Notes: generated by a model not told the origin, from the sequence alone. Positions 1 through 64,000 are shown, counted from the first letter of the stretch. The stretch: 64,000 bases of DNA from a bacterium (GCA_030700065.1 JAUYKH010000003.1:2876-66875); one strand, 5' to 3'. Program-made: numbers and translations.

Positions 1-597
1 CCACTTCCGTCTGCTCGCCCAGGAGATCGGATTTTTTTATGGTGAGTTTTTCCTGCTCCGCGGGTTTTGTTCCCATTTCTTTCAGAAATTGATCAACTTT
101 ATCCATACTCATCTTCAGTCCTTTTTGTTCATAGTGCATCGGAATGACAAATCGCGGCTCGATCTGATTGACTATCACCACCGCCTCTTCGGCATCGCAG
201 ACAGTTTTTCCTCCTACCGGAACAAACAAAATATTTATATCCTCAAGCTCTGAAAGCTGGGATTCAGTCAATTCTTTCTGCTTCAGGCTACCCAAAAAAC
301 CCAGGCGGATATCCTCCATGCGGATGGTATAGATGGTGGCACCCTGGCCCGGAATGCCGCGCACAAACAACCCCTTCACATCAAATTCGCCCGGACCATC
401 CACGACAAAAGTATCCTTGCCGTTCAGGGATTCGCGGTTATTGTAGGCAGGATTTTCAATATTGGAAATAATTGCGACGTCGGTTGCGACCCGAGGAGCC
501 GTGAGGCCGACATTTTTGGAAAAAGGGTCGGTTACAACCGTGAGGGTCCCGGACGATATTTTGAAGCAGGACAGTCCAAACCAAGTGATTACCATGG
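1..597 (-). CDS. MBL-fold metal-dependent hydrolase (UPF0173-like), partial, N-terminal part; continues beyond window start
   Basis: I translated the minus strand by hand. The product begins MVITWFGLSCFKISSGT and includes VPVGGKTVCDAEEAVVIVNQIEPRFVIPMHY, typical of beta-lactamase-fold UPF0173 hydrolases. The ORF runs off the window edge, so it is absent from the ORF track. Confidence 0.55.
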
Positions 598-724
598 ATT
601 AATTATACGATAAATTATCTATAATTTGAAGTGCGGGCTCCTCGTCACCCCACGGTCGTCTACTTGAAAACAACACCAAACGTACCTATACTTCTGTGGA
701 GGGTAGCTGTCGTGAGATTTTATT

Positions 725-3070
725 ATGATGAAAAATCTTTTTTACAAAAGTATTATTGCGCTTGCAGTGATCATTACCTTGGGTCAGTTTGGTGTTTGGC
801 GCCCGGTCCGTGCGGTAATTTCACCGCCATCTTTTCCTAATACGACTGCCCCAACTGTATGGGCTACGGACAGCATGGATCGTATAGGACAAACGCGGGC
901 AGCAGGCCTCGGAACCAAAGCTAGTATCTCTGCGGCCAGGGGAGAATACGAGAGTTTTCAAGTAATTGTCCGCTCGCCGAGTCAAGTAGGCCTGTCGAAC
1001 GTTAACTTGACGGTATCTTCGCTGACAGGACCGAACGGGGCTACTATTCCGTCATCTGCCTTTACTCTTTTCCGCGAGCACTATGTCAATGTGTTTCCGT
1101 CATCGCCTTTGTGGGGAACGAATCTGCCGATGGCCGCAGGAATGTACGCTGATGCGCTGATTCCGTTCGTGGACCCCGATACTGGCGCGTCGCTTTCTGG
1201 TGCTACACTCGACGCTGTGCCAACGGCAATCGCGGCCAATCACAATCAACCGTTTTGGGTTGACGTGCTAGTTCCCCGGCAAGCTGCCGCCGGGGTCTAC
1301 ACAGGAACCTATACCGTTTCAACAAATCTTGGAAATATCACCGGCCAGATTGAATTGCGCGTTTGGAACTTCACTCTGCCCTTGAAGCCATCGCTTCGCA
1401 CGTCTTTTCTAGTATGGACTTCGACAAACCTTCCGACATATAAAGAGCTGTTGCGGAATCGTATTGAGCCAAACCGCACTGACCCTTCTATGCAGCAGGA
1501 ATTGATCGATAGTTATGGTCTGGGTGACATAGGTTTACCGTTTTGGAGCGGAGCGGATAACGCTACCTGTACCATGTCTCCATCCTTCTCGGTGGCGCAA
1601 ATTAACGCTTCCAAACTTCAACAGCAAACTGACCTTAGGAAATATGTCTATTCGGCGGACGAGATCAGTTCATGTCCTGATCAGGCTACCTTGGAGGCGC
1701 GCATCAAGGAATGGGGAATCAATTTACACGCCGCCGGAGTGGAACATCTCATTGTAATGCCGCCACGAGCGTCGCTGTTAGATGATGGGACCGGTAAGCC
1801 GTACGTCGACATTTGGCCAGTGCTGCCCGTGCAGTATGACAATAACATTGCAGTAATTGACCAAGCCAAAACGAATTCACAAGTCTGGTCTTACAATACA
1901 CTCGTTCAGGATGATTACTCTCCGAAATGGCTGATTGACTTCGCTGCACCTAACTTCCGTTTGCAGCCGGGATTCATAAGCCAGGCATTGGGTCTGAAGG
2001 GTTTGCTGTATTGGCGTGTGGACCGTTGGCAGACAGATCCCTGGAACAATGTCAACAATGTCGGGGTATTCTCGGCGAGTAATTATCCAGGCGATGGTAT
2101 GCTGGTTTATCCGGGCGCACAAGTGGGTATTTCCGGGGTGGCGCCGTCGCTGCGGTTGAAGTGGCTGCGGGACGGCGTGGACGACTATGACTACGTTGAA
2201 ATTTTGAAAAGCCTAGGCGCCAACATCAAAGCGCTGCAAATCGCTCGCACGGTTGGTCAGGATTGGAACAATTGGAGCCGCGATCCGGCAGCAATCGCGT
2301 CAGCACGAACCGCCTTGGCCGCAGAGATTGAGCGATACAGTGTGTCCCCTCCCTCTCCCATCACCCCTCCCAAAGGAAGACCCTCGGGTACACCCATCAA
2401 ATATCAAGGCAACCCCACCGTCTACTTCTTAGAGAATAACCAAAAGCGAGGCATCCCATCCTACGGTATCTATCTTGCTCGATTCCGCAATCTCTCCATT
2501 GCCACCATCCCGGAGAGTGAACTCTATGACACCGCAGAAACTCTCAATTTCCCTCCCGGTTCTCTACTGAAAATTCCCCAAGACCGCACGGTCTACCTCA
2601 TCCTGGATAACAGCGATAAATACGCCTTCAAATCCATTGAAGAATTCCAAAGATTTGGCTTTAAATTCGACCTTGTCCAAGAAACCACTGATGAAGAGCT
2701 TTCCACCCACCCGACATCCCCGATAGCCAATCTTGATCACCATGCCAGGGGCAACCTCATCAAATACCCCGGAAGTTCCACTGTCTACCGCATTGAGAAC
2801 AACACCAAGCGAGCCTTTTCCTCCCCCGAAACCTTCTTCTTCTACGGGGACTTCTCCCAAGTGATCACCATTGACCCCTCCTTCCAGTACCCCGATGGAG
2901 CTGTCATGCTTATCCCTGAAGGAGCCCTCATCAGAACAGCAGAAGACCCCACTGTATACCTGCTTGAAAACAACACCAAGCGAGCCTACTCCTCTGCCGA
3001 AGAACTCTACTTTGACGGCTACTCCTTTGACCAGGTCAGGATTGGCAGGGGAGAGGAGCTGCCAACTTAA
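725..3070 (+). CDS. secreted protein, DUF4091/glycoside-hydrolase-like N-domain with four C-terminal ~70-aa tandem repeats
   Basis: The 781-aa ORF has an N-terminal hydrophobic signal or anchor. The motif LRLKWLRDGVDDYDYVEIL resembles DUF4091. The C-terminus carries repeats of the form PTVYxLENNxKRxxSSxEElYFxGYSF. A terminator hairpin lies downstream. Confidence 0.55.
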   Translation: MMKNLFYKSIIALAVIITLGQFGVWRPVRAVISPPSFPNTTAPTVWATDSMDRIGQTRAAGLGTKASISAARGEYESFQVIVRSPSQVGLSNVNLTVSSLTGPNGATIPSSAFTLFREHYVNVFPSSPLWGTNLPMAAGMYADALIPFVDPDTGASLSGATLDAVPTAIAANHNQPFWVDVLVPRQAAAGVYTGTYTVSTNLGNITGQIELRVWNFTLPLKPSLRTSFLVWTSTNLPTYKELLRNRIEPNRTDPSMQQELIDSYGLGDIGLPFWSGADNATCTMSPSFSVAQINASKLQQQTDLRKYVYSADEISSCPDQATLEARIKEWGINLHAAGVEHLIVMPPRASLLDDGTGKPYVDIWPVLPVQYDNNIAVIDQAKTNSQVWSYNTLVQDDYSPKWLIDFAAPNFRLQPGFISQALGLKGLLYWRVDRWQTDPWNNVNNVGVFSASNYPGDGMLVYPGAQVGISGVAPSLRLKWLRDGVDDYDYVEILKSLGANIKALQIARTVGQDWNNWSRDPAAIASARTALAAEIERYSVSPPSPITPPKGRPSGTPIKYQGNPTVYFLENNQKRGIPSYGIYLARFRNLSIATIPESELYDTAETLNFPPGSLLKIPQDRTVYLILDNSDKYAFKSIEEFQRFGFKFDLVQETTDEELSTHPTSPIANLDHHARGNLIKYPGSSTVYRIENNTKRAFSSPETFFFYGDFSQVITIDPSFQYPDGAVMLIPEGALIRTAEDPTVYLLENNTKRAYSSAEELYFDGYSFDQVRIGRGEELPT

Positions 3071-3205
3071 AATACGGGGTTGATTTTTTTATTTGGGCCT
3101 GGTAAGATTGCAGGGTAGTTAAAAATCAATATCTCCAAGCCTTTTTAACTTTTAACCATTCTGTTTTGTAGATCCTATCGTCCCGCCGCCGGCGCGACTC
3201 CAGGA

Positions 3206-3233
3206 TGACAGGACAGAAGTCCTGTCAATTTTT
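3206..3233 (+). terminator. intrinsic terminator-like hairpin (TGACAGGAC-AGAA-GTCCTGTCA followed by ATTTTT)
   Basis: A perfect 9-bp stem is followed by a T-run. It lies between the secreted-protein gene and rpsA. Confidence 0.45.
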
Positions 3234-3272
3234 AACCCTTGGACCAAAGATCAGCGTTTTTGGATACTAAGG

Positions 3273-4484
3273 GTGTCCATTTTTTATAATATGGCCGATT
3301 CAATCCAATCAATGAGTGAGTTGGTGCAGGACGAGAAAGCCCTGCGGATTTTGCATGAGGGCGATGTCATCCATGGCCGGATTTTAAGCGTGGGGAAAAA
3401 CGAAGTCTATGTGGATGTGGAAGGTGTCGGGGTTGGGGTCGTCCGCGGGCGTGAATTGTATGACGATGAACAAGTTCTTTCTTCGCTCAAAGTCGCCGAC
3501 GAAGTTTACGCTTCAGTGGTTGAAATTGACAATCGCGAGGGGAATATCGAGCTTTCCTTCCGCAAAGCGGGTCAGGAAAGGGTCTGGCAGAGCCTCATGG
3601 AAAAACTGGAGAGCAAAGAGACCGTCACCACCAAGATTCTCGAGGCCAACAAGGGCGGTTTGATGGTGAAAATAAACAGCGTGGTCGGATTTTTGCCCGT
3701 TTCCCAACTTTCGCCCGCCCACTATCCGCGAGTCGAGGATGGCGATAAAAACAAGATTTTGTCGGTTTTGCGCGGGTATATCGGGCAGGATTTTGATGTT
3801 CGGATCATCACTGTTGAGCAGGAGGGCGAAAAATTAATCGTTTCCGAGCGAGCGGTGACCGAGGACGAACTGATGCAGAAGATCAGCAAGCTCTCCATCG
3901 GCGATGTGGTGGAGGGGGTTGTTACCGGCGTGGTCAATTTTGGAGCGTTCGTAAAATTTGGGGATGATCTGGAAGGTCTGGTGCATATTTCTGAACTGGC
4001 CTGGCAGCGCATTGAGGACCCGAAAACTATCATCCAGGTCGGCAACAAAGTCAAAGCGCAGATCATCGCGATTGACAATGATCGCATCAGTTTATCCCTC
4101 AAGCGTCTGCAAAAAGATCCGTGGGAGGACGCGGTCAAAAAATACCGAATCGGACAAGTGGTTCAGGGCAAAGTCCTCAAATTAGCTAGTTTCGGCGCCT
4201 TTGTGGAACTGGATCAGGATATTCAGGGTTTGGCGCACATTGGCGAGCTGACCGACAAAAAAGTTCAGGATGCGTCCGAAGTTTTGAAGGAAGGCGAGAC
4301 CTGCGAGTTTAAGATTATCTCCATTGAACCGGCCGAACATCGGCTGGGGCTGTCAATCAAAGCGCTGAAAAACGCGGAGCCCCTGGCCGCCGCCCCGGAA
4401 CAGCCAAAGGAAGAAACTGCCGAGGCCAAAATCGAGCCCCCCAAAGAGGAAATAAAAGAAAAAACCGAAGAGACGAAAGTCTAA
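3273..4484 (+). CDS. rpsA: ribosomal protein S1-like protein with four S1 RNA-binding domains
   Basis: Repeated S1 motifs are present, for example GDVVEGVVTGVVNFGAFVKFGDDLEGLVHISELAW. The C-terminal tail is acidic and lysine-rich. The start is uncertain: GTG at 3273 or ATG at 3291. Confidence 0.8.
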   Translation: MSIFYNMADSIQSMSELVQDEKALRILHEGDVIHGRILSVGKNEVYVDVEGVGVGVVRGRELYDDEQVLSSLKVADEVYASVVEIDNREGNIELSFRKAGQERVWQSLMEKLESKETVTTKILEANKGGLMVKINSVVGFLPVSQLSPAHYPRVEDGDKNKILSVLRGYIGQDFDVRIITVEQEGEKLIVSERAVTEDELMQKISKLSIGDVVEGVVTGVVNFGAFVKFGDDLEGLVHISELAWQRIEDPKTIIQVGNKVKAQIIAIDNDRISLSLKRLQKDPWEDAVKKYRIGQVVQGKVLKLASFGAFVELDQDIQGLAHIGELTDKKVQDASEVLKEGETCEFKIISIEPAEHRLGLSIKALKNAEPLAAAPEQPKEETAEAKIEPPKEEIKEKTEETKV

Positions 4485-4508
4485 AATTTAGGTTATAATA
4501 CAAGCAAA

Positions 4509-4582
4509 GGCGTGAGGGCCGGGCGGCCAGGCAAAGGTCTGCAAAACCTTTTAGACGGGTTCAACTCCCGTTCACGCCTCCA
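4509..4582 (+). tRNA. tRNA-Cys (anticodon GCA)
   Basis: Hand-folded cloverleaf. Acceptor GGCGTGA pairs with TCACGCC. The anticodon arm is AAGGT-CTGCAAA-ACCTT, and the T-arm is ACGGG-TTCAACT-CCCGT. Discriminator U and an encoded CCA follow. Confidence 0.8.
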
Positions 4583-4588
4583 AGCATC

Positions 4589-4664
4589 AGGTCTGTGTCG
4601 CTACGCGACATCTGGCGAAGCCATGACAAAACCCTTATTCACGGGTTTGATTCCCGTCCTGGCC
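4589..4664 (+). ncRNA. tRNA-derived structured element X (tRNA-sized, lacks acceptor 5' strand and D-arm; degenerate T-loop)
   Basis: Element X shares AGGTCTG, CAAAACC, a T-arm-like hairpin ACGGG-7nt-CCCGT and an acceptor-3'-like heptamer with tRNA-Cys. Two extra hairpins are inserted where the anticodon loop would be. Confidence 0.4.
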
Positions 4665-4674
4665 TTAGCGAGAA

Positions 4675-4748
4675 AGGTCTGTGTCCCTGCGGGACATCTC
4701 CCGAAGGGAGACAAAACCGCGTACACGGGTGAGACTCCCGTTCAGGCC
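4675..4748 (+). ncRNA. tRNA-derived structured element Y (paralogue of X)
   Basis: Y has the same architecture as X. Its hairpin stems carry compensatory changes relative to X: GTCGC/GCGAC becomes GTCCC/GGGAC, and TGGC/GCCA becomes TCTCCC/GGGAGA. Confidence 0.4.
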
Positions 4749-4757
4749 TTTTGGAAA

Positions 4758-4843
4758 GCCCGGGTGGTGGAATGGTTTACACAGAGGACTTAAAATCCTT
4801 GACCCTAACGGGTTTGTGGGTTCGACTCCCACCCCGGGCACCA
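4758..4843 (+). tRNA. tRNA-Leu (anticodon TAA), long variable arm, encoded CCA
   Basis: Acceptor GCCCGGG pairs with CCCGGGC. The anticodon loop is CTTAAAA, the variable arm is long, and the T-arm is GTGGG-TTCGACT-CCCAC. Confidence 0.8.
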
Positions 4844-4909
4844 AATGTAACTTGTTCGGAATTGACTGCTCCGCCCACCGTCCGCTCGGCGGTTGAAGCA
4901 TATTGAATT

Positions 4910-5665
4910 TTGGGGAAAGGTTTTTTGAATATGTATAATGGAAAACGTATTTTTATTATATTTCTCGGGGTGTGGCTTTTACTTTCGACATTCGCAGTAA
5001 CTCTATTTTCGTTAGGCAATCCAATAATGCGCGCGGTTATAGGAATGGCGTGGGGAGTTATTGTTTTTTGGATTATGATTTGCGGTAGCCTTATGTATCG
5101 TTTTCGCGAACCAATTCGAAACGCTGTAATAAAAATTCGACTTCCTTGGCAGATAAAATTCGTTCTTTTTGTAACCCTCCTCGCGCTTCTCGAAGAGACA
5201 ATCACCACAACAATGACGAACCTCGCGCCGGTTTTTGGTGTAAAGATTGGGGAAGCATATATTACCGCGTCTGCAAATTTTTTTGATGTTGTATTTTTCC
5301 ACAGTGCCATCAATTTTATAGGTCCTTTTATTTTTTGGGCACTTGCGCTTCAGCGATATAATTTTAGCCCATTCGCCGCATTTCTCACCTTTGGAGTTAG
5401 CGGTGTATTCGCAGAAGTATCGTTTAGCGGCCCACAGCATTTTTCAGAATTTGGGTTCTGGATTTTTGTCTACGGACTTATGATTTTTCTCCCCGCTTAT
5501 TCGCTCCCTTCAGCAGAAGCGCGCGGCGCGCGACCGGCAAAATTTTATCACTACATTCTGATGATATTTTTGCCAGCGCTTTTTGTTCCCTTATTTGCAT
5601 GGATTCCAAAAGTAATTGACCCCGCTCACCCGCAACCAACACATTTTTTACCGCTTAAACCTTGA
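4910..5665 (+). CDS. integral membrane protein, multi-pass, unknown function
   Basis: The 251-aa ORF is AT-rich with several hydrophobic segments. A hairpin lies downstream. Confidence 0.6.
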   Translation: MGKGFLNMYNGKRIFIIFLGVWLLLSTFAVTLFSLGNPIMRAVIGMAWGVIVFWIMICGSLMYRFREPIRNAVIKIRLPWQIKFVLFVTLLALLEETITTTMTNLAPVFGVKIGEAYITASANFFDVVFFHSAINFIGPFIFWALALQRYNFSPFAAFLTFGVSGVFAEVSFSGPQHFSEFGFWIFVYGLMIFLPAYSLPSAEARGARPAKFYHYILMIFLPALFVPLFAWIPKVIDPAHPQPTHFLPLKP

Positions 5666-5688
5666 GTACTAAGAATTTGCTGCCAGAG

Positions 5689-5714
5689 CACAAAATTAGT
5701 ACACTAATTTTGTG
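5689..5714 (+). terminator. terminator-like hairpin (11-bp stem CACAAAATTAG / CTAATTTTGTG)
   Basis: A perfect inverted repeat lies directly after the stop of the membrane-protein gene. Confidence 0.4.
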
Positions 5715-5728
5715 AGCGCTACCACCCC

Positions 5729-5998
5729 ATGAAAAGAACAATTTACATTTTGGCCTTCACGTTTTTGGGTTTTTTGCTCCAGTTTTTGATTCATGCCTGG
5801 GTTGAAATTTGGTATATCGGGCTTCTGATCAGCAATTTCTCGACATATGGCCTTGGTTTATCCTGGCAGCAGTGGTTTTTGGTTCATCATGTGCTGGCGG
5901 TGATATTATTGATAGCGGGAATTGTGTTTGGGTATTTGCAAGGCCGTTATTGGTGGAAGCAGATATATGTGCTTAAGCGGTGGAGAAAGAAAATTTAA
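5729..5998 (+). CDS. small membrane protein (two predicted TM helices)
   Basis: The 89-aa ORF has a hydrophobic composition. Confidence 0.45.
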   Translation: MKRTIYILAFTFLGFLLQFLIHAWVEIWYIGLLISNFSTYGLGLSWQQWFLVHHVLAVILLIAGIVFGYLQGRYWWKQIYVLKRWRKKI

Positions 5999-6115
5999 AA
6001 TTATCTGGATCCCCGCCTCCCGCCCGCCTGAACTCCCGCCTGACTTCGAAAAGACGAAGTCATTTCGGGCAGGTCGTCCAAGCGAAGTCGGGCAGGTCGC
6101 GGGGATGACAATGAC

Positions 6116-6436
6116 ATGATTCCGCTTGAAGAATTCAAAAAATTAGATCTGCGCGTCGCGGAGGTGATAGCCGCCGAGAAAGTGGAAGGATCGGACAAAC
6201 TCCTCAAGCTTCAAATTGACATTGGCAACGAAGAACGGCAACTGGTGGCCGGCATCGCTCAATTTTACGCGCCGGAAGATATGGCAGGTCGCCGAATTGT
6301 CGTGATTGTCAATCTCGAGCCGAAAATTTTTTTGGGATTAGAGTCCCAGGGGATGCTCCTGGCAGCTGATGACGAGGGCCGGCCGGTACTCTTGGAGCCC
6401 CATTCGCCAGTTCCGCCGGGCAGCAAAATAAGATAA
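6116..6436 (+). CDS. tRNA-binding domain protein (CsaA/YgjH/Myf family)
   Basis: The sequence LDLRVAEVIAAEKVEGSDKLLKLQIDIGNEERQLVAGI with downstream IVVIVNLEPKIFLG matches the tRNA-binding domain family. Confidence 0.7.
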   Translation: MIPLEEFKKLDLRVAEVIAAEKVEGSDKLLKLQIDIGNEERQLVAGIAQFYAPEDMAGRRIVVIVNLEPKIFLGLESQGMLLAADDEGRPVLLEPHSPVPPGSKIR

Positions 6437-6464
6437 TTTAGGCTTAAATAAGCTATTTTTGAAT

Positions 6465-6494
6465 GCGCCAGTCGACTGGCGCATTGATTTTTGT
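6465..6494 (+). terminator. intrinsic terminator (GCGCCAGT-CGA-CTGGCGC followed by ATTGATTTTTGT)
   Basis: A perfect 8-bp GC-rich stem is followed by a T-run. Confidence 0.6.
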
Positions 6495-6624
6495 CTGCTT
6501 TTGTGCTAGGACGTACAATCACCAGAGTTATGGTGATATAAATCAAAAACAGCAGGGCGGGCAGCATTTAGTTCAAACACGGGGATCGAATTGGATTCAT
6601 TGACCCCCGTGTTTTTTGTTAACT

Positions 6625-6653
6625 TGACAAATTTTTCTATGGGAGTAGGATAG
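6625..6653 (+). promoter_or_regulatory. candidate sigma70-like promoter for rpoBC (TTGACA, 16-17 nt spacer, TAGGAT)
   Basis: A -35 consensus hexamer is present, with a weak -10. It lies about 80 nt upstream of rpoB. Confidence 0.3.
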
Positions 6654-6729
6654 AAGTATGGAATATGGGAGAATATGGTGAAGCCATTAATTTGGCCCTT
6701 TTTGTTTTTGCATCTAGGGATGTATTTTT

Positions 6730-9700
6730 GTGTCCCAAAAAATGACTAAACAACCAAATTCCCCGCTTTTTGATAAAGGCGGGATTGTTACCAAGATGCG
6801 CAAAGGGATGGCGGCCAAGCGCAAGCGCTTTGGCGCGACTTTGGAGGTAATGGATTTGCCGAACCTGATCGAGATTCAGACAGAATCCTACCGCCAGTTT
6901 TTTGAGCAGGGACTCAAGGAGCTATTTGAAGAAATCAGTCCGATAAAAGATTTCACCGGGAAAAATCTCGAGCTTCACTTCGGACAGTATTTCCTGGACA
7001 AGCCGAAATTCAGCGAGCTTAAGGCCAAAGAACGAAATACTACCTTTGAGGCGCCGCTTTACGTGCAGGTGAAACTCGTCAACAAAGCAAAAAATAAAAC
7101 CAAGACCCAGGATGTCTATTTGGGAGATTTTCCTTTGATGACGAACCGCGGGACATTTGTGATCAATGGCGTGGAACGGGTCGTCGTCTCGCAGTTGATA
7201 AAATCCCCGGGTGCTTTTTTCAGCGCCGAATATCAGCGCGGCCGCAATTACTACGGCGGGAAGATTATTCCAAACCGCGGGGCGTGGCTGGAGTTTGATA
7301 CCGATTTGAACGGGGTGATTGGCGTGAAGATCGACCGGAAACGCCGCATCCCGATCACGGCCCTTCTGCGGGTCTTCGGAGTATCTTCGGACGAGCAGAT
7401 TCTAGGCGCATTCGCGGACATTGATACCAACCCCGACCAAAAATATATTCAAAATACTTTGGAAAAGGATCCGTCAAAGAACGCGGACGACGGCTTTAAA
7501 GAAGTTTACAAGAGAATTCGCCCAGGCGATCTGGCGACAGTGGACAATGCCAGGTCTTTGATTGAGGCAATGTTTTTCAATTTTGATCGCTATGATCTGT
7601 CCCTGGTCGGGAGATACAAATTCAACCAACGCCTGAACATCAGCGGCCGGGAGGACCGGATTTTAACGAAAGAAGATTTGATTGCCGTGATCCGGGAGAT
7701 CATCAGGCTTAATAATTCCCAGGAGCATCCTGACGATATTGATCATTTGGCCAATCGCCGGATTCGCGCCGTTGGCGAACTCATACAGACCAAATTCCGC
7801 GTCGGACTCCAGCGGATGAGCCGAATCGCGAAAGATCGCATGAGCCTGGCGGATTTGGATACCGCCACGCCAGCCCAGCTTATCCATGTTCGGCCGATCG
7901 TCGCGGTGATGCAGGAATTTTTCTCCTCCTCTCAGCTTTCGCAGTTTATGGATCAAACCAACCCTCTGGCCGAGTTGGAACACAAGCGGCGCTTATCCGC
8001 GATGGGCCCGGGGGGACTGTCCCGCGAGCGAGCGGGTTTTGAGGTGCGCGATGTGCACCGCTCACACTATGGCCGTTTGTGCCCGATTACTACTCCGGAG
8101 GGACCGAATATCGGCTTGGTTGCCCATATGGCTTCCTATGCCCAGCTGAACGAATTTGGGTTTATCGAGACCCCTTATCGCAAAGTCGCGAGCGTGGGCG
8201 GGCGGAAAAAAGTAACGGACGAGATTGTTTATCTGGACGCATACGAAGAAGAAAAGATGATTATTGCCCAGGCCAATACGCAACTGGACGAGAATGGATT
8301 TTTTGTAGAGGAACGGGCCCAGGTCCGGGTTCATGGGGAACCGTCCATTGCCGCGACCGAAGAGATCAACTATATGGACGTCTCCCCCAAACAGATCGTA
8401 TCGGTTACGACTTCGCTTATTCCCTTCTTGGAGCATGATGACGCCAATCGCGCGCTGATGGGTTCGAACATGCAAAGACAGGCGGTGTCCTGCATCCGGC
8501 CACAGGCGCCGATTGTCGGCACCGGTGTTGAGGAAAAAGCCGCTTTTGATTCCGGACAGGTGATTGTCTGCGAAAAGGACGGGACGGTTCATTCAGTAAC
8601 TGGTGACAGGATCATCGTTTTGGAATCAGGCGGGGTGAAGCGCGAATACCCCTTGAAAAAGTTTTTGCGTTCCAACACCTCAACCAGCATCAACCAGAAG
8701 CCGATAGCGCGGCGGGGGCAAAAAGTCGTGCGCGGTCAGGTCCTGGCAGACGGCCCCGCCACCGAGCTGGGGGAACTGGCTTTGGGACAGAACGTGCTGG
8801 TCGCCTTTCTTTCCTGGCGCGGATACAATTATGAAGACGCGGTAATTATTTCATCGCGAGTTGTGGAACAAGACAGATTCAGTTCCATCCACATCGAAGA
8901 TTTTAAAGTCGATGTCCGGGACACCAAGCTGGGACCGGAAATCGTTACGCGCGATATTCCGAACGTCGGCGAGGAAAAATTGAAAGACTTGGACGAAAAC
9001 GGGGTCATACGGATCGGGGCGCAGGTCAAAGCCGGTGACATATTGGTCGGGAAAATCACGCCCAAAGGCGAAACCGATCTCACCGCCGAAGAAAAACTTT
9101 TGCGGGTTATTTTTGGCGAAAAATCCAGGGACGTCAAAGACACGTCTCTGACGCTCCCGCACGGCGAGTACGGGAAAGTCGTGAACATTCGCGAATTTTC
9201 CCGAGACCGCGGGGACAAACTGCCGACCGGTGTTGTCCGTTCAATTCAGGTATCGGTCGCGGTTTTGCGCAAAATTTCCACGGGTGATAAAATGGCCGGC
9301 CGGCACGGCAACAAAGGCGTTATCTCCAGGATTGTTCCGGTTGAAGACATGCCTTTTATGGAAGACGGAACCCCTGTTGACATCATTCTCAACCCTTTGG
9401 GAGTGGCGTCGCGTATGAATTTGGGCCAAATTTTGGAGACCCATCTCGGCTTAGCCGCTCACAAGCTGAATTATCAAGCGGCCAGTCCGGCGCTGGACGG
9501 GGTCTCCGAAGAGGCGATCAAAGAGGAATTGATCCGCGCCGGCTACTCCCCTGACGGCAAAGTCAAACTGCACGACGGCCGGACCGGCGAATCGTTTGAT
9601 GAAAAGGTTACCGTGGGGTATATCTACATGATGAAGCTTCATCATTTGGTGGACGACAAGATGCATGCCCGTTCCACTGGCCCGTATTCACTGATTACCC

Positions 9701-10074
9701 AACAGCCCTTGGGCGGGAAAGCGCAGTTTGGCGGCCAGCGGTTTGGAGAAATGGAGGTCTGGGCTCTCGAGGGATACGGCGCGGCCCATACCTTGCAGGA
9801 GATGCTGACGATAAAATCCGACGATGTGGTCGGCCGTTCCAGAACCTATGAATCAATTGTCAAGGGAGAACCGATCAAAACCCCGAACGTGCCGGAATCC
9901 TTTTTGGTGTTGGTGAAAGAACTGCAGTCTTTGTGCCTGGATGTCAATCTCATCGGGGAACATTTTGAGGAAGACGACCAGTCCGGAGAAATTGGCGAAC
10001 TTGCGACCATACCGCGGGAGGCAGAGACGCGGCAGGAAGCGACCGCGGCCAAAAAGGAAAAGGCGGAAGCCTAA
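6730..10074 (+). CDS. rpoB: DNA-directed RNA polymerase subunit beta
   Basis: The 1114-aa ORF carries canonical RpoB motifs, for example NMQRQAVSC and [20 protein letters not shown]. The alternative ATG start is at 6742. Confidence 0.97.
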
Positions 10075-10079
10075 ATTAT

Positions 10080-13000
10080 ATGACCCATAAAAGCTCCGAA
10101 TTCAAGGCTGTCCAGATCAAACTCGCTTCCCACGAGCAGATTTTGGAGTGGTCCTACGGCGAAGTGACCAAGCCGGAGACGATCAACTACCGGACCCAGC
10201 GGCCGGAAAAAGACGGGCTGTTCGACGAGAAAATTTTCGGTCCGGTCAAAGATTGGGAATGCTATTGCGGGAAATACAAACGAATCCGCTACAAGGGAAT
10301 TATTTGCGATAAATGCGGGGTGGAAGTCACCCGCGCCCAGGTTCGGCGCGAGCGAATGGGACACATTGGTTTGGCGGTTCCGGTCGCGCACATCTGGTTT
10401 TTCCGCGGCGTCCCGTCGCGTCTCGGCCTGATTTTGAATTTATCGGTTCAGGATTTGGAAAAGGTGATTTATTTTGCGTCTTACATCATCACGCACGTCA
10501 ACGATGACGCCCGAGCCGAAACCCTGGCGCAGATCGAGAGGGAGTTTAAGATAAAAAAGAAAGAGATCGAAGATCGCTACGCAAAAATTTTGCAGCGTTT
10601 GAAGTCTCCCAAAGCGAAAGAGGAGGATCAAGGCCAGGATGCCGACAAACTCCAGGACAATATGACGCATGAGATCACAAACCTGGAGCGAATTCGGGAC
10701 TTGGCCCGCTCCGAGCTTCGTTCTTTGAAGAAAATGCAGGTTATTTCCGAACTCGAATATCGCGATTTGTCTCTCAAGTACGGCCCTGTCTTCAAGGCCG
10801 GCATTGGCGCGGAAGCCATAAATCAGCTCGTGAAAGAAGTGAATTTGGAACAGCTGATGGCCGATTGCGAAGGGGAGCTCAAGGTCACCGAGGGCGCGTC
10901 GAGACGCAAAATTATCAAGCGTTTAAAACTTGCCAAGTCATTGCTTAAAGCGGGATTGCGGCCAGAATGGATGCTCATTTCCGCCCTGCCGGTGATCCCG
11001 CCGGATTTGCGGCCAATGGTCCAGCTTGACGGCGGCCGGTTTGCCGCGTCTGACCTGAATGATCTGTATCGCCGGGTAATCAACAGGAATAACCGCCTGA
11101 AACGGCTTCTGGAAATCAATGCTCCCGAAGTCATCACGAGGAACGAGAAACGGATGCTCCAGGAGGCGGTGGATGCCCTGATTGACAATTCCATGCGGCA
11201 CGGCAAGGAGGTTACGGCCTCGACCGGTCAGCGCCGGAAACTGCGGGCGCTGGCAGACATGCTCAAAGGCAAACAGGGGCGTTTCCGTCAGAATTTGCTC
11301 GGTAAAAGAGTGGACTATTCCGGCCGGTCGGTCATCGTGGTCGGGCCGGAGCTGAAACTCAATCAATGCGGCCTGCCGAAGCGCATGGCCTTGGAATTAT
11401 TTAAACCTTTTGTTATTTCCAAACTGATTTCCCGCGAATACGCGCATAATGTGCGTTCTGCCAATCGGCTGATTGAACAGGAACGGGCCGAAGTCTATGA
11501 CATTCTCGAAGAGGTGACCCAAGGGCATTATGTGCTCCTAAATCGCGCCCCGACCCTGCACCGTTTGGGTTTTCAGGCATTTCAGCCGGTTTTGATCGAA
11601 GGGAAAGCCATTCAGATTCATCCGATGGTTTGTCAGGCATTCAACGCGGATTTTGACGGCGACCAGATGGCCGTCCACGTGCCCCTCACCGCGAGCGCGC
11701 AGCATGAGGCCAAGGAACTGATGGCCTCGGCCAAAAATTTATTAAAGCCGGCCAGCGGCGAGCCGATCATGACCCCGGACAAGGATGTCGTTTTGGGCTG
11801 TTATTATATTACCCACATTCAGGAAGGGGCCCACGGCGAGAACAAATTATTCGGCAGCATCAACGAAGCCATCCTGGCGCATCAATCCAAGGTCGTCTCG
11901 CTCAAGGCGAGGGTCAAGGTACGTATCAAAGGGGAATTGATCGAGACTTGCGTCGGACGGATTCTTCTCAACAATCTATTGCCGGAAGAGATGCGGTTCA
12001 TCAATGAAGTCATGGACAAGAAGCGCCTGCGGAGCATCATACGCGAATGCTACCGGCAGTTGGGGACCGAACGCACCGCGCAACTGGTGGACGACATTAA
12101 AAAATTGGGGTTTTTGCAGCTGACACAATCGGGGTTGTCCTGGGGGATGGACGATTTGCGGGTGCCTGCGATCAAATATGAATTGCTGAAGAAGGCGGAC
12201 GAGGAAGTCCAGCAGACGTATCGGCAGTATCGCGAGGGATTGTTGACGGAAAACGAGCGTTACAATCGTGTTGTGGAGATTTGGATGGAAACCCAGGGGA
12301 AGATAACCGACCAGGTTACAAAATCACTGGATCCCGAGGGTTCGGTGTACTCGATGGTTGTTTCGGGCGCGCGGGGATCGCTTTCCCAGGTGTCCCAGAT
12401 GACCGGCATGAAAGGCCTGGTCGTAAACCCGGCCGGGGATATTATCGAATTGCCGGTCAGAGACAGTTTTAAAGAAGGGTTAAGCATTCTCGAATATTTC
12501 ATCTCGACTCATGGTTCCAGAAAAGGCATGAGTGATACGGCGCTTCGAACCGCGGATGCGGGGTACCTGACCCGCCGTCTGGTGGACGTGGCGCAGGACG
12601 TGGTCATCAATGAAGAAGATTGCGGCACGAAGACGGGCGTTGTCATCTCCCGCAAAGACACTGAAAGCATCGGCAAAACCATGGCCGAGCGGTTGTTCGG
12701 ACGAGTTCTGGCCGCCGACGTTTCAGATCCAAAGACAAAAAAAGTTTTGGCGCCAAAAGGGAAGCCGATAGACGACATCTTGGGCCAAAGTCTGGATAAG
12801 CACGAAGTCGAAGAAGTGGTTGTTCGTTCAGTGATGCATTGTGTTCTGAACCGCGGGGTTTGCGCGGCCTGCTACGGTTTCGACCTCGGATTCAATAGAA
12901 TGGTGGATTTGGGGACCGCGGTCGGGATAATCGCGGCGCAGGCCATTGGCGAGCCGGGAACGCAACTGACCATGAGAACCTTCCATACCGGCGGAGTCGC

Positions 13001-13940
13001 CGGACTCGATATTACGCAAGGCCTGCCGCGAGTCGAGGAATTGTTTGAGGCCCGGTCTCCCAAAGGCCAGGCCGTGGTTTCGGAAATTGACGGCATTGCT
13101 TACATATCCAAAGTGTCGGACAAAGAAATAATTTTACGGATAGAATCGGCCGATATTCAGAAAGACGAATATCTCCTTCCTTCGGGGAAACCCCAGATCC
13201 TGGATGGCGAAAAGGTCAAAAAAGGCGAGCCGATTTTGATTGATGAGCAAGGGGAAGTGGTGAGAGCAAAAGAGTCGGGAATTGTCAAAATTCAGCAGGA
13301 AGACGGTCAGAGGAAAATTGTGGTCATCCGGGAAGCGGAAAATTTTCGGGAATACGCCGTGCCCGCGAGCGTCAATCTGGCGATTCAGGATCGCGACCTC
13401 GTGGTAAAAGGGCAGCAGCTTTCCGAAGGAAATTTGAACCTTCACCAGATTATGCAGCTTCGCGGCATTCCCGAGTGCCAGTCCTACATCATTCGCGAGG
13501 TTCAGAACATTTATTCTTCCCAGGGGCAGAATATCGCGGAAAAACATATTGAAATCATCGTTCGTCAGATATTCTCCAAAGTCCGCGTCGCGGACGTTGG
13601 AGATTCGGAATTTTTGGTTGGAGACGTGGTTGAGCGGCTCAAGCTTGCCGAAATCAACCGAAAGCTGGCGAAAAACAAAGCGAAGCTCGTACAAATCGAG
13701 CCCCTGCTCATGGGCATCACCAAATCCTCGCTCAACACCGAATCATTCCTGGCGGCCGCTTCCTTCCAGGAAACGACCCGCGTGCTCATCGAAGCCGCCG
13801 TAACGGCCAAGACCGACCATCTGCGGGGCCTCAAGGAAAATGTGATCATCGGCAAACTCATTCCGGCCGGAACGGGGTTTAGCAAAGAACGGCTTCGGCA
13901 AATCGAGGATCAGATCGTGGTCGCAGAAGATGTCGAATAG
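10080..13940 (+). CDS. rpoC: DNA-directed RNA polymerase subunit beta'
   Basis: The 1286-aa ORF carries the zinc-finger motif CYCGKYKRIRYKGIICDKCGVEV and the catalytic NADFDGDQMAVHVP motif. Confidence 0.97.
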   Translation: MTHKSSEFKAVQIKLASHEQILEWSYGEVTKPETINYRTQRPEKDGLFDEKIFGPVKDWECYCGKYKRIRYKGIICDKCGVEVTRAQVRRERMGHIGLAVPVAHIWFFRGVPSRLGLILNLSVQDLEKVIYFASYIITHVNDDARAETLAQIEREFKIKKKEIEDRYAKILQRLKSPKAKEEDQGQDADKLQDNMTHEITNLERIRDLARSELRSLKKMQVISELEYRDLSLKYGPVFKAGIGAEAINQLVKEVNLEQLMADCEGELKVTEGASRRKIIKRLKLAKSLLKAGLRPEWMLISALPVIPPDLRPMVQLDGGRFAASDLNDLYRRVINRNNRLKRLLEINAPEVITRNEKRMLQEAVDALIDNSMRHGKEVTASTGQRRKLRALADMLKGKQGRFRQNLLGKRVDYSGRSVIVVGPELKLNQCGLPKRMALELFKPFVISKLISREYAHNVRSANRLIEQERAEVYDILEEVTQGHYVLLNRAPTLHRLGFQAFQPVLIEGKAIQIHPMVCQAFNADFDGDQMAVHVPLTASAQHEAKELMASAKNLLKPASGEPIMTPDKDVVLGCYYITHIQEGAHGENKLFGSINEAILAHQSKVVSLKARVKVRIKGELIETCVGRILLNNLLPEEMRFINEVMDKKRLRSIIRECYRQLGTERTAQLVDDIKKLGFLQLTQSGLSWGMDDLRVPAIKYELLKKADEEVQQTYRQYREGLLTENERYNRVVEIWMETQGKITDQVTKSLDPEGSVYSMVVSGARGSLSQVSQMTGMKGLVVNPAGDIIELPVRDSFKEGLSILEYFISTHGSRKGMSDTALRTADAGYLTRRLVDVAQDVVINEEDCGTKTGVVISRKDTESIGKTMAERLFGRVLAADVSDPKTKKVLAPKGKPIDDILGQSLDKHEVEEVVVRSVMHCVLNRGVCAACYGFDLGFNRMVDLGTAVGIIAAQAIGEPGTQLTMRTFHTGGVAGLDITQGLPRVEELFEARSPKGQAVVSEIDGIAYISKVSDKEIILRIESADIQKDEYLLPSGKPQILDGEKVKKGEPILIDEQGEVVRAKESGIVKIQQEDGQRKIVVIREAENFREYAVPASVNLAIQDRDLVVKGQQLSEGNLNLHQIMQLRGIPECQSYIIREVQNIYSSQGQNIAEKHIEIIVRQIFSKVRVADVGDSEFLVGDVVERLKLAEINRKLAKNKAKLVQIEPLLMGITKSSLNTESFLAAASFQETTRVLIEAAVTAKTDHLRGLKENVIIGKLIPAGTGFSKERLRQIEDQIVVAEDVE

Positions 13941-13942
13941 TT

Positions 13943-16600
13943 TTATTTCAGCGATTTGATTTTGGCCTGGAGTTTGGTTTGCCGATCTTTCGCCGTTTCA
14001 AAATCGGCTTTGATTTTTTCGACTATTTCGGGCGGGGCTTTCTTGAGAAAGTCCTTTTTGGCCAATTGGGTTTCAAGTCTCTTTACGATTTCGTCCGTTT
14101 CTTTCAGGATTTTTTCGGTCAGCACCAGCTCTTTTTTCGGGTCAAAGCCTGGAATAATGAGGTAAACCCTGGTCCCTTCCCAGAGAGAGTATGGCATTTT
14201 TTTGGTTTCATCGATGCTTTCAAAATTCAGCTTGACTCGGGCGAGCTTTTCTATGATAGATGTTTGCTCTTTTATCCAGGAAAGGCGTTTTGGCAATTCC
14301 AAATAAGAAGAGAAAATTTCTTTTGGATCTTGGCGGTATTCGGCGCGTATGTTTCTCAAATCGGTGACTAAATCCCGCAAGGTTTGCATTTTTTTCCCAA
14401 CTTCTAACTTCAAACTTCTAACCTCCAACACGGGGTATTCTTGAATCATCAGGGATTCTTTGGAAAATTGGGACCAGATGTGTTCAGAAACAAAAGGAAT
14501 AAACGGGTGCCAAAGTTTGAGAAGCACGGCCAGAACATACGGTAAAATCTCTTGACTATTTGATCTTTGATCTTTGATTTTTGATATTTCTATGTACCAG
14601 TCCGCGAGGTCATTCCAGGTAAATTTGAGAAGCTCCTCCCCGGCACCGCCAAAATCCAGTTTTTTCAATTTTTCGTCAACATCAGAGGCGACCTCAACCA
14701 TCCTGCCAAGGATCCATTCATCGGCCAGGGTCTCGGCTTTGGGGGTCTCCGATTTTTCGTTAATTTTTACGGTTCCCAGGATATACCGGGAAATGTTCCA
14801 AAATTTATTAACAAAATTTCTAAAGGATTGAATTTTGGTTTCGTCAATTTTGAGATCATTGCCGGGACTGATGCCAATGCACAAAGAGAGCCGCAATGCA
14901 TCCGCCCCGTATTTTTGGATGATTTCCAAAGGACTCATGGCATTGCCTTTGGATTTGCTCATTTTTTTGCCCTGCGCATCCCGAACCAGGCCGTGTAGAT
15001 AGACAGTTCGAAACGGAATATCATCAATTGCGTATCCGGTCATCAGCACCATTCTCGCCACCCAGAAAAACAGAATGTCATACCCGGTTTCGAGAACAGT
15101 GGTGGGATGGTAAGTTTTGAGGTCGGGAGTTTCGGCGGGCCAGCCCAGAGTTGAAAAAGTCCACAGGCTGGAAGAGAACCAGGTATCGAGAGTGTCCGGA
15201 TCCTGGGTCAAAGCGGTACTCTGACAAGACTTGCATTTCGCCAGCGCATCAACCTCGACCGTTATTTCGCCGCAGTTTCCGCAGTACCAGACCGGGATGC
15301 GGTGGCCAAACCAGATTTGGCGAGAGATGCACCAGTCTTTGAGGTTCTCCATCCATTGGAGATAAGTTTTCTCAAACTTTTTCGGGACAATTTTTATCGA
15401 TCCGGTTTTGACTGCCTGCGCGGCGATTTCTTTAAGTGAAAATTTTCTGCCGGGGATTTTCTGGTTGACGCTGACGAACCATTGTTTGGAAACCATGGGC
15501 TCCACTATATCGCCGGAGCGGTAGCAGTAGCCGACGTTGTGAGGGAGGTCTTCCGTTTTTTCCAGGTACCCCCCCTCTTTTAGTTCTTCAATGATTTTGC
15601 CGCGCGCTTCTTCGGCGGTCAGATTGGCATACTCCTCAAAGCCGTGATCGGATGATTCCTTTTCATCTACCCTCCCGTCCGGAGTGAACATATTGATGAT
15701 TGGCAGCCGATGCTTTTGCCCGATTTCGAAATCCAGAGGATCGTGGCCCGGGGTAATTTTCAAAACCCCGGTCCCGAAATCGCAGTCCACCCGTTCGTCG
15801 GCGATCACGACAAGTTCCCGATTGACCAGGGGGAGCATAATATTTTTTCCGACATATTTTTTGTAGCGGCTGTCTTTGGGATTTACTGCCACTGCGGTGT
15901 CCGCCAGCATTGTCTCCGGTCGAGTGGTGGCAATGGTCAACCCCCCTTTCTGTTTGCTGAATGGATATCGGATATAGTAGAGCTGTCCCGCGACCGGATG
16001 GTATTCCACCTCGTCATTAGCCAGGGTGGTCCCGCACCCCGAACACCAATTTACAATGCGTTCTCCTCGGTAGATGAGTTTATCATCATAAAGTTTTTTG
16101 AAGATTGTCCGAACGGCAAGGGAAAGCTCGGGTGAGAGCGTGTACTTTTCGCGGGACCAGTCGCAGGACGCGCCCATTTTGCGAACGGCGGTTTGAATAC
16201 TCCCCCGCGTTTTTTCGACGAATTCATTAATTCGTTTCAAAAGTTCCTCGCGACCAAGGTCGTGGCGATTCTTCTTTTCCGTTTCCCAGATTTTTCGCTC
16301 CACCACGTTTTGGGTGGCGATGGCCGCGTGGTCAGTGCCGGGAAGCCAGAGCGTTTTTTTGCCGGACATCCTCGACCATCTCGCGAGAATATCCTGAACA
16401 GTCAGAAACAGGGCGTGGCCCATATGCAACTCCCCGGTCGCGTTCGGGGGCGGCATTGACATGGAAAATACCCCGGCTTTCCAATATCGGTCCGAGGCGG
16501 TCTCCAGGTTATCAGGATTAAATAAACCGGAAGCTTCCCATTTCTGATAGATATCATTTTCTACCGGGCCGGGTAGGTAGGTTTTTGGAATTTCTTTCAT
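13943..16600 (-). CDS. valS: valine--tRNA ligase
   Basis: The 885-aa ORF has the class I HIGH motif PPPNATGELHMGHAL and the KMSKSKGN motif, with a coiled-coil C-terminus. Confidence 0.95.
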   Translation of the reverse strand: MKEIPKTYLPGPVENDIYQKWEASGLFNPDNLETASDRYWKAGVFSMSMPPPNATGELHMGHALFLTVQDILARWSRMSGKKTLWLPGTDHAAIATQNVVERKIWETEKKNRHDLGREELLKRINEFVEKTRGSIQTAVRKMGASCDWSREKYTLSPELSLAVRTIFKKLYDDKLIYRGERIVNWCSGCGTTLANDEVEYHPVAGQLYYIRYPFSKQKGGLTIATTRPETMLADTAVAVNPKDSRYKKYVGKNIMLPLVNRELVVIADERVDCDFGTGVLKITPGHDPLDFEIGQKHRLPIINMFTPDGRVDEKESSDHGFEEYANLTAEEARGKIIEELKEGGYLEKTEDLPHNVGYCYRSGDIVEPMVSKQWFVSVNQKIPGRKFSLKEIAAQAVKTGSIKIVPKKFEKTYLQWMENLKDWCISRQIWFGHRIPVWYCGNCGEITVEVDALAKCKSCQSTALTQDPDTLDTWFSSSLWTFSTLGWPAETPDLKTYHPTTVLETGYDILFFWVARMVLMTGYAIDDIPFRTVYLHGLVRDAQGKKMSKSKGNAMSPLEIIQKYGADALRLSLCIGISPGNDLKIDETKIQSFRNFVNKFWNISRYILGTVKINEKSETPKAETLADEWILGRMVEVASDVDEKLKKLDFGGAGEELLKFTWNDLADWYIEISKIKDQRSNSQEILPYVLAVLLKLWHPFIPFVSEHIWSQFSKESLMIQEYPVLEVRSLKLEVGKKMQTLRDLVTDLRNIRAEYRQDPKEIFSSYLELPKRLSWIKEQTSIIEKLARVKLNFESIDETKKMPYSLWEGTRVYLIIPGFDPKKELVLTEKILKETDEIVKRLETQLAKKDFLKKAPPEIVEKIKADFETAKDRQTKLQAKIKSLK

Positions 16601-16641
16601 GCGAGTATTTTAACATAATTGGCGGGATTTTTATATTGTTT

Positions 16642-17700
16642 TTAGGCCCAGCTTTTAAGTTCAAGATTCGGGTTGGCCCGAACCTTGTGAAGAGTGGCAA
16701 AATGGCCGGCGCTGGCGTGGTGATACGCGGCAAGAGCGATCATGCCGGCGTTGTCAGTAGTCAATTTAGAATGTGGAATATAGAATTTAGAATGTGGAAG
16801 GTTAAGCTTCAGTTCTCGTTTCAGGGTTTGTTGGAGTTTTTGGTTTGCGGCGACACCGCCACCGAGAAGAATAGTTTTGACTTTGAATTTTTTTGCGGCA
16901 CGAAGGGTTTTGGCGACTAGCACGTCAACAATCGCATGCTCCACAGACGCGGCAATATCGGCTTTGAGTTTATGGCTTGCGGTTTTTATTTTTCTGCGCA
17001 TAAGCATATAAAGCACGGCGGTCTTCAAACCCGAAAAAGAGAAATTGAAATTGTTTTGTTCAAGCATGGGCCTTGGGAAATCAAAAGCCTTGGCATTGCC
17101 TTTCGCGGCAAGCTTCGCGATGGCCGGCCCTCCCGGATAGGGCAGGCTTAAAATTTTCGCGATTTTGTCAAAAGCCTCGCCCGCCGCATCATCGACAGTT
17201 TGGCCCAAGATTTTGTACCGCCCGACTTTTTTCACAAGGACGAGCATTGTGTGTCCGCCCGAAACGATCAGCCCCAAGGCAGGGAAGCTTATGGCTCGTA
17301 GGTGGTAGCTTGCAGGGAGAGCGGACAAGAGATGGCCTTCCAAATGATTGATGGGGATAATTGGTACATTTAAGGCGAAGCCGAGGGCTTTGGCGGTGTC
17401 AACGCCTGTCATGAGCGAAGTGATCAGGCCCGGCCCCGCGGTTACTGCGATGCCGTTTATTTCCCGCAGAGTAATGTTGGCGTTCTTCAAGGCCAATTTT
17501 ATCGCGGGGAGAATTTTGGGAATATGGGCGCGCGCCGCCATTTCCGGGACAATGCCGCCGGTTTTTCGGTGCAGCGCGATTTGAGAGTAGATGACGTTGC
17601 TCCTCAATTCAAGTTTACCGCGAACGGCTTTGAGTACCGCCGCGCTGGTCTCGTCCGCGGAAGTTTCGATTGCCAGGACAATAATTATTTTTGTACTCAT
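16642..17700 (-). CDS. tsaD: tRNA N6-adenosine threonylcarbamoyltransferase
   Basis: The 352-aa ORF matches the Kae1/TsaD family (ILAIETSADETSAAVL, GVAANQKL). It contains a tandem in-frame 15-nt duplication near the C-terminus. Confidence 0.9.
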   Translation of the reverse strand: MSTKIIIVLAIETSADETSAAVLKAVRGKLELRSNVIYSQIALHRKTGGIVPEMAARAHIPKILPAIKLALKNANITLREINGIAVTAGPGLITSLMTGVDTAKALGFALNVPIIPINHLEGHLLSALPASYHLRAISFPALGLIVSGGHTMLVLVKKVGRYKILGQTVDDAAGEAFDKIAKILSLPYPGGPAIAKLAAKGNAKAFDFPRPMLEQNNFNFSFSGLKTAVLYMLMRRKIKTASHKLKADIAASVEHAIVDVLVAKTLRAAKKFKVKTILLGGGVAANQKLQQTLKRELKLNLPHSKFYIPHSKLTTDNAGMIALAAYHHASAGHFATLHKVRANPNLELKSWA

Positions 17701-18383
17701 TTAGTCAATTGTTTTAACCTTTTTCTGAAAAGATAAAACAAAACTCCGACCATCAAGACGGCAATTGCCGCGAGGATAAAAAAAATTTCTTTTTCGCGGT
17801 TGACAAACGCTTCGCTGGCGTAAACAATGAATATCCCGTAGGGCAGTTCCGCGAGGGTAGTCACTAAAAGATATTTCCAAAAATGATAGCGAAGAATACC
17901 AAAGATGTAGCCCGTTTCCGAAGGAGTGGCCAGACGGAAAAGCAGGACCAGGTAGAACTCCATCTGGTTCGCGATTTTGTGAATCCACGAATCCAGTTTC
18001 TCCGAAGAAATGATCCGGCTGACAATCGGAAACCCCAGGTAGCGGCCGATGCCATAGGCGGCGGCTCCGCCGAGCATCCATCCGGTCATCAGAAAGAGAA
18101 AAGTTAAGGCCGTGCCCCAGATAAGTACTGCGGCGGGCACCAGCGGTACGCTTGAAAACGGCGAGAGCATGGCCGAGAGCGCGGTTAGACCGATGAAAAC
18201 GGAAATTCCAATGGCGCGGTGACTTTGGATGTATTTTTCAACCGCCCCCACAGAATTCAAAAAAACATCCTGAAAATAAGAGGAGGACCAGAAGATGATT
18301 ATAAGAGCGATTAAAAAAATTAGGACGAAAAGCTGTTTTTTGCTCACCCTTTTAGAAATCCTTATTGTTGTAAATGTAAGCAT
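17697..18383 (-). CDS. DedA/VTT-domain family membrane protein
   Basis: The 228-aa multi-TM protein resembles DedA-like proteins. It overlaps the tsaD start by 4 nt. Confidence 0.55.
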   Translation of the reverse strand: MLTFTTIRISKRVSKKQLFVLIFLIALIIIFWSSSYFQDVFLNSVGAVEKYIQSHRAIGISVFIGLTALSAMLSPFSSVPLVPAAVLIWGTALTFLFLMTGWMLGGAAAYGIGRYLGFPIVSRIISSEKLDSWIHKIANQMEFYLVLLFRLATPSETGYIFGILRYHFWKYLLVTTLAELPYGIFIVYASEAFVNREKEIFFILAAIAVLMVGVLFYLFRKRLKQLTK

Positions 18384-18407
18384 GATTTACCCGCCTAGAA
18401 AATCAAT

Positions 18408-18445
18408 AAAAAGCCGCCTCTCAAACTTCGCTCGAGGCGGCTTTG
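18408..18445 (-). terminator. bidirectional terminator hairpin (11-bp stem AAAGCCGCCTC / GAGGCGGCTTT)
   Basis: A perfect inverted repeat lies downstream of the DUF378 gene. Confidence 0.5.
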
Positions 18446-18462
18446 AAAAGCCAAGCTTAGGT

Positions 18463-18693
18463 TTAGACTGCTGGCCGCCCCATATCAGCACCAGATTTGT
18501 TTCGTCCCATGGTTAACAGTTCATACACTGCGGACAGCCCTACCAAAATATAGATAATTTTTGAAACTGTCGCTGTCTGCCCGCCAAAAAGATCGCCAAT
18601 GTCCCAATTAAAAATGGCCAAAACAAGCCAATTGAGCCCGCCAATGGCCAACAATGCAAAAGTCACCGTGTGTAGCCCCTTCATGTGCTTCAC
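18463..18693 (-). CDS. DUF378 family small membrane protein
   Basis: The 76-aa ORF carries LLAIGGLNWLVLAIFNWDIGDLFGG and IIYILVGLSAVYEL, typical of DUF378. Confidence 0.6.
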   Translation of the reverse strand: MKHMKGLHTVTFALLAIGGLNWLVLAIFNWDIGDLFGGQTATVSKIIYILVGLSAVYELLTMGRNKSGADMGRPAV

Positions 18694-18720
18694 CCCCTCT
18701 CATGGCCACTATAGCAGATT

Positions 18721-18788
18721 TTCACCCCGTTACCAACCGAAAGTAGTAACGCGCGGGGGGTGACAATTGTCAATGGTAACGGGGTGAA
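18721..18788. promoter_or_regulatory. 15-bp perfect inverted repeat (TTCACCCCGTTACCA / TGGTAACGGGGTGAA) enclosing the palindrome TGACAATTGTCA
   Basis: Seen directly in the sequence. It lies between the yggT-like stop and the DUF378 start. Confidence 0.4.
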
Positions 18789-18801
18789 TTAATTTCACAA
18801 A

Positions 18802-19143
18802 CTAGGCGTGAATTTCGGGATGATGCGTCGATTCGTGGGTAAAATACAGCAAACGGATCAGAAAATAGCCGATCAGGGCGTAGATCAGCATGGCAAACAA
18901 AGTTGTAAACTCAATGACAAAACCTTGAATGCTTGCCGGGGAAGGAAATATCCCCCGGAAGGGCGCAAGCAAGGGCTGGCTCGTGTCATACACCCAATTT
19001 ACAAAGGGCGCTTGGGCGCTGGCCCCGAAAAGACGCAGAATGAACCGCAACCCGAGGACCACTTCAACAAGTCCGAAGACAAAGTTGATTAGAAAAGTAA
19101 AATTTTTCATAACATCACCTCCCTTTACCATGGAGTATAGCAA
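18802..19143 (-). CDS. YggT-family membrane protein (putative)
   Basis: The 113-aa two-TM protein has a weak YggT-like pattern. Confidence 0.4.
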   Translation of the reverse strand: MLYSMVKGGDVMKNFTFLINFVFGLVEVVLGLRFILRLFGASAQAPFVNWVYDTSQPLLAPFRGIFPSPASIQGFVIEFTTLFAMLIYALIGYFLIRLLYFTHESTHHPEIHA

Positions 19144-19173
19144 AGGGGACTGAAAAAATTATGAAGATCGATT

Positions 19174-19542
19174 CTAGTGAACGGCGTATCTTTGCGCCAA
19201 CATGAGGAGCGCTTTCAAATCGAAAGGTTTGGCCAAAAAATCAGCCGCGCCGACTTCCCGCGCGATTTCCGCGAGATCATTGTGCGCCGAAACGATTACG
19301 ACAGGAATATTCCTTGTTTGTTCATCTGCTTTCAAAAGCCGGGTCACTTTCGCCCCATCCATTTCCCCTGGTATCCACAAATCCAAAAAGATAAGAGCGG
19401 GGCTGATTTCTTTTGTCTTTTCCAAAACCATCTCCCCTTTATCACAAATCCAAACGGCGTATCCTTCGCTTTCCAGGATGGTTTTTATGAGCTCGACTAT
19501 GCCGGGGTCGTCCTCCACAATCAAGATTTGTTTCGTATTCAT
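19174..19542 (-). CDS. stand-alone response regulator receiver domain (CheY-like)
   Basis: The sequence ILIVEDDPGIVELI ... FLDLWIPGEMDG ... PVVIVSAHND ... FLAKPFD identifies a receiver domain. The start overlaps the kinase stop by 4 nt. Confidence 0.85.
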   Translation of the reverse strand: MNTKQILIVEDDPGIVELIKTILESEGYAVWICDKGEMVLEKTKEISPALIFLDLWIPGEMDGAKVTRLLKADEQTRNIPVVIVSAHNDLAEIAREVGAADFLAKPFDLKALLMLAQRYAVH

Positions 19543-21470
19543 TTCTTTAAGGGCAGAGTAAAATAAAAAATGCTTCCTTTTCCTTCTTCGCTTTCCACCC
19601 AGATGTTTCCTCCGTGCTGATGGATGATTTGATGAGAAATATATAAGCCCAGACCCAATCCCGAAAAGGCTTTCGATCCGGGTCCGTGCGCCTGAAAAAA
19701 TCTTTTGAAAATGTCGCTCTTTTGATCATCCGGGATGCCGATTCCAAAATCCTGAACGCTAATTTGCGCGATTTCACCGTTCCTACCCAATTTGATAATA
19801 ATTTTGTCGGAATTTGGAGAATATTTTACCGCATTATCTATGAGATTAGTCAGAACCTGGCCAACGCGATGCGGATCGCCGACGGCCATATTGTTTATTT
19901 CACCGTCGAGCATTATTTGATGCCTCGTGCCGGCCAGCCGAATGTCCTCGATAATTTCATTGGTCAACGCATTAATGTCGAACTCGGTTTGTCGAAATTT
20001 CAGCTTTCCCGCGCCGATCCGCGAAACATCCAAAAGATCGTTCACAAGATTGGTCAATCTGTCGATCTCCAGATTCATCTTGCGCAGAAATCCTTCCAAA
20101 TTTTTATCTTTTCCTCCCAAATATTTTTGCAAAAGCTGAGTGAAACCTTTGATTGTGGTTATCGGAGTTTTGAGCTCATGACTGGCAATGCTCAAAAATT
20201 CATCTTTTTGTCTGGATAGCTTAATTAATTCGCGTTCTGCATCCTTTCTCTCCGTAATATCGTGGGATATTCCAAGGACCCCTATCACATCGCCCTGGAT
20301 ATTTCGATAAACCGTTTTTGTGGAAAGATATGTTCTTTCAATTCCTCCTACGGTTATTGTTTCATCATATGTCAAGGGCAGACCCGTTTGTAATACTTGA
20401 CGGTCAGTGTCAGTAATTTGGTCGGCAATTTGGGACGAGAATAAATCATAAGCCGTTTTGCCAATTATTTGTCCCTTCGTCGCGCCGATCGATTCAGCCC
20501 CAGCCGAATTTATTATTAAATAACGGCCTCGCAAGTCTTTTACGAAGACGACGTCAGTGATGCCCTCGATGACAGCGGACAGCAGACTGTCATGAGCCTT
20601 GACAGCCTCCTCCGCGATTTTTCTACGGGTAATGTCGCGGGTAATACATCCCGCGCCGATTATCTCTCCCTTTTCATTTTTGATTGGAGAGAGCGAGTGC
20701 GAGACATAAAATAAACTTCCGTCTTTGCGTTTCCGGACGGATTCATGGTTTTTTACGCTTACCCCTTCGCCAACCCGCCGCAGCATATTCATTATTTCCT
20801 CCACCCGATTTTGGGGGACAAGCAGCGTGATCGGCTGGCCGATGATTTCATCCGCCGAATAGCCATAAAGTTTTTGTGCCCCCGCATTTCAGGTCGTGAT
20901 TGTTCCGTTGAGAGTTTGGCTCAAGACGGCATCTTCAGTTGATTCGACAATTGTCGCGAGCCTCGATTGCAAATCCTGCATGCTGTGATTCAGGCGGTAA
21001 ATGGTGATCGCTTGGGCGGCGCTGTTCCCGATGAATGTACAAAGAGCGCGATCTTCGTCGGTGAATTTGTGAGATTTTTTGTAGCACAAAATAATGTTGC
21101 CATAAACATAATTTTTGTACCAAATGGGAACAAAGACCACGCTCTGCGTGTATTGTTTGGCATCGCTTCGGAGGGATTTATCTCTTGACGCATCGCGCAC
21201 AAATATAACAGTTCTGGATTTAAAAGTTTTGGCTGTGCGACCTTTCTTTCTCGGCTGCATCGGGTAAAATGGCGTGTTGGGAGTTTTGTAGATGAGTTCA
21301 AAAACGCCTTGATTTTTGTCCCGCACCCAAGTGAAACCAAAATCAGCGCCCAGCACTTTTAGACCAGCGTGGATAAATTTCTGTAGAATTTCTTTTTCGG
21401 CAGTGGCGCGTATGCACGCCAAAACAACCTCATTTAAAAAACTGATTTTTTGAAGCATAGAACTTTGCAT
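19539..21470 (-). pseudogene. sensor histidine kinase (GAF-PAS-PAS-HisKA-HATPase_c) interrupted by an in-frame TGA at 20889..20891
   Basis: Two same-frame ORFs, 20889..21470 and 19539..20804, are separated only by a TGA. The junction reads LNGTITT*NAGAQKLYGYSADEIIGQP, a PAS core motif. The downstream part carries HELKTPITTIKGF (HisKA) and an ATPase G-box. Confidence 0.6.
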
Positions 21471-21502
21471 AGGTGCAAAAAGTAGTCGCTAGGCAGTTGT
21501 GC

Positions 21503-22318
21503 CTAGCGACGAGCGGTTGCCGTTTTTTGGAATGTAACTATGGTATCAATTTCATTCATAAAGCGACATTTTCGGACGGCCATTCGCTTTAGTCCTTTCT
21601 CTGCCAGGACATCTTCGTATTGGCTAAGCCGTCGGAATTTTCCGGACGGCGTAAATCGGAAATTATCGTCCGCAAGTGCCTCATACAATACGAGGTACCC
21701 CCCAGGCGCAATCACGCTGCCAATTTGACACAACGTCTCTTCCCAATCCTGATCATCCACAATATGCAGACCAACCCTGCCGAAGATGACAATTTGCAGA
21801 CTTTCTTCCGCAAAAGGTGGGTGTCGACCGTGGCTGTTTCCAGTTAGCTCATGAGCAAAACCATAAGTTATGCATTTTACATCTGACCGTTTCAGAACCT
21901 GCCTGACTTGCCTTCGGGCCAGGTTAACATATTTTTGGCAAAAATCGATAGCTCGATAATCTCCCCCAGCTTCATCCACGATGATCGGCAAGAGTCTTAA
22001 GAGCAGATTTCCCGGCCCACAGCCGATCTCCAGGACACGCGCCTTTTCACTTACGAGCGGCATTGTTACATCGGCCACGCAGTTGATCAGCTTTTTGTCG
22101 GCAGCACGCAGTTTTCTGTTCATTTTCTCCAATTTCTCGCGCGATCTCCCGTTGTATGGGGTTAATTTCTCGGCCGCGTCAATATAGAGCGTTGTGACTA
22201 TTGCTTCTGCCAAACCCAGCTTTTTACAGCGCTCAAATCGTTTTGACCAAAGCTCCTGCTGCTGTTGCAACAGGGTAGATAACAAGACCTTAATCATCAT
22301 ATCCTCCTTAAAAGACAA
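21503..22318 (-). CDS. class I SAM-dependent methyltransferase
   Basis: The motif ARVLEIGCGPGNLLLRL is a glycine-rich SAM-binding motif I. Confidence 0.65.
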   Translation of the reverse strand: MSFKEDMMIKVLLSTLLQQQQELWSKRFERCKKLGLAEAIVTTLYIDAAEKLTPYNGRSREKLEKMNRKLRAADKKLINCVADVTMPLVSEKARVLEIGCGPGNLLLRLLPIIVDEAGGDYRAIDFCQKYVNLARRQVRQVLKRSDVKCITYGFAHELTGNSHGRHPPFAEESLQIVIFGRVGLHIVDDQDWEETLCQIGSVIAPGGYLVLYEALADDNFRFTPSGKFRRLSQYEDVLAEKGLKRMAVRKCRFMNEIDTIVTFQKTATARR

Positions 22319-22448
22319 GACCGTTGGGCAACTTTCATAATGCCAAATCCAGAGAAATAAAGCAATAGTAATTTTTAATTTTTTTTTAATCTTTATATCC
22401 TATGATTACATTGAAGACCGTCTAATGTTCAACTAAAAGGGGGGCGAA

Positions 22449-23081
22449 ATGCAATTATCGGCGATGTGCGTGGCCACCGATTTTGGGAAAGTGCTCGTTA
22501 CATATGGCGACCGCGCAGAATTGCTTAAGGAGATTGTTCGACAGCAAGGCGGCAACGAGCGGGTAATAGAAGGAGTCTTCACCGATACGCTTAGTCTGGG
22601 GCTCGATACCGGTGTTTTTACAATGGGTGAGCTTTGGGAGATGGTTCAAGTGCAGGCGGCGTTTGGCGCATTGGGTCTAGACGATTTTTTTGCTTTTTGG
22701 AGACAGCAATATCAGCCCATAGTTCCGGTGGTGGAATATTATCTGGAGCTCCAGAAGAAAAAAATTTTGCTCATTGCTGTCTCGGATGCTGATGAGTTTG
22801 GTTTTGAGCATCAGCGCCGGATATTACGGCAAAGCGGCTTGGATTTTGGGGCCGTATTTGTTTCCTATCAACGACGCAAAAAGAAACCAAAGTTATTCGC
22901 AGATTTGGTTGTTTTCTTGAAAGAGAAGGGAATTGAACCCTCGCAATGCGTGGTGGTGGATGATCTTCACGCGCAGGCAGCCCAAAGGGAGTACGGATTT
23001 ATTCCCGTGACATTTGATGGAACCACACAGGATGTCTCCGTCCTGCGGGAAAGCCTCTCGGCGATTTTTTGCGGGCCATAG
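22449..23081 (+). CDS. HAD-superfamily hydrolase-like protein (putative)
   Basis: The C-terminal VVVDDLHAQAAQREYGFIPVTF resembles HAD motif IV. Motif I is weak. Confidence 0.35.
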   Translation: MQLSAMCVATDFGKVLVTYGDRAELLKEIVRQQGGNERVIEGVFTDTLSLGLDTGVFTMGELWEMVQVQAAFGALGLDDFFAFWRQQYQPIVPVVEYYLELQKKKILLIAVSDADEFGFEHQRRILRQSGLDFGAVFVSYQRRKKKPKLFADLVVFLKEKGIEPSQCVVVDDLHAQAAQREYGFIPVTFDGTTQDVSVLRESLSAIFCGP

Positions 23082-23190
23082 CGATAAAAGCCATAAATAG
23101 GCAGCTGTCCCAAGGGGCGGCTACCTATTTTAATGAATTTTTAATCTAAACGAGCTATAATGGCTGTGTGGATTAAAAAGCTCAAATAAT

Positions 23191-23850
23191 ATGGTTATTT
23201 TACTTGTAGAAGATGAAAAAAAGCTCGCGGATTTTGTAAAAACCGCGTTGGAACACGAGCATTATAGCGTGGAATTAGCCTTTGACGGGGACGAAGCCCT
23301 CAAGAAACTGGCAATTTACGACTATGATCTGGTCATTCTGGATGTGATGCTCCCGAAAAAAGACGGCTTTCAAGTGTGCAAAGAAATCCGCGATATGGGA
23401 CTCAAGGTTCCGGTATTAATGCTGACGGCGCGCGACCAGCCAGCTGACAAAGTCGCGGGTCTCAACGTCGGCGCGGACGATTATGTGGTCAAACCATTTG
23501 AGCTCAACGAGCTTTTCGCCAGGATTCGGGCGCTGACCAGGCGAGGCAATGACCTGAAACCGAATCGGCTGGCGGTTGGGGATTTGGTTTTGGACACAGC
23601 CAGCCACGAGGTAACCCGGGGCGGCAAACCCATTGATTTGACCAGCAAGGAATACCGGATTTTGGAGTACCTGATGCGCAACGAAGGCACTGTCTGCAGC
23701 CGCACGATGATCAACGAGCATATCTGGGGATTCAATTACGTGAAAAGCAATATTATCGACGTCTATATGAGCCGGCTGCGCTCCAAAGTGGATCAGGGGC
23801 AAACCAGTGCAGCTGATTCACACAGTCCACGGGGTCGGCTACAAGATTAA
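23191..23850 (+). CDS. OmpR-family response regulator (REC + winged-helix); apparent +1 frameshift in the G-run at 23796..23799, with the C-terminus continuing to 23905 in another frame
   Basis: The N-terminal MVILLVEDEKKLADF matches a receiver domain, and the trans_reg_C region ends IIDVYMSRLRSKVDQG. The alternative frame encodes the expected KPVQLIHTVHGVGYKIKTPNNQPEKVASPAPAAF and stops at 23905. Confidence 0.75.
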   Translation: MVILLVEDEKKLADFVKTALEHEHYSVELAFDGDEALKKLAIYDYDLVILDVMLPKKDGFQVCKEIRDMGLKVPVLMLTARDQPADKVAGLNVGADDYVVKPFELNELFARIRALTRRGNDLKPNRLAVGDLVLDTASHEVTRGGKPIDLTSKEYRILEYLMRNEGTVCSRTMINEHIWGFNYVKSNIIDVYMSRLRSKVDQGQTSAADSHSPRGRLQD

Positions 23851-24126
23851 GACGCCGAACAATCAGCCCGAAAAAGTCGCCTCTCCGGCGCCTGCCGCTT
23901 TTTAATTTTGGTTTAAGCTTTGAATAGTATTATTAAGAAGGAGGGGACGGGCAGATCCGTCCTCTTCACCATAAACATAAAAAAGATTTATCGAATGCCA
24001 AAGTACGGAGAAAAAGTCAAAAAATAGTCGAGGAGCCCCCGCGGATACACGAATATAAACGAGGCTCCCCATAATTTGGCAAAGCGATGTTTTAGAATCG
24101 ATTCTTTTTGATTTGCTCGAAAAGGG

Positions 24127-26607
24127 GTGATGGGAGGGTTTTTAGCAGGATTTAAAAATATGATGCCGAATTTGTCAAAAAGGAAGAAAATATTGTTCAT
24201 TGCCGGACTGGTAATGGTCGTGGTTTTGGCATATCCCCTCGCCTTATTTGTCTATTACCTCTCCCAAGACGAACTTTCTGCCCGCGAAGTACCCCTGTCG
24301 ACCAAGATTCTCGACCGAAACGGCCGCTTGCTTTACGAAGTTCATGGGGATATAAAAAGAACATATCTTCAGCCCGACGAGATTCCGGAAATAATACGGC
24401 AGGCAACCATCGCGGTCGAGGATAAGGATTTCTACCACCATGTCGGCTTCGATTTCACGGCCATAATCCGGGCAACGCTTAAAGATATTCAATCCCGGTC
24501 ATTGCTCCAGGGAGGCAGCACAATTTCACAGCAGTTTGTGCGAAACGCGGTCTTAAGCCGTGAAAAAACCTTTGAAAGAAAGATTAAAGAAGCCGTGCTG
24601 ACCGTATTGTTGGAGCTGCGGTATACCAAAGCGGAGATATTACACATGTATCTCAATGAAGTTCCTTACGGGTCGAATATTTACGGAATCGAAGCGGCGA
24701 GCCAGACTTTTTTCGCAAAACCGGCCAAAGATTTGACAGCGGCCGAGGCCGCTTATTTGGCGGTTCTGCCCAAGGCCCCGACCTATTATTCCCCCCACGG
24801 CGCAAACAGGGAAGATCTTGACGAGCGGACCCGCGGGGCACTTCTGTCCATGCGCGAGGAAGGATTTATTACCAACGAACAGCTGGAATTTGCACTGGCG
24901 GAAGAGGTCCAGTTTCAAAAGAACATAGCAAAAATTGCCGCTCCACATTTTGTGTTTTACGTGCAGGACCTGGTCGAGAAACAATATGGCGCAGATGTCC
25001 TGCGCCAGGGAGGCTTGCAAATTACCACCACCCTGGATCTGAACCTTCAGAACGTCGCGGAAGAGACTGTCGAGAAATATGCCGCCAGAAACGAAAAACA
25101 ATTTCGCGCGACGAATGCGTCGCTTGTGGCACTCGATCCGCGTACCGGTCAAATATTGGCCATGGTCGGCAGCCGCGATTATTTTAATCCGCAATACGGC
25201 GCCGTAAATGTCGCGCTTCGTCCGCGTCAGCCGGGTTCATCTTTTAAACCATACGTGTACGCGGCAGCTTTCAAGGAGGGGATGGCTCCGGCGACCCTGC
25301 TTTTCGACGTCAGAACAAATTTCGGAAGATACGGCGGCCGGGATTACATCCCCAAGAATTATGACGGCCGAACCCGCGGGCCGATATCCATGAGGCAGGC
25401 TCTGCAAGGCTCGCTGAATATTCCGGCCGTGAAGACGCTGATGCTCGTTGGGATAGACGACGCGATCAATACGGCGGAGAGCATGGGTCTCACCACGCTT
25501 GGGGACCGCTCGCGATACGGGCCGGCCCTGGTCCTGGGCGGCGCGGAAGTGAAACTGCTCGAGCACACCGCCGGCTTCGGAACATTCGCGGCCGGGGGCG
25601 TGAAATATGAAACGGCGGCGGTTCTCAAAATTGAGGACAGCAAAGGGAAGATTTTACAGCAGTTTTCCCCGAAGCCGAGGCTGGCGTTGGATCCGGAGAT
25701 TGCCTATCTGATAAATGACGTGCTTTCCGATAACGAGGCCCGGATGTTTATTTTTGCCAACAGAAAGAATGTTTTGACCTTGCCGGACCGCAAGGTCGCG
25801 GCCAAGACCGGAACGACGCAGGATTTCCGGGACGCCTGGACGATCGGCTACGTTCCGAGCTTGGCAACCGGCGTCTGGGTCGGCAACAATGACAATTCTC
25901 CCATGAGGTCCGGTGCGGACGGGTTGTACGCGGCCGCGCCGATTTGGAACGAGTTTATGAAGAAGGCTTTGGCGCTGACCCAAACCCCGCCGGAAAATTT
26001 CGCGAGGCCGGAAGGAATCGTGGAGATTCCCGTGGACAGTCTGTCGGGGAAATTGCCCACGCCATACAGCCCCAGCACAAAAATGGAAGTTTTTTCCAGT
26101 TTCAACGTGCCGACGCAAAAAGACGACATCCATGTCGCGGTCCCGGCTGGTAGCGGAAACTATGTTTCCACAGTCTTTCATTCAGAAAAACCTGATGATC
26201 CCGCGTGGGAAGGCCCGGTCCGGGCCTGGGCCCTGGCCCGCGGCTATGGTGACTCCAGTATCCAATTTGCCGGAACCCGCGATCCGGGTATTGCCATCAG
26301 TCTCTTCGGGGATAATGTGATCACTGCATTGCCGTGGAGTTTGCGCGTCGAAACCGCATCCGCCGAACCCGTACAAACTATCGAACTATATTTAAATAAC
26401 CGCCCGATCGGAGTATATTCGGGCGGCGCGGCGGAATTTATTAGTAGCACAGCGCCTACTGCAGGTTCGTATATTTTGGGTATCAAAGCCGTCACATCAA
26501 ACGACAATTACAATTATCAGGTTTTCAAGCTGGTTTTCTCTGACGAGCCGGCTTTGGCGAGTGTGCAAACTGATGTTGGCGGGGCCGAGACGGAACAGTC
26601 TTTTTGA
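24127..26607 (+). CDS. penicillin-binding protein 1A family (GT51 transglycosylase + transpeptidase) with a ~200-aa C-terminal extension
   Basis: The protein has an N-terminal TM segment. The GT51 motifs EDKDFYHHVGFD and GGSTISQQ are present. The transpeptidase domain carries SSFKP and KTGTT. Confidence 0.9.
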   Translation: MMGGFLAGFKNMMPNLSKRKKILFIAGLVMVVVLAYPLALFVYYLSQDELSAREVPLSTKILDRNGRLLYEVHGDIKRTYLQPDEIPEIIRQATIAVEDKDFYHHVGFDFTAIIRATLKDIQSRSLLQGGSTISQQFVRNAVLSREKTFERKIKEAVLTVLLELRYTKAEILHMYLNEVPYGSNIYGIEAASQTFFAKPAKDLTAAEAAYLAVLPKAPTYYSPHGANREDLDERTRGALLSMREEGFITNEQLEFALAEEVQFQKNIAKIAAPHFVFYVQDLVEKQYGADVLRQGGLQITTTLDLNLQNVAEETVEKYAARNEKQFRATNASLVALDPRTGQILAMVGSRDYFNPQYGAVNVALRPRQPGSSFKPYVYAAAFKEGMAPATLLFDVRTNFGRYGGRDYIPKNYDGRTRGPISMRQALQGSLNIPAVKTLMLVGIDDAINTAESMGLTTLGDRSRYGPALVLGGAEVKLLEHTAGFGTFAAGGVKYETAAVLKIEDSKGKILQQFSPKPRLALDPEIAYLINDVLSDNEARMFIFANRKNVLTLPDRKVAAKTGTTQDFRDAWTIGYVPSLATGVWVGNNDNSPMRSGADGLYAAAPIWNEFMKKALALTQTPPENFARPEGIVEIPVDSLSGKLPTPYSPSTKMEVFSSFNVPTQKDDIHVAVPAGSGNYVSTVFHSEKPDDPAWEGPVRAWALARGYGDSSIQFAGTRDPGIAISLFGDNVITALPWSLRVETASAEPVQTIELYLNNRPIGVYSGGAAEFISSTAPTAGSYILGIKAVTSNDNYNYQVFKLVFSDEPALASVQTDVGGAETEQSF

Positions 26608-26610
26608 CAG

Positions 26611-28389
26611 TTATGAAAGGACGGTTTTGCGGATGCGGATGTTTTTGGGCGTGACCTCCACCAGTTCATCATCACCAAGATATTCGAGGGCATCCTCCAG
26701 CCCCATTGTCTTGGGCGCGTTGAAGTGTTTATCCGATCCCTCCCCCTTTGATCTCATGTTGGAGAGTTGTTTGGTTTTGCAGACATTGACGGCCAGATCC
26801 TGGCTTCGGGAATTTTGACCCACGACCTGCCCTTTGTACACGGCCACGCCTGGGCCTATAAACAGCACGCCACGGTCCTGGATATTCAACAGGCCGTACA
26901 TATTGGTGACTCCGCTTTCGTAAGCCACCAAAGAGCCCTGGGAGCGCTCTTTCCAGCCGCCTGGCGGATCAGGCCGGAAATCAACGAAACTCGAATTGAA
27001 AATTCCCAATCCGTGCGCGTCGTTTAAGAATTCGGCTCGATAACCAAACAGCCCGCGCGTTGGAATAACAAATTCCAGATACCCCACCCCCTTCTCTATT
27101 TTCATATTTTGCATTTCCCCGTGACGGCTGCCGAGCCGCTGGATGACGATGCCGACATACTGTTCCGGAACCTCGATAAAAACCTGTTCGTAGGGTACGT
27201 GTGTCCGCCCGTTTTTTTCTTTGGTGATAACCTGGGGCCTTCCGACCTGCAGTTCATACCCTTCCCGCCGCATGCGCTCGATCAGGATGGCCAAATGAAG
27301 CTCTCCCCGCCCCGCGACAATAAATTTCCCTTCCGGCCCGTCTTCGACATGAAGCGCGACATCTTTTTCAAGTTCTTTGTGCAGCCGTTCCCGGATTTGC
27401 CTGCTGGTGCTGAATTTGCCTTCTTTGCCGGCAAAGGGAGAGTCATTGATTTTGAAATTCATTTTCACGGTCGGCTCCTCGATCGCGAGCAGGGGAAGCG
27501 CCAGCGGCTCCTGCGGATCGGCCACCGTCTCCCCGACCAGGATATCGCTTACACCGGCCAGGGCGATGATGTCGCCCGCTGTCGCATCCGGCGTTTCGAG
27601 CCGTTCCAGACCCTCGAATGTCATCAGAGAAATCAAGCGGTATTTCCGGATTTGACCGCCGCGATTGATATGGGCCACTTCCTGGCCGCTTTTCACAACC
27701 CCGTTATAGATTCGTCCGGTGGCGAGCCGGCCTTTGAAACTGTCGTAATCAATGTTGGTCACGAGAATTTGCAGAGGCTTCGCCGGGTCGCCGGATGGCG
27801 GGGGAATGTGTTGGATAATTGCGTCAAAGACCGGGGAAATATTTTCCATCTTTGAGAGGTCAGCTTCAATTCCAGCTTTCCCAAGCTTGGCGGAAGCAAA
27901 CAGCACCGGGAAATTGGCCGCGCTGTCACTCGCCTTAAGCTCCAGGAAAAGGTCAAGGGTTTTGTCCAAAACGTGTTTGTGCCGCTCGTCCGGTTTGTCT
28001 ATTTTGTTGATCACAACAATAATTTTGTGTCCGAGTTTCAGCGCCTGCTTCAGCACGAATTTGGTCTGCGGCATGGGCCCCTCTTTTGCGTCGACCAGCA
28101 GGAGACAGCCGTCGGCCAATTTGAGCACCCGTTCGACCTCGCCTCCGAAATCAGCGTGCCCGGGCGTGTCAATAATGTTGATTTTGACGCCGTTCCAGCG
28201 CACTGACGCGTTTTTTGAAAAGATAGTGATTCCCCGCTCTCGTTCCAGCTCGTTCGTGTCGAGGATTTGCTCGCGATCGATGACCTCTTTGCCGAGCTTG
28301 GTTTTGGACTGGCGCAGCAAAGCATCCACGAGCGTTGTTTTCCCGTGGTCGACATGAGCGATAATCGCGACATTCCTGATGTTGTTCAT
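26611..28389 (-). CDS. typA: translational GTPase TypA/BipA
   Basis: The N-terminus MNNIRNVAIIAHVDHGKTTLVDALL and G-domain motifs DTPGHADF and NKID are present, with EF-G-like domains following. Total length is 592 aa. Confidence 0.93.
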   Translation of the reverse strand: MNNIRNVAIIAHVDHGKTTLVDALLRQSKTKLGKEVIDREQILDTNELERERGITIFSKNASVRWNGVKINIIDTPGHADFGGEVERVLKLADGCLLLVDAKEGPMPQTKFVLKQALKLGHKIIVVINKIDKPDERHKHVLDKTLDLFLELKASDSAANFPVLFASAKLGKAGIEADLSKMENISPVFDAIIQHIPPPSGDPAKPLQILVTNIDYDSFKGRLATGRIYNGVVKSGQEVAHINRGGQIRKYRLISLMTFEGLERLETPDATAGDIIALAGVSDILVGETVADPQEPLALPLLAIEEPTVKMNFKINDSPFAGKEGKFSTSRQIRERLHKELEKDVALHVEDGPEGKFIVAGRGELHLAILIERMRREGYELQVGRPQVITKEKNGRTHVPYEQVFIEVPEQYVGIVIQRLGSRHGEMQNMKIEKGVGYLEFVIPTRGLFGYRAEFLNDAHGLGIFNSSFVDFRPDPPGGWKERSQGSLVAYESGVTNMYGLLNIQDRGVLFIGPGVAVYKGQVVGQNSRSQDLAVNVCKTKQLSNMRSKGEGSDKHFNAPKTMGLEDALEYLGDDELVEVTPKNIRIRKTVLS

Positions 28390-28646
28390 AAAAGTGATAA
28401 ATGAACCTCCGTGTTCTCTTATAAAATGAGTTCATTCTCCGTAGCTTGCCATCCTCCTTCGCTAAAGCTTCGGAGGATTCTCATAATATTGAATCTCCGC
28501 AGACAAGCTGCGGAGTTATAACAGCGGAGGAGAACAAAAAATCTGCGCTTTCAGGCAGAATTCTTAAGCGAACTCTTCTATCTCTGTATATCAAATTTTT
28601 TGTTGAATGTCAACCAATCGCAAGTAATCTGTGCTAAAATGATTTC

Positions 28647-29606
28647 ATGATATTGTTCAATCTGTTGATATTCGCCATTGGTGCTGTTGTTTTGTGGTTC
28701 GCGGCCGGTTTGGTAATCAGCGGGGTAAATCGATTTTCCAGAAGCGTCAGGATTTCAAAATTCGCGACTTCTTTCCTGTTGCTGGGGTTGCTGACTTCCA
28801 TAGGTGAAATATCCGTTGGGATAAATTCCATCCTGGATAAAAAGCCGGAGATATTTGTCGGCAATCTGATCGGGGGCTCGTTTGTCATCCTGCTTTTCAT
28901 TGTTCCAATTTTGGCCATCTTCGGCAGGGGAATAACCCTGGGCCAATATCTGCAGCCGAAGAAGCTCTCGTTCTTTTTAGTTTTGATCGTCGCCCCGTCC
29001 TTTCTCATTCTGGACGGATATGTTAGCCGTTACGACGGCCTGCTTTTGATCCTCCTTTATGGCTTGTTTTTCAATCTTTTTCAGAAGTCGGAAAAACTAT
29101 TGGAGAAGCCGGATCTTAAGCAGATGAATGTCCCGCAAACAGAATATAACCTGGCGAAAATAGTCATTGGCGCGATTCTCATTTTTTTGGCCAGCAAAAT
29201 ACTGGTTGACAAAACCATTTACTTTGCCAGTATTCTGGAAATTCCGCCTTTTATGATCAGTATTTTGATTTTGTCGATCGGGACAAATCTGCCGGAACTG
29301 ATAATAGCGGCCAACTCGATCAAAAATAAACAAAAATCAATTGCCTTTGGCGATTATATTGGATCGGCCGCGACAAATTCCCTGCTTTTTGGCACCCTCG
29401 TCCTCATTTACGGGCCATTCGAGGTTGCTTCCAATGGGTTTGATTTTACCCTGTTCATTTTGCTGCTGGGGTACATCTGCTTCTTTTCCTTCGCTCATTC
29501 CCGGAAACACCTGTCCTTGATGCAGGGAGTAGTTTTGATTGTTATATATCTGTTTTTCTTCCTGGTTCAAACTACCGAGATATTTCTGGCTTCTCCAAAA
29601 ATTTAA
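28647..29606 (+). CDS. Na+/Ca2+ exchanger family membrane protein (CaCA, YrbG-like)
   Basis: Two alpha-repeat regions are present. The second carries GTNLPELIIAANSI. Confidence 0.7.
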   Translation: MILFNLLIFAIGAVVLWFAAGLVISGVNRFSRSVRISKFATSFLLLGLLTSIGEISVGINSILDKKPEIFVGNLIGGSFVILLFIVPILAIFGRGITLGQYLQPKKLSFFLVLIVAPSFLILDGYVSRYDGLLLILLYGLFFNLFQKSEKLLEKPDLKQMNVPQTEYNLAKIVIGAILIFLASKILVDKTIYFASILEIPPFMISILILSIGTNLPELIIAANSIKNKQKSIAFGDYIGSAATNSLLFGTLVLIYGPFEVASNGFDFTLFILLLGYICFFSFAHSRKHLSLMQGVVLIVIYLFFFLVQTTEIFLASPKI

Positions 29607-29628
29607 GGCTCAACCGCGGTTGAGCCTT
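29605..29628 (+). terminator. terminator hairpin (11-bp stem AAGGCTCAACC-GCG-GTTGAGCCTT)
   Basis: A perfect inverted repeat overlaps and follows the stop codon of the exchanger gene. Confidence 0.5.
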
Positions 29629-29696
29629 AAAAGCCTTGTTAGGAAGCCCTTTGTTTGCTAAGCTTACCGCGTTAAACAGTCCCCATAAAAAAGGGA

Positions 29697-29790
29697 CGAG
29701 GCCCTATCGTCCCCGCCTGACGGCCGGCAGGTAGTCTGGTCTAGCCCTCCGGAGGAGGGTCCGCCTCCGGCGGAGACGCCACCTTGAAAA
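29697..29790 (+). repeat. insertion-bearing partial duplicate of the tRNA-Glu 5' half (GAGGCCCTATCGTC ... TAGTCTGGTCTAG ... GACGCCA)
   Basis: Blocks identical to tRNA-Glu positions 1-30 are interrupted by two GC-rich hairpin-forming insertions. The region lies about 330 bp upstream of the intact tRNA-Glu. Confidence 0.5.
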
Positions 29791-30029
29791 ATGTATTATT
29801 TATACATCATTCAAAGCACAATAAAAGAGTGGAGATATATCGGCAGCACGGCCGACATAACCGAAAGAGTTGCTGAACACAATGCCGGTAAGGTAAGATA
29901 AACCAAGCCTTACAGGCCACTAAAGCTGGTGCATACGGAAACCTTTAGAGATAAAACATCGGCTCGTAAGCGGGAAATATTTTTAAAAAGGACTGCGAAA
30001 GCACGGAAAGATTTGTTTAAAGAAATTGA
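29791..30029 (+). pseudogene. GIY-YIG nuclease family protein (small T5orf172/UPF0213-like) with an in-frame TAA at 29899..29901
   Basis: Hand translation gives MYYLYIIQSTIKEWRYIGSTADITERVAEHNAGKVR*TKPYRPLKLVHTETFRDKTSARKREIFLKRTAKARKDLFKEI. The frame runs into the tRNA-Glu gene. Confidence 0.5.
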
Positions 30030-30107
30030 GGCCCTATCGTCTAGTCTGGTCTAGGACGCCAGGTTTTCATCCTGGTAACCCGGGTTCGAATCCCGGTGGG
30101 GCTACCA
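30030..30107 (+). tRNA. tRNA-Glu (anticodon TTC), encoded CCA
   Basis: Hand-folded. The anticodon arm is CCAGG-TTTTCAT-CCTGG and the T-arm is CCGGG-TTCGAAT-CCCGG. The acceptor GGCCCTA/TGGGGCT has two G-U pairs. The D-arm is GTCT...GGAC. Confidence 0.75.
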
Positions 30108-31593
30108 AATCCGATTTTTGTTTCTGATAATCCTGATTTAGTTGATAGATAGGCGACAATTTGGCGGTTCCAAATTGCCGGCCATCAAATTTAACTTTCC
30201 CTTTGAAGATTCTCTGCTGAAAGCGTAACCGAGCCAAATAATCCGGTTCCAATTCCAGCCAAGTCTTGGCCGTGTTTCTCACAAATTTAAAGCAGTAGTC
30301 CAAGGTCTCTTCCATATCAAACTCCTCGTCTGCCTTTTCCCGGATAAGCAGGCGTTTTTGATTTATGCGCTCGTTTACCAAATTTTTTTGCTCCTCAAAT
30401 TCCTCATCCGTATATTTTTTCTGTTGGTGAAATTCAAAAATTTTCTGACGTTGCTGTTCCAAAATCGCTATGTCTTTCCGGATTACGGCGTTTTGCCCGT
30501 CCAGCCGCTTGTAATTGTTTTTCCAGATATCGATCATCACGGCCTTAAAAATTTTTTCATATCTGGGACTTGGGGTGATGCTGTCCAAATACTCCACAAA
30601 AAACTGCTCAAACGTTTCTTTGGGGATAAATTTGGTTTTGTCGCATCCCTGTTTTTGGTGATGGTAATAAGCGTATTTTTGGCTCCTGCCACGGCTTTGG
30701 CTGCCAGTCAGCGACTTATCGCACAAATCGCAAACAACCAACTTGCGCAGCGGAAACAACGGATTGTTTATAGAGTGTGGCCGCGGCCCGGCCGAGATTT
30801 TTCCAAATCCGGGCTGGCAACTAGCAAAAAGATTTTTGGATACAATCGGCTCAAAACTCCCTTCGTATTCCTTGCCCCAAATTTTGATGATCCCGCAATA
30901 CAATGGATTTTTTAGAATTTTTTCCATGAGTTGTTGACACGGAACGGATCCGAAACTGGTTCTGAATCCTCGACTGGTCAAAAGTTCGGCTAGACTTTTG
31001 AAAGTATGCTCGCCTTTGGCCCATTCCTCAAAAATCATTTTGACAAAATGGGCGGAATTAGGATCAGGGGCGATATTGTTACTTTTTGCTGGCCGATAGT
31101 ACCCAACCGGGCATTTCCAGACCCATACTCCTTGTTTAATTCTTTCCAACATACCCTGCACCGTGCGTTCGGTACGCATGTTGTTATCCAACTCCGCAAA
31201 TAATGAAAGCATCTGTCCAAAGGCAATACCAGACGGGCCAGTGCCATACGGTTCTGTAACTGATATTAGCTCTGTGCCGGCCTGCACAAGTAGGTCTTTG
31301 ATGTCAATATAGTCTTTAAGACGGCGGGCAAATCGATCCAGTTTGTAGACAATAAAAACACTAATTTTGTTTTTATTGTCTTTGCAGCGGTTGATTGCCT
31401 TTGTGAATTCTGTCCGGTCGGCAGTTTTTGCTGACTCCCCGCGCTCAACAAACACTTTTAAAACCTTGATGTTTTGCCGCTCCGCGTATTCCCGGCACAG
31501 TCGCTCCTGGCTTGCCAAACTGGTGCCCTCAAGCTGGTCATAGGAGCTCACCCGGCAATAAATCACCCCTGTTTTTTGAGTTGTCTGCGTCAT
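30067..31593 (-). CDS. large serine recombinase (resolvase catalytic domain + recombinase domain + zinc ribbon), integrase of element 1
   Basis: The N-terminus VIYCRVSSYDQ carries the catalytic serine. A Cys-rich segment CDLCDKSL...C is present. The last 14 codons (DLVAPPGFEPGLPG) are the reverse complement of the tRNA-Glu T-arm and acceptor. Confidence 0.85.
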   Translation of the reverse strand: MTQTTQKTGVIYCRVSSYDQLEGTSLASQERLCREYAERQNIKVLKVFVERGESAKTADRTEFTKAINRCKDNKNKISVFIVYKLDRFARRLKDYIDIKDLLVQAGTELISVTEPYGTGPSGIAFGQMLSLFAELDNNMRTERTVQGMLERIKQGVWVWKCPVGYYRPAKSNNIAPDPNSAHFVKMIFEEWAKGEHTFKSLAELLTSRGFRTSFGSVPCQQLMEKILKNPLYCGIIKIWGKEYEGSFEPIVSKNLFASCQPGFGKISAGPRPHSINNPLFPLRKLVVCDLCDKSLTGSQSRGRSQKYAYYHHQKQGCDKTKFIPKETFEQFFVEYLDSITPSPRYEKIFKAVMIDIWKNNYKRLDGQNAVIRKDIAILEQQRQKIFEFHQQKKYTDEEFEEQKNLVNERINQKRLLIREKADEEFDMEETLDYCFKFVRNTAKTWLELEPDYLARLRFQQRIFKGKVKFDGRQFGTAKLSPIYQLNQDYQKQKSDLVAPPGFEPGLPG

Positions 31594-31595
31594 AT

Positions 31596-31790
31596 TTATA
31601 TCGTATCCTTTGGTTTTAATTTAGGCAATAACCCAAACGGGATTTTGGAACCGGGCGTTTTGCTGGCCTGCCAACTTTCCAGCGCCAGGTGCCCGAGTTC
31701 ATACAATTCAGCAAGCACCTCTTGGAGCTGTGTGTCCGAGAGGTCGTTCAGGTTCGGATCTATTTGTCTGGCTTGCTTAATTGTTAGCAT
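31596..31790 (-). CDS. small hypothetical protein adjacent to the recombinase (possible directionality factor)
   Basis: The 64-aa ORF is tightly spaced to the recombinase gene. Confidence 0.3.
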   Translation of the reverse strand: MLTIKQARQIDPNLNDLSDTQLQEVLAELYELGHLALESWQASKTPGSKIPFGLLPKLKPKDTI

Positions 31791-31805
31791 GGGCGCGGTT
31801 AATGA

Positions 31806-32045
31806 TTATTTATGGGGTTTTTTACGAGTAGTTTTACTGTCTTTGTTTCGTTGATAATTTTCTTTTCGGATTTGTTTGAAAGGGTCTTCAATAATTTCCA
31901 CTGGTAAAGTCATACTGATTGGAGAATCATTGGTATATGTCACCTTGATATACATTGTTTCTGCCGCTCCCGCTTCCTGGGCCGTGGCGTCCGAATTTGT
32001 GTTTTGTTTCTGACGTACCTTTACTCTTGCTCTTTTTTTACGCAT
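31806..32045 (-). CDS. small basic hypothetical protein
   Basis: The 79-aa ORF has a lysine/arginine-rich N-terminus. Confidence 0.3.
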   Translation of the reverse strand: MRKKRARVKVRQKQNTNSDATAQEAGAAETMYIKVTYTNDSPISMTLPVEIIEDPFKQIRKENYQRNKDSKTTRKKPHK

Positions 32046-32137
32046 TTTGGTTTAATTAATATGCTGCTAATGACCGCGTCCGCCAGTATGGCAAAATTAC
32101 CCGGCCTTAGGGGGAGTAATTTTGCCATACTGTATCC

Positions 32138-33895
32138 CTATTCGTCTATTGATATCACCTCAACCTCCGGGGGATTTTCATCAAACGGTTGCAAGCTACA
32201 AAATACCTTATTTTTTTCTCCTCGCAATTCAAACAGCTCGCCTGCTTCGACCATCTCTTTAACCGCTTCCGCGAATGTTTTGTAGCCAACCTGGAGCTCT
32301 TCCCCCAGTATGGCCTCGAATAGCTCCTTCTTATAAAGCACCGGCGATTGCTCTGATAATATGGATTTAATCGCTTCCTTAATGGCCAATTTTTTACTCA
32401 CTGATTCTTCCACCTCGCCGGCGAAACTGAATTCCCAGAATTTTTTATCGCTGACTATGATGTTCAGGCGAAATGGGTTGGTTTCTTCGGCGTTTCGGAG
32501 CTTGACCTGGGTTACCAAGAGCGAATATTTTTCTTCCCGGTCAATTGCGATCAACGAATGTACGGCGGCCAGAATGTCCGAGGAGCCACGAATAGCCTGA
32601 TCCGGCCGGCCCTTTAACCGGCCGTCCTTGCGGTTGTGGTGAAGGATGAGCACGGTGATCCCTTCTTTGCAAAGTTTCCGGAACAGACCGAATGTCTGGG
32701 CGACTTCAGTGGCGCTGTTTTCTTCGCCTCTGTGGACCCGGACAAGTGAATCAAAAATTGCCAGCTTGATGCCGTTGGTTTTGGCAAATGAAATTGTTTG
32801 CTCAATGCGGTCATCAAGTTTGTAGTTGGAGTATGATAAGAGGAAGATTGGCAAAGCGGGATTGGATTGCAGCATGGCAAAACGCTCCTGCAGCAATCCT
32901 TCGCCATTTTCTTCATCAATGATCAAAACCGGGGCTTTGTGTGTGGCAAATTTGCCGAAAAGCGGATCGCCGTTTGCAACTGATTTGGCCACATCCAATG
33001 CAAACCACGTCTTCCCTGATTTTGGGTGTCCGGCAATGATTGTGATGCCTTCGGCTGGCACGAGTTTTTCGACAATCCATTTTTGTTCTGGGAATTTTTT
33101 TGCCATGAGTTCGGAGAGTTTAATGGGTTCGAATTGTGGCGCTTCGTCCGTCTGGGGTGAGCCATTTGTTCTGCGTTGCATTTCCGTACGCGCTATACTG
33201 TCAAAAGTGTCTCTCAATTCTTTGATCGGAAGAGGTGGTTTATTTCTTTCGTTCCATGCGCAAATTACGTCCCATCCGGCGCTTGCCCATAATTCTGTGG
33301 AAAGATCGTGAAGCAGTTTTCCAACGTAACTCGCCGCGGTTTGATTTCTGACACCTAGGTTCGCCCCGGCCGCAATTTGATGCCAGTCTTTTTGGCCGGC
33401 ATAATTTTGGTTTTGATTCAATACCCATTCGGGCAAATCAGCCAAATCGGTATCGCCCGGGCCAACCATCCATTCGTAACGGTTTCCCGATGCATGTAGG
33501 GACGGCGGGGCGATAACATAACCGCCATCGCCCCGAATGTCAGTCAACTCCCTAACCCGCGCCTCGGTTTTCACCAGTAATCCGGGGTGGCGATAATAGA
33601 AGTGCCAACCCCCGCCGCCGGATTTGGCCATAACTGTCGGCGGCAATCCATCCGTACTGCCGTCTTTTTCAACATCTACAGCAACGATGCCCGAAATAGT
33701 TCCAGTCACAATCCCTATATTCAAATTTGGCCATTGTTTGAACCAAGCTTTAATTTCATCCATCCCTGCTCGTCGAGTTTGAAATTCCTGCCACGCGACA
33801 AGTGGACGTTTGTCCTGATCAATGGGGATGACCGACCATCCCTTGCCCAAATAATTTACTGCCGCGTCGTACGCGTCGTAGTTCGGGTTATTCAT
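32138..33895 (-). CDS. bifunctional primase-polymerase (Prim-Pol) N-domain + AAA_25/RepA-like ATPase; mobile-element replication protein
   Basis: The N-terminal Prim-Pol-like motif NIGIVTGTISGIVAVDVE is followed by Walker A GHPKSGKT and Walker B ILIIDE. Confidence 0.75.
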   Translation of the reverse strand: MNNPNYDAYDAAVNYLGKGWSVIPIDQDKRPLVAWQEFQTRRAGMDEIKAWFKQWPNLNIGIVTGTISGIVAVDVEKDGSTDGLPPTVMAKSGGGGWHFYYRHPGLLVKTEARVRELTDIRGDGGYVIAPPSLHASGNRYEWMVGPGDTDLADLPEWVLNQNQNYAGQKDWHQIAAGANLGVRNQTAASYVGKLLHDLSTELWASAGWDVICAWNERNKPPLPIKELRDTFDSIARTEMQRRTNGSPQTDEAPQFEPIKLSELMAKKFPEQKWIVEKLVPAEGITIIAGHPKSGKTWFALDVAKSVANGDPLFGKFATHKAPVLIIDEENGEGLLQERFAMLQSNPALPIFLLSYSNYKLDDRIEQTISFAKTNGIKLAIFDSLVRVHRGEENSATEVAQTFGLFRKLCKEGITVLILHHNRKDGRLKGRPDQAIRGSSDILAAVHSLIAIDREEKYSLLVTQVKLRNAEETNPFRLNIIVSDKKFWEFSFAGEVEESVSKKLAIKEAIKSILSEQSPVLYKKELFEAILGEELQVGYKTFAEAVKEMVEAGELFELRGEKNKVFCSLQPFDENPPEVEVISIDE

Positions 33896-33997
33896 TTTTT
33901 AGTTCCTTTCTTTTTTTCGGTCTAACTATTTTTGCCATTAGAGCCGATTAATTATTAGCCTTCTACCCTTAATGGCGAAAAATCTGGTGAAATAATG

Positions 33998-34024
33998 AAA
34001 AACCCCTATAAAAAGGGGTTTTTT
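33998..34024 (-). terminator. bidirectional intrinsic terminator (AAAAACCCCT-ATAAA-AGGGGTTTTTT)
   Basis: A perfect 10-bp stem is flanked by A-runs and T-runs. Confidence 0.6.
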
Positions 34025-34058
34025 GCTAACTTATTTCCGGTGAATTCACCGGGACGGC

Positions 34059-34973
34059 TTAGCTGTCATCATCTTGATTTTCTTCGTATACTGAAGGGTT
34101 TTGCTCATCCAAAAAATCCCTTATGCCAAGCCGATCTGGATGTTCAGGGTCGTGCCCTTGTTCGGGTATCAAATTAATTTTGATTCTGTATGCCTTCACT
34201 TTACGATAATTCTCGAATGGGTCGTCGGCAATCTGGAAATAGTACTTTAGCGCTTGCGACAGTAACTGTTTTCGTTTCTTGTTTTTTCCGCCTAAATCGT
34301 TGACGGTATCCCAGTTAATTTCGCCATTGTTGGCAGCCAATTCTTGCAACAGCTTCCATTGAACATTTGGCTGTTTGTTTTTTTCATTTTCAAACCCCAT
34401 CATCGCGAACGTGGTCTGCTTCCTTTCATCCCGAGCATCTATCATCACCTCGCCCCCATTAAAAAATCTTATAGCAATTTCTTCCCAGCGTAAGCCGGCT
34501 GGCCACTCGGGCAGTTCAATATTTTTTTTGCCTTTTCTAAGAATACTTGGCTTGGCAGGTACGTTGCTTTCCAAATCAGCAAGCATGTCATCAAGCGAAG
34601 CCTTTCTTTCCCTGTAGCCGTCGCCCTGCTTTAATTTTTTATAATATTTTAATAAATCCTCCCGTCCGTATTTTAAATCAATACTTTGGCCGTTTGTAAA
34701 TGCATTGGCAAAATCAATCAGGATATCGGGGTTCTTAATTATGAATAATTCTTCCAAATCATCCGCAATCCCTTGTAGTTCGGATTTTAACAGATCAATC
34801 TTGGCGATAAAATTGCCTGCACCACTAATATGATTCAGCAACGGACGGAATTCGGAAAGAGGAGTTGAAAATGATCGCTTTTTCCCTTTGGCTTCGAGCC
34901 TTTTGCGGATCAAAAAAATTAGCAAAGGATAAAGCAATTCTTTTTCTGGATAGTTAGTGTATACGCTGGGCAT
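34059..34973 (-). CDS. hypothetical protein (element 1)
   Basis: The 304-aa ORF has no recognisable motifs. Confidence 0.5.
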   Translation of the reverse strand: MPSVYTNYPEKELLYPLLIFLIRKRLEAKGKKRSFSTPLSEFRPLLNHISGAGNFIAKIDLLKSELQGIADDLEELFIIKNPDILIDFANAFTNGQSIDLKYGREDLLKYYKKLKQGDGYRERKASLDDMLADLESNVPAKPSILRKGKKNIELPEWPAGLRWEEIAIRFFNGGEVMIDARDERKQTTFAMMGFENEKNKQPNVQWKLLQELAANNGEINWDTVNDLGGKNKKRKQLLSQALKYYFQIADDPFENYRKVKAYRIKINLIPEQGHDPEHPDRLGIRDFLDEQNPSVYEENQDDDS

Positions 34974-35539
34974 GCCCTAATTTTACCCTAAAACCACCCT
35001 CCGCCGCCATAAAAAGCATAATCCAGTTAAAAATAGGCAAATTCAGACAAAAAAATGCGAAAGTGGCCGACTTTTTCGGATTGTCTAAATTTTCTGTGAT
35101 CATTGGCCGCGGTTCTGTAAGGATAAACACGGTGCTACTTCAAATATGCCTATGGCCACTGTTTTAACCGGCGGTAGGCGGAATGTACCTAGGATACACC
35201 TAGCTCACCGGCGAGCAACTTGGCGATTTTTTGGAGATTCTTTTTTGGGGATTTTTGATTGCGGTTTTGAAATAATTTTCCAAACCACCGCCCCCCGGAA
35301 TCGGTGAAAATGAACATTTTGCGGAGACAGGGGCCTACACAGGTACTTTCCACAGTTTGTGACTGAAAAAGTCGAACCAGTCCCCCCACTCCCATTCTCG
35401 CCATCCACAATCCTTATACCTTCTCAATGGATTTTTAAGCGATTCCCTGGTCGATAGTCGCTTAAGATCCCCATAATTATGCAGCTTTACGCTGACTTGA
35501 GCGTTCGGCGGCAACGTAAACAAGCCGCCCAAAATAAGT

Positions 35540-35800
35540 ATGAAAGTCAAAACCATTAGGAAAATTAGCTATCGCTCAAGCGACGCTGCCGGTTTGCCCG
35601 TGCCTTGCTTACCTTTGCAAGGCAGGCACATGGAGCAGTACGGCTTCTATTTGGGCGAGACGGTTTTTGTCGCTTATGAACGGGGCAAAATTACCATTAT
35701 CTTGATCGAAAAATCATTAATCAAACCGATTGGGGGTGATCAATATGGAATACAAAAATTATTGCCCTGCGCAGCTCTCAATTCATATTCGCAGAAATGA
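35540..35800 (+). CDS. SymE-family toxin-like protein (AbrB/SpoVT-like fold)
   Basis: KISYRSSDAAGLPVPCLPLQGRHMEQYGFYLGETVFVAYERGKITI resembles the SymE core. Confidence 0.45.
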   Translation: MKVKTIRKISYRSSDAAGLPVPCLPLQGRHMEQYGFYLGETVFVAYERGKITIILIEKSLIKPIGGDQYGIQKLLPCAALNSYSQK

Positions 35801-36098
35801 TTTGGGTCAACTTCTTGAACGCTCGACTATGGTAAATTTGAGGGCCGCAACAGCCGAAGAATGTTACCGACTGTTCGAGGACATCAAAGCCAAGCTGGGC
35901 AAAGAACTAGGTGGCGATGCTAGCCCGGTTTCTATGGACGGGAACGCGCCAATCCATTTCCCAGACGAGAGCGTTCCCTGCGAGGAATGCGGTGGCCGCC
36001 TAGTGGCCCGAGTGGCCAAGAACGGCAAAAATGCAGGCCAAAGATTTTTTGGCTGTATCAACTTCCCGCAGTGTCACTACACACAGGCCGTGGCGTAA
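35746..36098 (+). CDS. protein with a C-terminal topoisomerase-type C4 zinc ribbon
   Basis: CEECGGRLVARVAKNGKNAGQRFFGCINFPQCHY matches zf-C4_Topoisom. A GGGGG Shine-Dalgarno-like run precedes the ATG at 35746. The track ORF begins at 35730. Confidence 0.5.
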
Positions 36099-36157
36099 GG
36101 CGAAAAGGCGGTCGGATTTCCCGGCCGCCTTTGATCTCGATTTCTTTTATTTTTTCA

Positions 36158-37705
36158 CTACCTGTACATATAGATATTGGGCACACCTGGCCGATAATCC
36201 ATCCAGACTATTGTATTTTCATATATATCGGGGCTGCTTTGGGTTGTTCCCGGAAAATTGGTCAGTAATGTAGTCTCCCCTGTAACTATGTCATACATCA
36301 CAATATCCCCGGGGTTGTCATAGTAAGTGTCAAACCACACGATTTTTGTTCCATAGATGGCCGGTCCCCCTTGAGATCCTATGTTGCTCGAAAGCTGGGT
36401 TTCCTGGCCCGTGGTAATGTCGTACATGTACACATCCGGGTTATCATTCCGAAAATCCGTCCAAACAATGATGTTTCCGTAAATATCGGGGTGATTCTGT
36501 TGCCGTAAGGCCGTGGTAACATGCGTTTCCTGGTCTGTTGAAAGGTCATACAGATAAATATCAGAATTGCCTAAGCTGTTCCCCGTTTCATCAGGATTGC
36601 GCATGTCGTCCCACACTACTCTGTCCCCCTGTATTCGCGGACATCCGGGCAGGAGGACTGATCCCGAGAGGCTTCGTTCCTCCCCGGTAGTCAGATCCAA
36701 AAGATAAATATCACTGCGATTCGAATTACCCGGTTCATCGCTGTACCGATTGTCTCGCCACACCACGCGGTTTCCGTAAATGTCCGGGCAGGCCAGCTTG
36801 GCCAGATCGCTGTTGATTCTTGCGGTTTGTCCATTATCCGTATTGTATAAATAGACTGCGTCATTCACCCCATATACGATATTGTGCTCATAAACATGCG
36901 GGAAAATCTGCCCCTGGGACTGGACATTTGATATCTGGGCGGCTTCGCCGGTTGCAAGGTTCTTGTAGTAAACCTCCCAGGCATTGGTCCGATAATCGGC
37001 CCAGGCTACAATGTTGCCATAGATTGACGGTGAAAACTGGGGCGCATTGTTCGGGCTAACGGCAGAAATGGTGGGAGCGGGTGGCGGTGGGGGCGGAGGC
37101 AAAGCGATGTTGTAAGCGATGCAGTAAATATCCGCCGGGTGTTTTTTATCAAGTGAAACGAGCTCCAAATTATCCCCGTTGCGCGCGTTGTTATAGCATC
37201 GCAAGGCGGCAAAATCGGCTTCAATATTTTGATCGGGGTTTTCGCTCACCCACAACTTTTTGGGAAAATCTTTTTTCTTGTGAGTCGTGTCGAGGGAAGA
37301 CAAGGGAATTATCACCTCGCCGGACGAATCCGTCAGGGGAGTGAAAAAGACGTCTTTTGTTTGCCGTTGATCGGTTGAGAGCTTGAAGCTCCGGCCGCTT
37401 GTTCGGGCGCAGTTCGCGGGAATCTCGGCAGGATCTACGGGTTTGGGCGAGTATTTGGCCGGGAAATGCGGTCTGGAAGCGCTGTAGTTTGTAAAGTCCA
37501 CGTAATGCCCGCCGGTTTCGTCTTTGCGATCAGCTTTGGCATTTCCCGTAATGTCCTGCCAAGAGGGGCAATTTACGCTTATGAAATGCAACGATGCATC
37601 CGCCGGCGGAGCCGGGTGGGCCTGTGCCGTGGGCAGGATCGCCGCACCTAACACCAGCGCAACACCTCCTCCAACTATCGAGAATACAGACTTGTTCATA
37701 TTCAT
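36158..37705 (-). CDS. secreted beta-propeller repeat protein (TolB/PD40-like repeats) with a poly-proline linker
   Basis: A signal peptide MNMNKSVFSIVGGGVALVLGAAILPTAQA is present. The motif IYGNxVVWxDxR...DIYxxDLxTGEE recurs, and a PPPPPPPAP run is present. Confidence 0.5.
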   Translation of the reverse strand: MNMNKSVFSIVGGGVALVLGAAILPTAQAHPAPPADASLHFISVNCPSWQDITGNAKADRKDETGGHYVDFTNYSASRPHFPAKYSPKPVDPAEIPANCARTSGRSFKLSTDQRQTKDVFFTPLTDSSGEVIIPLSSLDTTHKKKDFPKKLWVSENPDQNIEADFAALRCYNNARNGDNLELVSLDKKHPADIYCIAYNIALPPPPPPPAPTISAVSPNNAPQFSPSIYGNIVAWADYRTNAWEVYYKNLATGEAAQISNVQSQGQIFPHVYEHNIVYGVNDAVYLYNTDNGQTARINSDLAKLACPDIYGNRVVWRDNRYSDEPGNSNRSDIYLLDLTTGEERSLSGSVLLPGCPRIQGDRVVWDDMRNPDETGNSLGNSDIYLYDLSTDQETHVTTALRQQNHPDIYGNIIVWTDFRNDNPDVYMYDITTGQETQLSSNIGSQGGPAIYGTKIVWFDTYYDNPGDIVMYDIVTGETTLLTNFPGTTQSSPDIYENTIVWMDYRPGVPNIYMYR

Positions 37706-37714
37706 ATCATTTAA

Positions 37715-38380
37715 TTAATAAATAGGTTTATTATTAAAGGCAATGTTGGTATCTCCAATAAGTTTATTTGTGCCGCCAGTACTGGCCTGTTTCATGAGCG
37801 ATTCTAGACCTCCGAATTCCTTATCGCCAAAGTAGGTATCGGTTTTATTTTGCATCGCCCTAGTAAAATCTCCCAGTGCCTCATCATATCGGCCCACTTT
37901 TAAGAAACAATAGCCCCGTTCTACCAACCCCCAACATAAACCATTAATTGCATCAGGCCCGCCAACAAACTTTAATCCAGTTGTGTAGTCAATTATGGCT
38001 TTGTCATACAGACCCTGCAGTCGGTATATTTCACCTTTTCTGTAAAAAGCTTGATAGTAGTCTGGCCGGGACAAAATCGCGTAATCTAACCATTTTAGCG
38101 CGTTATTAAAATCGTTCGCATATAAAAAATTCTGAACGGCCACTTTATATGCCGCAAGGCCGACTGACCCTAAACTTGCGCAAAAAACAGCTTCTTGTTG
38201 TAGCCCTAACCTTTCGAGTTCACAAATGATTATTTTTTGAATATCTTGTTCTTGCATACTTGTATTGGTGGAAGCCGCCCGGCTAACACAAAACCCCGTG
38301 TCAGCTGGCCTTGCGGCCCATAACCCTTTCGGGCTATGACTCGTTGAAAAGTTGCTGAACGCGGGGTTCACTGTTTTCAA
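37715..38380 (-). CDS. TPR-repeat protein; probable true start at 38257 (MQEQ), with the ORF-track N-terminus running through repeat copy 1
   Basis: TPR-like helices are present (YYQAFYRKGEIYRLQGLYDKAIIDY). The first 41 codons coincide with the 88-bp repeat element. Confidence 0.5.
   Translation of the reverse strand: MKTVNPAFSNFSTSHSPKGLWAARPADTGFCVSRAASTNTSMQEQDIQKIIICELERLGLQQEAVFCASLGSVGLAAYKVAVQNFLYANDFNNALKWLDYAILSRPDYYQAFYRKGEIYRLQGLYDKAIIDYTTGLKFVGGPDAINGLCWGLVERGYCFLKVGRYDEALGDFTRAMQNKTDTYFGDKEFGGLESLMKQASTGGTNKLIGDTNIAFNNKPIY
38283..38370 (-). repeat. 88-bp self-hairpin repeat, copy 1 (about 92% identical to copy 2 at 45792..45879, inverted orientation)
   Basis: Outer stem AACCCCGCGTTCAGC/GCTGACACGGGGTT and internal GNRA-loop hairpins. 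Based on my hand alignment of the two copies. Confidence 0.6.
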
Positions 38381-38520
38381 CGAGTTTTTCCTGCCATGCC
38401 CCAGTTATGGAGTTTAGGCCGTATTCAATTGTACTCGAATTATACGCCCGCGCTTTTTACTTATCAAGTGAAAAGTGGTAAAATAATACGACTAATTATA
38501 CTAAATACTAACTATAACAG

Positions 38521-39489
38521 ATGAGCGTAATACATGTAGGCCATTCAGAGATAGTACGATTCGCTGACGAACGAGTGAATCTCAAACGTGATGACGCGAA
38601 AGTCTTCAGAGATCAAATTAATCGTTTGCGTGATCGTTTAGAACAACACTTGAGTGAACATCCAGATTTTGCTCTTAAAAAAATGTTCCTATCAGGGAGT
38701 CTTGCAAAAGGGACAGCACTGAAATTGATTAATGATGGCGACGTTGCCGTTTACGTTTCTTCTGGCGATGCACCATCGGACACGCAGCAGCTTATCCCTT
38801 GGCTTGCACAGCGACTTCGTCAGGCCTTTCCCAATATCAAACCAGGGCAAGTCGTAGAAAATCCGTCCACGCTAACAGTATCTTTTATTGAAACAGGATT
38901 AAGGGTTGATGTCGTCCCTGTTCTTTATAGCGGTGATCCTAATTGGAAAGGTTATATTGTTTCAAAGCATACAGGGGAAAAAGTACTTACCAGCATACCG
39001 ATGCATATAGATTTCACTCGTCGCAGGAAAGCAGCAAATGAAATTCATTTCGCGCAAGTAGTCCGCCTCATGAAATTCTGGGTCAGGAATCAAAGACTAG
39101 AAAATCCAGAATTCCGATTCAAGTCATTCATGATTGAGTTGCTCGTGGCGCATCTTGCAGATCGAGGACTGCTCCAGCTTGATGACTATCCTGAAGCGTT
39201 GGCACAAATTTTTGCACATATTGCAAAAGATAGTTTTAAATCAACAATTGCATTTGGCGACCACTATGATCCCAAGCTTTGTGCTGAAACATCTCATCCG
39301 ATCCGCATTTGGGATCCCATAAACCATCAAAATAATACTGCTAGTCGCTATACTGACGCACAAAGAAAAACGATTATCGAATTCGCATTAGATGCTGGCG
39401 ATGCCATTGACTCCGCTCTCCACGCTACTACAAAGGCCGACACTCTACGATACTGGCGCAAAGTTTTAGGATCAACATTTGACGCATAA
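38521..39489 (+). CDS. cGAS/DncV-like nucleotidyltransferase (CD-NTase, CdnC-like)
   Basis: Pol-beta NTase signature SGSLAKGTALKLINDGDVAVYV, with a third acidic residue in LRVDVVPV. A helical C-domain follows (HFAQVVRLMKFW, FKSFMIELL). Confidence 0.75.
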   Translation: MSVIHVGHSEIVRFADERVNLKRDDAKVFRDQINRLRDRLEQHLSEHPDFALKKMFLSGSLAKGTALKLINDGDVAVYVSSGDAPSDTQQLIPWLAQRLRQAFPNIKPGQVVENPSTLTVSFIETGLRVDVVPVLYSGDPNWKGYIVSKHTGEKVLTSIPMHIDFTRRRKAANEIHFAQVVRLMKFWVRNQRLENPEFRFKSFMIELLVAHLADRGLLQLDDYPEALAQIFAHIAKDSFKSTIAFGDHYDPKLCAETSHPIRIWDPINHQNNTASRYTDAQRKTIIEFALDAGDAIDSALHATTKADTLRYWRKVLGSTFDA

Positions 39490-40003
39490 AAATATGTCTA
39501 ATTCTTATACGTTTACTGAAACACAAACATTTACATTCACGGATGCAAAATACATCGCCGCGAAGGTCGCGACCGATCTTGCCCGATTTAGACGTTTTTA
39601 CAATAGCCCTTCACTTGAACTTATTAAGCAGTACGAAGAAGAACTAACTGCTTTATTGAAAGCTGATTACTTGGATAACATAACTTATGGTTTCAAGAGA
39701 GGTGAAAAATGGATAGAAGCCCTTCGCTACCATGCTCTATCAGGCGGATCTCTAGTCGGAGATGATGACCCTGGCAAAATACGTCCAGGCGTCGATGTTA
39801 TGGGAGCACATTTCACTTCTTTTTTGGTTCTAAATAGTCGCTGGAGTCAATTATCTACGGCTGCACAAGAGGCTTTTGAAGCAAATCTGCCATTTAGAAG
39901 AGGCGGTGGAGATGAACCTGCTCTTGAAAGTGGATATTGGTCACATGGTCACAATTATGCATCGGGTGGACGCAGTATTGGACGCAGTACAATAATTCGT
40001 TAA
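39479..40003 (+). CDS. HORMA-like protein (Cap7-like), putative
   Basis: The 174-aa ORF overlaps the nucleotidyltransferase gene by 11 nt. Size and position match HORMA in type III CBASS. There is no independent motif evidence. Confidence 0.45.
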   Translation: MTHKNMSNSYTFTETQTFTFTDAKYIAAKVATDLARFRRFYNSPSLELIKQYEEELTALLKADYLDNITYGFKRGEKWIEALRYHALSGGSLVGDDDPGKIRPGVDVMGAHFTSFLVLNSRWSQLSTAAQEAFEANLPFRRGGGDEPALESGYWSHGHNYASGGRSIGRSTIIR

Positions 40004-40008
40004 ATATT

Positions 40009-40941
40009 ATGGATGAAGAAAATATAGACAATCTTTTTGATCAACGCGTTAATTTCCCAGATCCCGAGGCCTTAAGGCGCTTCGATAACCTGGTCGGGAT
40101 CGATGAAATCAAGCTAAGACTTATTCGATCTCTTGGGATACTCGTGAATCCTGAAGGGGTTCGTCAATGGGGTAAAAAATTTCATCCAGAAAGCACAGCG
40201 CTAATTGAGCTTGTAGAACGTCGCCCTCCTCTGGTAATTCTCAGCGGTGATGTAGGCACGGGCAAAACAGAACTTGCAACCACAGCCGGTGACCCAGTTG
40301 CCCGTCAAGAAAGTATTGATATAACTCTGTTTCCTCTAAGTCTTTCAACCCGAGGATCTGGAAGGGTCGGCGAAATGACAAAATTACTAAGTGAAGCCTT
40401 TAACGAAACTTTCAAAACGGCAGAAAAATTTAAGAGCCGTGGTTCAAAGGCAAGAGGGGCTGTGATTCTTTTGGTTGATGAAGCTGACGCCATTGTTCAG
40501 AGTCGTGAAAATAATCAGATGCATCACGAAGACCGTGCTGGAGTAAATGCGTTTATCCGAGGTGTCGATCGTCTCGCAACTCAACGGTTACCAGTGGCTG
40601 TTATATTATGTACCAATCGACTATCTGCGATTGATCCCGCTGTACAGAGACGCGCAGCAGAAATATTTGTTTTTAACAGACCCAATCCAGCACAACGTCG
40701 CACCGTTCTACAAAAACCTTTAACGGAGATAGGTTTCACTAAAAAAGAAGTAGAAAAAATTGTTCAACTGACTGGTTCTGTAGATGGTCGTAAGCACGGA
40801 TTTACTTATTCTGATTTAACACAGCGATTACTCCCAGCATTAGTGCTCGACGCCTATCCAGATAATCAAATAACTTTTAAGCGTTCACTTGAAGTTTTGG
40901 CGACGATTAATCCAACAGCTCCGTTTCAAAAATCAGCTTAG
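40009..40941 (+). CDS. AAA+ ATPase, TRIP13/Pch2-like (Cap6-like)
   Basis: Walker A GDVGTGKTE, Walker B ILLVDEADAI, sensor-1 CTNR and arginine fingers PAVQRRA are present. The track ORF starts at 39937. I prefer the ATG at 40009, just after the upstream stop. Confidence 0.65.
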   Translation: MDEENIDNLFDQRVNFPDPEALRRFDNLVGIDEIKLRLIRSLGILVNPEGVRQWGKKFHPESTALIELVERRPPLVILSGDVGTGKTELATTAGDPVARQESIDITLFPLSLSTRGSGRVGEMTKLLSEAFNETFKTAEKFKSRGSKARGAVILLVDEADAIVQSRENNQMHHEDRAGVNAFIRGVDRLATQRLPVAVILCTNRLSAIDPAVQRRAAEIFVFNRPNPAQRRTVLQKPLTEIGFTKKEVEKIVQLTGSVDGRKHGFTYSDLTQRLLPALVLDAYPDNQITFKRSLEVLATINPTAPFQKSA

Positions 40942-40946
40942 AATAT

Positions 40947-41705
40947 ATGGTAAATAAAGCCAAAGATGATTCCATAAAGGATGGCAGATCCTTTCTGAAG
41001 GATAGGTTCATAGATGTAGAAAAATTTTTTGTACAGCAACTTAGGCTTAATCAGAAAAGAATCACTCATGATGGTGCATTAGGGGACGCCACAGAAGATG
41101 TGTGGATTCAGTTGCTTCAAGATTATCTTCCTACGCGTTATCGGGTAGCCAAAGCTTTTGCAGTTGATTACCTGGGTAATACAACCCAGCAACTTGATTG
41201 TCTTATTTACGACGCACATTTTACTCCCGCCCTGTTTGGTAAGGACAATCATTTATACGTGCCAGCAGAAGCTGTCTACGCGACCTTTGAGATTAAACAG
41301 ACCATTAATGTTCAACATTTAAAAAACGCGGGAGATAAAGTCGCTTCTTTGCGTGCTCTACATCGCACATCTGCTCCCCTTGAAAATGCGACTGGCGTAA
41401 GTGAACCAAAACAGCTATTTCCAATTATGGGAGGACTACTTGGTATGAAGGCTTCATGGAAAGACGGCCTTGGTAATACATTTCTTAAACAATTCAACAC
41501 CTTGTCAGGCGATAGAAAACTTGACCTTGTTTTAACCGCTAGTAATGGTTTCTGTGATCATTTGGTAACGACTTATACTCCCACTATTGTTCATGGTCCT
41601 GGTTCGTTAATACGTGGCCTTTTCCGCCTCCTCAAGGCTTTACGAGCCAAGGCAACAGTGGCAGCTGTTGATTGGGAAAAGTACGAATCAGTTTTTGATG
41701 CATGA
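40947..41705 (+). CDS. NucC-like restriction-endonuclease-fold (PD-(D/E)xK) effector nuclease
   Basis: LDCLIYD ... PAEAVYATFEIKQ forms a D...ExK motif. GDATEDVWIQLLQDYLPTRY and LRALHRTSAPL resemble NucC family proteins as I remember them. Confidence 0.55.
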   Translation: MVNKAKDDSIKDGRSFLKDRFIDVEKFFVQQLRLNQKRITHDGALGDATEDVWIQLLQDYLPTRYRVAKAFAVDYLGNTTQQLDCLIYDAHFTPALFGKDNHLYVPAEAVYATFEIKQTINVQHLKNAGDKVASLRALHRTSAPLENATGVSEPKQLFPIMGGLLGMKASWKDGLGNTFLKQFNTLSGDRKLDLVLTASNGFCDHLVTTYTPTIVHGPGSLIRGLFRLLKALRAKATVAAVDWEKYESVFDA

Positions 41706-41735
41706 TGGCTAAACGCAACAAAACCCGAAAACGAA

Positions 41736-43331
41736 TCAGCAGTGTCGATCGCCAGGCGACACCAAAGACAGCACCGACAGCATTACTGCTAATGGAATGA
41801 ATTGGCCGGCAAGCTCGTGGCAAACTCCCGCCAGGCCTTCAGATCTGCTACAATTAGGTTCCAAGTCCCTCCCACAAGGGCTACCAACAGAACTTTTATT
41901 TCTCTCTGCAACTAATTTGAACTGTTTCTTCCAATGAATCTGTAGGTTTTCCTGATCCCATTGGGTGTTTTCCAACATAGATTTCACTAAACGTCGTTTA
42001 TTCTCGTCAGAGGCCTGAACATAAGCTAAATAAGGCTGTTTGAGAAGTTTTCCAATTTCCGCGATTTTTTCCAAAGTATCCTCATCGGCCTTGTCCAAAG
42101 CACGTCTCCTATGTTGGATTTCAGCTCTTCGGTTCACGAATCCGGTTTTCATAGTTCGAAACTCCTCATCAGTTATTTCATCTTCCAAGTTTTTATTCAA
42201 AAGCATTTCCAACTTTTTCTGAAGTTTGGCCTCCTCTAGATCCAAATGCGTAAGCTCAGTAGCTTTGGTGCTTTGCAAATCTGCCCTTAGTGTGCTTACG
42301 GCCTTCAGAAATATCTCGGCTTCGGCATCAGTGAACTCTAGCTTTTTCAATTCAGTAAGGAATAGGTATTCTATCTCAGTTTCTCGAATCGAGCTCCGAA
42401 AGGAGCATTTTTTGTCCCGGCAGTTGTAGTATTTGTAAATCTTTTTGGCTGATACTGACCGCATTGGCTGATTGCAGGTTGGACAAGGGATGAGCTGTTG
42501 GAATATGTAAGTAAATGTCCTGATCTTTTTATAGCTCTTTTTGTCCATTACGGCTTGGACCTTGTCGAAAAGGGCTTTTGTAATTATTGTTTCGTGAGAA
42601 CCGTTGTAATCTTGATTCCTGTAAGTGATGATTCCATGATAAAACCTTTTTCTCAAGATTTTATACATTGCTTTCGGTTTGAGCACTTGACCTTGCTTGT
42701 TTCGCAGTCCCAGCTTTTCCATTTTCTCCGTCAGCGTCTCGATGTCATAGGTTCCGGTCGAATATAGCTCAAAAGTTTTGCGGACAAGATGAGCGTATCT
42801 AGGATCAGGTGCTTTAACTCCTCGTCCAGCATCAAGATAGCCGATAGGTGCAGCAGTTGGAGAGCGTCCATCTCGGAGCATTCCTTCGATTCCTTTGTTA
42901 ACGTGGAATTTCAGGTTCTCTGTAAAAGAGCTGGCCATTCCCCAGAGAATCATCAGCATTGATCTGGCGGCATGGTTGTTAGTGGACATTCCTTCACCGA
43001 CGAAGTGATAAGTGTACCCTTGCGTCATCAGCTCATAGAGTGTGGCTTGGTCGTACGGATTGCGAGCGCTTCTATCTACAGAGTGGAAAATCACGTTGAG
43101 GACTTCCTTTTTCCGAAGCTGTTTGATCATATCTCCGAACTGCGGCCGATCAAGTTCCGATGCGCTGTCGACCTCGACATATTCCTTTATGATTGTGAGT
43201 TTACTTCTATCAGCGTACAAATTGATCTGCCGCTGTTGCTCTTCAAGACTTTGACCAAAACTCTGAAGTCGGCTCGATACGCGAATGTATGAAAAGGCTT
43301 GTTTTTGCTCCGATTCCTGCTGTTCTGTCAT
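41736..43331 (-). CDS. large serine recombinase #2 (resolvase domain + recombinase + zinc ribbon)
   Basis: FSYIRVSSRLQ carries the catalytic serine. CPTCNQPMRS...YYNCRDKKCSF is a zinc ribbon. A coiled-coil C-terminus follows. Confidence 0.85.
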   Translation of the reverse strand: MTEQQESEQKQAFSYIRVSSRLQSFGQSLEEQQRQINLYADRSKLTIIKEYVEVDSASELDRPQFGDMIKQLRKKEVLNVIFHSVDRSARNPYDQATLYELMTQGYTYHFVGEGMSTNNHAARSMLMILWGMASSFTENLKFHVNKGIEGMLRDGRSPTAAPIGYLDAGRGVKAPDPRYAHLVRKTFELYSTGTYDIETLTEKMEKLGLRNKQGQVLKPKAMYKILRKRFYHGIITYRNQDYNGSHETIITKALFDKVQAVMDKKSYKKIRTFTYIFQQLIPCPTCNQPMRSVSAKKIYKYYNCRDKKCSFRSSIRETEIEYLFLTELKKLEFTDAEAEIFLKAVSTLRADLQSTKATELTHLDLEEAKLQKKLEMLLNKNLEDEITDEEFRTMKTGFVNRRAEIQHRRRALDKADEDTLEKIAEIGKLLKQPYLAYVQASDENKRRLVKSMLENTQWDQENLQIHWKKQFKLVAERNKSSVGSPCGRDLEPNCSRSEGLAGVCHELAGQFIPLAVMLSVLSLVSPGDRHC

Positions 43332-43393
43332 AGTCGAAGTTGAACGAAGTTAATAATAGGATATAAAGCCCAAAATTCTAAGGACAGCTATGT

Positions 43394-43825
43394 TTACTGC
43401 TGTTTTGACCTCTTTTTTCTTCTGTCCCTCTCCTCCTGCTCTCTCTGGAACTGCAGAAATTCCTCATGCTGTTCTTTCGACCTTTTTTCTTCGTACTCCA
43501 AGTCTTCCCTGCGTTTTTTGTCCTCCTCGCTCTCTTCTCGTATGGCTTTGTATTTGGGAATATTCCTGTATATCGTGTCAAGATTGTAGCTCAGTCCGCG
43601 TTCCTCAAAGTAAGATTTTAATTCCGCGATGAGACTGTACGCTTTTTCAAGGGCCCAATCGTTAATCTTCTTTGCGGCCCTGACGTGTCTCTCGAACGGC
43701 TCGTATTTTCTGTCGAGCTTTGCGATCCAGAAATAGAACTCTACGATTTTCTGAACATTGGTGAGATTTCTCTTACTCAGAGATTGGAGATGTTTATTAA
43801 AATCAGGTAAAAAATCTTGATTCAT
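43394..43825 (-). CDS. hypothetical charged protein
   Basis: The 143-aa ORF has a K/E/R-rich C-terminus. Confidence 0.4.
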   Translation of the reverse strand: MNQDFLPDFNKHLQSLSKRNLTNVQKIVEFYFWIAKLDRKYEPFERHVRAAKKINDWALEKAYSLIAELKSYFEERGLSYNLDTIYRNIPKYKAIREESEEDKKRREDLEYEEKRSKEQHEEFLQFQREQEERDRRKKRSKQQ

Positions 43826-43921
43826 AGAATTTTCTTGATATATAAACCTAAAAGGTTTAAGTTAATTACTTTTCTTAATTTAAAGTTACTTACTTCTTAA
43901 TAATCCAATCAATTTGATTGG

Positions 43922-44287
43922 CTATGGAGGTTTATCTAGCCTATATTTTTGATTGGTACGGATTAGCAGCCATTTTCGGAGCTTTTCATCAGGCAATAAT
44001 TTATACCTTGTTGCAACTCCAACCTTGTCTATCCTGAATCCGCTTTCATACTTAATCAGACCCAGTTCTCGCAGTTTTTTTCTGGCACGGTTGATTGCAG
44101 CAGGACTAAGGCCAAAGCGCTTTGTAATTTGCCGGTCAGTGTAATGAAACTTGTCGGTCGAAAACCGATGAGACAAATACCAGAGAATCAAAAGCAGTTC
44201 AAACTCGGACGGCTTGAGGATCAGCAGATATTTCTCCAACAGCCGATTAGGCAGCATCAGAAAGTTTTTCTCTGGTATGAGCTTCAT
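43922..44287 (-). CDS. winged-helix HTH DNA-binding protein
   Basis: YTDRQITKRFGLSPAAINRARKKLRELGLI is an HTH. Confidence 0.5.
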   Translation of the reverse strand: MKLIPEKNFLMLPNRLLEKYLLILKPSEFELLLILWYLSHRFSTDKFHYTDRQITKRFGLSPAAINRARKKLRELGLIKYESGFRIDKVGVATRYKLLPDEKLRKWLLIRTNQKYRLDKPP

Positions 44288-44862
44288 AGTCCCTTCGGCC
44301 AGTCTCTGTAGATTCGCAAAGCGTTTTTTACCTGAATTTCCTGGCCCTGAATATCTCTAGCTGAAATTTTTTTACCGGCCATGACTTCGCTGTACGGCAC
44401 ATATGGCAAAACCCGGTAAATCTTCCGGTCCACTATTGGTGTCTGCCTTCTGCCTTCAAAATACCGAGGATACTCCCTTATCTGAACAAGGGCGAAAAAC
44501 CTTTTACCGATGAGCTGTTCTGGATCAGTGTATTGATTGAAGGCGTTGATGTCCTGAATCGCATTTCCAAGAATCGAGTTTATGCTGATCACATAATGAC
44601 TCAGGATGTGATTCTTGAACGGCATTTGAGCATAAATCCACTCATTGTTGCAGCAAAGATCGTGGGCGTCGATCTGAAACGTGTCCACTTTTTTCGGTTC
44701 CTCCTCCTCGAAGTGGTAGGTTATAATTCCTCTTTTCACCTCTGTGACCTTCATCATGTGCACGTCAAAGGACTCGCCAGTTACATCTTTGACAATTTTA
44801 TAAACTTTCTCGGCCGCTTTGAGTCTTCTTTTGCGAAGCCTCTCTTGCTTGTTGTTTAGCAT
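44284..44862 (-). CDS. hypothetical protein
   Basis: The 192-aa ORF overlaps the downstream gene by 4 nt. Confidence 0.4.
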   Translation of the reverse strand: MLNNKQERLRKRRLKAAEKVYKIVKDVTGESFDVHMMKVTEVKRGIITYHFEEEEPKKVDTFQIDAHDLCCNNEWIYAQMPFKNHILSHYVISINSILGNAIQDINAFNQYTDPEQLIGKRFFALVQIREYPRYFEGRRQTPIVDRKIYRVLPYVPYSEVMAGKKISARDIQGQEIQVKNALRIYRDWPKGL

Positions 44863-45105
44863 TTTCTATCTCCTCAAAAATTGCCAGAATCGCCTGGAAA
44901 AACTCCAGGAGATCTGGATCGATTTCGTTATTTAATTGTTCCGAATTCTCAAACATAAAAAGCCCGCATCGATCTACAAGCGTTTAGCTTATAAACCAAT
45001 ACGGGCTTCCTACCGTTTGAGACCACTACTCGCGGTGGGTTTTATATTAAGTTTAACTAAGCATAGTTTACACTATATTAAATCGGTTGTCAAGAATCCT
45101 CACTG

Positions 45106-45543
45106 CTATTTTAATTTCAGCAAATAATCACCAGCTATTTCAACCTCTGGCCGACCTGGTTCGCTTTTAAGTACTCTCTCCCTATCTTCAATGAAAAGTG
45201 TGTCTCGTTTGGTGCCGTCTTCGTCTTGCTCCCGTGCCCAATCGTAAGTGCCGTCGAAAATTAAAGTATTGAACTTGCCGCAGTTTTCGCAGTACGCCGC
45301 CATTTCAATAAACTTCACGAAGACTTTTGTATTTTTTCCGGCTTTAATTTTTGCCCTGTTGCCGTTAATGTCAATAACTAATATTGCACTGCAATCTGAA
45401 CATACCCATGATTCACGGTTATCGGCTCGCCGCATTTTCGCATCTATGTATTTGTTCTCTTCTCTGGCTTTTTGCCATTCTTCTTCGCTACCATAAGTCC
45501 GTTTGTAAAACTCTTGTATAAATTCTCTCAAATTTTTGGCCAT
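45106..45543 (-). CDS. hypothetical zinc-ribbon protein
   Basis: CSDCS ... CENCGK pairs are present. Confidence 0.4.
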   Translation of the reverse strand: MAKNLREFIQEFYKRTYGSEEEWQKAREENKYIDAKMRRADNRESWVCSDCSAILVIDINGNRAKIKAGKNTKVFVKFIEMAAYCENCGKFNTLIFDGTYDWAREQDEDGTKRDTLFIEDRERVLKSEPGRPEVEIAGDYLLKLK

Positions 45544-45791
45544 AGTATAAAGTTAATAATTTCCCTTATTTTACAGGAAACGGCGTAAAAGAGTAATAGG
45601 CTGACGCATATGACACGCATTCCCTAACGCAATAGGGATAGACATACATGAACCAAAAAGTGCTCCAAACGGCCGTTTTTCGTCAAATAACAGCTATTTA
45701 TGAATTAAGCAGGAAGTTATATAATAAAAATGACAATTAAGCCTAAACCTTTGAAAATGAGGCATGGCACAAAAAACTCATGGAAGATACT

Positions 45792-45879
45792 GAACCCCGC
45801 GTTCAGCAACTCTTCCATGAGTCATATCCCGAAAGGGCTATGGGCCGAAAGGCTAGCTGACACGGGGTTTTGTGTTACC
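45792..45879 (+). repeat. 88-bp self-hairpin repeat, copy 2
   Basis: See copy 1. The track ORF 45730..45927 is merely a translation of this element. Confidence 0.6.
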
Positions 45880-45905
45880 TGCCAGCGGAAAGGAAATAAA
45901 AGCGT

Positions 45906-46325
45906 ATGGACAAGAAATTTCACATAAGTTGGGGCAAGAGGCATATAATTTATCTTGTCGACATTTTCATACTAAGTCTGGTATCTTATCTCCTTATCGG
46001 TGAACGAGAATCGGATATAATAACGGCTATTGGTATAATCGGAATTGTTTTATATTTTATCCTAATGCCACACTATTTCGGATTCACGTTAGGACAGAAA
46101 ATTTTCAAACTCAAGACAGTTGATGCCAAATCAGGAAATTTTCCTTCAGTGAAAATGTTGCTCCTTCGAGAGTTGAGTTCTTTTTTGGCTTTAACATTCA
46201 TTGGATTTATAGTCGCAGACTCAACATATTCTCCTAAATCTGGATTTTATTGGGACAGATGGACAAGTATAAAAATTATACCTGAAAAATTATCATTAGC
46301 AGAGTTCGATCAATATGAAAAATAG
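45906..46325 (+). CDS. RDD-family membrane protein
   Basis: GFTLGQKIFKLKTVD matches the RDD-family signature. Three TM segments are predicted. Confidence 0.5.
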   Translation: MDKKFHISWGKRHIIYLVDIFILSLVSYLLIGERESDIITAIGIIGIVLYFILMPHYFGFTLGQKIFKLKTVDAKSGNFPSVKMLLLRELSSFLALTFIGFIVADSTYSPKSGFYWDRWTSIKIIPEKLSLAEFDQYEK

Positions 46326-46596
46326 CAAATTTATTCTTATAACAGTTGCGATACTATTTGTTATTTTTTATGGATTCAGTCAATACATTGCTGTCAAAAA
46401 ACACAATATAGATGTTGTCATTAGCAAACGATTATGTTATGAAGGCAGATTATACGGTGCGGAGCGAGATGACTGTGTTAAAAAGAGTGAAGCACAATAC
46501 ATTGAGTCGGATGATATCTTGCGGTGGACAGCTGCCGCGATCATCATTGCAGGAATCGCAACTTATCTATACAAGCAAAAAGAGAAACAAATATGA
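46315..46596 (+). CDS. small membrane protein
   Basis: The 93-aa ORF has TM segments at both ends. Confidence 0.35.
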   Translation: MKNSKFILITVAILFVIFYGFSQYIAVKKHNIDVVISKRLCYEGRLYGAERDDCVKKSEAQYIESDDILRWTAAAIIIAGIATYLYKQKEKQI

Positions 46597-46599
46597 TTT

Positions 46600-46851
46600 A
46601 TGAAACAGAATAAACAAACAGACAATCAAGATGAAACTAAATTTCTAGGTAGAATTACCTATGAAGATGGCACTTCGAAATCATGCTTTCCGGTATTGCT
46701 TGAAGACGCAAGCTTTTATGAAAGATTAAAATTTCGGTTGAACCGATGGCTTGACAAGAACCTAATAGTCGTTGTTGTTATTGTTGGCTTCTTTGGTATC
46801 TTCGCTTTATTTTTCTTTATAACTTTTTTAATAATCGGACTGTTTAGGTAA
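46600..46851 (+). CDS. small protein with a C-terminal TM segment
   Basis: 83-aa ORF. Confidence 0.3.
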   Translation: MKQNKQTDNQDETKFLGRITYEDGTSKSCFPVLLEDASFYERLKFRLNRWLDKNLIVVVVIVGFFGIFALFFFITFLIIGLFR

Positions 46852-47175
46852 ATGACTTCAACACATGATAAAATTTGGGAAAAAGAATATGAATTAGGCC
46901 AAGTACCAGATTGTCCACATTGTAGCCAAGAGAATTATACACACGAATGCAGAAATTGTTATGGAGATATCACTAAGGAGCTTTGTTGGAAAAATAACGG
47001 CTACTGTGATAAGTGCTTTGATTTTATTCACAACCAAATCCCAAAAATCCAGGCCGAGAAAAAAAGACTCGGAGTGCTATGTCAATGCGAAGATTTGCAC
47101 TGTGCTAAATGCCTAGGCCTCAATTGCCAAGATAAAGATTGCCCGGTACATACCAAGGAGAGAACTTATTTATGA
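46852..47175 (+). CDS. cysteine-rich (zinc-binding) small protein
   Basis: Several CxxC pairs are present. Confidence 0.35.
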   Translation: MTSTHDKIWEKEYELGQVPDCPHCSQENYTHECRNCYGDITKELCWKNNGYCDKCFDFIHNQIPKIQAEKKRLGVLCQCEDLHCAKCLGLNCQDKDCPVHTKERTYL

Positions 47176-47447
47176 AAGAAAATTCGATCTTCTTGAATTC
47201 TGCTAGACCCTGGCTAGTTAACTCTGAAGATATTAAGTCTGCAGTAGATTCTAAGTTAGCTGGAGCTTGGTTTGATTTTACAATGCCATTCGAACAAATA
47301 ATGAGATGATAACAACAGATCATCTCGGATTGAACTTCGGTCTGTAAGTAATGTGAAGAGAGACAATATCAGATTATTTCTGAAAAATTACTGATCTAAA
47401 TTAGTCAATTTTTTTGGTTTTTTGTGCGTGAGAAAACGTGAGAAAAA

Positions 47448-47855
47448 ATGCGAAAGTTTGAGCTCGAAGCTGAAATCATCAACAACATTGTTCCGCGAGA
47501 ATCTGGAATATATTTCATCCATGCTGATTTTCAATTTCCGAGATTGAAAGGCAAAACAGACATTCTCTATATTGGCACAAGTAAAAGTAATCTCAGAAAA
47601 AGATTGGGCACATTTATAAGAGGTTTTAAGATGATAGATAAGCTACTAAAACGATACGATTGGGAGGAAGCAATAAAAAAGTTTCAAGGTTCCCGGAAAG
47701 CCACACCTCGATCATGGCGGTTATCAAGACAACTTAAACGGCAGTTATATTTTACCTATGAAATATGTGAAGATTGCAGGACCAGAGAAAATGAACTTTT
47801 GTATGAATTTGAAAAAAAACATTTTGAATTGCCCCCTCTCAATCATGCGAATTAG
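47448..47855 (+). CDS. GIY-YIG domain nuclease
   Basis: The sequence reads GIYFIH ... DILYIGTSKSNLRKRL. Confidence 0.55.
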   Translation: MRKFELEAEIINNIVPRESGIYFIHADFQFPRLKGKTDILYIGTSKSNLRKRLGTFIRGFKMIDKLLKRYDWEEAIKKFQGSRKATPRSWRLSRQLKRQLYFTYEICEDCRTRENELLYEFEKKHFELPPLNHAN

Positions 47856-48197
47856 CAGCGCAGAAAAAGTTATATCATAAATCAATAAGGTTCCAATACT
47901 TACCGGAAAACTGTAAAAGTCAGTCTTAAAATTTAGTCCGGCGAAATCTCGATTGATAAACATGGAAGATCCTGCGATGGGGGATGTGCTATTTTAACAA
48001 CAGACCCGGAAACTTCTAGAGAAGGCTATATTTTTATACAAAACGGTTTAGTATCTAATTAGACTTTCAGCTGAGCATAAACCCATGATATTTGATTGCC
48101 ATAGATAGCGGCTTTTCCAATATGCTTGCGCCAGACTTGAAATTTTGACCAAAAAATGCCAGACTTCTAGTAATAACACATCTAATCATAAAGAAAA

Positions 48198-49127
48198 ATG
48201 AGTATTGAAAAAAAGTGGCTAGCACCTGTTTATAAAAGACTTGCTAAATCTGAACTGGGAAAGGCAAGCCATACATCCGGCATCGTACCAACGAGAATCA
48301 CGACACGTTACTTCGGAATCCCGAGATTAAAAAAAACACATACCATAAATAGAATCAGTATAGAATTCTGGTATGAAAACAAAAGCACGTTTATAACTAC
48401 AAACGTAAATTATCATGAAGCCGAAACACATCAAAAACAGATTCACTTAAGTGGCAATTTGTTTCCGACCTATAAAAAATTTGGCGCAGAACAAGGAGAT
48501 ATTGTAGTGTTCTGGAGGTCGGCAGATGGTGATAAACTTTTTAAAGCAGAACTGATAAAGCAAAATTCAAGCAGGTGGAAACAAATCAAGAGCCGTCGAC
48601 ATTTCCCTGGTTCGGGGGGATTTATAATTCTTGATCCACCAGGAAAAGGAATCGCCGCTGGTTTTGTTGGTGAGAACCAAGATGAATATCAAATTCCTTC
48701 CAGTGTAGAACTTGAATTCACTGTTGCAAATTTTCCTCCAGAAAAAAGACGCGGTAAATTAGTGCAAAAACAGACTGAAGCTCCCTTAAGAAGCAAAATC
48801 AAAGGAGATTTTGTACTTAAAATGCGAAACTATAAATGCGAGGGCAACCTCTCTCATAATACTTTTATTACACCAAATGGTTTTCCGTATATGGAGAAGC
48901 ATCACTTGATCCCAATGAAGTATTATGACGAGTTCGAATATGACCTTGATGACATCAATAACCTCATTTCATTGTGCCCGGTGTGCCATCGAAAAATACA
49001 TTATGGCAAAACGGATGAAAAGGTCTCTCTAATAGAGAGCCTTTGGAATAAACACAAGACTGATCTGGAAAAATCAAATCTGAGTATTGAGATCAGTGAG
49101 TTAAAGAAAAAATATTCATCTGAATAA
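48198..49127 (+). CDS. HNH-motif restriction endonuclease (putative Type II R subunit)
   Basis: A C-terminal HNH motif CEGNLSHNTF...HHLIPMK...CPVCHRKIH is present. The gene lies next to two C5-cytosine methyltransferases. Confidence 0.55.
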   Translation: MSIEKKWLAPVYKRLAKSELGKASHTSGIVPTRITTRYFGIPRLKKTHTINRISIEFWYENKSTFITTNVNYHEAETHQKQIHLSGNLFPTYKKFGAEQGDIVVFWRSADGDKLFKAELIKQNSSRWKQIKSRRHFPGSGGFIILDPPGKGIAAGFVGENQDEYQIPSSVELEFTVANFPPEKRRGKLVQKQTEAPLRSKIKGDFVLKMRNYKCEGNLSHNTFITPNGFPYMEKHHLIPMKYYDEFEYDLDDINNLISLCPVCHRKIHYGKTDEKVSLIESLWNKHKTDLEKSNLSIEISELKKKYSSE

Positions 49128-50198
49128 ACTATTAAGCAGAGATGTTTTTCTAAAGATTGACTTCAGTACTGTTTCTGCCACGTTAACGGTAATTGCATTC
49201 CCGGATTGACGGTATAATTGTGTATCCGAAACCCCGGCACTTTTTGCTTTATAAACGAACTCATCAGGAAAACCCTGTAATCTGAAAGCTTCAACAGGGG
49301 TGATTCTTCTTATTCTGCCCGGCCCCTCAGTGCTTTCAGCCAGTGCTACTGACTGTTTAATATTGCTGAAATTTCCGAAAATAAAGCGATCAGAATAATA
49401 GTTATCCTGGTTTGCCCTATGGAGTTTATGCATTGTAGCAGTCAATGGTCTGGCAATTAACCGATTTATTTCCGATTTAGAACTATATCCACCTGTGCCA
49501 TCGGAAAGAATAGTTTTCAATATTTTTTTTGACAGATAATATTTGTCATCAACCTCCCTTTCAAGAAGGTGCCAAACTGTTTTATATCTTTGAGAAGTTT
49601 TTTCTTTCTGGAACTCCAGTTCTTTGATCTCTTCATAAACTCCTTGATTTTTTGTCCCTATAAGATATATGCGTCTTCTGGTCTGAGGTACACCAAAATT
49701 ATGGCTATTCAGAACATCAACACGCACTTTGTATTCCAACTTGACGGTTAGAATATCAAGAATACGTTGCAGAGTTTTCCCGTTATCGTGGCTCTGCAGG
49801 CCCCTAACATTTTCCAGTACAAAAAGTTGTGGTTTTTTCGTTTCTAATATTTTCGCTATATAGAAGAATAAAGTACCTCTTGCATCTGTAAATCCTTTCT
49901 TGAGTCCCATCAAGCTGAAAGGTTGACAGGGAAAGCCGGCAAAAAGAACTTCAAAATCCGGAATACTTTTTTCTATAGTTTTTTTCGATTCAAATTTTGT
50001 AATATCTCCGAGTCCTGTTTCTGAATCCACATCAAAATTTGTCCCATAAGTAAGTACTGCGTTTTTATCTATTTCACTGTACCCGACACATTTGGTATTT
50101 AAACCAATTTTTTTTCCGACCCTCTCCATTGCCAACCTAAAACCACCAATTCCGGAAAATAAATCTAAATACCGAACCTGTTCATTTCTGTTAAACAT
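49116..50198 (-). CDS. DNA (cytosine-5)-methyltransferase
   Basis: Motif I DLFSGIGG, motif IV GFPCQPFS and ENV (LENVRGL) are present. Confidence 0.9.
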   Translation of the reverse strand: MFNRNEQVRYLDLFSGIGGFRLAMERVGKKIGLNTKCVGYSEIDKNAVLTYGTNFDVDSETGLGDITKFESKKTIEKSIPDFEVLFAGFPCQPFSLMGLKKGFTDARGTLFFYIAKILETKKPQLFVLENVRGLQSHDNGKTLQRILDILTVKLEYKVRVDVLNSHNFGVPQTRRRIYLIGTKNQGVYEEIKELEFQKEKTSQRYKTVWHLLEREVDDKYYLSKKILKTILSDGTGGYSSKSEINRLIARPLTATMHKLHRANQDNYYSDRFIFGNFSNIKQSVALAESTEGPGRIRRITPVEAFRLQGFPDEFVYKAKSAGVSDTQLYRQSGNAITVNVAETVLKSIFRKTSLLNSLFR

Positions 50199-50220
50199 TT
50201 TTGTTTTTTCATTTTAATCT

Positions 50221-51372
50221 CTAAAAAGCTATTCGCTTTACGTTTTTTGCTATTATTCCTGCCAGGATCGGTGGGACAGAGTTTCCAATTTGATTATACC
50301 ATTGTGTAAAGGGACCGTAAAAAATATAGTTATCGGGAAAACTCTGGATTCTTGCTGCCTCTCTCGGAGTCAGTCCCCTCGTTTCATAGGGATGAATGTA
50401 CATATGACAGTCGAATTTCATATGTGAGGTGATGGTTTTTGAAGGTTCGTTAGGGAGAAGCTTATAAAATTTATCTTTAAAAATACCATTTCTTTTTGTG
50501 TACGGCATGATATGAGAAATAACAGGGTGGTCTGACTTTCCTCCCTGGGGCAATAGCCTGTATATCTCTATATCTCTTTTATTATTATATCTTGTTTTGT
50601 GATTGAATATAAATTCCGGAATTTTGCCACCATTGATTTTAAGGATATACTCGGGAGGTTTTTCTTTCGGGAAAAGTTCATCTTTTGTAAATCCATGGTC
50701 CCTTGATTCTATACTCGTATCATTCTTTTCTGATTTTGGTTGTAATTTTCTCAGTCCCCATAAAGCATCTTTTATAGGAACTTCTTTTGTTTCTTGATGT
50801 TTTAGAATCTGTGCAAATATGCGCTCTATTATATCATAAGGATTTTTAAATTTATCCGATCTACATCCGATGTAAAAAATTCTTTCTCTATTCTGTGGTA
50901 TTCCAAAGAATTTGGCATTTAAAACCCTATATTGTGTTTGATATCCGATTTTAAGAGAATCGTAAACAACTTGATCAGCAACTTTATTCATACCTTTAAC
51001 ATTCTCCATCAAAAACATTTTCGGCTTTATAATAGAAATGGCCTCCATAAATTTTTTATATAATTTATTTCTAGGATCATCAATAAGTCTTTGTCTGTTA
51101 GCCATACTAAAACCCTGGCAAGGGGGGCCTCCAACAACCAGATCACATTTAATACTAGCCAATTCCTTACTTTTATCCTTTATGAAATCCTCTATATCAC
51201 CGCACACAATCCTGTCCGGTGATATATGAAGGTAGTTCTTTTGGAACGTTTCAATTGAATGTTTATCTATATCATTTGCATACAGAGGTATGAATCCCTG
51301 TGATTCAAAGCCGATAGATAGCCCTCCTGCTCCGCAGAACAAATCAATAAAGGTAATTTTATTATTTTTCAT
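50221..51372 (-). CDS. DNA (cytosine-5)-methyltransferase (second copy)
   Basis: DLFCGAGG, GGPPCQGFS and ENVKGM are present. Confidence 0.9.
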   Translation of the reverse strand: MKNNKITFIDLFCGAGGLSIGFESQGFIPLYANDIDKHSIETFQKNYLHISPDRIVCGDIEDFIKDKSKELASIKCDLVVGGPPCQGFSMANRQRLIDDPRNKLYKKFMEAISIIKPKMFLMENVKGMNKVADQVVYDSLKIGYQTQYRVLNAKFFGIPQNRERIFYIGCRSDKFKNPYDIIERIFAQILKHQETKEVPIKDALWGLRKLQPKSEKNDTSIESRDHGFTKDELFPKEKPPEYILKINGGKIPEFIFNHKTRYNNKRDIEIYRLLPQGGKSDHPVISHIMPYTKRNGIFKDKFYKLLPNEPSKTITSHMKFDCHMYIHPYETRGLTPREAARIQSFPDNYIFYGPFTQWYNQIGNSVPPILAGIIAKNVKRIAF

Positions 51373-51778
51373 TCTTTTCGAGATAATCCATAACCTTTGC
51401 TATACACTTATTCGGATTAGTTTTTATTTGGTGCCCCCAAAATCTTAAGACCTTAATACCGTTTTTTCGGAGGTACATGCTTATTTTTCTATCTCTTTTT
51501 ATATTTTCTCTGATTTTTTCTTTCCAGAAGCCGGCATTACTTGCAGGAGCTATATAACATCTGGGGCATTTATGCCAGAAACAGCCATCTAAAAATACAG
51601 CTAATTTATTTTTCGGGAAAAATACATCTGGTTTTCCGTAAATTTTGGTTTTAATTCTATAATTTTTTAATCCTGCGCTGTAAAGGGATTTTCTGAAATT
51701 CAATTCCAATGTAGTATTCCGTGCTTTTATCTGCGACATGTTAAAACTGCGTTGTTTTCTGGTATGAACATCAGCCAT
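51362..51778 (-). CDS. vsr: very-short-patch repair endonuclease
   Basis: FLDGCFWHKCPRC is the Vsr signature. It overlaps the methyltransferase gene. Confidence 0.8.
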   Translation of the reverse strand: MADVHTRKQRSFNMSQIKARNTTLELNFRKSLYSAGLKNYRIKTKIYGKPDVFFPKNKLAVFLDGCFWHKCPRCYIAPASNAGFWKEKIRENIKRDRKISMYLRKNGIKVLRFWGHQIKTNPNKCIAKVMDYLEKNEK

Positions 51779-52481
51779 TGTCTGGTTTTTTTACGACTTG
51801 TATGACTTTTCCCGCACAATGATAACTTACTTCATTAGGGTGAATATAAATTGGCGGAAAATCTTGAGTTGATTCAGAAGATAAGACAACCTCTTGACGT
51901 TTCTGATCTATAAAGATTTTCTTGATATTTGCTGTATTATCTATAATTGAGACTATGTAATCTTTGTTTCCTGGAGTTTTATCCTCACTATCTACTATAA
52001 CATAGTCCCCGTCTTGTATTGATTGTCCTTTGATATTTGCTTTATTCATTGATGAGCCGACTGCTTTCAGAGCAAAGAGGCCCTTTTTTCTTTTTATAAG
52101 CTTAGAGGATAATTTTAAATACCCCTCAATATTATTTTCTGCAACAATAGAAGCAGGGCCACAATCAGCAGCTCCGACAATTGGGATACTTACAAACTGA
52201 CTATCTCGTACAGAATCGGTTATTTTTTTGATTATTTTGTTTTTCTTGTCTAACTTGACCAGTCCTTTATCAACCAACATCTGGAGGTGGTGCTTGATTT
52301 TTTGAGGATGGTCCACTCCGACAAGTTCACCAATTTCTCGGAGTTTTAAAGCTCCTATATTATTTTCTGATATCAACTTTAGAAGTTTCTCCTGGATAAT
52401 GTGCATAAATATATTATAATCTATCGACAGGATTTTGTCAACCCCAGTTGAAAACTTGACAAAGTCATTTTTCTCAGTCAT
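51771..52481 (-). CDS. LexA/CI-like repressor (HTH + S24 peptidase domain)
   Basis: An N-terminal HTH is present. The S24 serine sits in AVGSSM and the lysine in KIF. The gene overlaps vsr by 8 nt. Confidence 0.65.
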   Translation of the reverse strand: MTEKNDFVKFSTGVDKILSIDYNIFMHIIQEKLLKLISENNIGALKLREIGELVGVDHPQKIKHHLQMLVDKGLVKLDKKNKIIKKITDSVRDSQFVSIPIVGAADCGPASIVAENNIEGYLKLSSKLIKRKKGLFALKAVGSSMNKANIKGQSIQDGDYVIVDSEDKTPGNKDYIVSIIDNTANIKKIFIDQKRQEVVLSSESTQDFPPIYIHPNEVSYHCAGKVIQVVKKPDNG

Positions 52482-52770
52482 AATTGAAGTACCGGCATCA
52501 TGGCCACTACCGCAAATTTAACTTTTAAGCCATGGGAAGGATTTATATGTACCGAAGACGAAGAGGGCATGATACTTGGCATTTCTGCAGCAACTGTTCC
52601 AACTGGCCAACTTCTGATTGTGACTCCAGGCAGGACAAACCCACTTCCGGGGAATTCTGCAATGAGTGTCGCGCAAAGCGGGACAACGGAGAGTGCCGTT
52701 AAGGAGTAGTAGAAATTGACGGAGGTAGCGGTGAGTATTTAACTTTATAGTCTTATGCTTATCGTTCAGT

Positions 52771-52806
52771 AAAAGCAGGATCAATGGCTATGTTGATCCT
52801 GCTTTT
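52771..52806. terminator. bidirectional terminator hairpin (14-bp perfect stem AAAAGCAGGATCAA / TTGATCCTGCTTTT)
   Basis: Seen directly in the sequence. Confidence 0.5.
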
Positions 52807-53225
52807 ATTATTGAAGTATAGATATCCCTTACCAAAGCAAAATAAGTTTTCCAATTATCCCGAACGTCTCCAGGGAAGTACTTGAGAGCGCTGTCTTAAA
52901 GCCATTTCAAAGAGTTTTCCAAAATCCTGTTGCTTGCCCTTTGGACACGAAAAAACCAATTTGGCTCACATTAGCCAAAGTTTGAGATTCTCGTGTTGCT
53001 TGACCAATCGGCTTTGGAAAACTAAAAGCTGTTATTTAACACAAAAAAGCGTATAATTAAAACAAATGGTTAAAGTTAGGAAGTACATTTTAAGTGGCCT
53101 AATTGCAATTGCCTTATTTTCTATTTTGGCTTTTTTCTTTAACTTCTTGGGTGCAGAAGATGGTTTGGAAGCGTATTTAGGACTATGTGCAACATTTTTA
53201 GCTGTATATTTATATCGCGAGCACC

Positions 53226-53513
53226 ATGGCAAAATACAGTAAGATAATTATTTTTGTTTTGGTAATATTTCTTTTTATACTTGGCCAAAAATATAAAGCT
53301 TTGCAATCTGAGAATGAGGACTTATCTGCCGAGAACGAGGATATATCCGCGCTGGTTGATGAATACGACTATTCTTTAAGCCAAGCAAATGACAATATAG
53401 ATGAAGCGAACTCTATTATCGAAGATGCACAAGGATACGCATGGTCTAGCTATGAAGAAATGGGGGAAGCTTTAGATAACTTAACGACCGTAGATACAGT
53501 AAGTGCTCCTTAA
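53226..53513 (+). CDS. membrane-anchored acidic coiled-coil protein
   Basis: A TM segment is followed by the ENEDLSAENEDIS repeats. Confidence 0.35.
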   Translation: MAKYSKIIIFVLVIFLFILGQKYKALQSENEDLSAENEDISALVDEYDYSLSQANDNIDEANSIIEDAQGYAWSSYEEMGEALDNLTTVDTVSAP

Positions 53514-53746
53514 TTCATGTTGAAAGAAGTTTTATTTAAAATTAAGAGTCATTCATCAAAAATTTTAAAAATAATATTGATTTTAAGTATTGTTGGTGGG
53601 CTATTTTATTGGTATGAATATAGACCAGTAAGAATAAAACAATATTGTATGAAAGAGACGATCGAAAGGGTAAAGAATGCCAACAGGGCCACGGCCAGTA
53701 CAATTAGGCTACTCTATTGGAGATGCACGATAGAAAAAGGTTTATA

Positions 53747-54040
53747 ATGAAGAAAGTGGCAATACTCATAATTGCTGTAAGTTTCACTGCTAGTAGCTGT
53801 AACAATCAAGTATCTACGGGAATTAATCAATCTTCCGAAATTCAGGAACAAAAATCAGCTCCAGAAAAAACAAAATCAAGCTGTGATCCCAACTATTCAG
53901 GATGCGTTCCAATCGCCAGTGATGTGGACTGTGCCGGAGGAAGTGGAAACGGTCCAGCATATATAAGCGGGCCGCTGAAAGTCATTGGCACAGATATCTA
54001 CGGTTTGGATAGAGATCACGACGGTTTCGCTTGTGAATAA
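53747..54040 (+). CDS. lipoprotein with a C-terminal Excalibur calcium-binding domain
   Basis: A lipobox FTASSC is present, with C-terminal DRDHDGFACE. The track ORF starts at 53717. Confidence 0.6.
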   Translation: MKKVAILIIAVSFTASSCNNQVSTGINQSSEIQEQKSAPEKTKSSCDPNYSGCVPIASDVDCAGGSGNGPAYISGPLKVIGTDIYGLDRDHDGFACE

Positions 54041-54115
54041 TCCAAATTGTTGGTAAATAACTTATAGATATCCTTTAAGTTACTCGAACGAAAAAATTAA
54101 AAATCTTGTTGACTT

Positions 54116-54694
54116 ATGGAATCAAATATACATAAAGTGGAAATTGTTAAAGCGCCGCTTCCAAAAAACTGGCCTTCCATTATCGCGCTTGTAATTTCTA
54201 TAATTTCCCTTGGTTTTGTTGGATATAACTACTTTATTCTAGAACGAGCCTTAATTGGAATTTCTGATTTTAAAATAGAACGAGCCTTAATTAAAGACGA
54301 AGCATTATTGGTTTTATTTTACAATATTACTAATTATGGTAACGTACCGGCCCGTGATGTAAAATTAAAAATTTATACAATTCCAGTTGATGACGATAAT
54401 AATAAAGGTGAGCTAGCGTGGAATGACTCTGTTCCTGGCATGGTTTTTCCGAATACATCCTTGCCTTATGGTGGTATCCACTTTTTTAAAATTGGCGATG
54501 GTGAATCGCTTGGTAAAACAGTAGCACTGGTGTTTGATATAGAATACAAAGACTCTCTGGTCGGAAGTAGAACAACACAGCTATGGTTTAAGTATACAAT
54601 TGGCGATGAGGGAAAAGATGTTGTTCAATATCTACTTGGTAGCGAGAAGAGAAAGATTGATAACAAATATTTAGAGCTTAAAACTAATCCATAA
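54116..54694 (+). CDS. hypothetical membrane-anchored protein
   Basis: The 192-aa ORF has an N-terminal TM segment. Confidence 0.4.
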   Translation: MESNIHKVEIVKAPLPKNWPSIIALVISIISLGFVGYNYFILERALIGISDFKIERALIKDEALLVLFYNITNYGNVPARDVKLKIYTIPVDDDNNKGELAWNDSVPGMVFPNTSLPYGGIHFFKIGDGESLGKTVALVFDIEYKDSLVGSRTTQLWFKYTIGDEGKDVVQYLLGSEKRKIDNKYLELKTNP

Positions 54695-54933
54695 GAACGA
54701 TACGGTATAATCGCCATGATTAATGATTTCGTCTCAAAAACGATTTGCCACTTTTACCAGCGGCTCACTGCTGTTTTTTCATTATACTAGCGTCTGGGGT
54801 GTCAAAGTAAAAATCTGATAGATATCAAAAACAAGTCTCTCAAAAGTTTTCAACCTGTCTCGAAACGGTCTACCATCTGGAAAATATTCGATTGACCAAT
54901 TGACTATTTTAGGAATTGAGGTAAAATTACAGC

Positions 54934-55146
54934 ATGATTCAACAATTTACCGCAATTTATAAAAAGCACGGCAAATGGTTTTCAGGTTGGGTGGAAGAAA
55001 TTCCCGGGGTCAATACCCAAGGCAAAACTTTGAAAGAAGCAAAAGAAAATTTGAAAGAAGCCTTGTCGCTTGTGCTTGAAGTGAATCGAGCAATGACCAG
55101 AAAGGAAATTTCGGGCAAGGTTATCCGGGAACCGCTTAAGCTCTAG
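54934..55146 (+). CDS. hicB: HicB-family antitoxin
   Basis: The sequence AIYKKHGKWFSGWVEEIPGVNTQGKTLKEAKENLKEAL matches the HicB family. Confidence 0.8.
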   Translation: MIQQFTAIYKKHGKWFSGWVEEIPGVNTQGKTLKEAKENLKEALSLVLEVNRAMTRKEISGKVIREPLKL

Positions 55147-55151
55147 CTTAA

Positions 55152-55343
55152 ATGAAACGTGCTGATCTGATCCGTCATCTTTTCAGACACGGTTGCGTAT
55201 TTATCAGAGAAGGCGGCAATCACAGTGTGTTTTTCAATCCTGAATTACGAAAAGTTTCTACAATTCCGAGACATAAAGAAATCAATGATTTTTTAGCCAA
55301 GAAAATCTGCAGGGATTTGGGAATACCCAAACCGCGCCGATAA
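55152..55343 (+). CDS. hicA: HicA-family mRNA interferase toxin
   Basis: MKRADLIRHLFRHGCVFIREGGNHSVF...STIPRH matches the YcfA/HicA family. Confidence 0.8.
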   Translation: MKRADLIRHLFRHGCVFIREGGNHSVFFNPELRKVSTIPRHKEINDFLAKKICRDLGIPKPRR

Positions 55344-55491
55344 ATCGCTCCACGGCGATTTTTTAGTTTTTACCAATGCGATCTGGAAAACCTAAAGCTG
55401 TAATCTTGGGGGAGACGAAGAATATTTCCGTTCAGTTCGGTCAACAACAAAAGAAGCCTGATTCTCATCAGACTTCTAGAAAGTTGAGCCC

Positions 55492-55854
55492 TTAATCGGA
55501 CTCGGGTGGTTCTGAGCGGGTCGCTTCCAAAGCCAGGTCAATCACGGCACGTAGATTTCTCAACGTCTCGTGATCGATGACAAAACCAAAGAACTTTTTC
55601 TCCATGAGCTGGCCGTGCACGTCACGATGCGAATCGTGACAATGGCAGAAAGCAATGGCCACCGAGTCAGGGCCAGCGCAACTTTCAAAAGCAACCGCGA
55701 TCTCACCGAGCTGGACGGCCGAGTCTTCAAGCTCCTTCTTCCACCTTTCGAGATTGGCAGGAAAAAAAATTTGAGGAGCGTCCATGTCCATCTTTTCTTC
55801 CCCTTGCCTCACCGGTCCCGGAATGCCAACTTGAATACCTCCAAAACTGATCAT
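55492..55854 (-). CDS. hypothetical protein
   Basis: 120-aa ORF. Confidence 0.35.
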   Translation of the reverse strand: MISFGGIQVGIPGPVRQGEEKMDMDAPQIFFPANLERWKKELEDSAVQLGEIAVAFESCAGPDSVAIAFCHCHDSHRDVHGQLMEKKFFGFVIDHETLRNLRAVIDLALEATRSEPPESD

Positions 55855-56155
55855 GTAACCTCCTTTTTATTTAGCTTTGGCTATAAATTGCTTAACGTAG
55901 CATTATGTACTTTTAATGCTTTTTGTCAAGACCCCAACCGATTATAACGCCTATCAATTTAAACAGCGGGGTTCTAAAAAGTAGCAAAAATGGTGTATTC
56001 CTGTTATTATTTTGCTGTCAGTAAATCGGCTGTTGAAGTAGTACTGAATAAATCTGCTTAACCAACCCCTCAAAAGTTTTCAACCCGTCTCCTCCTCCGC
56101 GTGAAGCTTCGGACGGACGCGGTCGAAATGGGCTATTTGTTTTATAAAAAAACAA

Positions 56156-56253
56156 CCCCCTTTCTCTGATATGTCGTGCCATACTGGTCGGCAATTATGC
56201 CGTGAGGCGTTTCAAGCCTCGTGTGTATGGCGTAGACTGTCAGAGAAAGGGGG
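56156..56253. promoter_or_regulatory. ~98-nt nested inverted-repeat element (14-bp outer stem CCCCCTTTCTCTGA / TCAGAGAAAGGGGG with internal hairpins) upstream of the HAD gene
   Basis: Seen directly in the sequence. Confidence 0.4.
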
Positions 56254-56393
56254 ATTCCTTGTCGGGTGGTTCCTCGATAAGATACCTCCTGATTGGATTT
56301 TACATATATTATAGCAGAAAATTTGGGGTTTGTAAATAGCTTGTTGGGAAAAGGGGTTTTGAGTTTTTGAGCCCAGACCTTATAATAAAAAAT

Positions 56394-56993
56394 ATGAAAC
56401 CAAAAATCAAAGCCATTATTTTTGATCTCGGCGGGGTGATTACCCACGGCGGGTATCTGGATTTCGTGAAGCATTATTGTACGGCTTGTCTGACGCGCCA
56501 AGGCCAGAAAAAAATTTTTGAACTTGAGCACCAGGTGAATCTGGGGAAAATCACCGAGAGCCAATTTTACAAAAAAATCAGGGAAGTTTTTGGGGTGCGG
56601 CTGACCCCCAAGCAGATGCATAACCTGATCGTCAAACATATGAAAGCAGACAAGGGATTGGTTCACCTCATCCCGCACCTCAAAAAAGCCAAGATCGCGC
56701 TGTTTACCAATTCCATCGGCCATATGGCGCTCGAGGTTTTGCGCAAGCGGCACCTCTCCTCTCGGAGGATTTTTGACAAGGTTTTTGTTTCAACCAAGAT
56801 GCGTCTGGCCAAACCCGCTCGCCGGGCCTATCAATATGTGCTGAAGGAATTGAAGGTCAAACCCCGCGAAGCGATGATGGTGGATGACCGGCCGGAGAAT
56901 ATCCGGGCAGTGAAGAAAATCGGCATGCACGGAATTGTCTACAAAAATTCGCGACAGTTCAAGCGGGCAATTAAAAAATACGAATTGGTGTGA
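56394..56993 (+). CDS. HAD-superfamily hydrolase (phosphatase-like)
   Basis: Motif I IIFDLGGVIT is present, with C-terminal MVDDRPENIRAVKKIGMHGI. TATAAT sits 7 nt upstream of the ATG, which may indicate a leaderless transcript. The track ORF starts at TTG 56367. Confidence 0.75.
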   Translation: MKPKIKAIIFDLGGVITHGGYLDFVKHYCTACLTRQGQKKIFELEHQVNLGKITESQFYKKIREVFGVRLTPKQMHNLIVKHMKADKGLVHLIPHLKKAKIALFTNSIGHMALEVLRKRHLSSRRIFDKVFVSTKMRLAKPARRAYQYVLKELKVKPREAMMVDDRPENIRAVKKIGMHGIVYKNSRQFKRAIKKYELV

Positions 56994-57928
56994 AGATGGA
57001 AGCAAAAAAAGCAAAATTAATCATCATCGGTTCCGGGCCGGCGGGATTGACCGCCGCGATTTATGCCGCGCGGGCGGATTTGCAGCCCTGGCTCATTGCC
57101 GGCACCACATTTGGCGGCCAGTTGATGCTGACCACTGAAGTCGGCAATTATCCGGGATTTGTGGAAGATATCCATGGACCGGATTTGATTGGGCGCATGC
57201 TCAAGCAGGCCGAGCGGTTTGGCGCCGAAGTGGTGTTCAATGATATTATTAAGGTAGATTTTAATTCCCGCCCGTTTCGCCTCGCCGCAGATGGCGCGCA
57301 GTACGAGACCCAAGCCGTGATTATCGCGACCGGCGCTTCGGCCCAGTGGCTCAATATTCCTTCGGAAGAACGGCTGCGCGGGAAAGGGGTCTCAAGCTGC
57401 GCGACCTGCGACGGTTTTTTCTTCAAAGGCAAGAAAGTGGCCGTGGTCGGGGGTGGGGATACTGCCATGGAGGAGGCGACCTATCTTACGAAATTCGCAA
57501 CTGAAGTGACGGTCATACATCGCCGCGACGCTCTGCGCGCTTCAAAGATCATGCAAGAGCGGGCGTTGGCCAATCCAAAGATCAAATTTATTTGGGACAG
57601 CGAAGTTGTGGAGATTTTGGGCGAGAATGACGTCACTGGAGTCAAAATCCGCAATGTCAAATCCGGGGAGACGTGGGATTTGGAAGTCGAAGGAGTTTTT
57701 GTTGCCATAGGGCACGAGCCGAACACAAAATTCCTTCAGGGGTCGGGAATTGAACTTGATAAAAAGGGATATGTAGTCATTCACGATCATAGCCTGACCA
57801 ATATCGAGGGGGTGTTTGTGGCAGGGGATGTCCACGACCATGTTTACCGACAGGCCATCACTGCGGCCGGCGCGGGTTGCCGCGCGGCAATGGACGCGGA
57901 ACGGTGGCTGGCCGAGCACAGGGCATAA
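56990..57928 (+). CDS. trxB: thioredoxin-disulfide reductase
   Basis: FAD motif IIIGSGPAG, redox-active CATCDG and NADPH motif VVGGGDTAMEEA are present. Confidence 0.92.
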   Translation: MKMEAKKAKLIIIGSGPAGLTAAIYAARADLQPWLIAGTTFGGQLMLTTEVGNYPGFVEDIHGPDLIGRMLKQAERFGAEVVFNDIIKVDFNSRPFRLAADGAQYETQAVIIATGASAQWLNIPSEERLRGKGVSSCATCDGFFFKGKKVAVVGGGDTAMEEATYLTKFATEVTVIHRRDALRASKIMQERALANPKIKFIWDSEVVEILGENDVTGVKIRNVKSGETWDLEVEGVFVAIGHEPNTKFLQGSGIELDKKGYVVIHDHSLTNIEGVFVAGDVHDHVYRQAITAAGAGCRAAMDAERWLAEHRA

Positions 57929-57932
57929 AAAT

Positions 57933-59159
57933 ATGATTAATCCATTTGAAACCGCGAAAGCACAATTGGACAAAGCGGCCGCGACCGCGAATTTGGATTC
58001 GGATTTGATTGAACGCCTGAAGGTGCCGGATCGCTACGTCGAAGTTAGTATTCCCGTGGTGATGGATAATGGCGAGCAGAAAATTTTTACCGGATTCAGA
58101 AGCCAGCATAACAACGCCCGAGGGCCCTACAAAGGGGGAATTCGTTTTCATCCGGAAGTGAGTCTGGACGAGGTGCGGGCCTTGAGTTTCTGGATGACTT
58201 TCAAAAATGCCGTGGTTGGCGTTCCCTTCGGCGGGGGCAAGGGGGGAGTTGTTTTTGATCCCAAGAAAGTCAGCCCCGCGGAATTGGAAAAAATTTCCCG
58301 GGGATACATCCAAAAAATTTCCCGCCTGATTGGGCCGGAGCTGGACGTGCCCGCGCCGGATGTCAATACGAATTCGCAGATTATGGATTGGATGGTGGAC
58401 GAGTACGCGAAGCTGACCCGGAACAAAAACGCCCCGGCCTGTTTTACGGGTAAATCCCTGGGCAACGGCGGGAGCGAGGGGCGGCAGGAGGCGACAGGGT
58501 TCGGCGGGGGCATCGTTTTGCGCGAAGTTTTGGCCAAGAATTTAATTCAAGCGAGAGGAAAAACGATCGCCATCCAAGGCTTTGGCAATGTGGGCCAATT
58601 TATTGCCGAGGCAGTGGCCAATCTCGGCTGGAAGATCGTAGCCCTCTCGGACAGCAAGGGGGGAGTGTATAACGAAGCGGGTCTCAATCTGACAGAAGCC
58701 GAAGCGCACAAAAAGCAGACTGGCGCGCTCAAGGATCTTTCCGGTTCAGCCAACATTACCAACGCGGAACTTTTGGAGCTTGGCGTTGATGTGCTCATTC
58801 CGGCCGCCTTGGAGAATGTATTGACCGCGGAAAACGCGGGGCGCGTCAAAGCCCCGCTTATTTTTGAGATGGCCAACGGGCCGACAACCACAGAGGCAGA
58901 TGAAATTTTTCAAAACAGCGGCAAGATCGTGATTCCCGACATTCTGGCCAACAGCGGGGGAGTGGGCACCAGTTATTTCGAATGGTATCAGAACATGCAC
59001 GGCGAACATTGGCCGCGCGAGCAGGTTTTGGACAAATTAAAAAGCCTGATGATTCAGGCGTTTGCTGATGTTTTTACGGTCCATAAAAAATACCAAACAT
59101 CTTTTCGTTCCGCGGCCTATATTCTAGCCGCCGAGCGGCTTGCGGAAGCAGGCAGTTAA
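57933..59159 (+). CDS. Glu/Leu/Phe/Val-family glutamate dehydrogenase
   Basis: KGGIRFHP and GVPFGGGKGGV match the GDH family. The start is the ATG at 57933, just after the trxB stop; the track ORF begins at 57816. Confidence 0.88.
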   Translation: MINPFETAKAQLDKAAATANLDSDLIERLKVPDRYVEVSIPVVMDNGEQKIFTGFRSQHNNARGPYKGGIRFHPEVSLDEVRALSFWMTFKNAVVGVPFGGGKGGVVFDPKKVSPAELEKISRGYIQKISRLIGPELDVPAPDVNTNSQIMDWMVDEYAKLTRNKNAPACFTGKSLGNGGSEGRQEATGFGGGIVLREVLAKNLIQARGKTIAIQGFGNVGQFIAEAVANLGWKIVALSDSKGGVYNEAGLNLTEAEAHKKQTGALKDLSGSANITNAELLELGVDVLIPAALENVLTAENAGRVKAPLIFEMANGPTTTEADEIFQNSGKIVIPDILANSGGVGTSYFEWYQNMHGEHWPREQVLDKLKSLMIQAFADVFTVHKKYQTSFRSAAYILAAERLAEAGS

Positions 59160-59725
59160 GGGTTGGCGCGTTCCACGTATTCGCCGGTTTCGGTGTTCAC
59201 CCGCACAAGCTCGCCTTCTTTGATAAACAGGGGAACGTTTACCACCAGTTTGGTTTCCAGGATTGCCTGTTTCGTGCCGCCGGTCGCGGTGTCACCTCTG
59301 GTGCCCGGCGGGGTGCTTACGACCTTGAGGTCGACTTTGATTGGCAGGTCAATGCTGATCGGTTTATCGTCAAAATAAACCAGGTTGACATCCATGCCTT
59401 CTTTCAAGTAGCCTAATTTGTCTTCCGAGAGATCGCGGGGGATATCCACTGTTTCATAAGTTTCGTTGTTCATAAAATGCGCGCCGCTTGGGTCAGCGTA
59501 CAGAAATTGCGCTTTTTGTTTGGTAATATCCGCGCCTTCGATGCGCTCTCCTGACTTGGCCGAATATTCGACAACTTTTCCGGTGATGAGGTTGCGCATT
59601 TTCATCTGCATGACTGGTTTGCGTTGCTGCATGCGCACAAATTGCGACCACATAATTTCATGCGGTTGGTTGTTGAACACCATTACAGTCCCTTTTTTGA
59701 GGCCCGAGAAGTCCAATGTCGGCAT
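59156..59725 (-). CDS. efp: elongation factor P
   Basis: The 189-aa ORF has the EF-P fold signature, KPGKG-equivalent region and OB domains. Confidence 0.85.
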   Translation of the reverse strand: MPTLDFSGLKKGTVMVFNNQPHEIMWSQFVRMQQRKPVMQMKMRNLITGKVVEYSAKSGERIEGADITKQKAQFLYADPSGAHFMNNETYETVDIPRDLSEDKLGYLKEGMDVNLVYFDDKPISIDLPIKVDLKVVSTPPGTRGDTATGGTKQAILETKLVVNVPLFIKEGELVRVNTETGEYVERANP

Positions 59726-59731
59726 GACGAG

Positions 59732-59953
59732 CTACAATGACGGCACAAACGGCATAAGCGCCATATGCCGGGCGCGTTTCAGGGCTCGCGCCACGACTTT
59801 CTGGTGCGTTGAGCAGGTGCCCGTTCGTTTTTTTCCCAGGATTTTCGCGTGCGGGGACATGAAACGATGCATAAGCTGGATGTCCTTGTAGTCCAGATAG
59901 TTCATCTTATTCTCGCACAGGAAACAATTTTTTCTTTGGTTGATAACCGGCAT
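59732..59953 (-). CDS. rpsR: 30S ribosomal protein S18
   Basis: CFLCENKMNYLDYKDIQLMHRFMSPHAKILGKKRTG matches S18. Confidence 0.9.
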   Translation of the reverse strand: MPVINQRKNCFLCENKMNYLDYKDIQLMHRFMSPHAKILGKKRTGTCSTHQKVVARALKRARHMALMPFVPSL

Positions 59954-60423
59954 TAAAATGGTATATCTTCAACACTGATTTCTTCCGTGTTTGAACCAGG
60001 AGCCGTTTCCGGCGCGCGGCGGGACGGTTCCTCGGCGGCCACATCAATTTGTTCTTCCGCCGCTTGCGGTCTCGCACTTGCCGCGCCGGCCTGCCCTTTG
60101 CTGTCCAACATGATGAGGTTGTCCGCGACAATTTCCGTCCGGTTTCGCTTCGCTCCGTCCTGGCCCTCCCAACTGCGGGTCTGGAGGCGGCCTTCCACCA
60201 GGACGCGGCTTCCTTTGCGCAAATATTGAGCGACAATTTCTCCGAGTTTCCGCCAGGCGACGATGTTATGGTATTCCACGGCCTCTTTTTTCGCGCCCTG
60301 CGGATCCGTCCACACGAAATTTGTCGCGACGCTGAAGGATGTGACGTTCGTCCCGCTAGGCGTGGAACGGGCTTCGGGGTCGCGGGTCAGTCTGCCGACT
60401 ATGGTTGCTCGATTTAAATCCAT
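59953..60423 (-). CDS. ssb: single-stranded DNA-binding protein
   Basis: An OB fold is followed by a Gly/Gln-rich tail ending in DIPF. Confidence 0.9.
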   Translation of the reverse strand: MDLNRATIVGRLTRDPEARSTPSGTNVTSFSVATNFVWTDPQGAKKEAVEYHNIVAWRKLGEIVAQYLRKGSRVLVEGRLQTRSWEGQDGAKRNRTEIVADNLIMLDSKGQAGAASARPQAAEEQIDVAAEEPSRRAPETAPGSNTEEISVEDIPF

Positions 60424-60443
60424 ATTGTTAGGTGCTTAATTAA

Positions 60444-60899
60444 TTATTTGATATTCTCGTTTGATTCCAGGGCTTTTTCGATCTCGGCGTCGAGGTCGAT
60501 GTCAAATTTTTTCTCCCTCTTGACCTTTTCTTTTTCGGCGGGGATTTCTTCTCTCGGCCTCATCGCCTTGAGTTTGGCCTGTTCGGCGCGATCCTTTTCC
60601 ATTTGCGTCAGCGCTTCATCCATGTTCAGAATGAGATACCGAATGATGTTTTGCGTGGTCCGGATGCGGTGTTCGATTTCACTGATTTTTTCCGGCGGCG
60701 CCGAGAAATTGACGACCACATAATAACCGATGCGGGATTTTTTGATCGGATAGGCAAGTTTCTTTTTGCCCGGTTCCTCGTATTTTTCGATCATCCCGCC
60801 GGAATCGGTAATAAATTTTTTGATCTCTTCCGCGACCTTCGGGATCTCGTCATCAGAAGTCTCGCTGCCGACGATGTACATCAGTTCATATTTTGGCAA
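60444..60899 (-). CDS. rpsF: 30S ribosomal protein S6 with a charged C-terminal extension
   Basis: MPKYELMYIV matches S6, and the rpsF-ssb-rpsR order is canonical. Confidence 0.88.
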   Translation of the reverse strand: MPKYELMYIVGSETSDDEIPKVAEEIKKFITDSGGMIEKYEEPGKKKLAYPIKKSRIGYYVVVNFSAPPEKISEIEHRIRTTQNIIRYLILNMDEALTQMEKDRAEQAKLKAMRPREEIPAEKEKVKREKKFDIDLDAEIEKALESNENIK

Positions 60900-61021
60900 T
60901 GTCGTTTGTCCTTCGACATTCTCCTCACACGGAGAAGAATATGCACTTAATCTTTAGTTGTCTTCATAGTGTATATTTAAGCCGAAAAGAAGTCAAGACA
61001 TGTTGTACAAAAATTCCCGTT

Positions 61022-61053
61022 CTAATTTGAATCGCTATAGCGATTCAAATTAG
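61022..61053 (-). terminator. 32-bp perfect palindrome (CTAATTTGAATCGCTA|TAGCGATTCAAATTAG), terminator/operator candidate
   Basis: A 14-bp stem with a TATA loop is followed on the minus strand by AACGGGAATTTTTG. Confidence 0.5.
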
Positions 61054-61071
61054 CATAAACGGGAGGTGCGC

Positions 61072-61791
61072 CTAAATGATCTCAAAGTATTCATAACGAA
61101 AGATCACTTGACGGATATTTGGTGCGAAATCAGCCAATTTAAAGGGTCGTTGGAGCTGACTTTTATGGCTATTGATTGCAGCCAGCTTCTTTTTTGCATG
61201 CTTTTTGATATTGATCCTTGTGAGTTTTGCGTCGGCAGTTCCTTTCAGTTTGCCAGGTCTATAATGACTGTGATGCACTCTCCTTGCGGCGAAAAATTTA
61301 TTAAACCGTCTCATTACTGAAGATGGATTACTTACCAGCCAAATTTGCGATGGCCGGTATTTTGCTTTTTTTGCCCCGGCGACAGCGGCTTTGCCGATCG
61401 TGATATGGTCGTTATGTCCGGTCATTCCTTCTTTCCCAAACGTCGCGATAATCCCCGGCCTTATTTGGTTGATTTTTCGAATAATTACCCGGACGAGCTT
61501 TCCAAAATTTTCATTTATCATCTGTCCATCCTTGTATCCGAGAAACTCCATGGATTTAATGCCCAATATTTTGCAAGCTTTGTGTAGTTCACGCTCACGA
61601 ATCTTTGCCAATTGTTTCTCGGTTGCGGGTTTGCCAAGTTTCGAATTGCCTTTTTCCCCGCGGGTCGCGCAAATCACAGCAACATTTTTCCCGGCTTTCC
61701 GAAACTTCAGCGACGTTCCGGCGAACAAAAAAGACTCATCATCAGGATGGGCGACAATTATCAGCAGATGAGTTTTTGTATTTTTTTGCAC
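61072..61791 (-). CDS. PIG-L/LmbE-family N-acetylglucosaminyl deacetylase
   Basis: LLIIVAHPDDE and HNDHITIGKAA are present. Confidence 0.8.
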   Translation of the reverse strand: MQKNTKTHLLIIVAHPDDESFLFAGTSLKFRKAGKNVAVICATRGEKGNSKLGKPATEKQLAKIRERELHKACKILGIKSMEFLGYKDGQMINENFGKLVRVIIRKINQIRPGIIATFGKEGMTGHNDHITIGKAAVAGAKKAKYRPSQIWLVSNPSSVMRRFNKFFAARRVHHSHYRPGKLKGTADAKLTRINIKKHAKKKLAAINSHKSQLQRPFKLADFAPNIRQVIFRYEYFEII

Positions 61792-61798
61792 CGAAGAT

Positions 61799-62872
61799 TT
61801 ATTTGGAAAACCTGAAATGAACGACGTCGCCGTCTTGTATCACGTAATCCTTGCCCTCGAATCGCAAAAGACCCTTGTCCCGAGCCTGCTGGTAGCCGCC
61901 GCAGTCGATAAGTGTCTTCCAATTAATTACTTCGGCTTTGATAAAACCCTTTTCGAAATCCGTATGGATCACTCCGGCCGCCTGCGGCGCTTTTGTACCG
62001 GCCTTGCAGGTCCAGGCGCGTGTTTCCTTGGACCCGGCCGTGAAAAATGTGATGAGATTGAGAATGTCGTAGCTTTCCAGGATGAGCTTCTCAAGTCCGG
62101 TCATTTGCAAATTGAGTCCCAAAAGATATTCTCGCCTTTCTTTGTCCGGAAGTTGAGTCAGTTCGGCCTCAAGTTTGCAGTCAAGCGCGATAAATTTTTT
62201 ATCTTTGTGGATGTCCTCGCCGCTCGTCGGGGAGAAGGGCCCCGGGGAGATATTGGCCACGTACAACATCGGCTTTCTGGTCAGAAAGGGAAATTCATGC
62301 GAATATTTTTGTTCTTCATCAGTTAGCTTCACATTCAGGGCGCGTTTGCCGGCCGAGAGAGCTTCAAAGTATTTTTCCGCGATTTGAGCCCGTAGAAGGT
62401 CGTCGTGCGTCCCGGATTTGGCCGCCTTTCGCAGGGTTTCGCGTTTTTTCTCGATCATTTGCAGATCAGCCAGAATAAGTTCGGTTTCAATTGTTTCCAT
62501 GTCCTCTTTCGGGTCAACCTTGCCTGAAACATGGATAACATTTTTGTCGTCAAAAAACCTCACAACCTCGACGATTGAGTCCACTTCGCGAATATGTGAA
62601 AGAAATTGATTGCCCAAACCCTCGCCTTTGTGCGCGCCAGCCACGAGCCCGGCGATATCGTTGAATTCAATGACTGTGGGGATGATTTTTTCCGATTTTT
62701 CCAGGGCCGCCAAGCTCGCCAACCGGCGGTCGGGGACCGGCACGACCCCGACATTTGGTTCAATCGTCGCGAAAGGATAATTGGCCGCTTCGACCTCAAG
62801 ATTGGTGAGGGCGTTGAAGAGGGTTGATTTGCCGACATTCGGCAGACCGACTATTCCGATTGAGAATGACAT
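61799..62872 (-). CDS. ychF: ribosome-binding ATPase YchF
   Basis: GIVGLPNVGKSTLFNALT and a TGS domain are present. Confidence 0.92.
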   Translation of the reverse strand: MSFSIGIVGLPNVGKSTLFNALTNLEVEAANYPFATIEPNVGVVPVPDRRLASLAALEKSEKIIPTVIEFNDIAGLVAGAHKGEGLGNQFLSHIREVDSIVEVVRFFDDKNVIHVSGKVDPKEDMETIETELILADLQMIEKKRETLRKAAKSGTHDDLLRAQIAEKYFEALSAGKRALNVKLTDEEQKYSHEFPFLTRKPMLYVANISPGPFSPTSGEDIHKDKKFIALDCKLEAELTQLPDKERREYLLGLNLQMTGLEKLILESYDILNLITFFTAGSKETRAWTCKAGTKAPQAAGVIHTDFEKGFIKAEVINWKTLIDCGGYQQARDKGLLRFEGKDYVIQDGDVVHFRFSK

Positions 62873-62891
62873 AGTATATAATTATAGAACA

Positions 62892-64000
62892 ATGTTGAAT
62901 ATCAATCCAACAATTTTCCATGCCTACGATGTCCGCGGCATCTACCCAAAAGAGATTACCGAAGAAGCGGCTTATGCGATCGGCCGAGGTTTTGCGAAGT
63001 ATTTGATCAATGACCTGAAAAAAGCCCTGCCCTTTTCCGTGGTTTTGGGACAGGATATGCGCGGCTCCTCGCCGTTTTTGGCGCGGGAAGTGGTCCGCGG
63101 GATAAATGACGAAGGAGTGGATGTCACAGACATCGGCCGCGTCCCCACCCCAGCCTTTTACCACGCTGTCGCTTTCAAGGATTTTGCCGGCGGTGTGATG
63201 GTGACCGCGTCCCATAATCCCAAAGAGTATAATGGATTCAAATTTTGCGCGGAAAAGGCCGCCCCAATCGGCGAGGGGACTGGATTGGAAAGAATCAGGG
63301 AATATTCCGGAGTGGAAAGCGAGACCAAGCTTTCCAACAAAGCCCGGGGGCATCTCTCCACTCTCGGCGGAGTCGTCGCGGAATATGTGGCCAGAGATTT
63401 GTCTTTCGCGGATTTGAAAACAATCAAAAAGCTGAAAATCGCCGCTGACCCGGCCAATGCCATGGGCGCGGTGTATCTGGAGGAATTATTCGGCAAAATT
63501 GATTGCGATCCAATCAAAATAAATTGGCAATTGAATGGCAATATGCCGATTCACGAGGCAAACCCGCTCAAGATCGAGACTCTCCAGCAAATTCAGGAAG
63601 TGATCAGAAACGAGAGGGCCGATTTTGGAATCGCCACGGACGGCGATGGCGACAGGATCGTTTTTTTGGACGAGAAGGGACAGGTCATGCCGCCCTATAT
63701 CATCCTGGGGTTGGTGGCACAAGCGCTCCTCAAGAAGTATCCGGGCGCGCGGATCGGCTATGATCTGCGTTCCAGCCGGGTGGTCAAAGAAATGATCGAA
63801 GCGGCAGGCGGAGAAGCGGTCGAGACCAAGGTCGGCCATTCGAACATCAAGGTTTTGATGAAAGAGAAGGATATCCTCTTTGCCGGCGAGCTATCCTCGC
63901 ATTATTATTTCAAGGAAAATTACAATTTTGAATCGCCGGTTTTCGTTACGGCGCAGCTGCTGGCAATCCGCTACGAACTGGACCGGCCATTCTCCGAAAT
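62892..64000 (+). CDS. phosphohexomutase (phosphoglucosamine/phosphomannomutase family), partial; continues beyond window end
   Basis: Hand translation gives the N-terminus MLNINPTIFHAYDVRGIYP and the active-site TASHNPKEYNGFKF. It is absent from the ORF track because it is truncated. Confidence 0.8.
   Translation, partial: MLNINPTIFHAYDVRGIYPKEITEEAAYAIGRGFAKYLINDLKKALPFSVVLGQDMRGSSPFLAREVVRGINDEGVDVTDIGRVPTPAFYHAVAFKDFAGGVMVTASHNPKEYNGFKFCAEKAAPIGEGTGLERIREYSGVESETKLSNKARGHLSTLGGVVAEYVARDLSFADLKTIKKLKIAADPANAMGAVYLEELFGKIDCDPIKINWQLNGNMPIHEANPLKIETLQQIQEVIRNERADFGIATDGDGDRIVFLDEKGQVMPPYIILGLVAQALLKKYPGARIGYDLRSSRVVKEMIEAAGGEAVETKVGHSNIKVLMKEKDILFAGELSSHYYFKENYNFESPVFVTAQLLAIRYELDRPFSE

Follow-up and report, generated by a model that had tools for sequence, protein, structure and literature searches.

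A predicted type III CBASS operon on a serine-recombinase module within a tRNA-Glu island of Candidatus Doudnabacteria

Analyses of a 64-kb stretch of bacterial DNA (the window) indicated that the four co-oriented genes at positions 38521-41705 very probably constitute a complete type III CBASS anti-phage system of the single-HORMA kind found in Escherichia coli MS115-1 (cdnC-HORMA-trip13-nucC), carried as cargo on a serine-recombinase module within a 26-kb tRNA-Glu island of Doudnabacteria. The assignment was made by sequence comparison and agrees with the original prediction of a type III CBASS, each named component being matched both by profile searches and by sequence searches against solved structures. 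Phage resistance and HORMA-switched synthesis of a cyclic oligonucleotide are predicted by homology. As judged from RpoB, the host belongs to the CPR lineage Candidatus Doudnabacteria, in agreement with the CPR-like small genome suspected earlier: the protein is 100% identical to that of a Doudnabacteria MAG at NCBI, and its neighbours at 80-92% identity belong to Doudnabacteria or Patescibacteria.

The four operon genes and their products

The operon and the promoter-like sites upstream of it comprise the following features, given in window coordinates.

38521-39489, + strand: cdnC, predicted CD-NTase (cGAS/DncV-like cyclase), 322 aa (PADLOC, NCBIfam, PDB 6P80)
39494-40003, + strand: predicted HORMA-domain regulator, single-HORMA type, 169 aa; alternative TTG start at 39479 (Pfam, PADLOC, PDB)
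40009-40941, + strand: predicted Trip13/Pch2-like AAA+ ATPase, 310 aa (PADLOC, PDB, motifs)
40947-41705, + strand: nucC, predicted cyclic-trinucleotide-activated DNA endonuclease effector, 252 aa (PADLOC, Pfam, PDB)
38456-38484, + strand: candidate operon promoter, TTTACT-17-TAAAAT with a TG extension (consensus scan, weak)
38467-38439, - strand: divergent promoter-like site of the left LOOT gene, TTGATA-17-TATAAT, overlapping the candidate operon promoter

The four ORFs of the original prediction were recovered on the + strand at 38521-39489 (322 aa), 39479-40003, 39937-40941 and 40947-41705 (252 aa), and all four genes are intact and full length. The long forms of genes 2 and 3 start with TTG and are probably over-extended: ATG starts at 39494 (giving 169 aa) and 40009 (giving 310 aa) agree better with homologs, which measure 169-170 aa and 309-313 aa, and with the genes called independently on an identical contig. 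With these starts the genes are separated by spacers of 4-5 nt, which points to a single operon. Of the overlapping or abutting arrangement described earlier, the abutting part therefore stands and the overlap disappears. All four proteins matched the corresponding PADLOC models (cyclase, HORMA, TRIP13 and NucC; E 3e-128 to 9e-67), and high-scoring family matches were obtained for each in three libraries, with HMM E-values of about 1e-52 to 1e-128 that lie far beyond chance.

The cdnC product matched the PADLOC Cyclase model PDLC00808 (E 7e-122) and the NCBIfam equivalog CBASS_cyclase_a with 365 bits (cutoff 200), while cyclase_b gave 53 bits. Alignment with CdnC of E. coli MS115-1 (PDB 6P80; E 9e-102, residues 1-321 on 1-320, 51% identity) revealed that the active-site residues G59-S60, D72, D74 and D130 are kept; the motifs SGSLAKGTALKLINDGDVAV and LRVDVVPV, from which a CD-NTase had been proposed, were both found, and the CdnC type is supported by the NCBIfam and PDB matches. 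Gene 2, which had been called HORMA by size and position only, is now assigned to this family on sequence matches to Pfam bacHORMA_1 (E 5e-52, profile positions 2-168 of 169), to the PADLOC HORMA model (E 9e-67) and to PDB 6P8V chain H (E 2e-42, 50% identity). AlphaFold2 run on gene 2 with single-sequence input returned an all-helical model with a pLDDT of 38.6, too low to confirm a HORMA fold.

The gene 3 protein matched PADLOC TRIP13 PDLC00914 (E 3e-128), PDB 6P8V chain A (E 1e-119, 59% identity) and 6PB3 (E 3e-115), as expected for the Trip13/Pch2-like ATPase that had been proposed. The motifs GDVGTGKTE, LLVDEADAI, TNR and RR were all present, corresponding to Walker A (G83-T-G-K86-T), Walker B (D157-E158), sensor-1 and R214/R215.

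The gene 4 motifs LDCLIYD and EAVYATFEIKQ were also found, and the NucC assignment was upheld by PADLOC Effector (NucC) (E 3e-74), Pfam DUF6602 (E 4e-29), PDB 7ZGV from Serratia (E 5e-55, residues 1-246) and PDB 6P7O from E. coli (E 5e-46), identity to the E. coli protein being 42%. Profile and PDB sequence searches revealed none of the departures that the original prediction had named, namely a gene 1 lacking the cGAS/DncV-like fold, a gene 2 that is not HORMA or a gene 4 that is not a nuclease. In the primary E. coli papers the NucC active site is IDx30EAK (D73, E104 and K106). The window protein carries L83-D84-x30-E115-I116-K117 at the positions of I72-D73 and E104-A-K106, with identical spacing and two conservative substitutions (I to L and A to I); Serratia NucC has EVK. 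The cAAA contacts R64, T237 and V238 are conserved, being equivalent to R53, T226 and V227 of E. coli, and F92 replaces Y81, so that aromatic stacking is kept and the hydroxyl is lost. The gate loop aligned ungapped and at the same length, with N147 and S152 at the positions of H136 and Y141, a latch pair that is essential in E. coli NucC and is a feature of the E. coli and P. aeruginosa proteins rather than of the whole family. Close NucC homologs carry S/S or S/N at these positions and Serratia NucC carries N/A; the latch and Y81 changes are common to the whole subfamily of about 70% identity. Since the latch pair is changed and Y81 is Phe, details of NucC activation may differ.

Across the operon proteins the catalytic residues were all kept and the cAAA-contact residues mostly kept. 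The residues reported as essential in the primary papers (bioRxiv 10.1101/694695, 10.1101/694703), which are CdnC D72/D74, the Trip13 Walker B Glu, NucC D73/E104/K106 and R53/T226/V227, are conserved in the window proteins. The public names can be corrected: the exact cdnC protein is already named 'CBASS oligonucleotide cyclase' at NCBI, while the HORMA protein (MDP3993431.1) and NucC are labelled 'hypothetical protein' and Trip13 carries the generic name 'ATP-binding protein'.

The consensus scan of the operon region gave no significant promoter or terminator signal, promoter-like sites numbering 19 against 15.7 expected from shuffling, which is not above expectation. Most close homologs have a LexA-like regulator immediately before cdnC; here that position lacks one.

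The island, its recombinases and the LOOT RNA genes

The island and its main elements are listed below.

30105-56129, no strand: 26-kb genomic island at the tRNA-Glu 3' end, absent from a sister Doudnabacteria contig
30067-31593, - strand: large serine recombinase 1 (Pfam Resolvase, Recombinase, Zn_ribbon_recom; PHROG 95, E 7e-77)
38307-38420, - strand: LOOT RNA gene, left copy (Rfam RF03000, 72.9 bits; gathering threshold 46.4)
41736-43331, - strand: large serine recombinase 2 (Pfam Resolvase, Recombinase, Zn_ribbon_recom; PHROG 95 integrase, E 5e-74)
43394-45543, - strand: four small accessory genes (143, 121, 192 and 145 aa), part of the CBASS-recombinase cassette
45740-45854, + strand: LOOT RNA gene, right copy, inverted relative to the left copy (Rfam RF03000, 76.4 bits)
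48198-52481, no strand: restriction-modification-like module in island module C (HNH endonuclease, two Dcm-type C5 methylases, Vsr, LexA-like S24 repressor)

A sister Doudnabacteria contig, 91-94% identical over both flanks, carries tRNA-Glu (window 30028-30104) only some 200 nt before the sequence that matches the window from 56130 on; because tRNA-Glu is joined almost directly to 56130, the interval 30105-56129 was identified as an island. The operon thus lies inside an island that is missing from the sister genome, and the mobile interval with an adjoining serine recombinase proposed earlier was confirmed. The flanks have a GC content of 0.50, and the island is divided into module A (30.1-38.4 kb, GC 0.46), module B (38.4-45.7 kb, GC 0.42), which has the order LOOT-CBASS-recombinase-LOOT and holds the operon, and module C (45.7-56.1 kb, GC 0.37). 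Only GGGCTA(T) was common to two junctions in a search for attachment-site repeats at the island ends, and it is too short to call. Searches for further sister genomes gave best relatives of at most 66% identity for BipA in GTDB representatives, of no use for the boundaries, and of at most 47% for the Na/Ca exchanger in JGI metagenomes.

Recombinase 1 abuts or overlaps the tRNA-Glu 3' end and is likely the integrase of the island or of module A. Recombinase 2 is convergent with nucC at a distance of 30 nt and has the catalytic-serine motif YIRVSS; the two recombinases are 28% identical and share the motif YxRVSS. The 121-aa accessory protein is winged-helix, replication-O/DnaD-like (Pfam, PHROG), and those of 143, 192 and 145 aa gave no family match in Pfam or PHROG. 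The restriction-modification-like module matched Pfam HNH, DNA_methylase twice (E 1e-84 and 4e-72), Vsr and Peptidase_S24 together with PADLOC REase models; PADLOC reported no other defence system in modules A and B. In IMG/VR neither recombinase 2 nor CdnC had relatives, and no match to CdnC was found in GenBank phages.

Both LOOT copies span model positions 1-121 of 121 above the gathering threshold of the covariance model. They form a 123-nt inverted repeat, 87% complementary, and are separated by compensatory stem changes that preserve the stems. Facing outward, the pair coincides exactly with the edges of the 7.3-kb CBASS-recombinase cassette and with its GC steps. The left copy, 100 nt upstream of cdnC, is encoded on the other strand, and its transcription is directed away from the cassette; it shares with cdnC a divergent putative promoter region of roughly 100 nt. 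LOOT (RF03000), an orphan family of small RNAs, is not known outside CPR-type phyla. It was found beside homologous CBASS in two other CPR contigs, and 124 kb of other DNA, mostly from CPR, contained none; CBASS loci not attributable to CPR had no sub-threshold copy at E up to 1, and four matches to a degenerate LOOT pattern in viral or proviral contigs included none accepted as LOOT by Rfam. The main text of the paper that described the family contains nothing on its genomic context, for which the present arrangement is a first clue. We tentatively raise the possibility, which we consider doubtful, that LOOT is a component of serine-recombinase mobile elements carrying type III CBASS between CPR and not a free-standing housekeeping sRNA. 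The RNA could control expression of the mobile element or of CBASS or, alternatively, could mark a recombination or exchange point of the cassette.

The four-gene order was found in all nine related genomic contexts (11 loci, two of the contexts being represented by two contigs each) at 53-74% identity (HORMA 43-70%), and a serine recombinase lies beside CBASS in eight of the nine as well as in the window. A Paceibacterota MAG and a further CPR-like contig have near-identical architectures. The earlier remark that such systems are rarely described in CPR holds for the literature, in which our search found no paper on CBASS in CPR, and fails as regards uniqueness, given these further CPR instances.

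Proposed mechanism and alternative readings

By homology to the solved E. coli system, the operon would work as follows. In the uninfected cell the Trip13 hexamer would pull on the HORMA N-terminus and keep HORMA open and unable to bind CdnC. Upon infection HORMA would capture a 'closure-motif' peptide and close, and its binding would activate CdnC, which is expected to make a cyclic trinucleotide, most likely 3',3',3'-cAAA. Bound in the three-fold pocket of NucC trimers, cAAA would assemble them into hexamers, and non-specific dsDNA cleavage by these would destroy the genome of the infected cell (abortive infection).

It is unlikely that this type III CBASS signals through a cyclic oligonucleotide other than cAAA, such as cAAG or a dinucleotide, with NucC tuned accordingly. 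The replacement of Y81 by Phe, gate-loop latch residues unlike those of E. coli and P. aeruginosa NucC, and a CdnC only 51% identical to the enzyme of known product would fit such a ligand; however, the residues that contact phosphate and adenine (R53, T226 and V227) have been kept, a Phe can stack on adenine too, and all characterised NucC proteins respond to cA3. We judge it improbable that the same machinery serves mainly as an addiction or stabilisation module of the mobile element and not as dedicated anti-phage defence. This CBASS lineage is always in accessory DNA, and the recombinase recurs beside it as described above, but defence systems generally ride mobile elements, so that this linkage fails to discriminate between the two roles, and the primary papers report phage immunity for the E. 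coli homolog with no sign of post-segregational killing.

That the CBASS of a non-CPR organism was misjoined to a CPR contig during assembly or binning is very improbable. The lower GC of the island relative to its flanks (0.37-0.46 against 0.50) and the GC of 0.50-0.56 of the contigs carrying several of the closest CdnC homologs could be read in this way. Against it, one sister contig is collinear with both island flanks, a serine integrase adjoining a tRNA at the junction is a classic arrangement, the same system with LOOT occurs on two other CPR-attributable contigs, and LOOT, not known outside CPR-type phyla, lies 100 nt from cdnC in a junction (TPR-LOOT-cdnC-HORMA-trip13-nucC') that is reproduced in a separate assembly (Logan, SRR13727534). 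It is scarcely credible that NucC, as some of its homologs do, acts for a type III CRISPR-Cas system instead of the neighbouring cyclase. Its closest match in PDB is indeed the CRISPR-associated Serratia NucC, but the 64-kb window has no CRISPR array, no cas gene was among those of its ORFs that were annotated, and only 5 nt separate nucC from trip13 within the operon.

On the favoured reading, that of a CBASS anti-phage system, Candidatus Doudnabacteria would possess an abortive-infection signalling system that is complete, Paceibacterota and a further CPR-like genome providing sister instances. The genomes of CPR bacteria are tiny, and each carries few defence systems. The finding bears on the cost-benefit of suicide defence in an obligate episymbiont and suggests a CBASS lineage that travels with serine recombinases, here inside a composite defence island at tRNA-Glu. 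Because the operon is closely related to the type III system that has been characterised best, it offers nothing mechanistically new for CBASS.

Comparison with known systems

The type III CBASS of E. coli MS115-1 (PDB 6P80, 6P8V, 6U7B, 6P7O; bioRxiv 10.1101/694695, 10.1101/694703; Ye et al., Lau et al.) has an identical gene order with a single HORMA, and the identities to its crystallised proteins (CdnC 51%, HORMA 50%, Trip13 59%, NucC 42%) extend over full lengths. The two differ in host, an ultra-small CPR bacterium here and a gamma-proteobacterium there, and in NucC, the window protein having N147/S152 for the H136/Y141 latch and F for Y81. At its flanks the window operon has LOOT RNA genes and a large serine recombinase; directly upstream it has no CapH/CapP, CapW or LexA-like regulator.

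Among solved structures, the NucC of a Serratia type III CRISPR-Cas locus (PDB 7ZGV/7ZGW) matches gene 4 best (E 5e-55); both have an E-x-K variant (EVK in Serratia, EIK in the window) and both lack Y141. The Serratia protein is activated by cA3 made by Cas10, whereas the partner in the window is a CD-NTase of the same operon, with no CRISPR array. The P. aeruginosa ATCC27853 CBASS (CdnD-HORMA1-HORMA2-Trip13-NucC) shares the effector family and the HORMA/Trip13 control logic but has two HORMA genes and a clade-D cyclase, while the window has one bacHORMA_1 HORMA and a CdnC-type cyclase. Plasmid-borne CdnC-HORMA-AAA operons of Alphaproteobacteria, such as that of Methylobacterium currus (NZ_CP089298.1), have a 55% identical CdnC, the first three genes in the same order and an adjoining integrase; their effector is a SAVED-domain protein, whereas that of the window is NucC, and HTH and ImmA/IrrE (CapH/CapP-like) regulators lie upstream of them.

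The CBASS operon and its host

The four forward-strand genes of the original prediction (38521-41705; cdnC, HORMA, trip13 and nucC, hereafter genes 1 to 4) were recovered as long open reading frames, and all the motifs quoted for them were found in the window sequence. When started at TTG, genes 2 and 3 each overlap the gene upstream. The ATG codons at 39494 (gene 2) and 40009 (gene 3) are the probable true starts, favoured by independent gene calls on a 3.5-kb contig of identical sequence in another assembly and by the length of every homolog. With these ATG starts the three junctions read TAA-aaat-ATG, TAA-atatt-ATG and TAG-aatat-ATG, and a packing as tight as this would be expected for a single operon. 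A search 3' of nucC gave no convincing terminator, and the convergent gene of the second serine recombinase (recombinase 2, 41736-43331, reverse strand) ends 30 nt from nucC.

Three profile libraries concurred for all four proteins, in agreement with the cyclase, HORMA, TRIP13-like and NucC-like functions that had been proposed, and sequence searches of the PDB returned the crystallised type III CBASS of E. coli MS115-1 for each of the four.

Profile and PDB matches of the four proteins (identities are to the E. coli MS115-1 proteins)
Gene 1, CdnC: PADLOC cyclase, E 7e-122; NCBIfam equivalog CBASS_cyclase_a, 365 bits (cutoff 200); Pfam SMODS; PDB 6P80, E 9e-102; 51% identity
Gene 2, HORMA: Pfam bacHORMA_1, E 5e-52 (whole profile); PADLOC HORMA, E 9e-67; PDB 6P8V_H, E 2e-42; 50% identity
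Gene 3, Trip13: PADLOC TRIP13, E 3e-128; PDB 6P8V_A, E 1e-119; Rhizobiales Pch2 6PB3, E 3e-115; 59% identity
Gene 4, NucC: PADLOC NucC effector, E 3e-74; Pfam DUF6602, E 4e-29; PDB 6P7O, E 5e-46; Serratia NucC 7ZGV, E 5e-55; 42% identity

An NCBI protein with the label Candidatus Doudnabacteria matches RpoB (6730-10074) at 100% identity, and the neighbours of RpoB at 80-92% identity were Doudnabacteria or Patescibacteria, so the earlier description of the host as CPR-like was correct. A gene of the window flank corresponds to locus tag U1C57_02810 of a Doudnabacteria MAG, and the CBASS proteins carry Q8P75_ tags in an NCBI record labelled just "bacterium"; the same 68,263-bp contig is apparently present in two NCBI MAG records, Q8P75_ as "bacterium" and U1C57_ as "Candidatus Doudnabacteria bacterium". 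The cyclase is already named by the NCBI pipeline, and the other three CBASS genes are given as "hypothetical" or "ATP-binding protein".

The island at tRNA-Glu

Comparison with L093, a 12-kb contig of a sister Doudnabacteria genome, revealed 91-94% identity to the window in the shared genes, which in L093 follow the order BipA, Na/Ca exchanger, tRNA-Glu, approximately 200 nt, HAD, TrxB-like, GDH, EF-P, S18, SSB, S6, PIG-L and YchF. These genes form two blocks in the window, at 26.6-30.1 kb and 56.1-62.9 kb, and the identity breaks exactly at the tRNA 3' end, directly after ...GGGGCTA. Since L093 joins the blocks that the window separates and the break coincides with the tRNA 3' end, the interval 30105-56129 constitutes an island of 26 kb, which lies at the 3' end of tRNA-Glu and is absent from L093. 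The island consists of three compositional modules of differing GC.

Modules of the island
Module A, 30.1-38.4 kb, GC 0.46: large serine recombinase abutting the tRNA, Prim-Pol/helicase, several unknowns
Module B, 38.4-45.7 kb, GC 0.42: LOOT RNA, CBASS, second large serine recombinase, four small genes, LOOT RNA
Module C, 45.7-56.1 kb, GC 0.37: RDD protein, HNH nuclease, two Dcm methylases, Vsr, LexA-like repressor

The HNH nuclease, the two Dcm methylases and Vsr of module C are restriction-modification-like, and recombinase 2 is just 28% identical to recombinase 1 (30067-31593, reverse strand). The three modules and the low identity of the recombinases indicate that the island is composite and partly a defence island.

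Several other features of the window were recorded. The intact tRNA-Glu (30028-30104) is preceded, at a distance of ~285 nt, by a 5' fragment of tRNA-Glu (29698-29744; the first ~27 nt, broken by ~20 nt), which may be a scar left when an element integrated earlier at the same tRNA. A second segment absent from L093, which has 35 nt between the flanks, occupies 18723-26617 (~7.9 kb) and codes for a PAS histidine kinase, a methyltransferase and a class A penicillin-binding protein. The C-terminal tail of recombinase 2 (~50 aa, …SVGSPCGRDLEPNCSRSEGLAGVCHELAGQFIPLAVMLSVLSLVSPGDRHC; 41736-41900, reverse strand) is rich in Cys, Gly, Ser and Leu, is unaligned in the comparison with recombinase 1 and may be a read-through made by a recombination junction. 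The gene at 36158-37705 (reverse strand) codes for a predicted secreted protein of 515 aa with a Pro-rich linker (PPPPPPPAP) and about eight 'DIYGNxIVWxDxR' repeats, whose periodicity is also visible as the DNA direct repeats D1 and D2; family searches with this protein gave no significant match, Kelch being marginal only.

Related CBASS loci and the LOOT RNAs

The closest CdnC homologs showed 69-75% identity, and nine genomic contexts were compared (11 fetched loci, two of the contexts being each on two contigs). The order cdnC-HORMA-trip13-nucC was found in all nine, and in eight a serine recombinase lies within a few kb, these enzymes being only 23-31% identical to those of the window. The three-gene core was also present on annotated plasmids, at ~55% identity and combined with other effectors; none of the phage records searched carried it. 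Two contexts are attributable to CPR: L103, labelled Candidatus Paceibacterota by NCBI, and L108, which has the EF-P, S18, SSB, S6 and YchF block as in the window, its YchF being 62% identical. In the L103 element the serine recombinase gene is followed directly by a group I intron (9679-9935, reverse strand; Rfam RF00028, 63.4 bits), which might lie inside a gene serving as attachment site. In L108 the recombinase gene of the element overlaps the ychF 5' end by 44 nt (5460-5503), an overlap suggestive of insertion at the beginning of a housekeeping gene.

A gene coding for a LexA-like S24 repressor is located directly upstream of cdnC in six related contexts (L002/L003, L006, L103, L105, L107 and L108). 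The window has no such gene directly upstream of cdnC and carries instead a copy of LOOT, an orphan small RNA family; a repressor of the same S24 family is found in module C (51771-52481, reverse strand), 10 kb from cdnC and beside Vsr/Dcm, and is 42-44% identical to those of L103, L105 and L107, as close as those three are mutually. The upstream LexA/CI-like repressor of most close homologs suggests control in response to DNA damage, analogous to that by CapH/CapP.

LOOT RNAs
Window, 38307-38420, reverse strand: left LOOT (Rfam RF03000)
Window, 45740-45854, forward strand: right LOOT (Rfam RF03000)
L103, 6531-6656, reverse strand: LOOT
L108, 9158-9286, reverse strand: LOOT

The window pair forms a 123-nt inverted repeat (87% complementary), and its copies point outward and are placed exactly at the GC steps bounding module B. 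Compensatory stem changes distinguish the two copies, both of which therefore look like maintained genes. All four copies have a TATAAT-like box ~20 nt upstream, and a gene on the same strand begins 10-60 nt downstream of the RNA or, in L108, has a called start that the RNA overlaps; given the box and this closeness, LOOT could represent a 5' leader or alternatively an sRNA. In L103 and L108 the RNA lies 0.7 kb from CBASS, an association drawn from a small sample, and mobile DNA of CPR bacteria may simply carry LOOT often. Searches for the RNA were negative in 124 kb of other loci, mostly of CPR, in the sister contig L093 and in the seven CBASS contexts that lack a host attribution, four of which gave no match at relaxed thresholds either.

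Comparison with the E. coli system

Residues functionally proven in the E. coli system (bioRxiv 10.1101/694695, 10.1101/694703) were mapped onto the window proteins. CdnC retains G59-S60, D72, D74 and D130, and Trip13 retains GTGKT, Walker B D157-E158, the TNR sensor and R214/R215; the crystal chain aligned with Trip13 has Q at the Walker B position, being the E159Q mutant. The NucC triad is conserved with identical spacing (L83-D84...E115-I-K117 here, I72-D73...E104-A-K106 in E. coli), as are the cAAA contacts R64, T237 and V238, while E. coli Y81 is replaced by F92 and the gate-loop latch H136/Y141 by N147/S152. Mutation of this latch abolishes activation of E. coli NucC (bioRxiv 10.1101/694695, 10.1101/694703). 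Since F92 and N147/S152-type changes are common to all close NucC homologs, and Serratia NucC likewise lacks Y141, the differences are read as a probable subfamily trait rather than decay. All four CBASS proteins have the same lengths as their homologs and show no pseudogene signs.

A full-text literature search for CBASS in CPR returned surveys of the CPR defensome and no description of CBASS. Judged by sequence, the window operon is in every testable respect a single-HORMA type III CBASS with a predicted NucC effector, and what is new here is a known kind of CBASS in an under-described host group.
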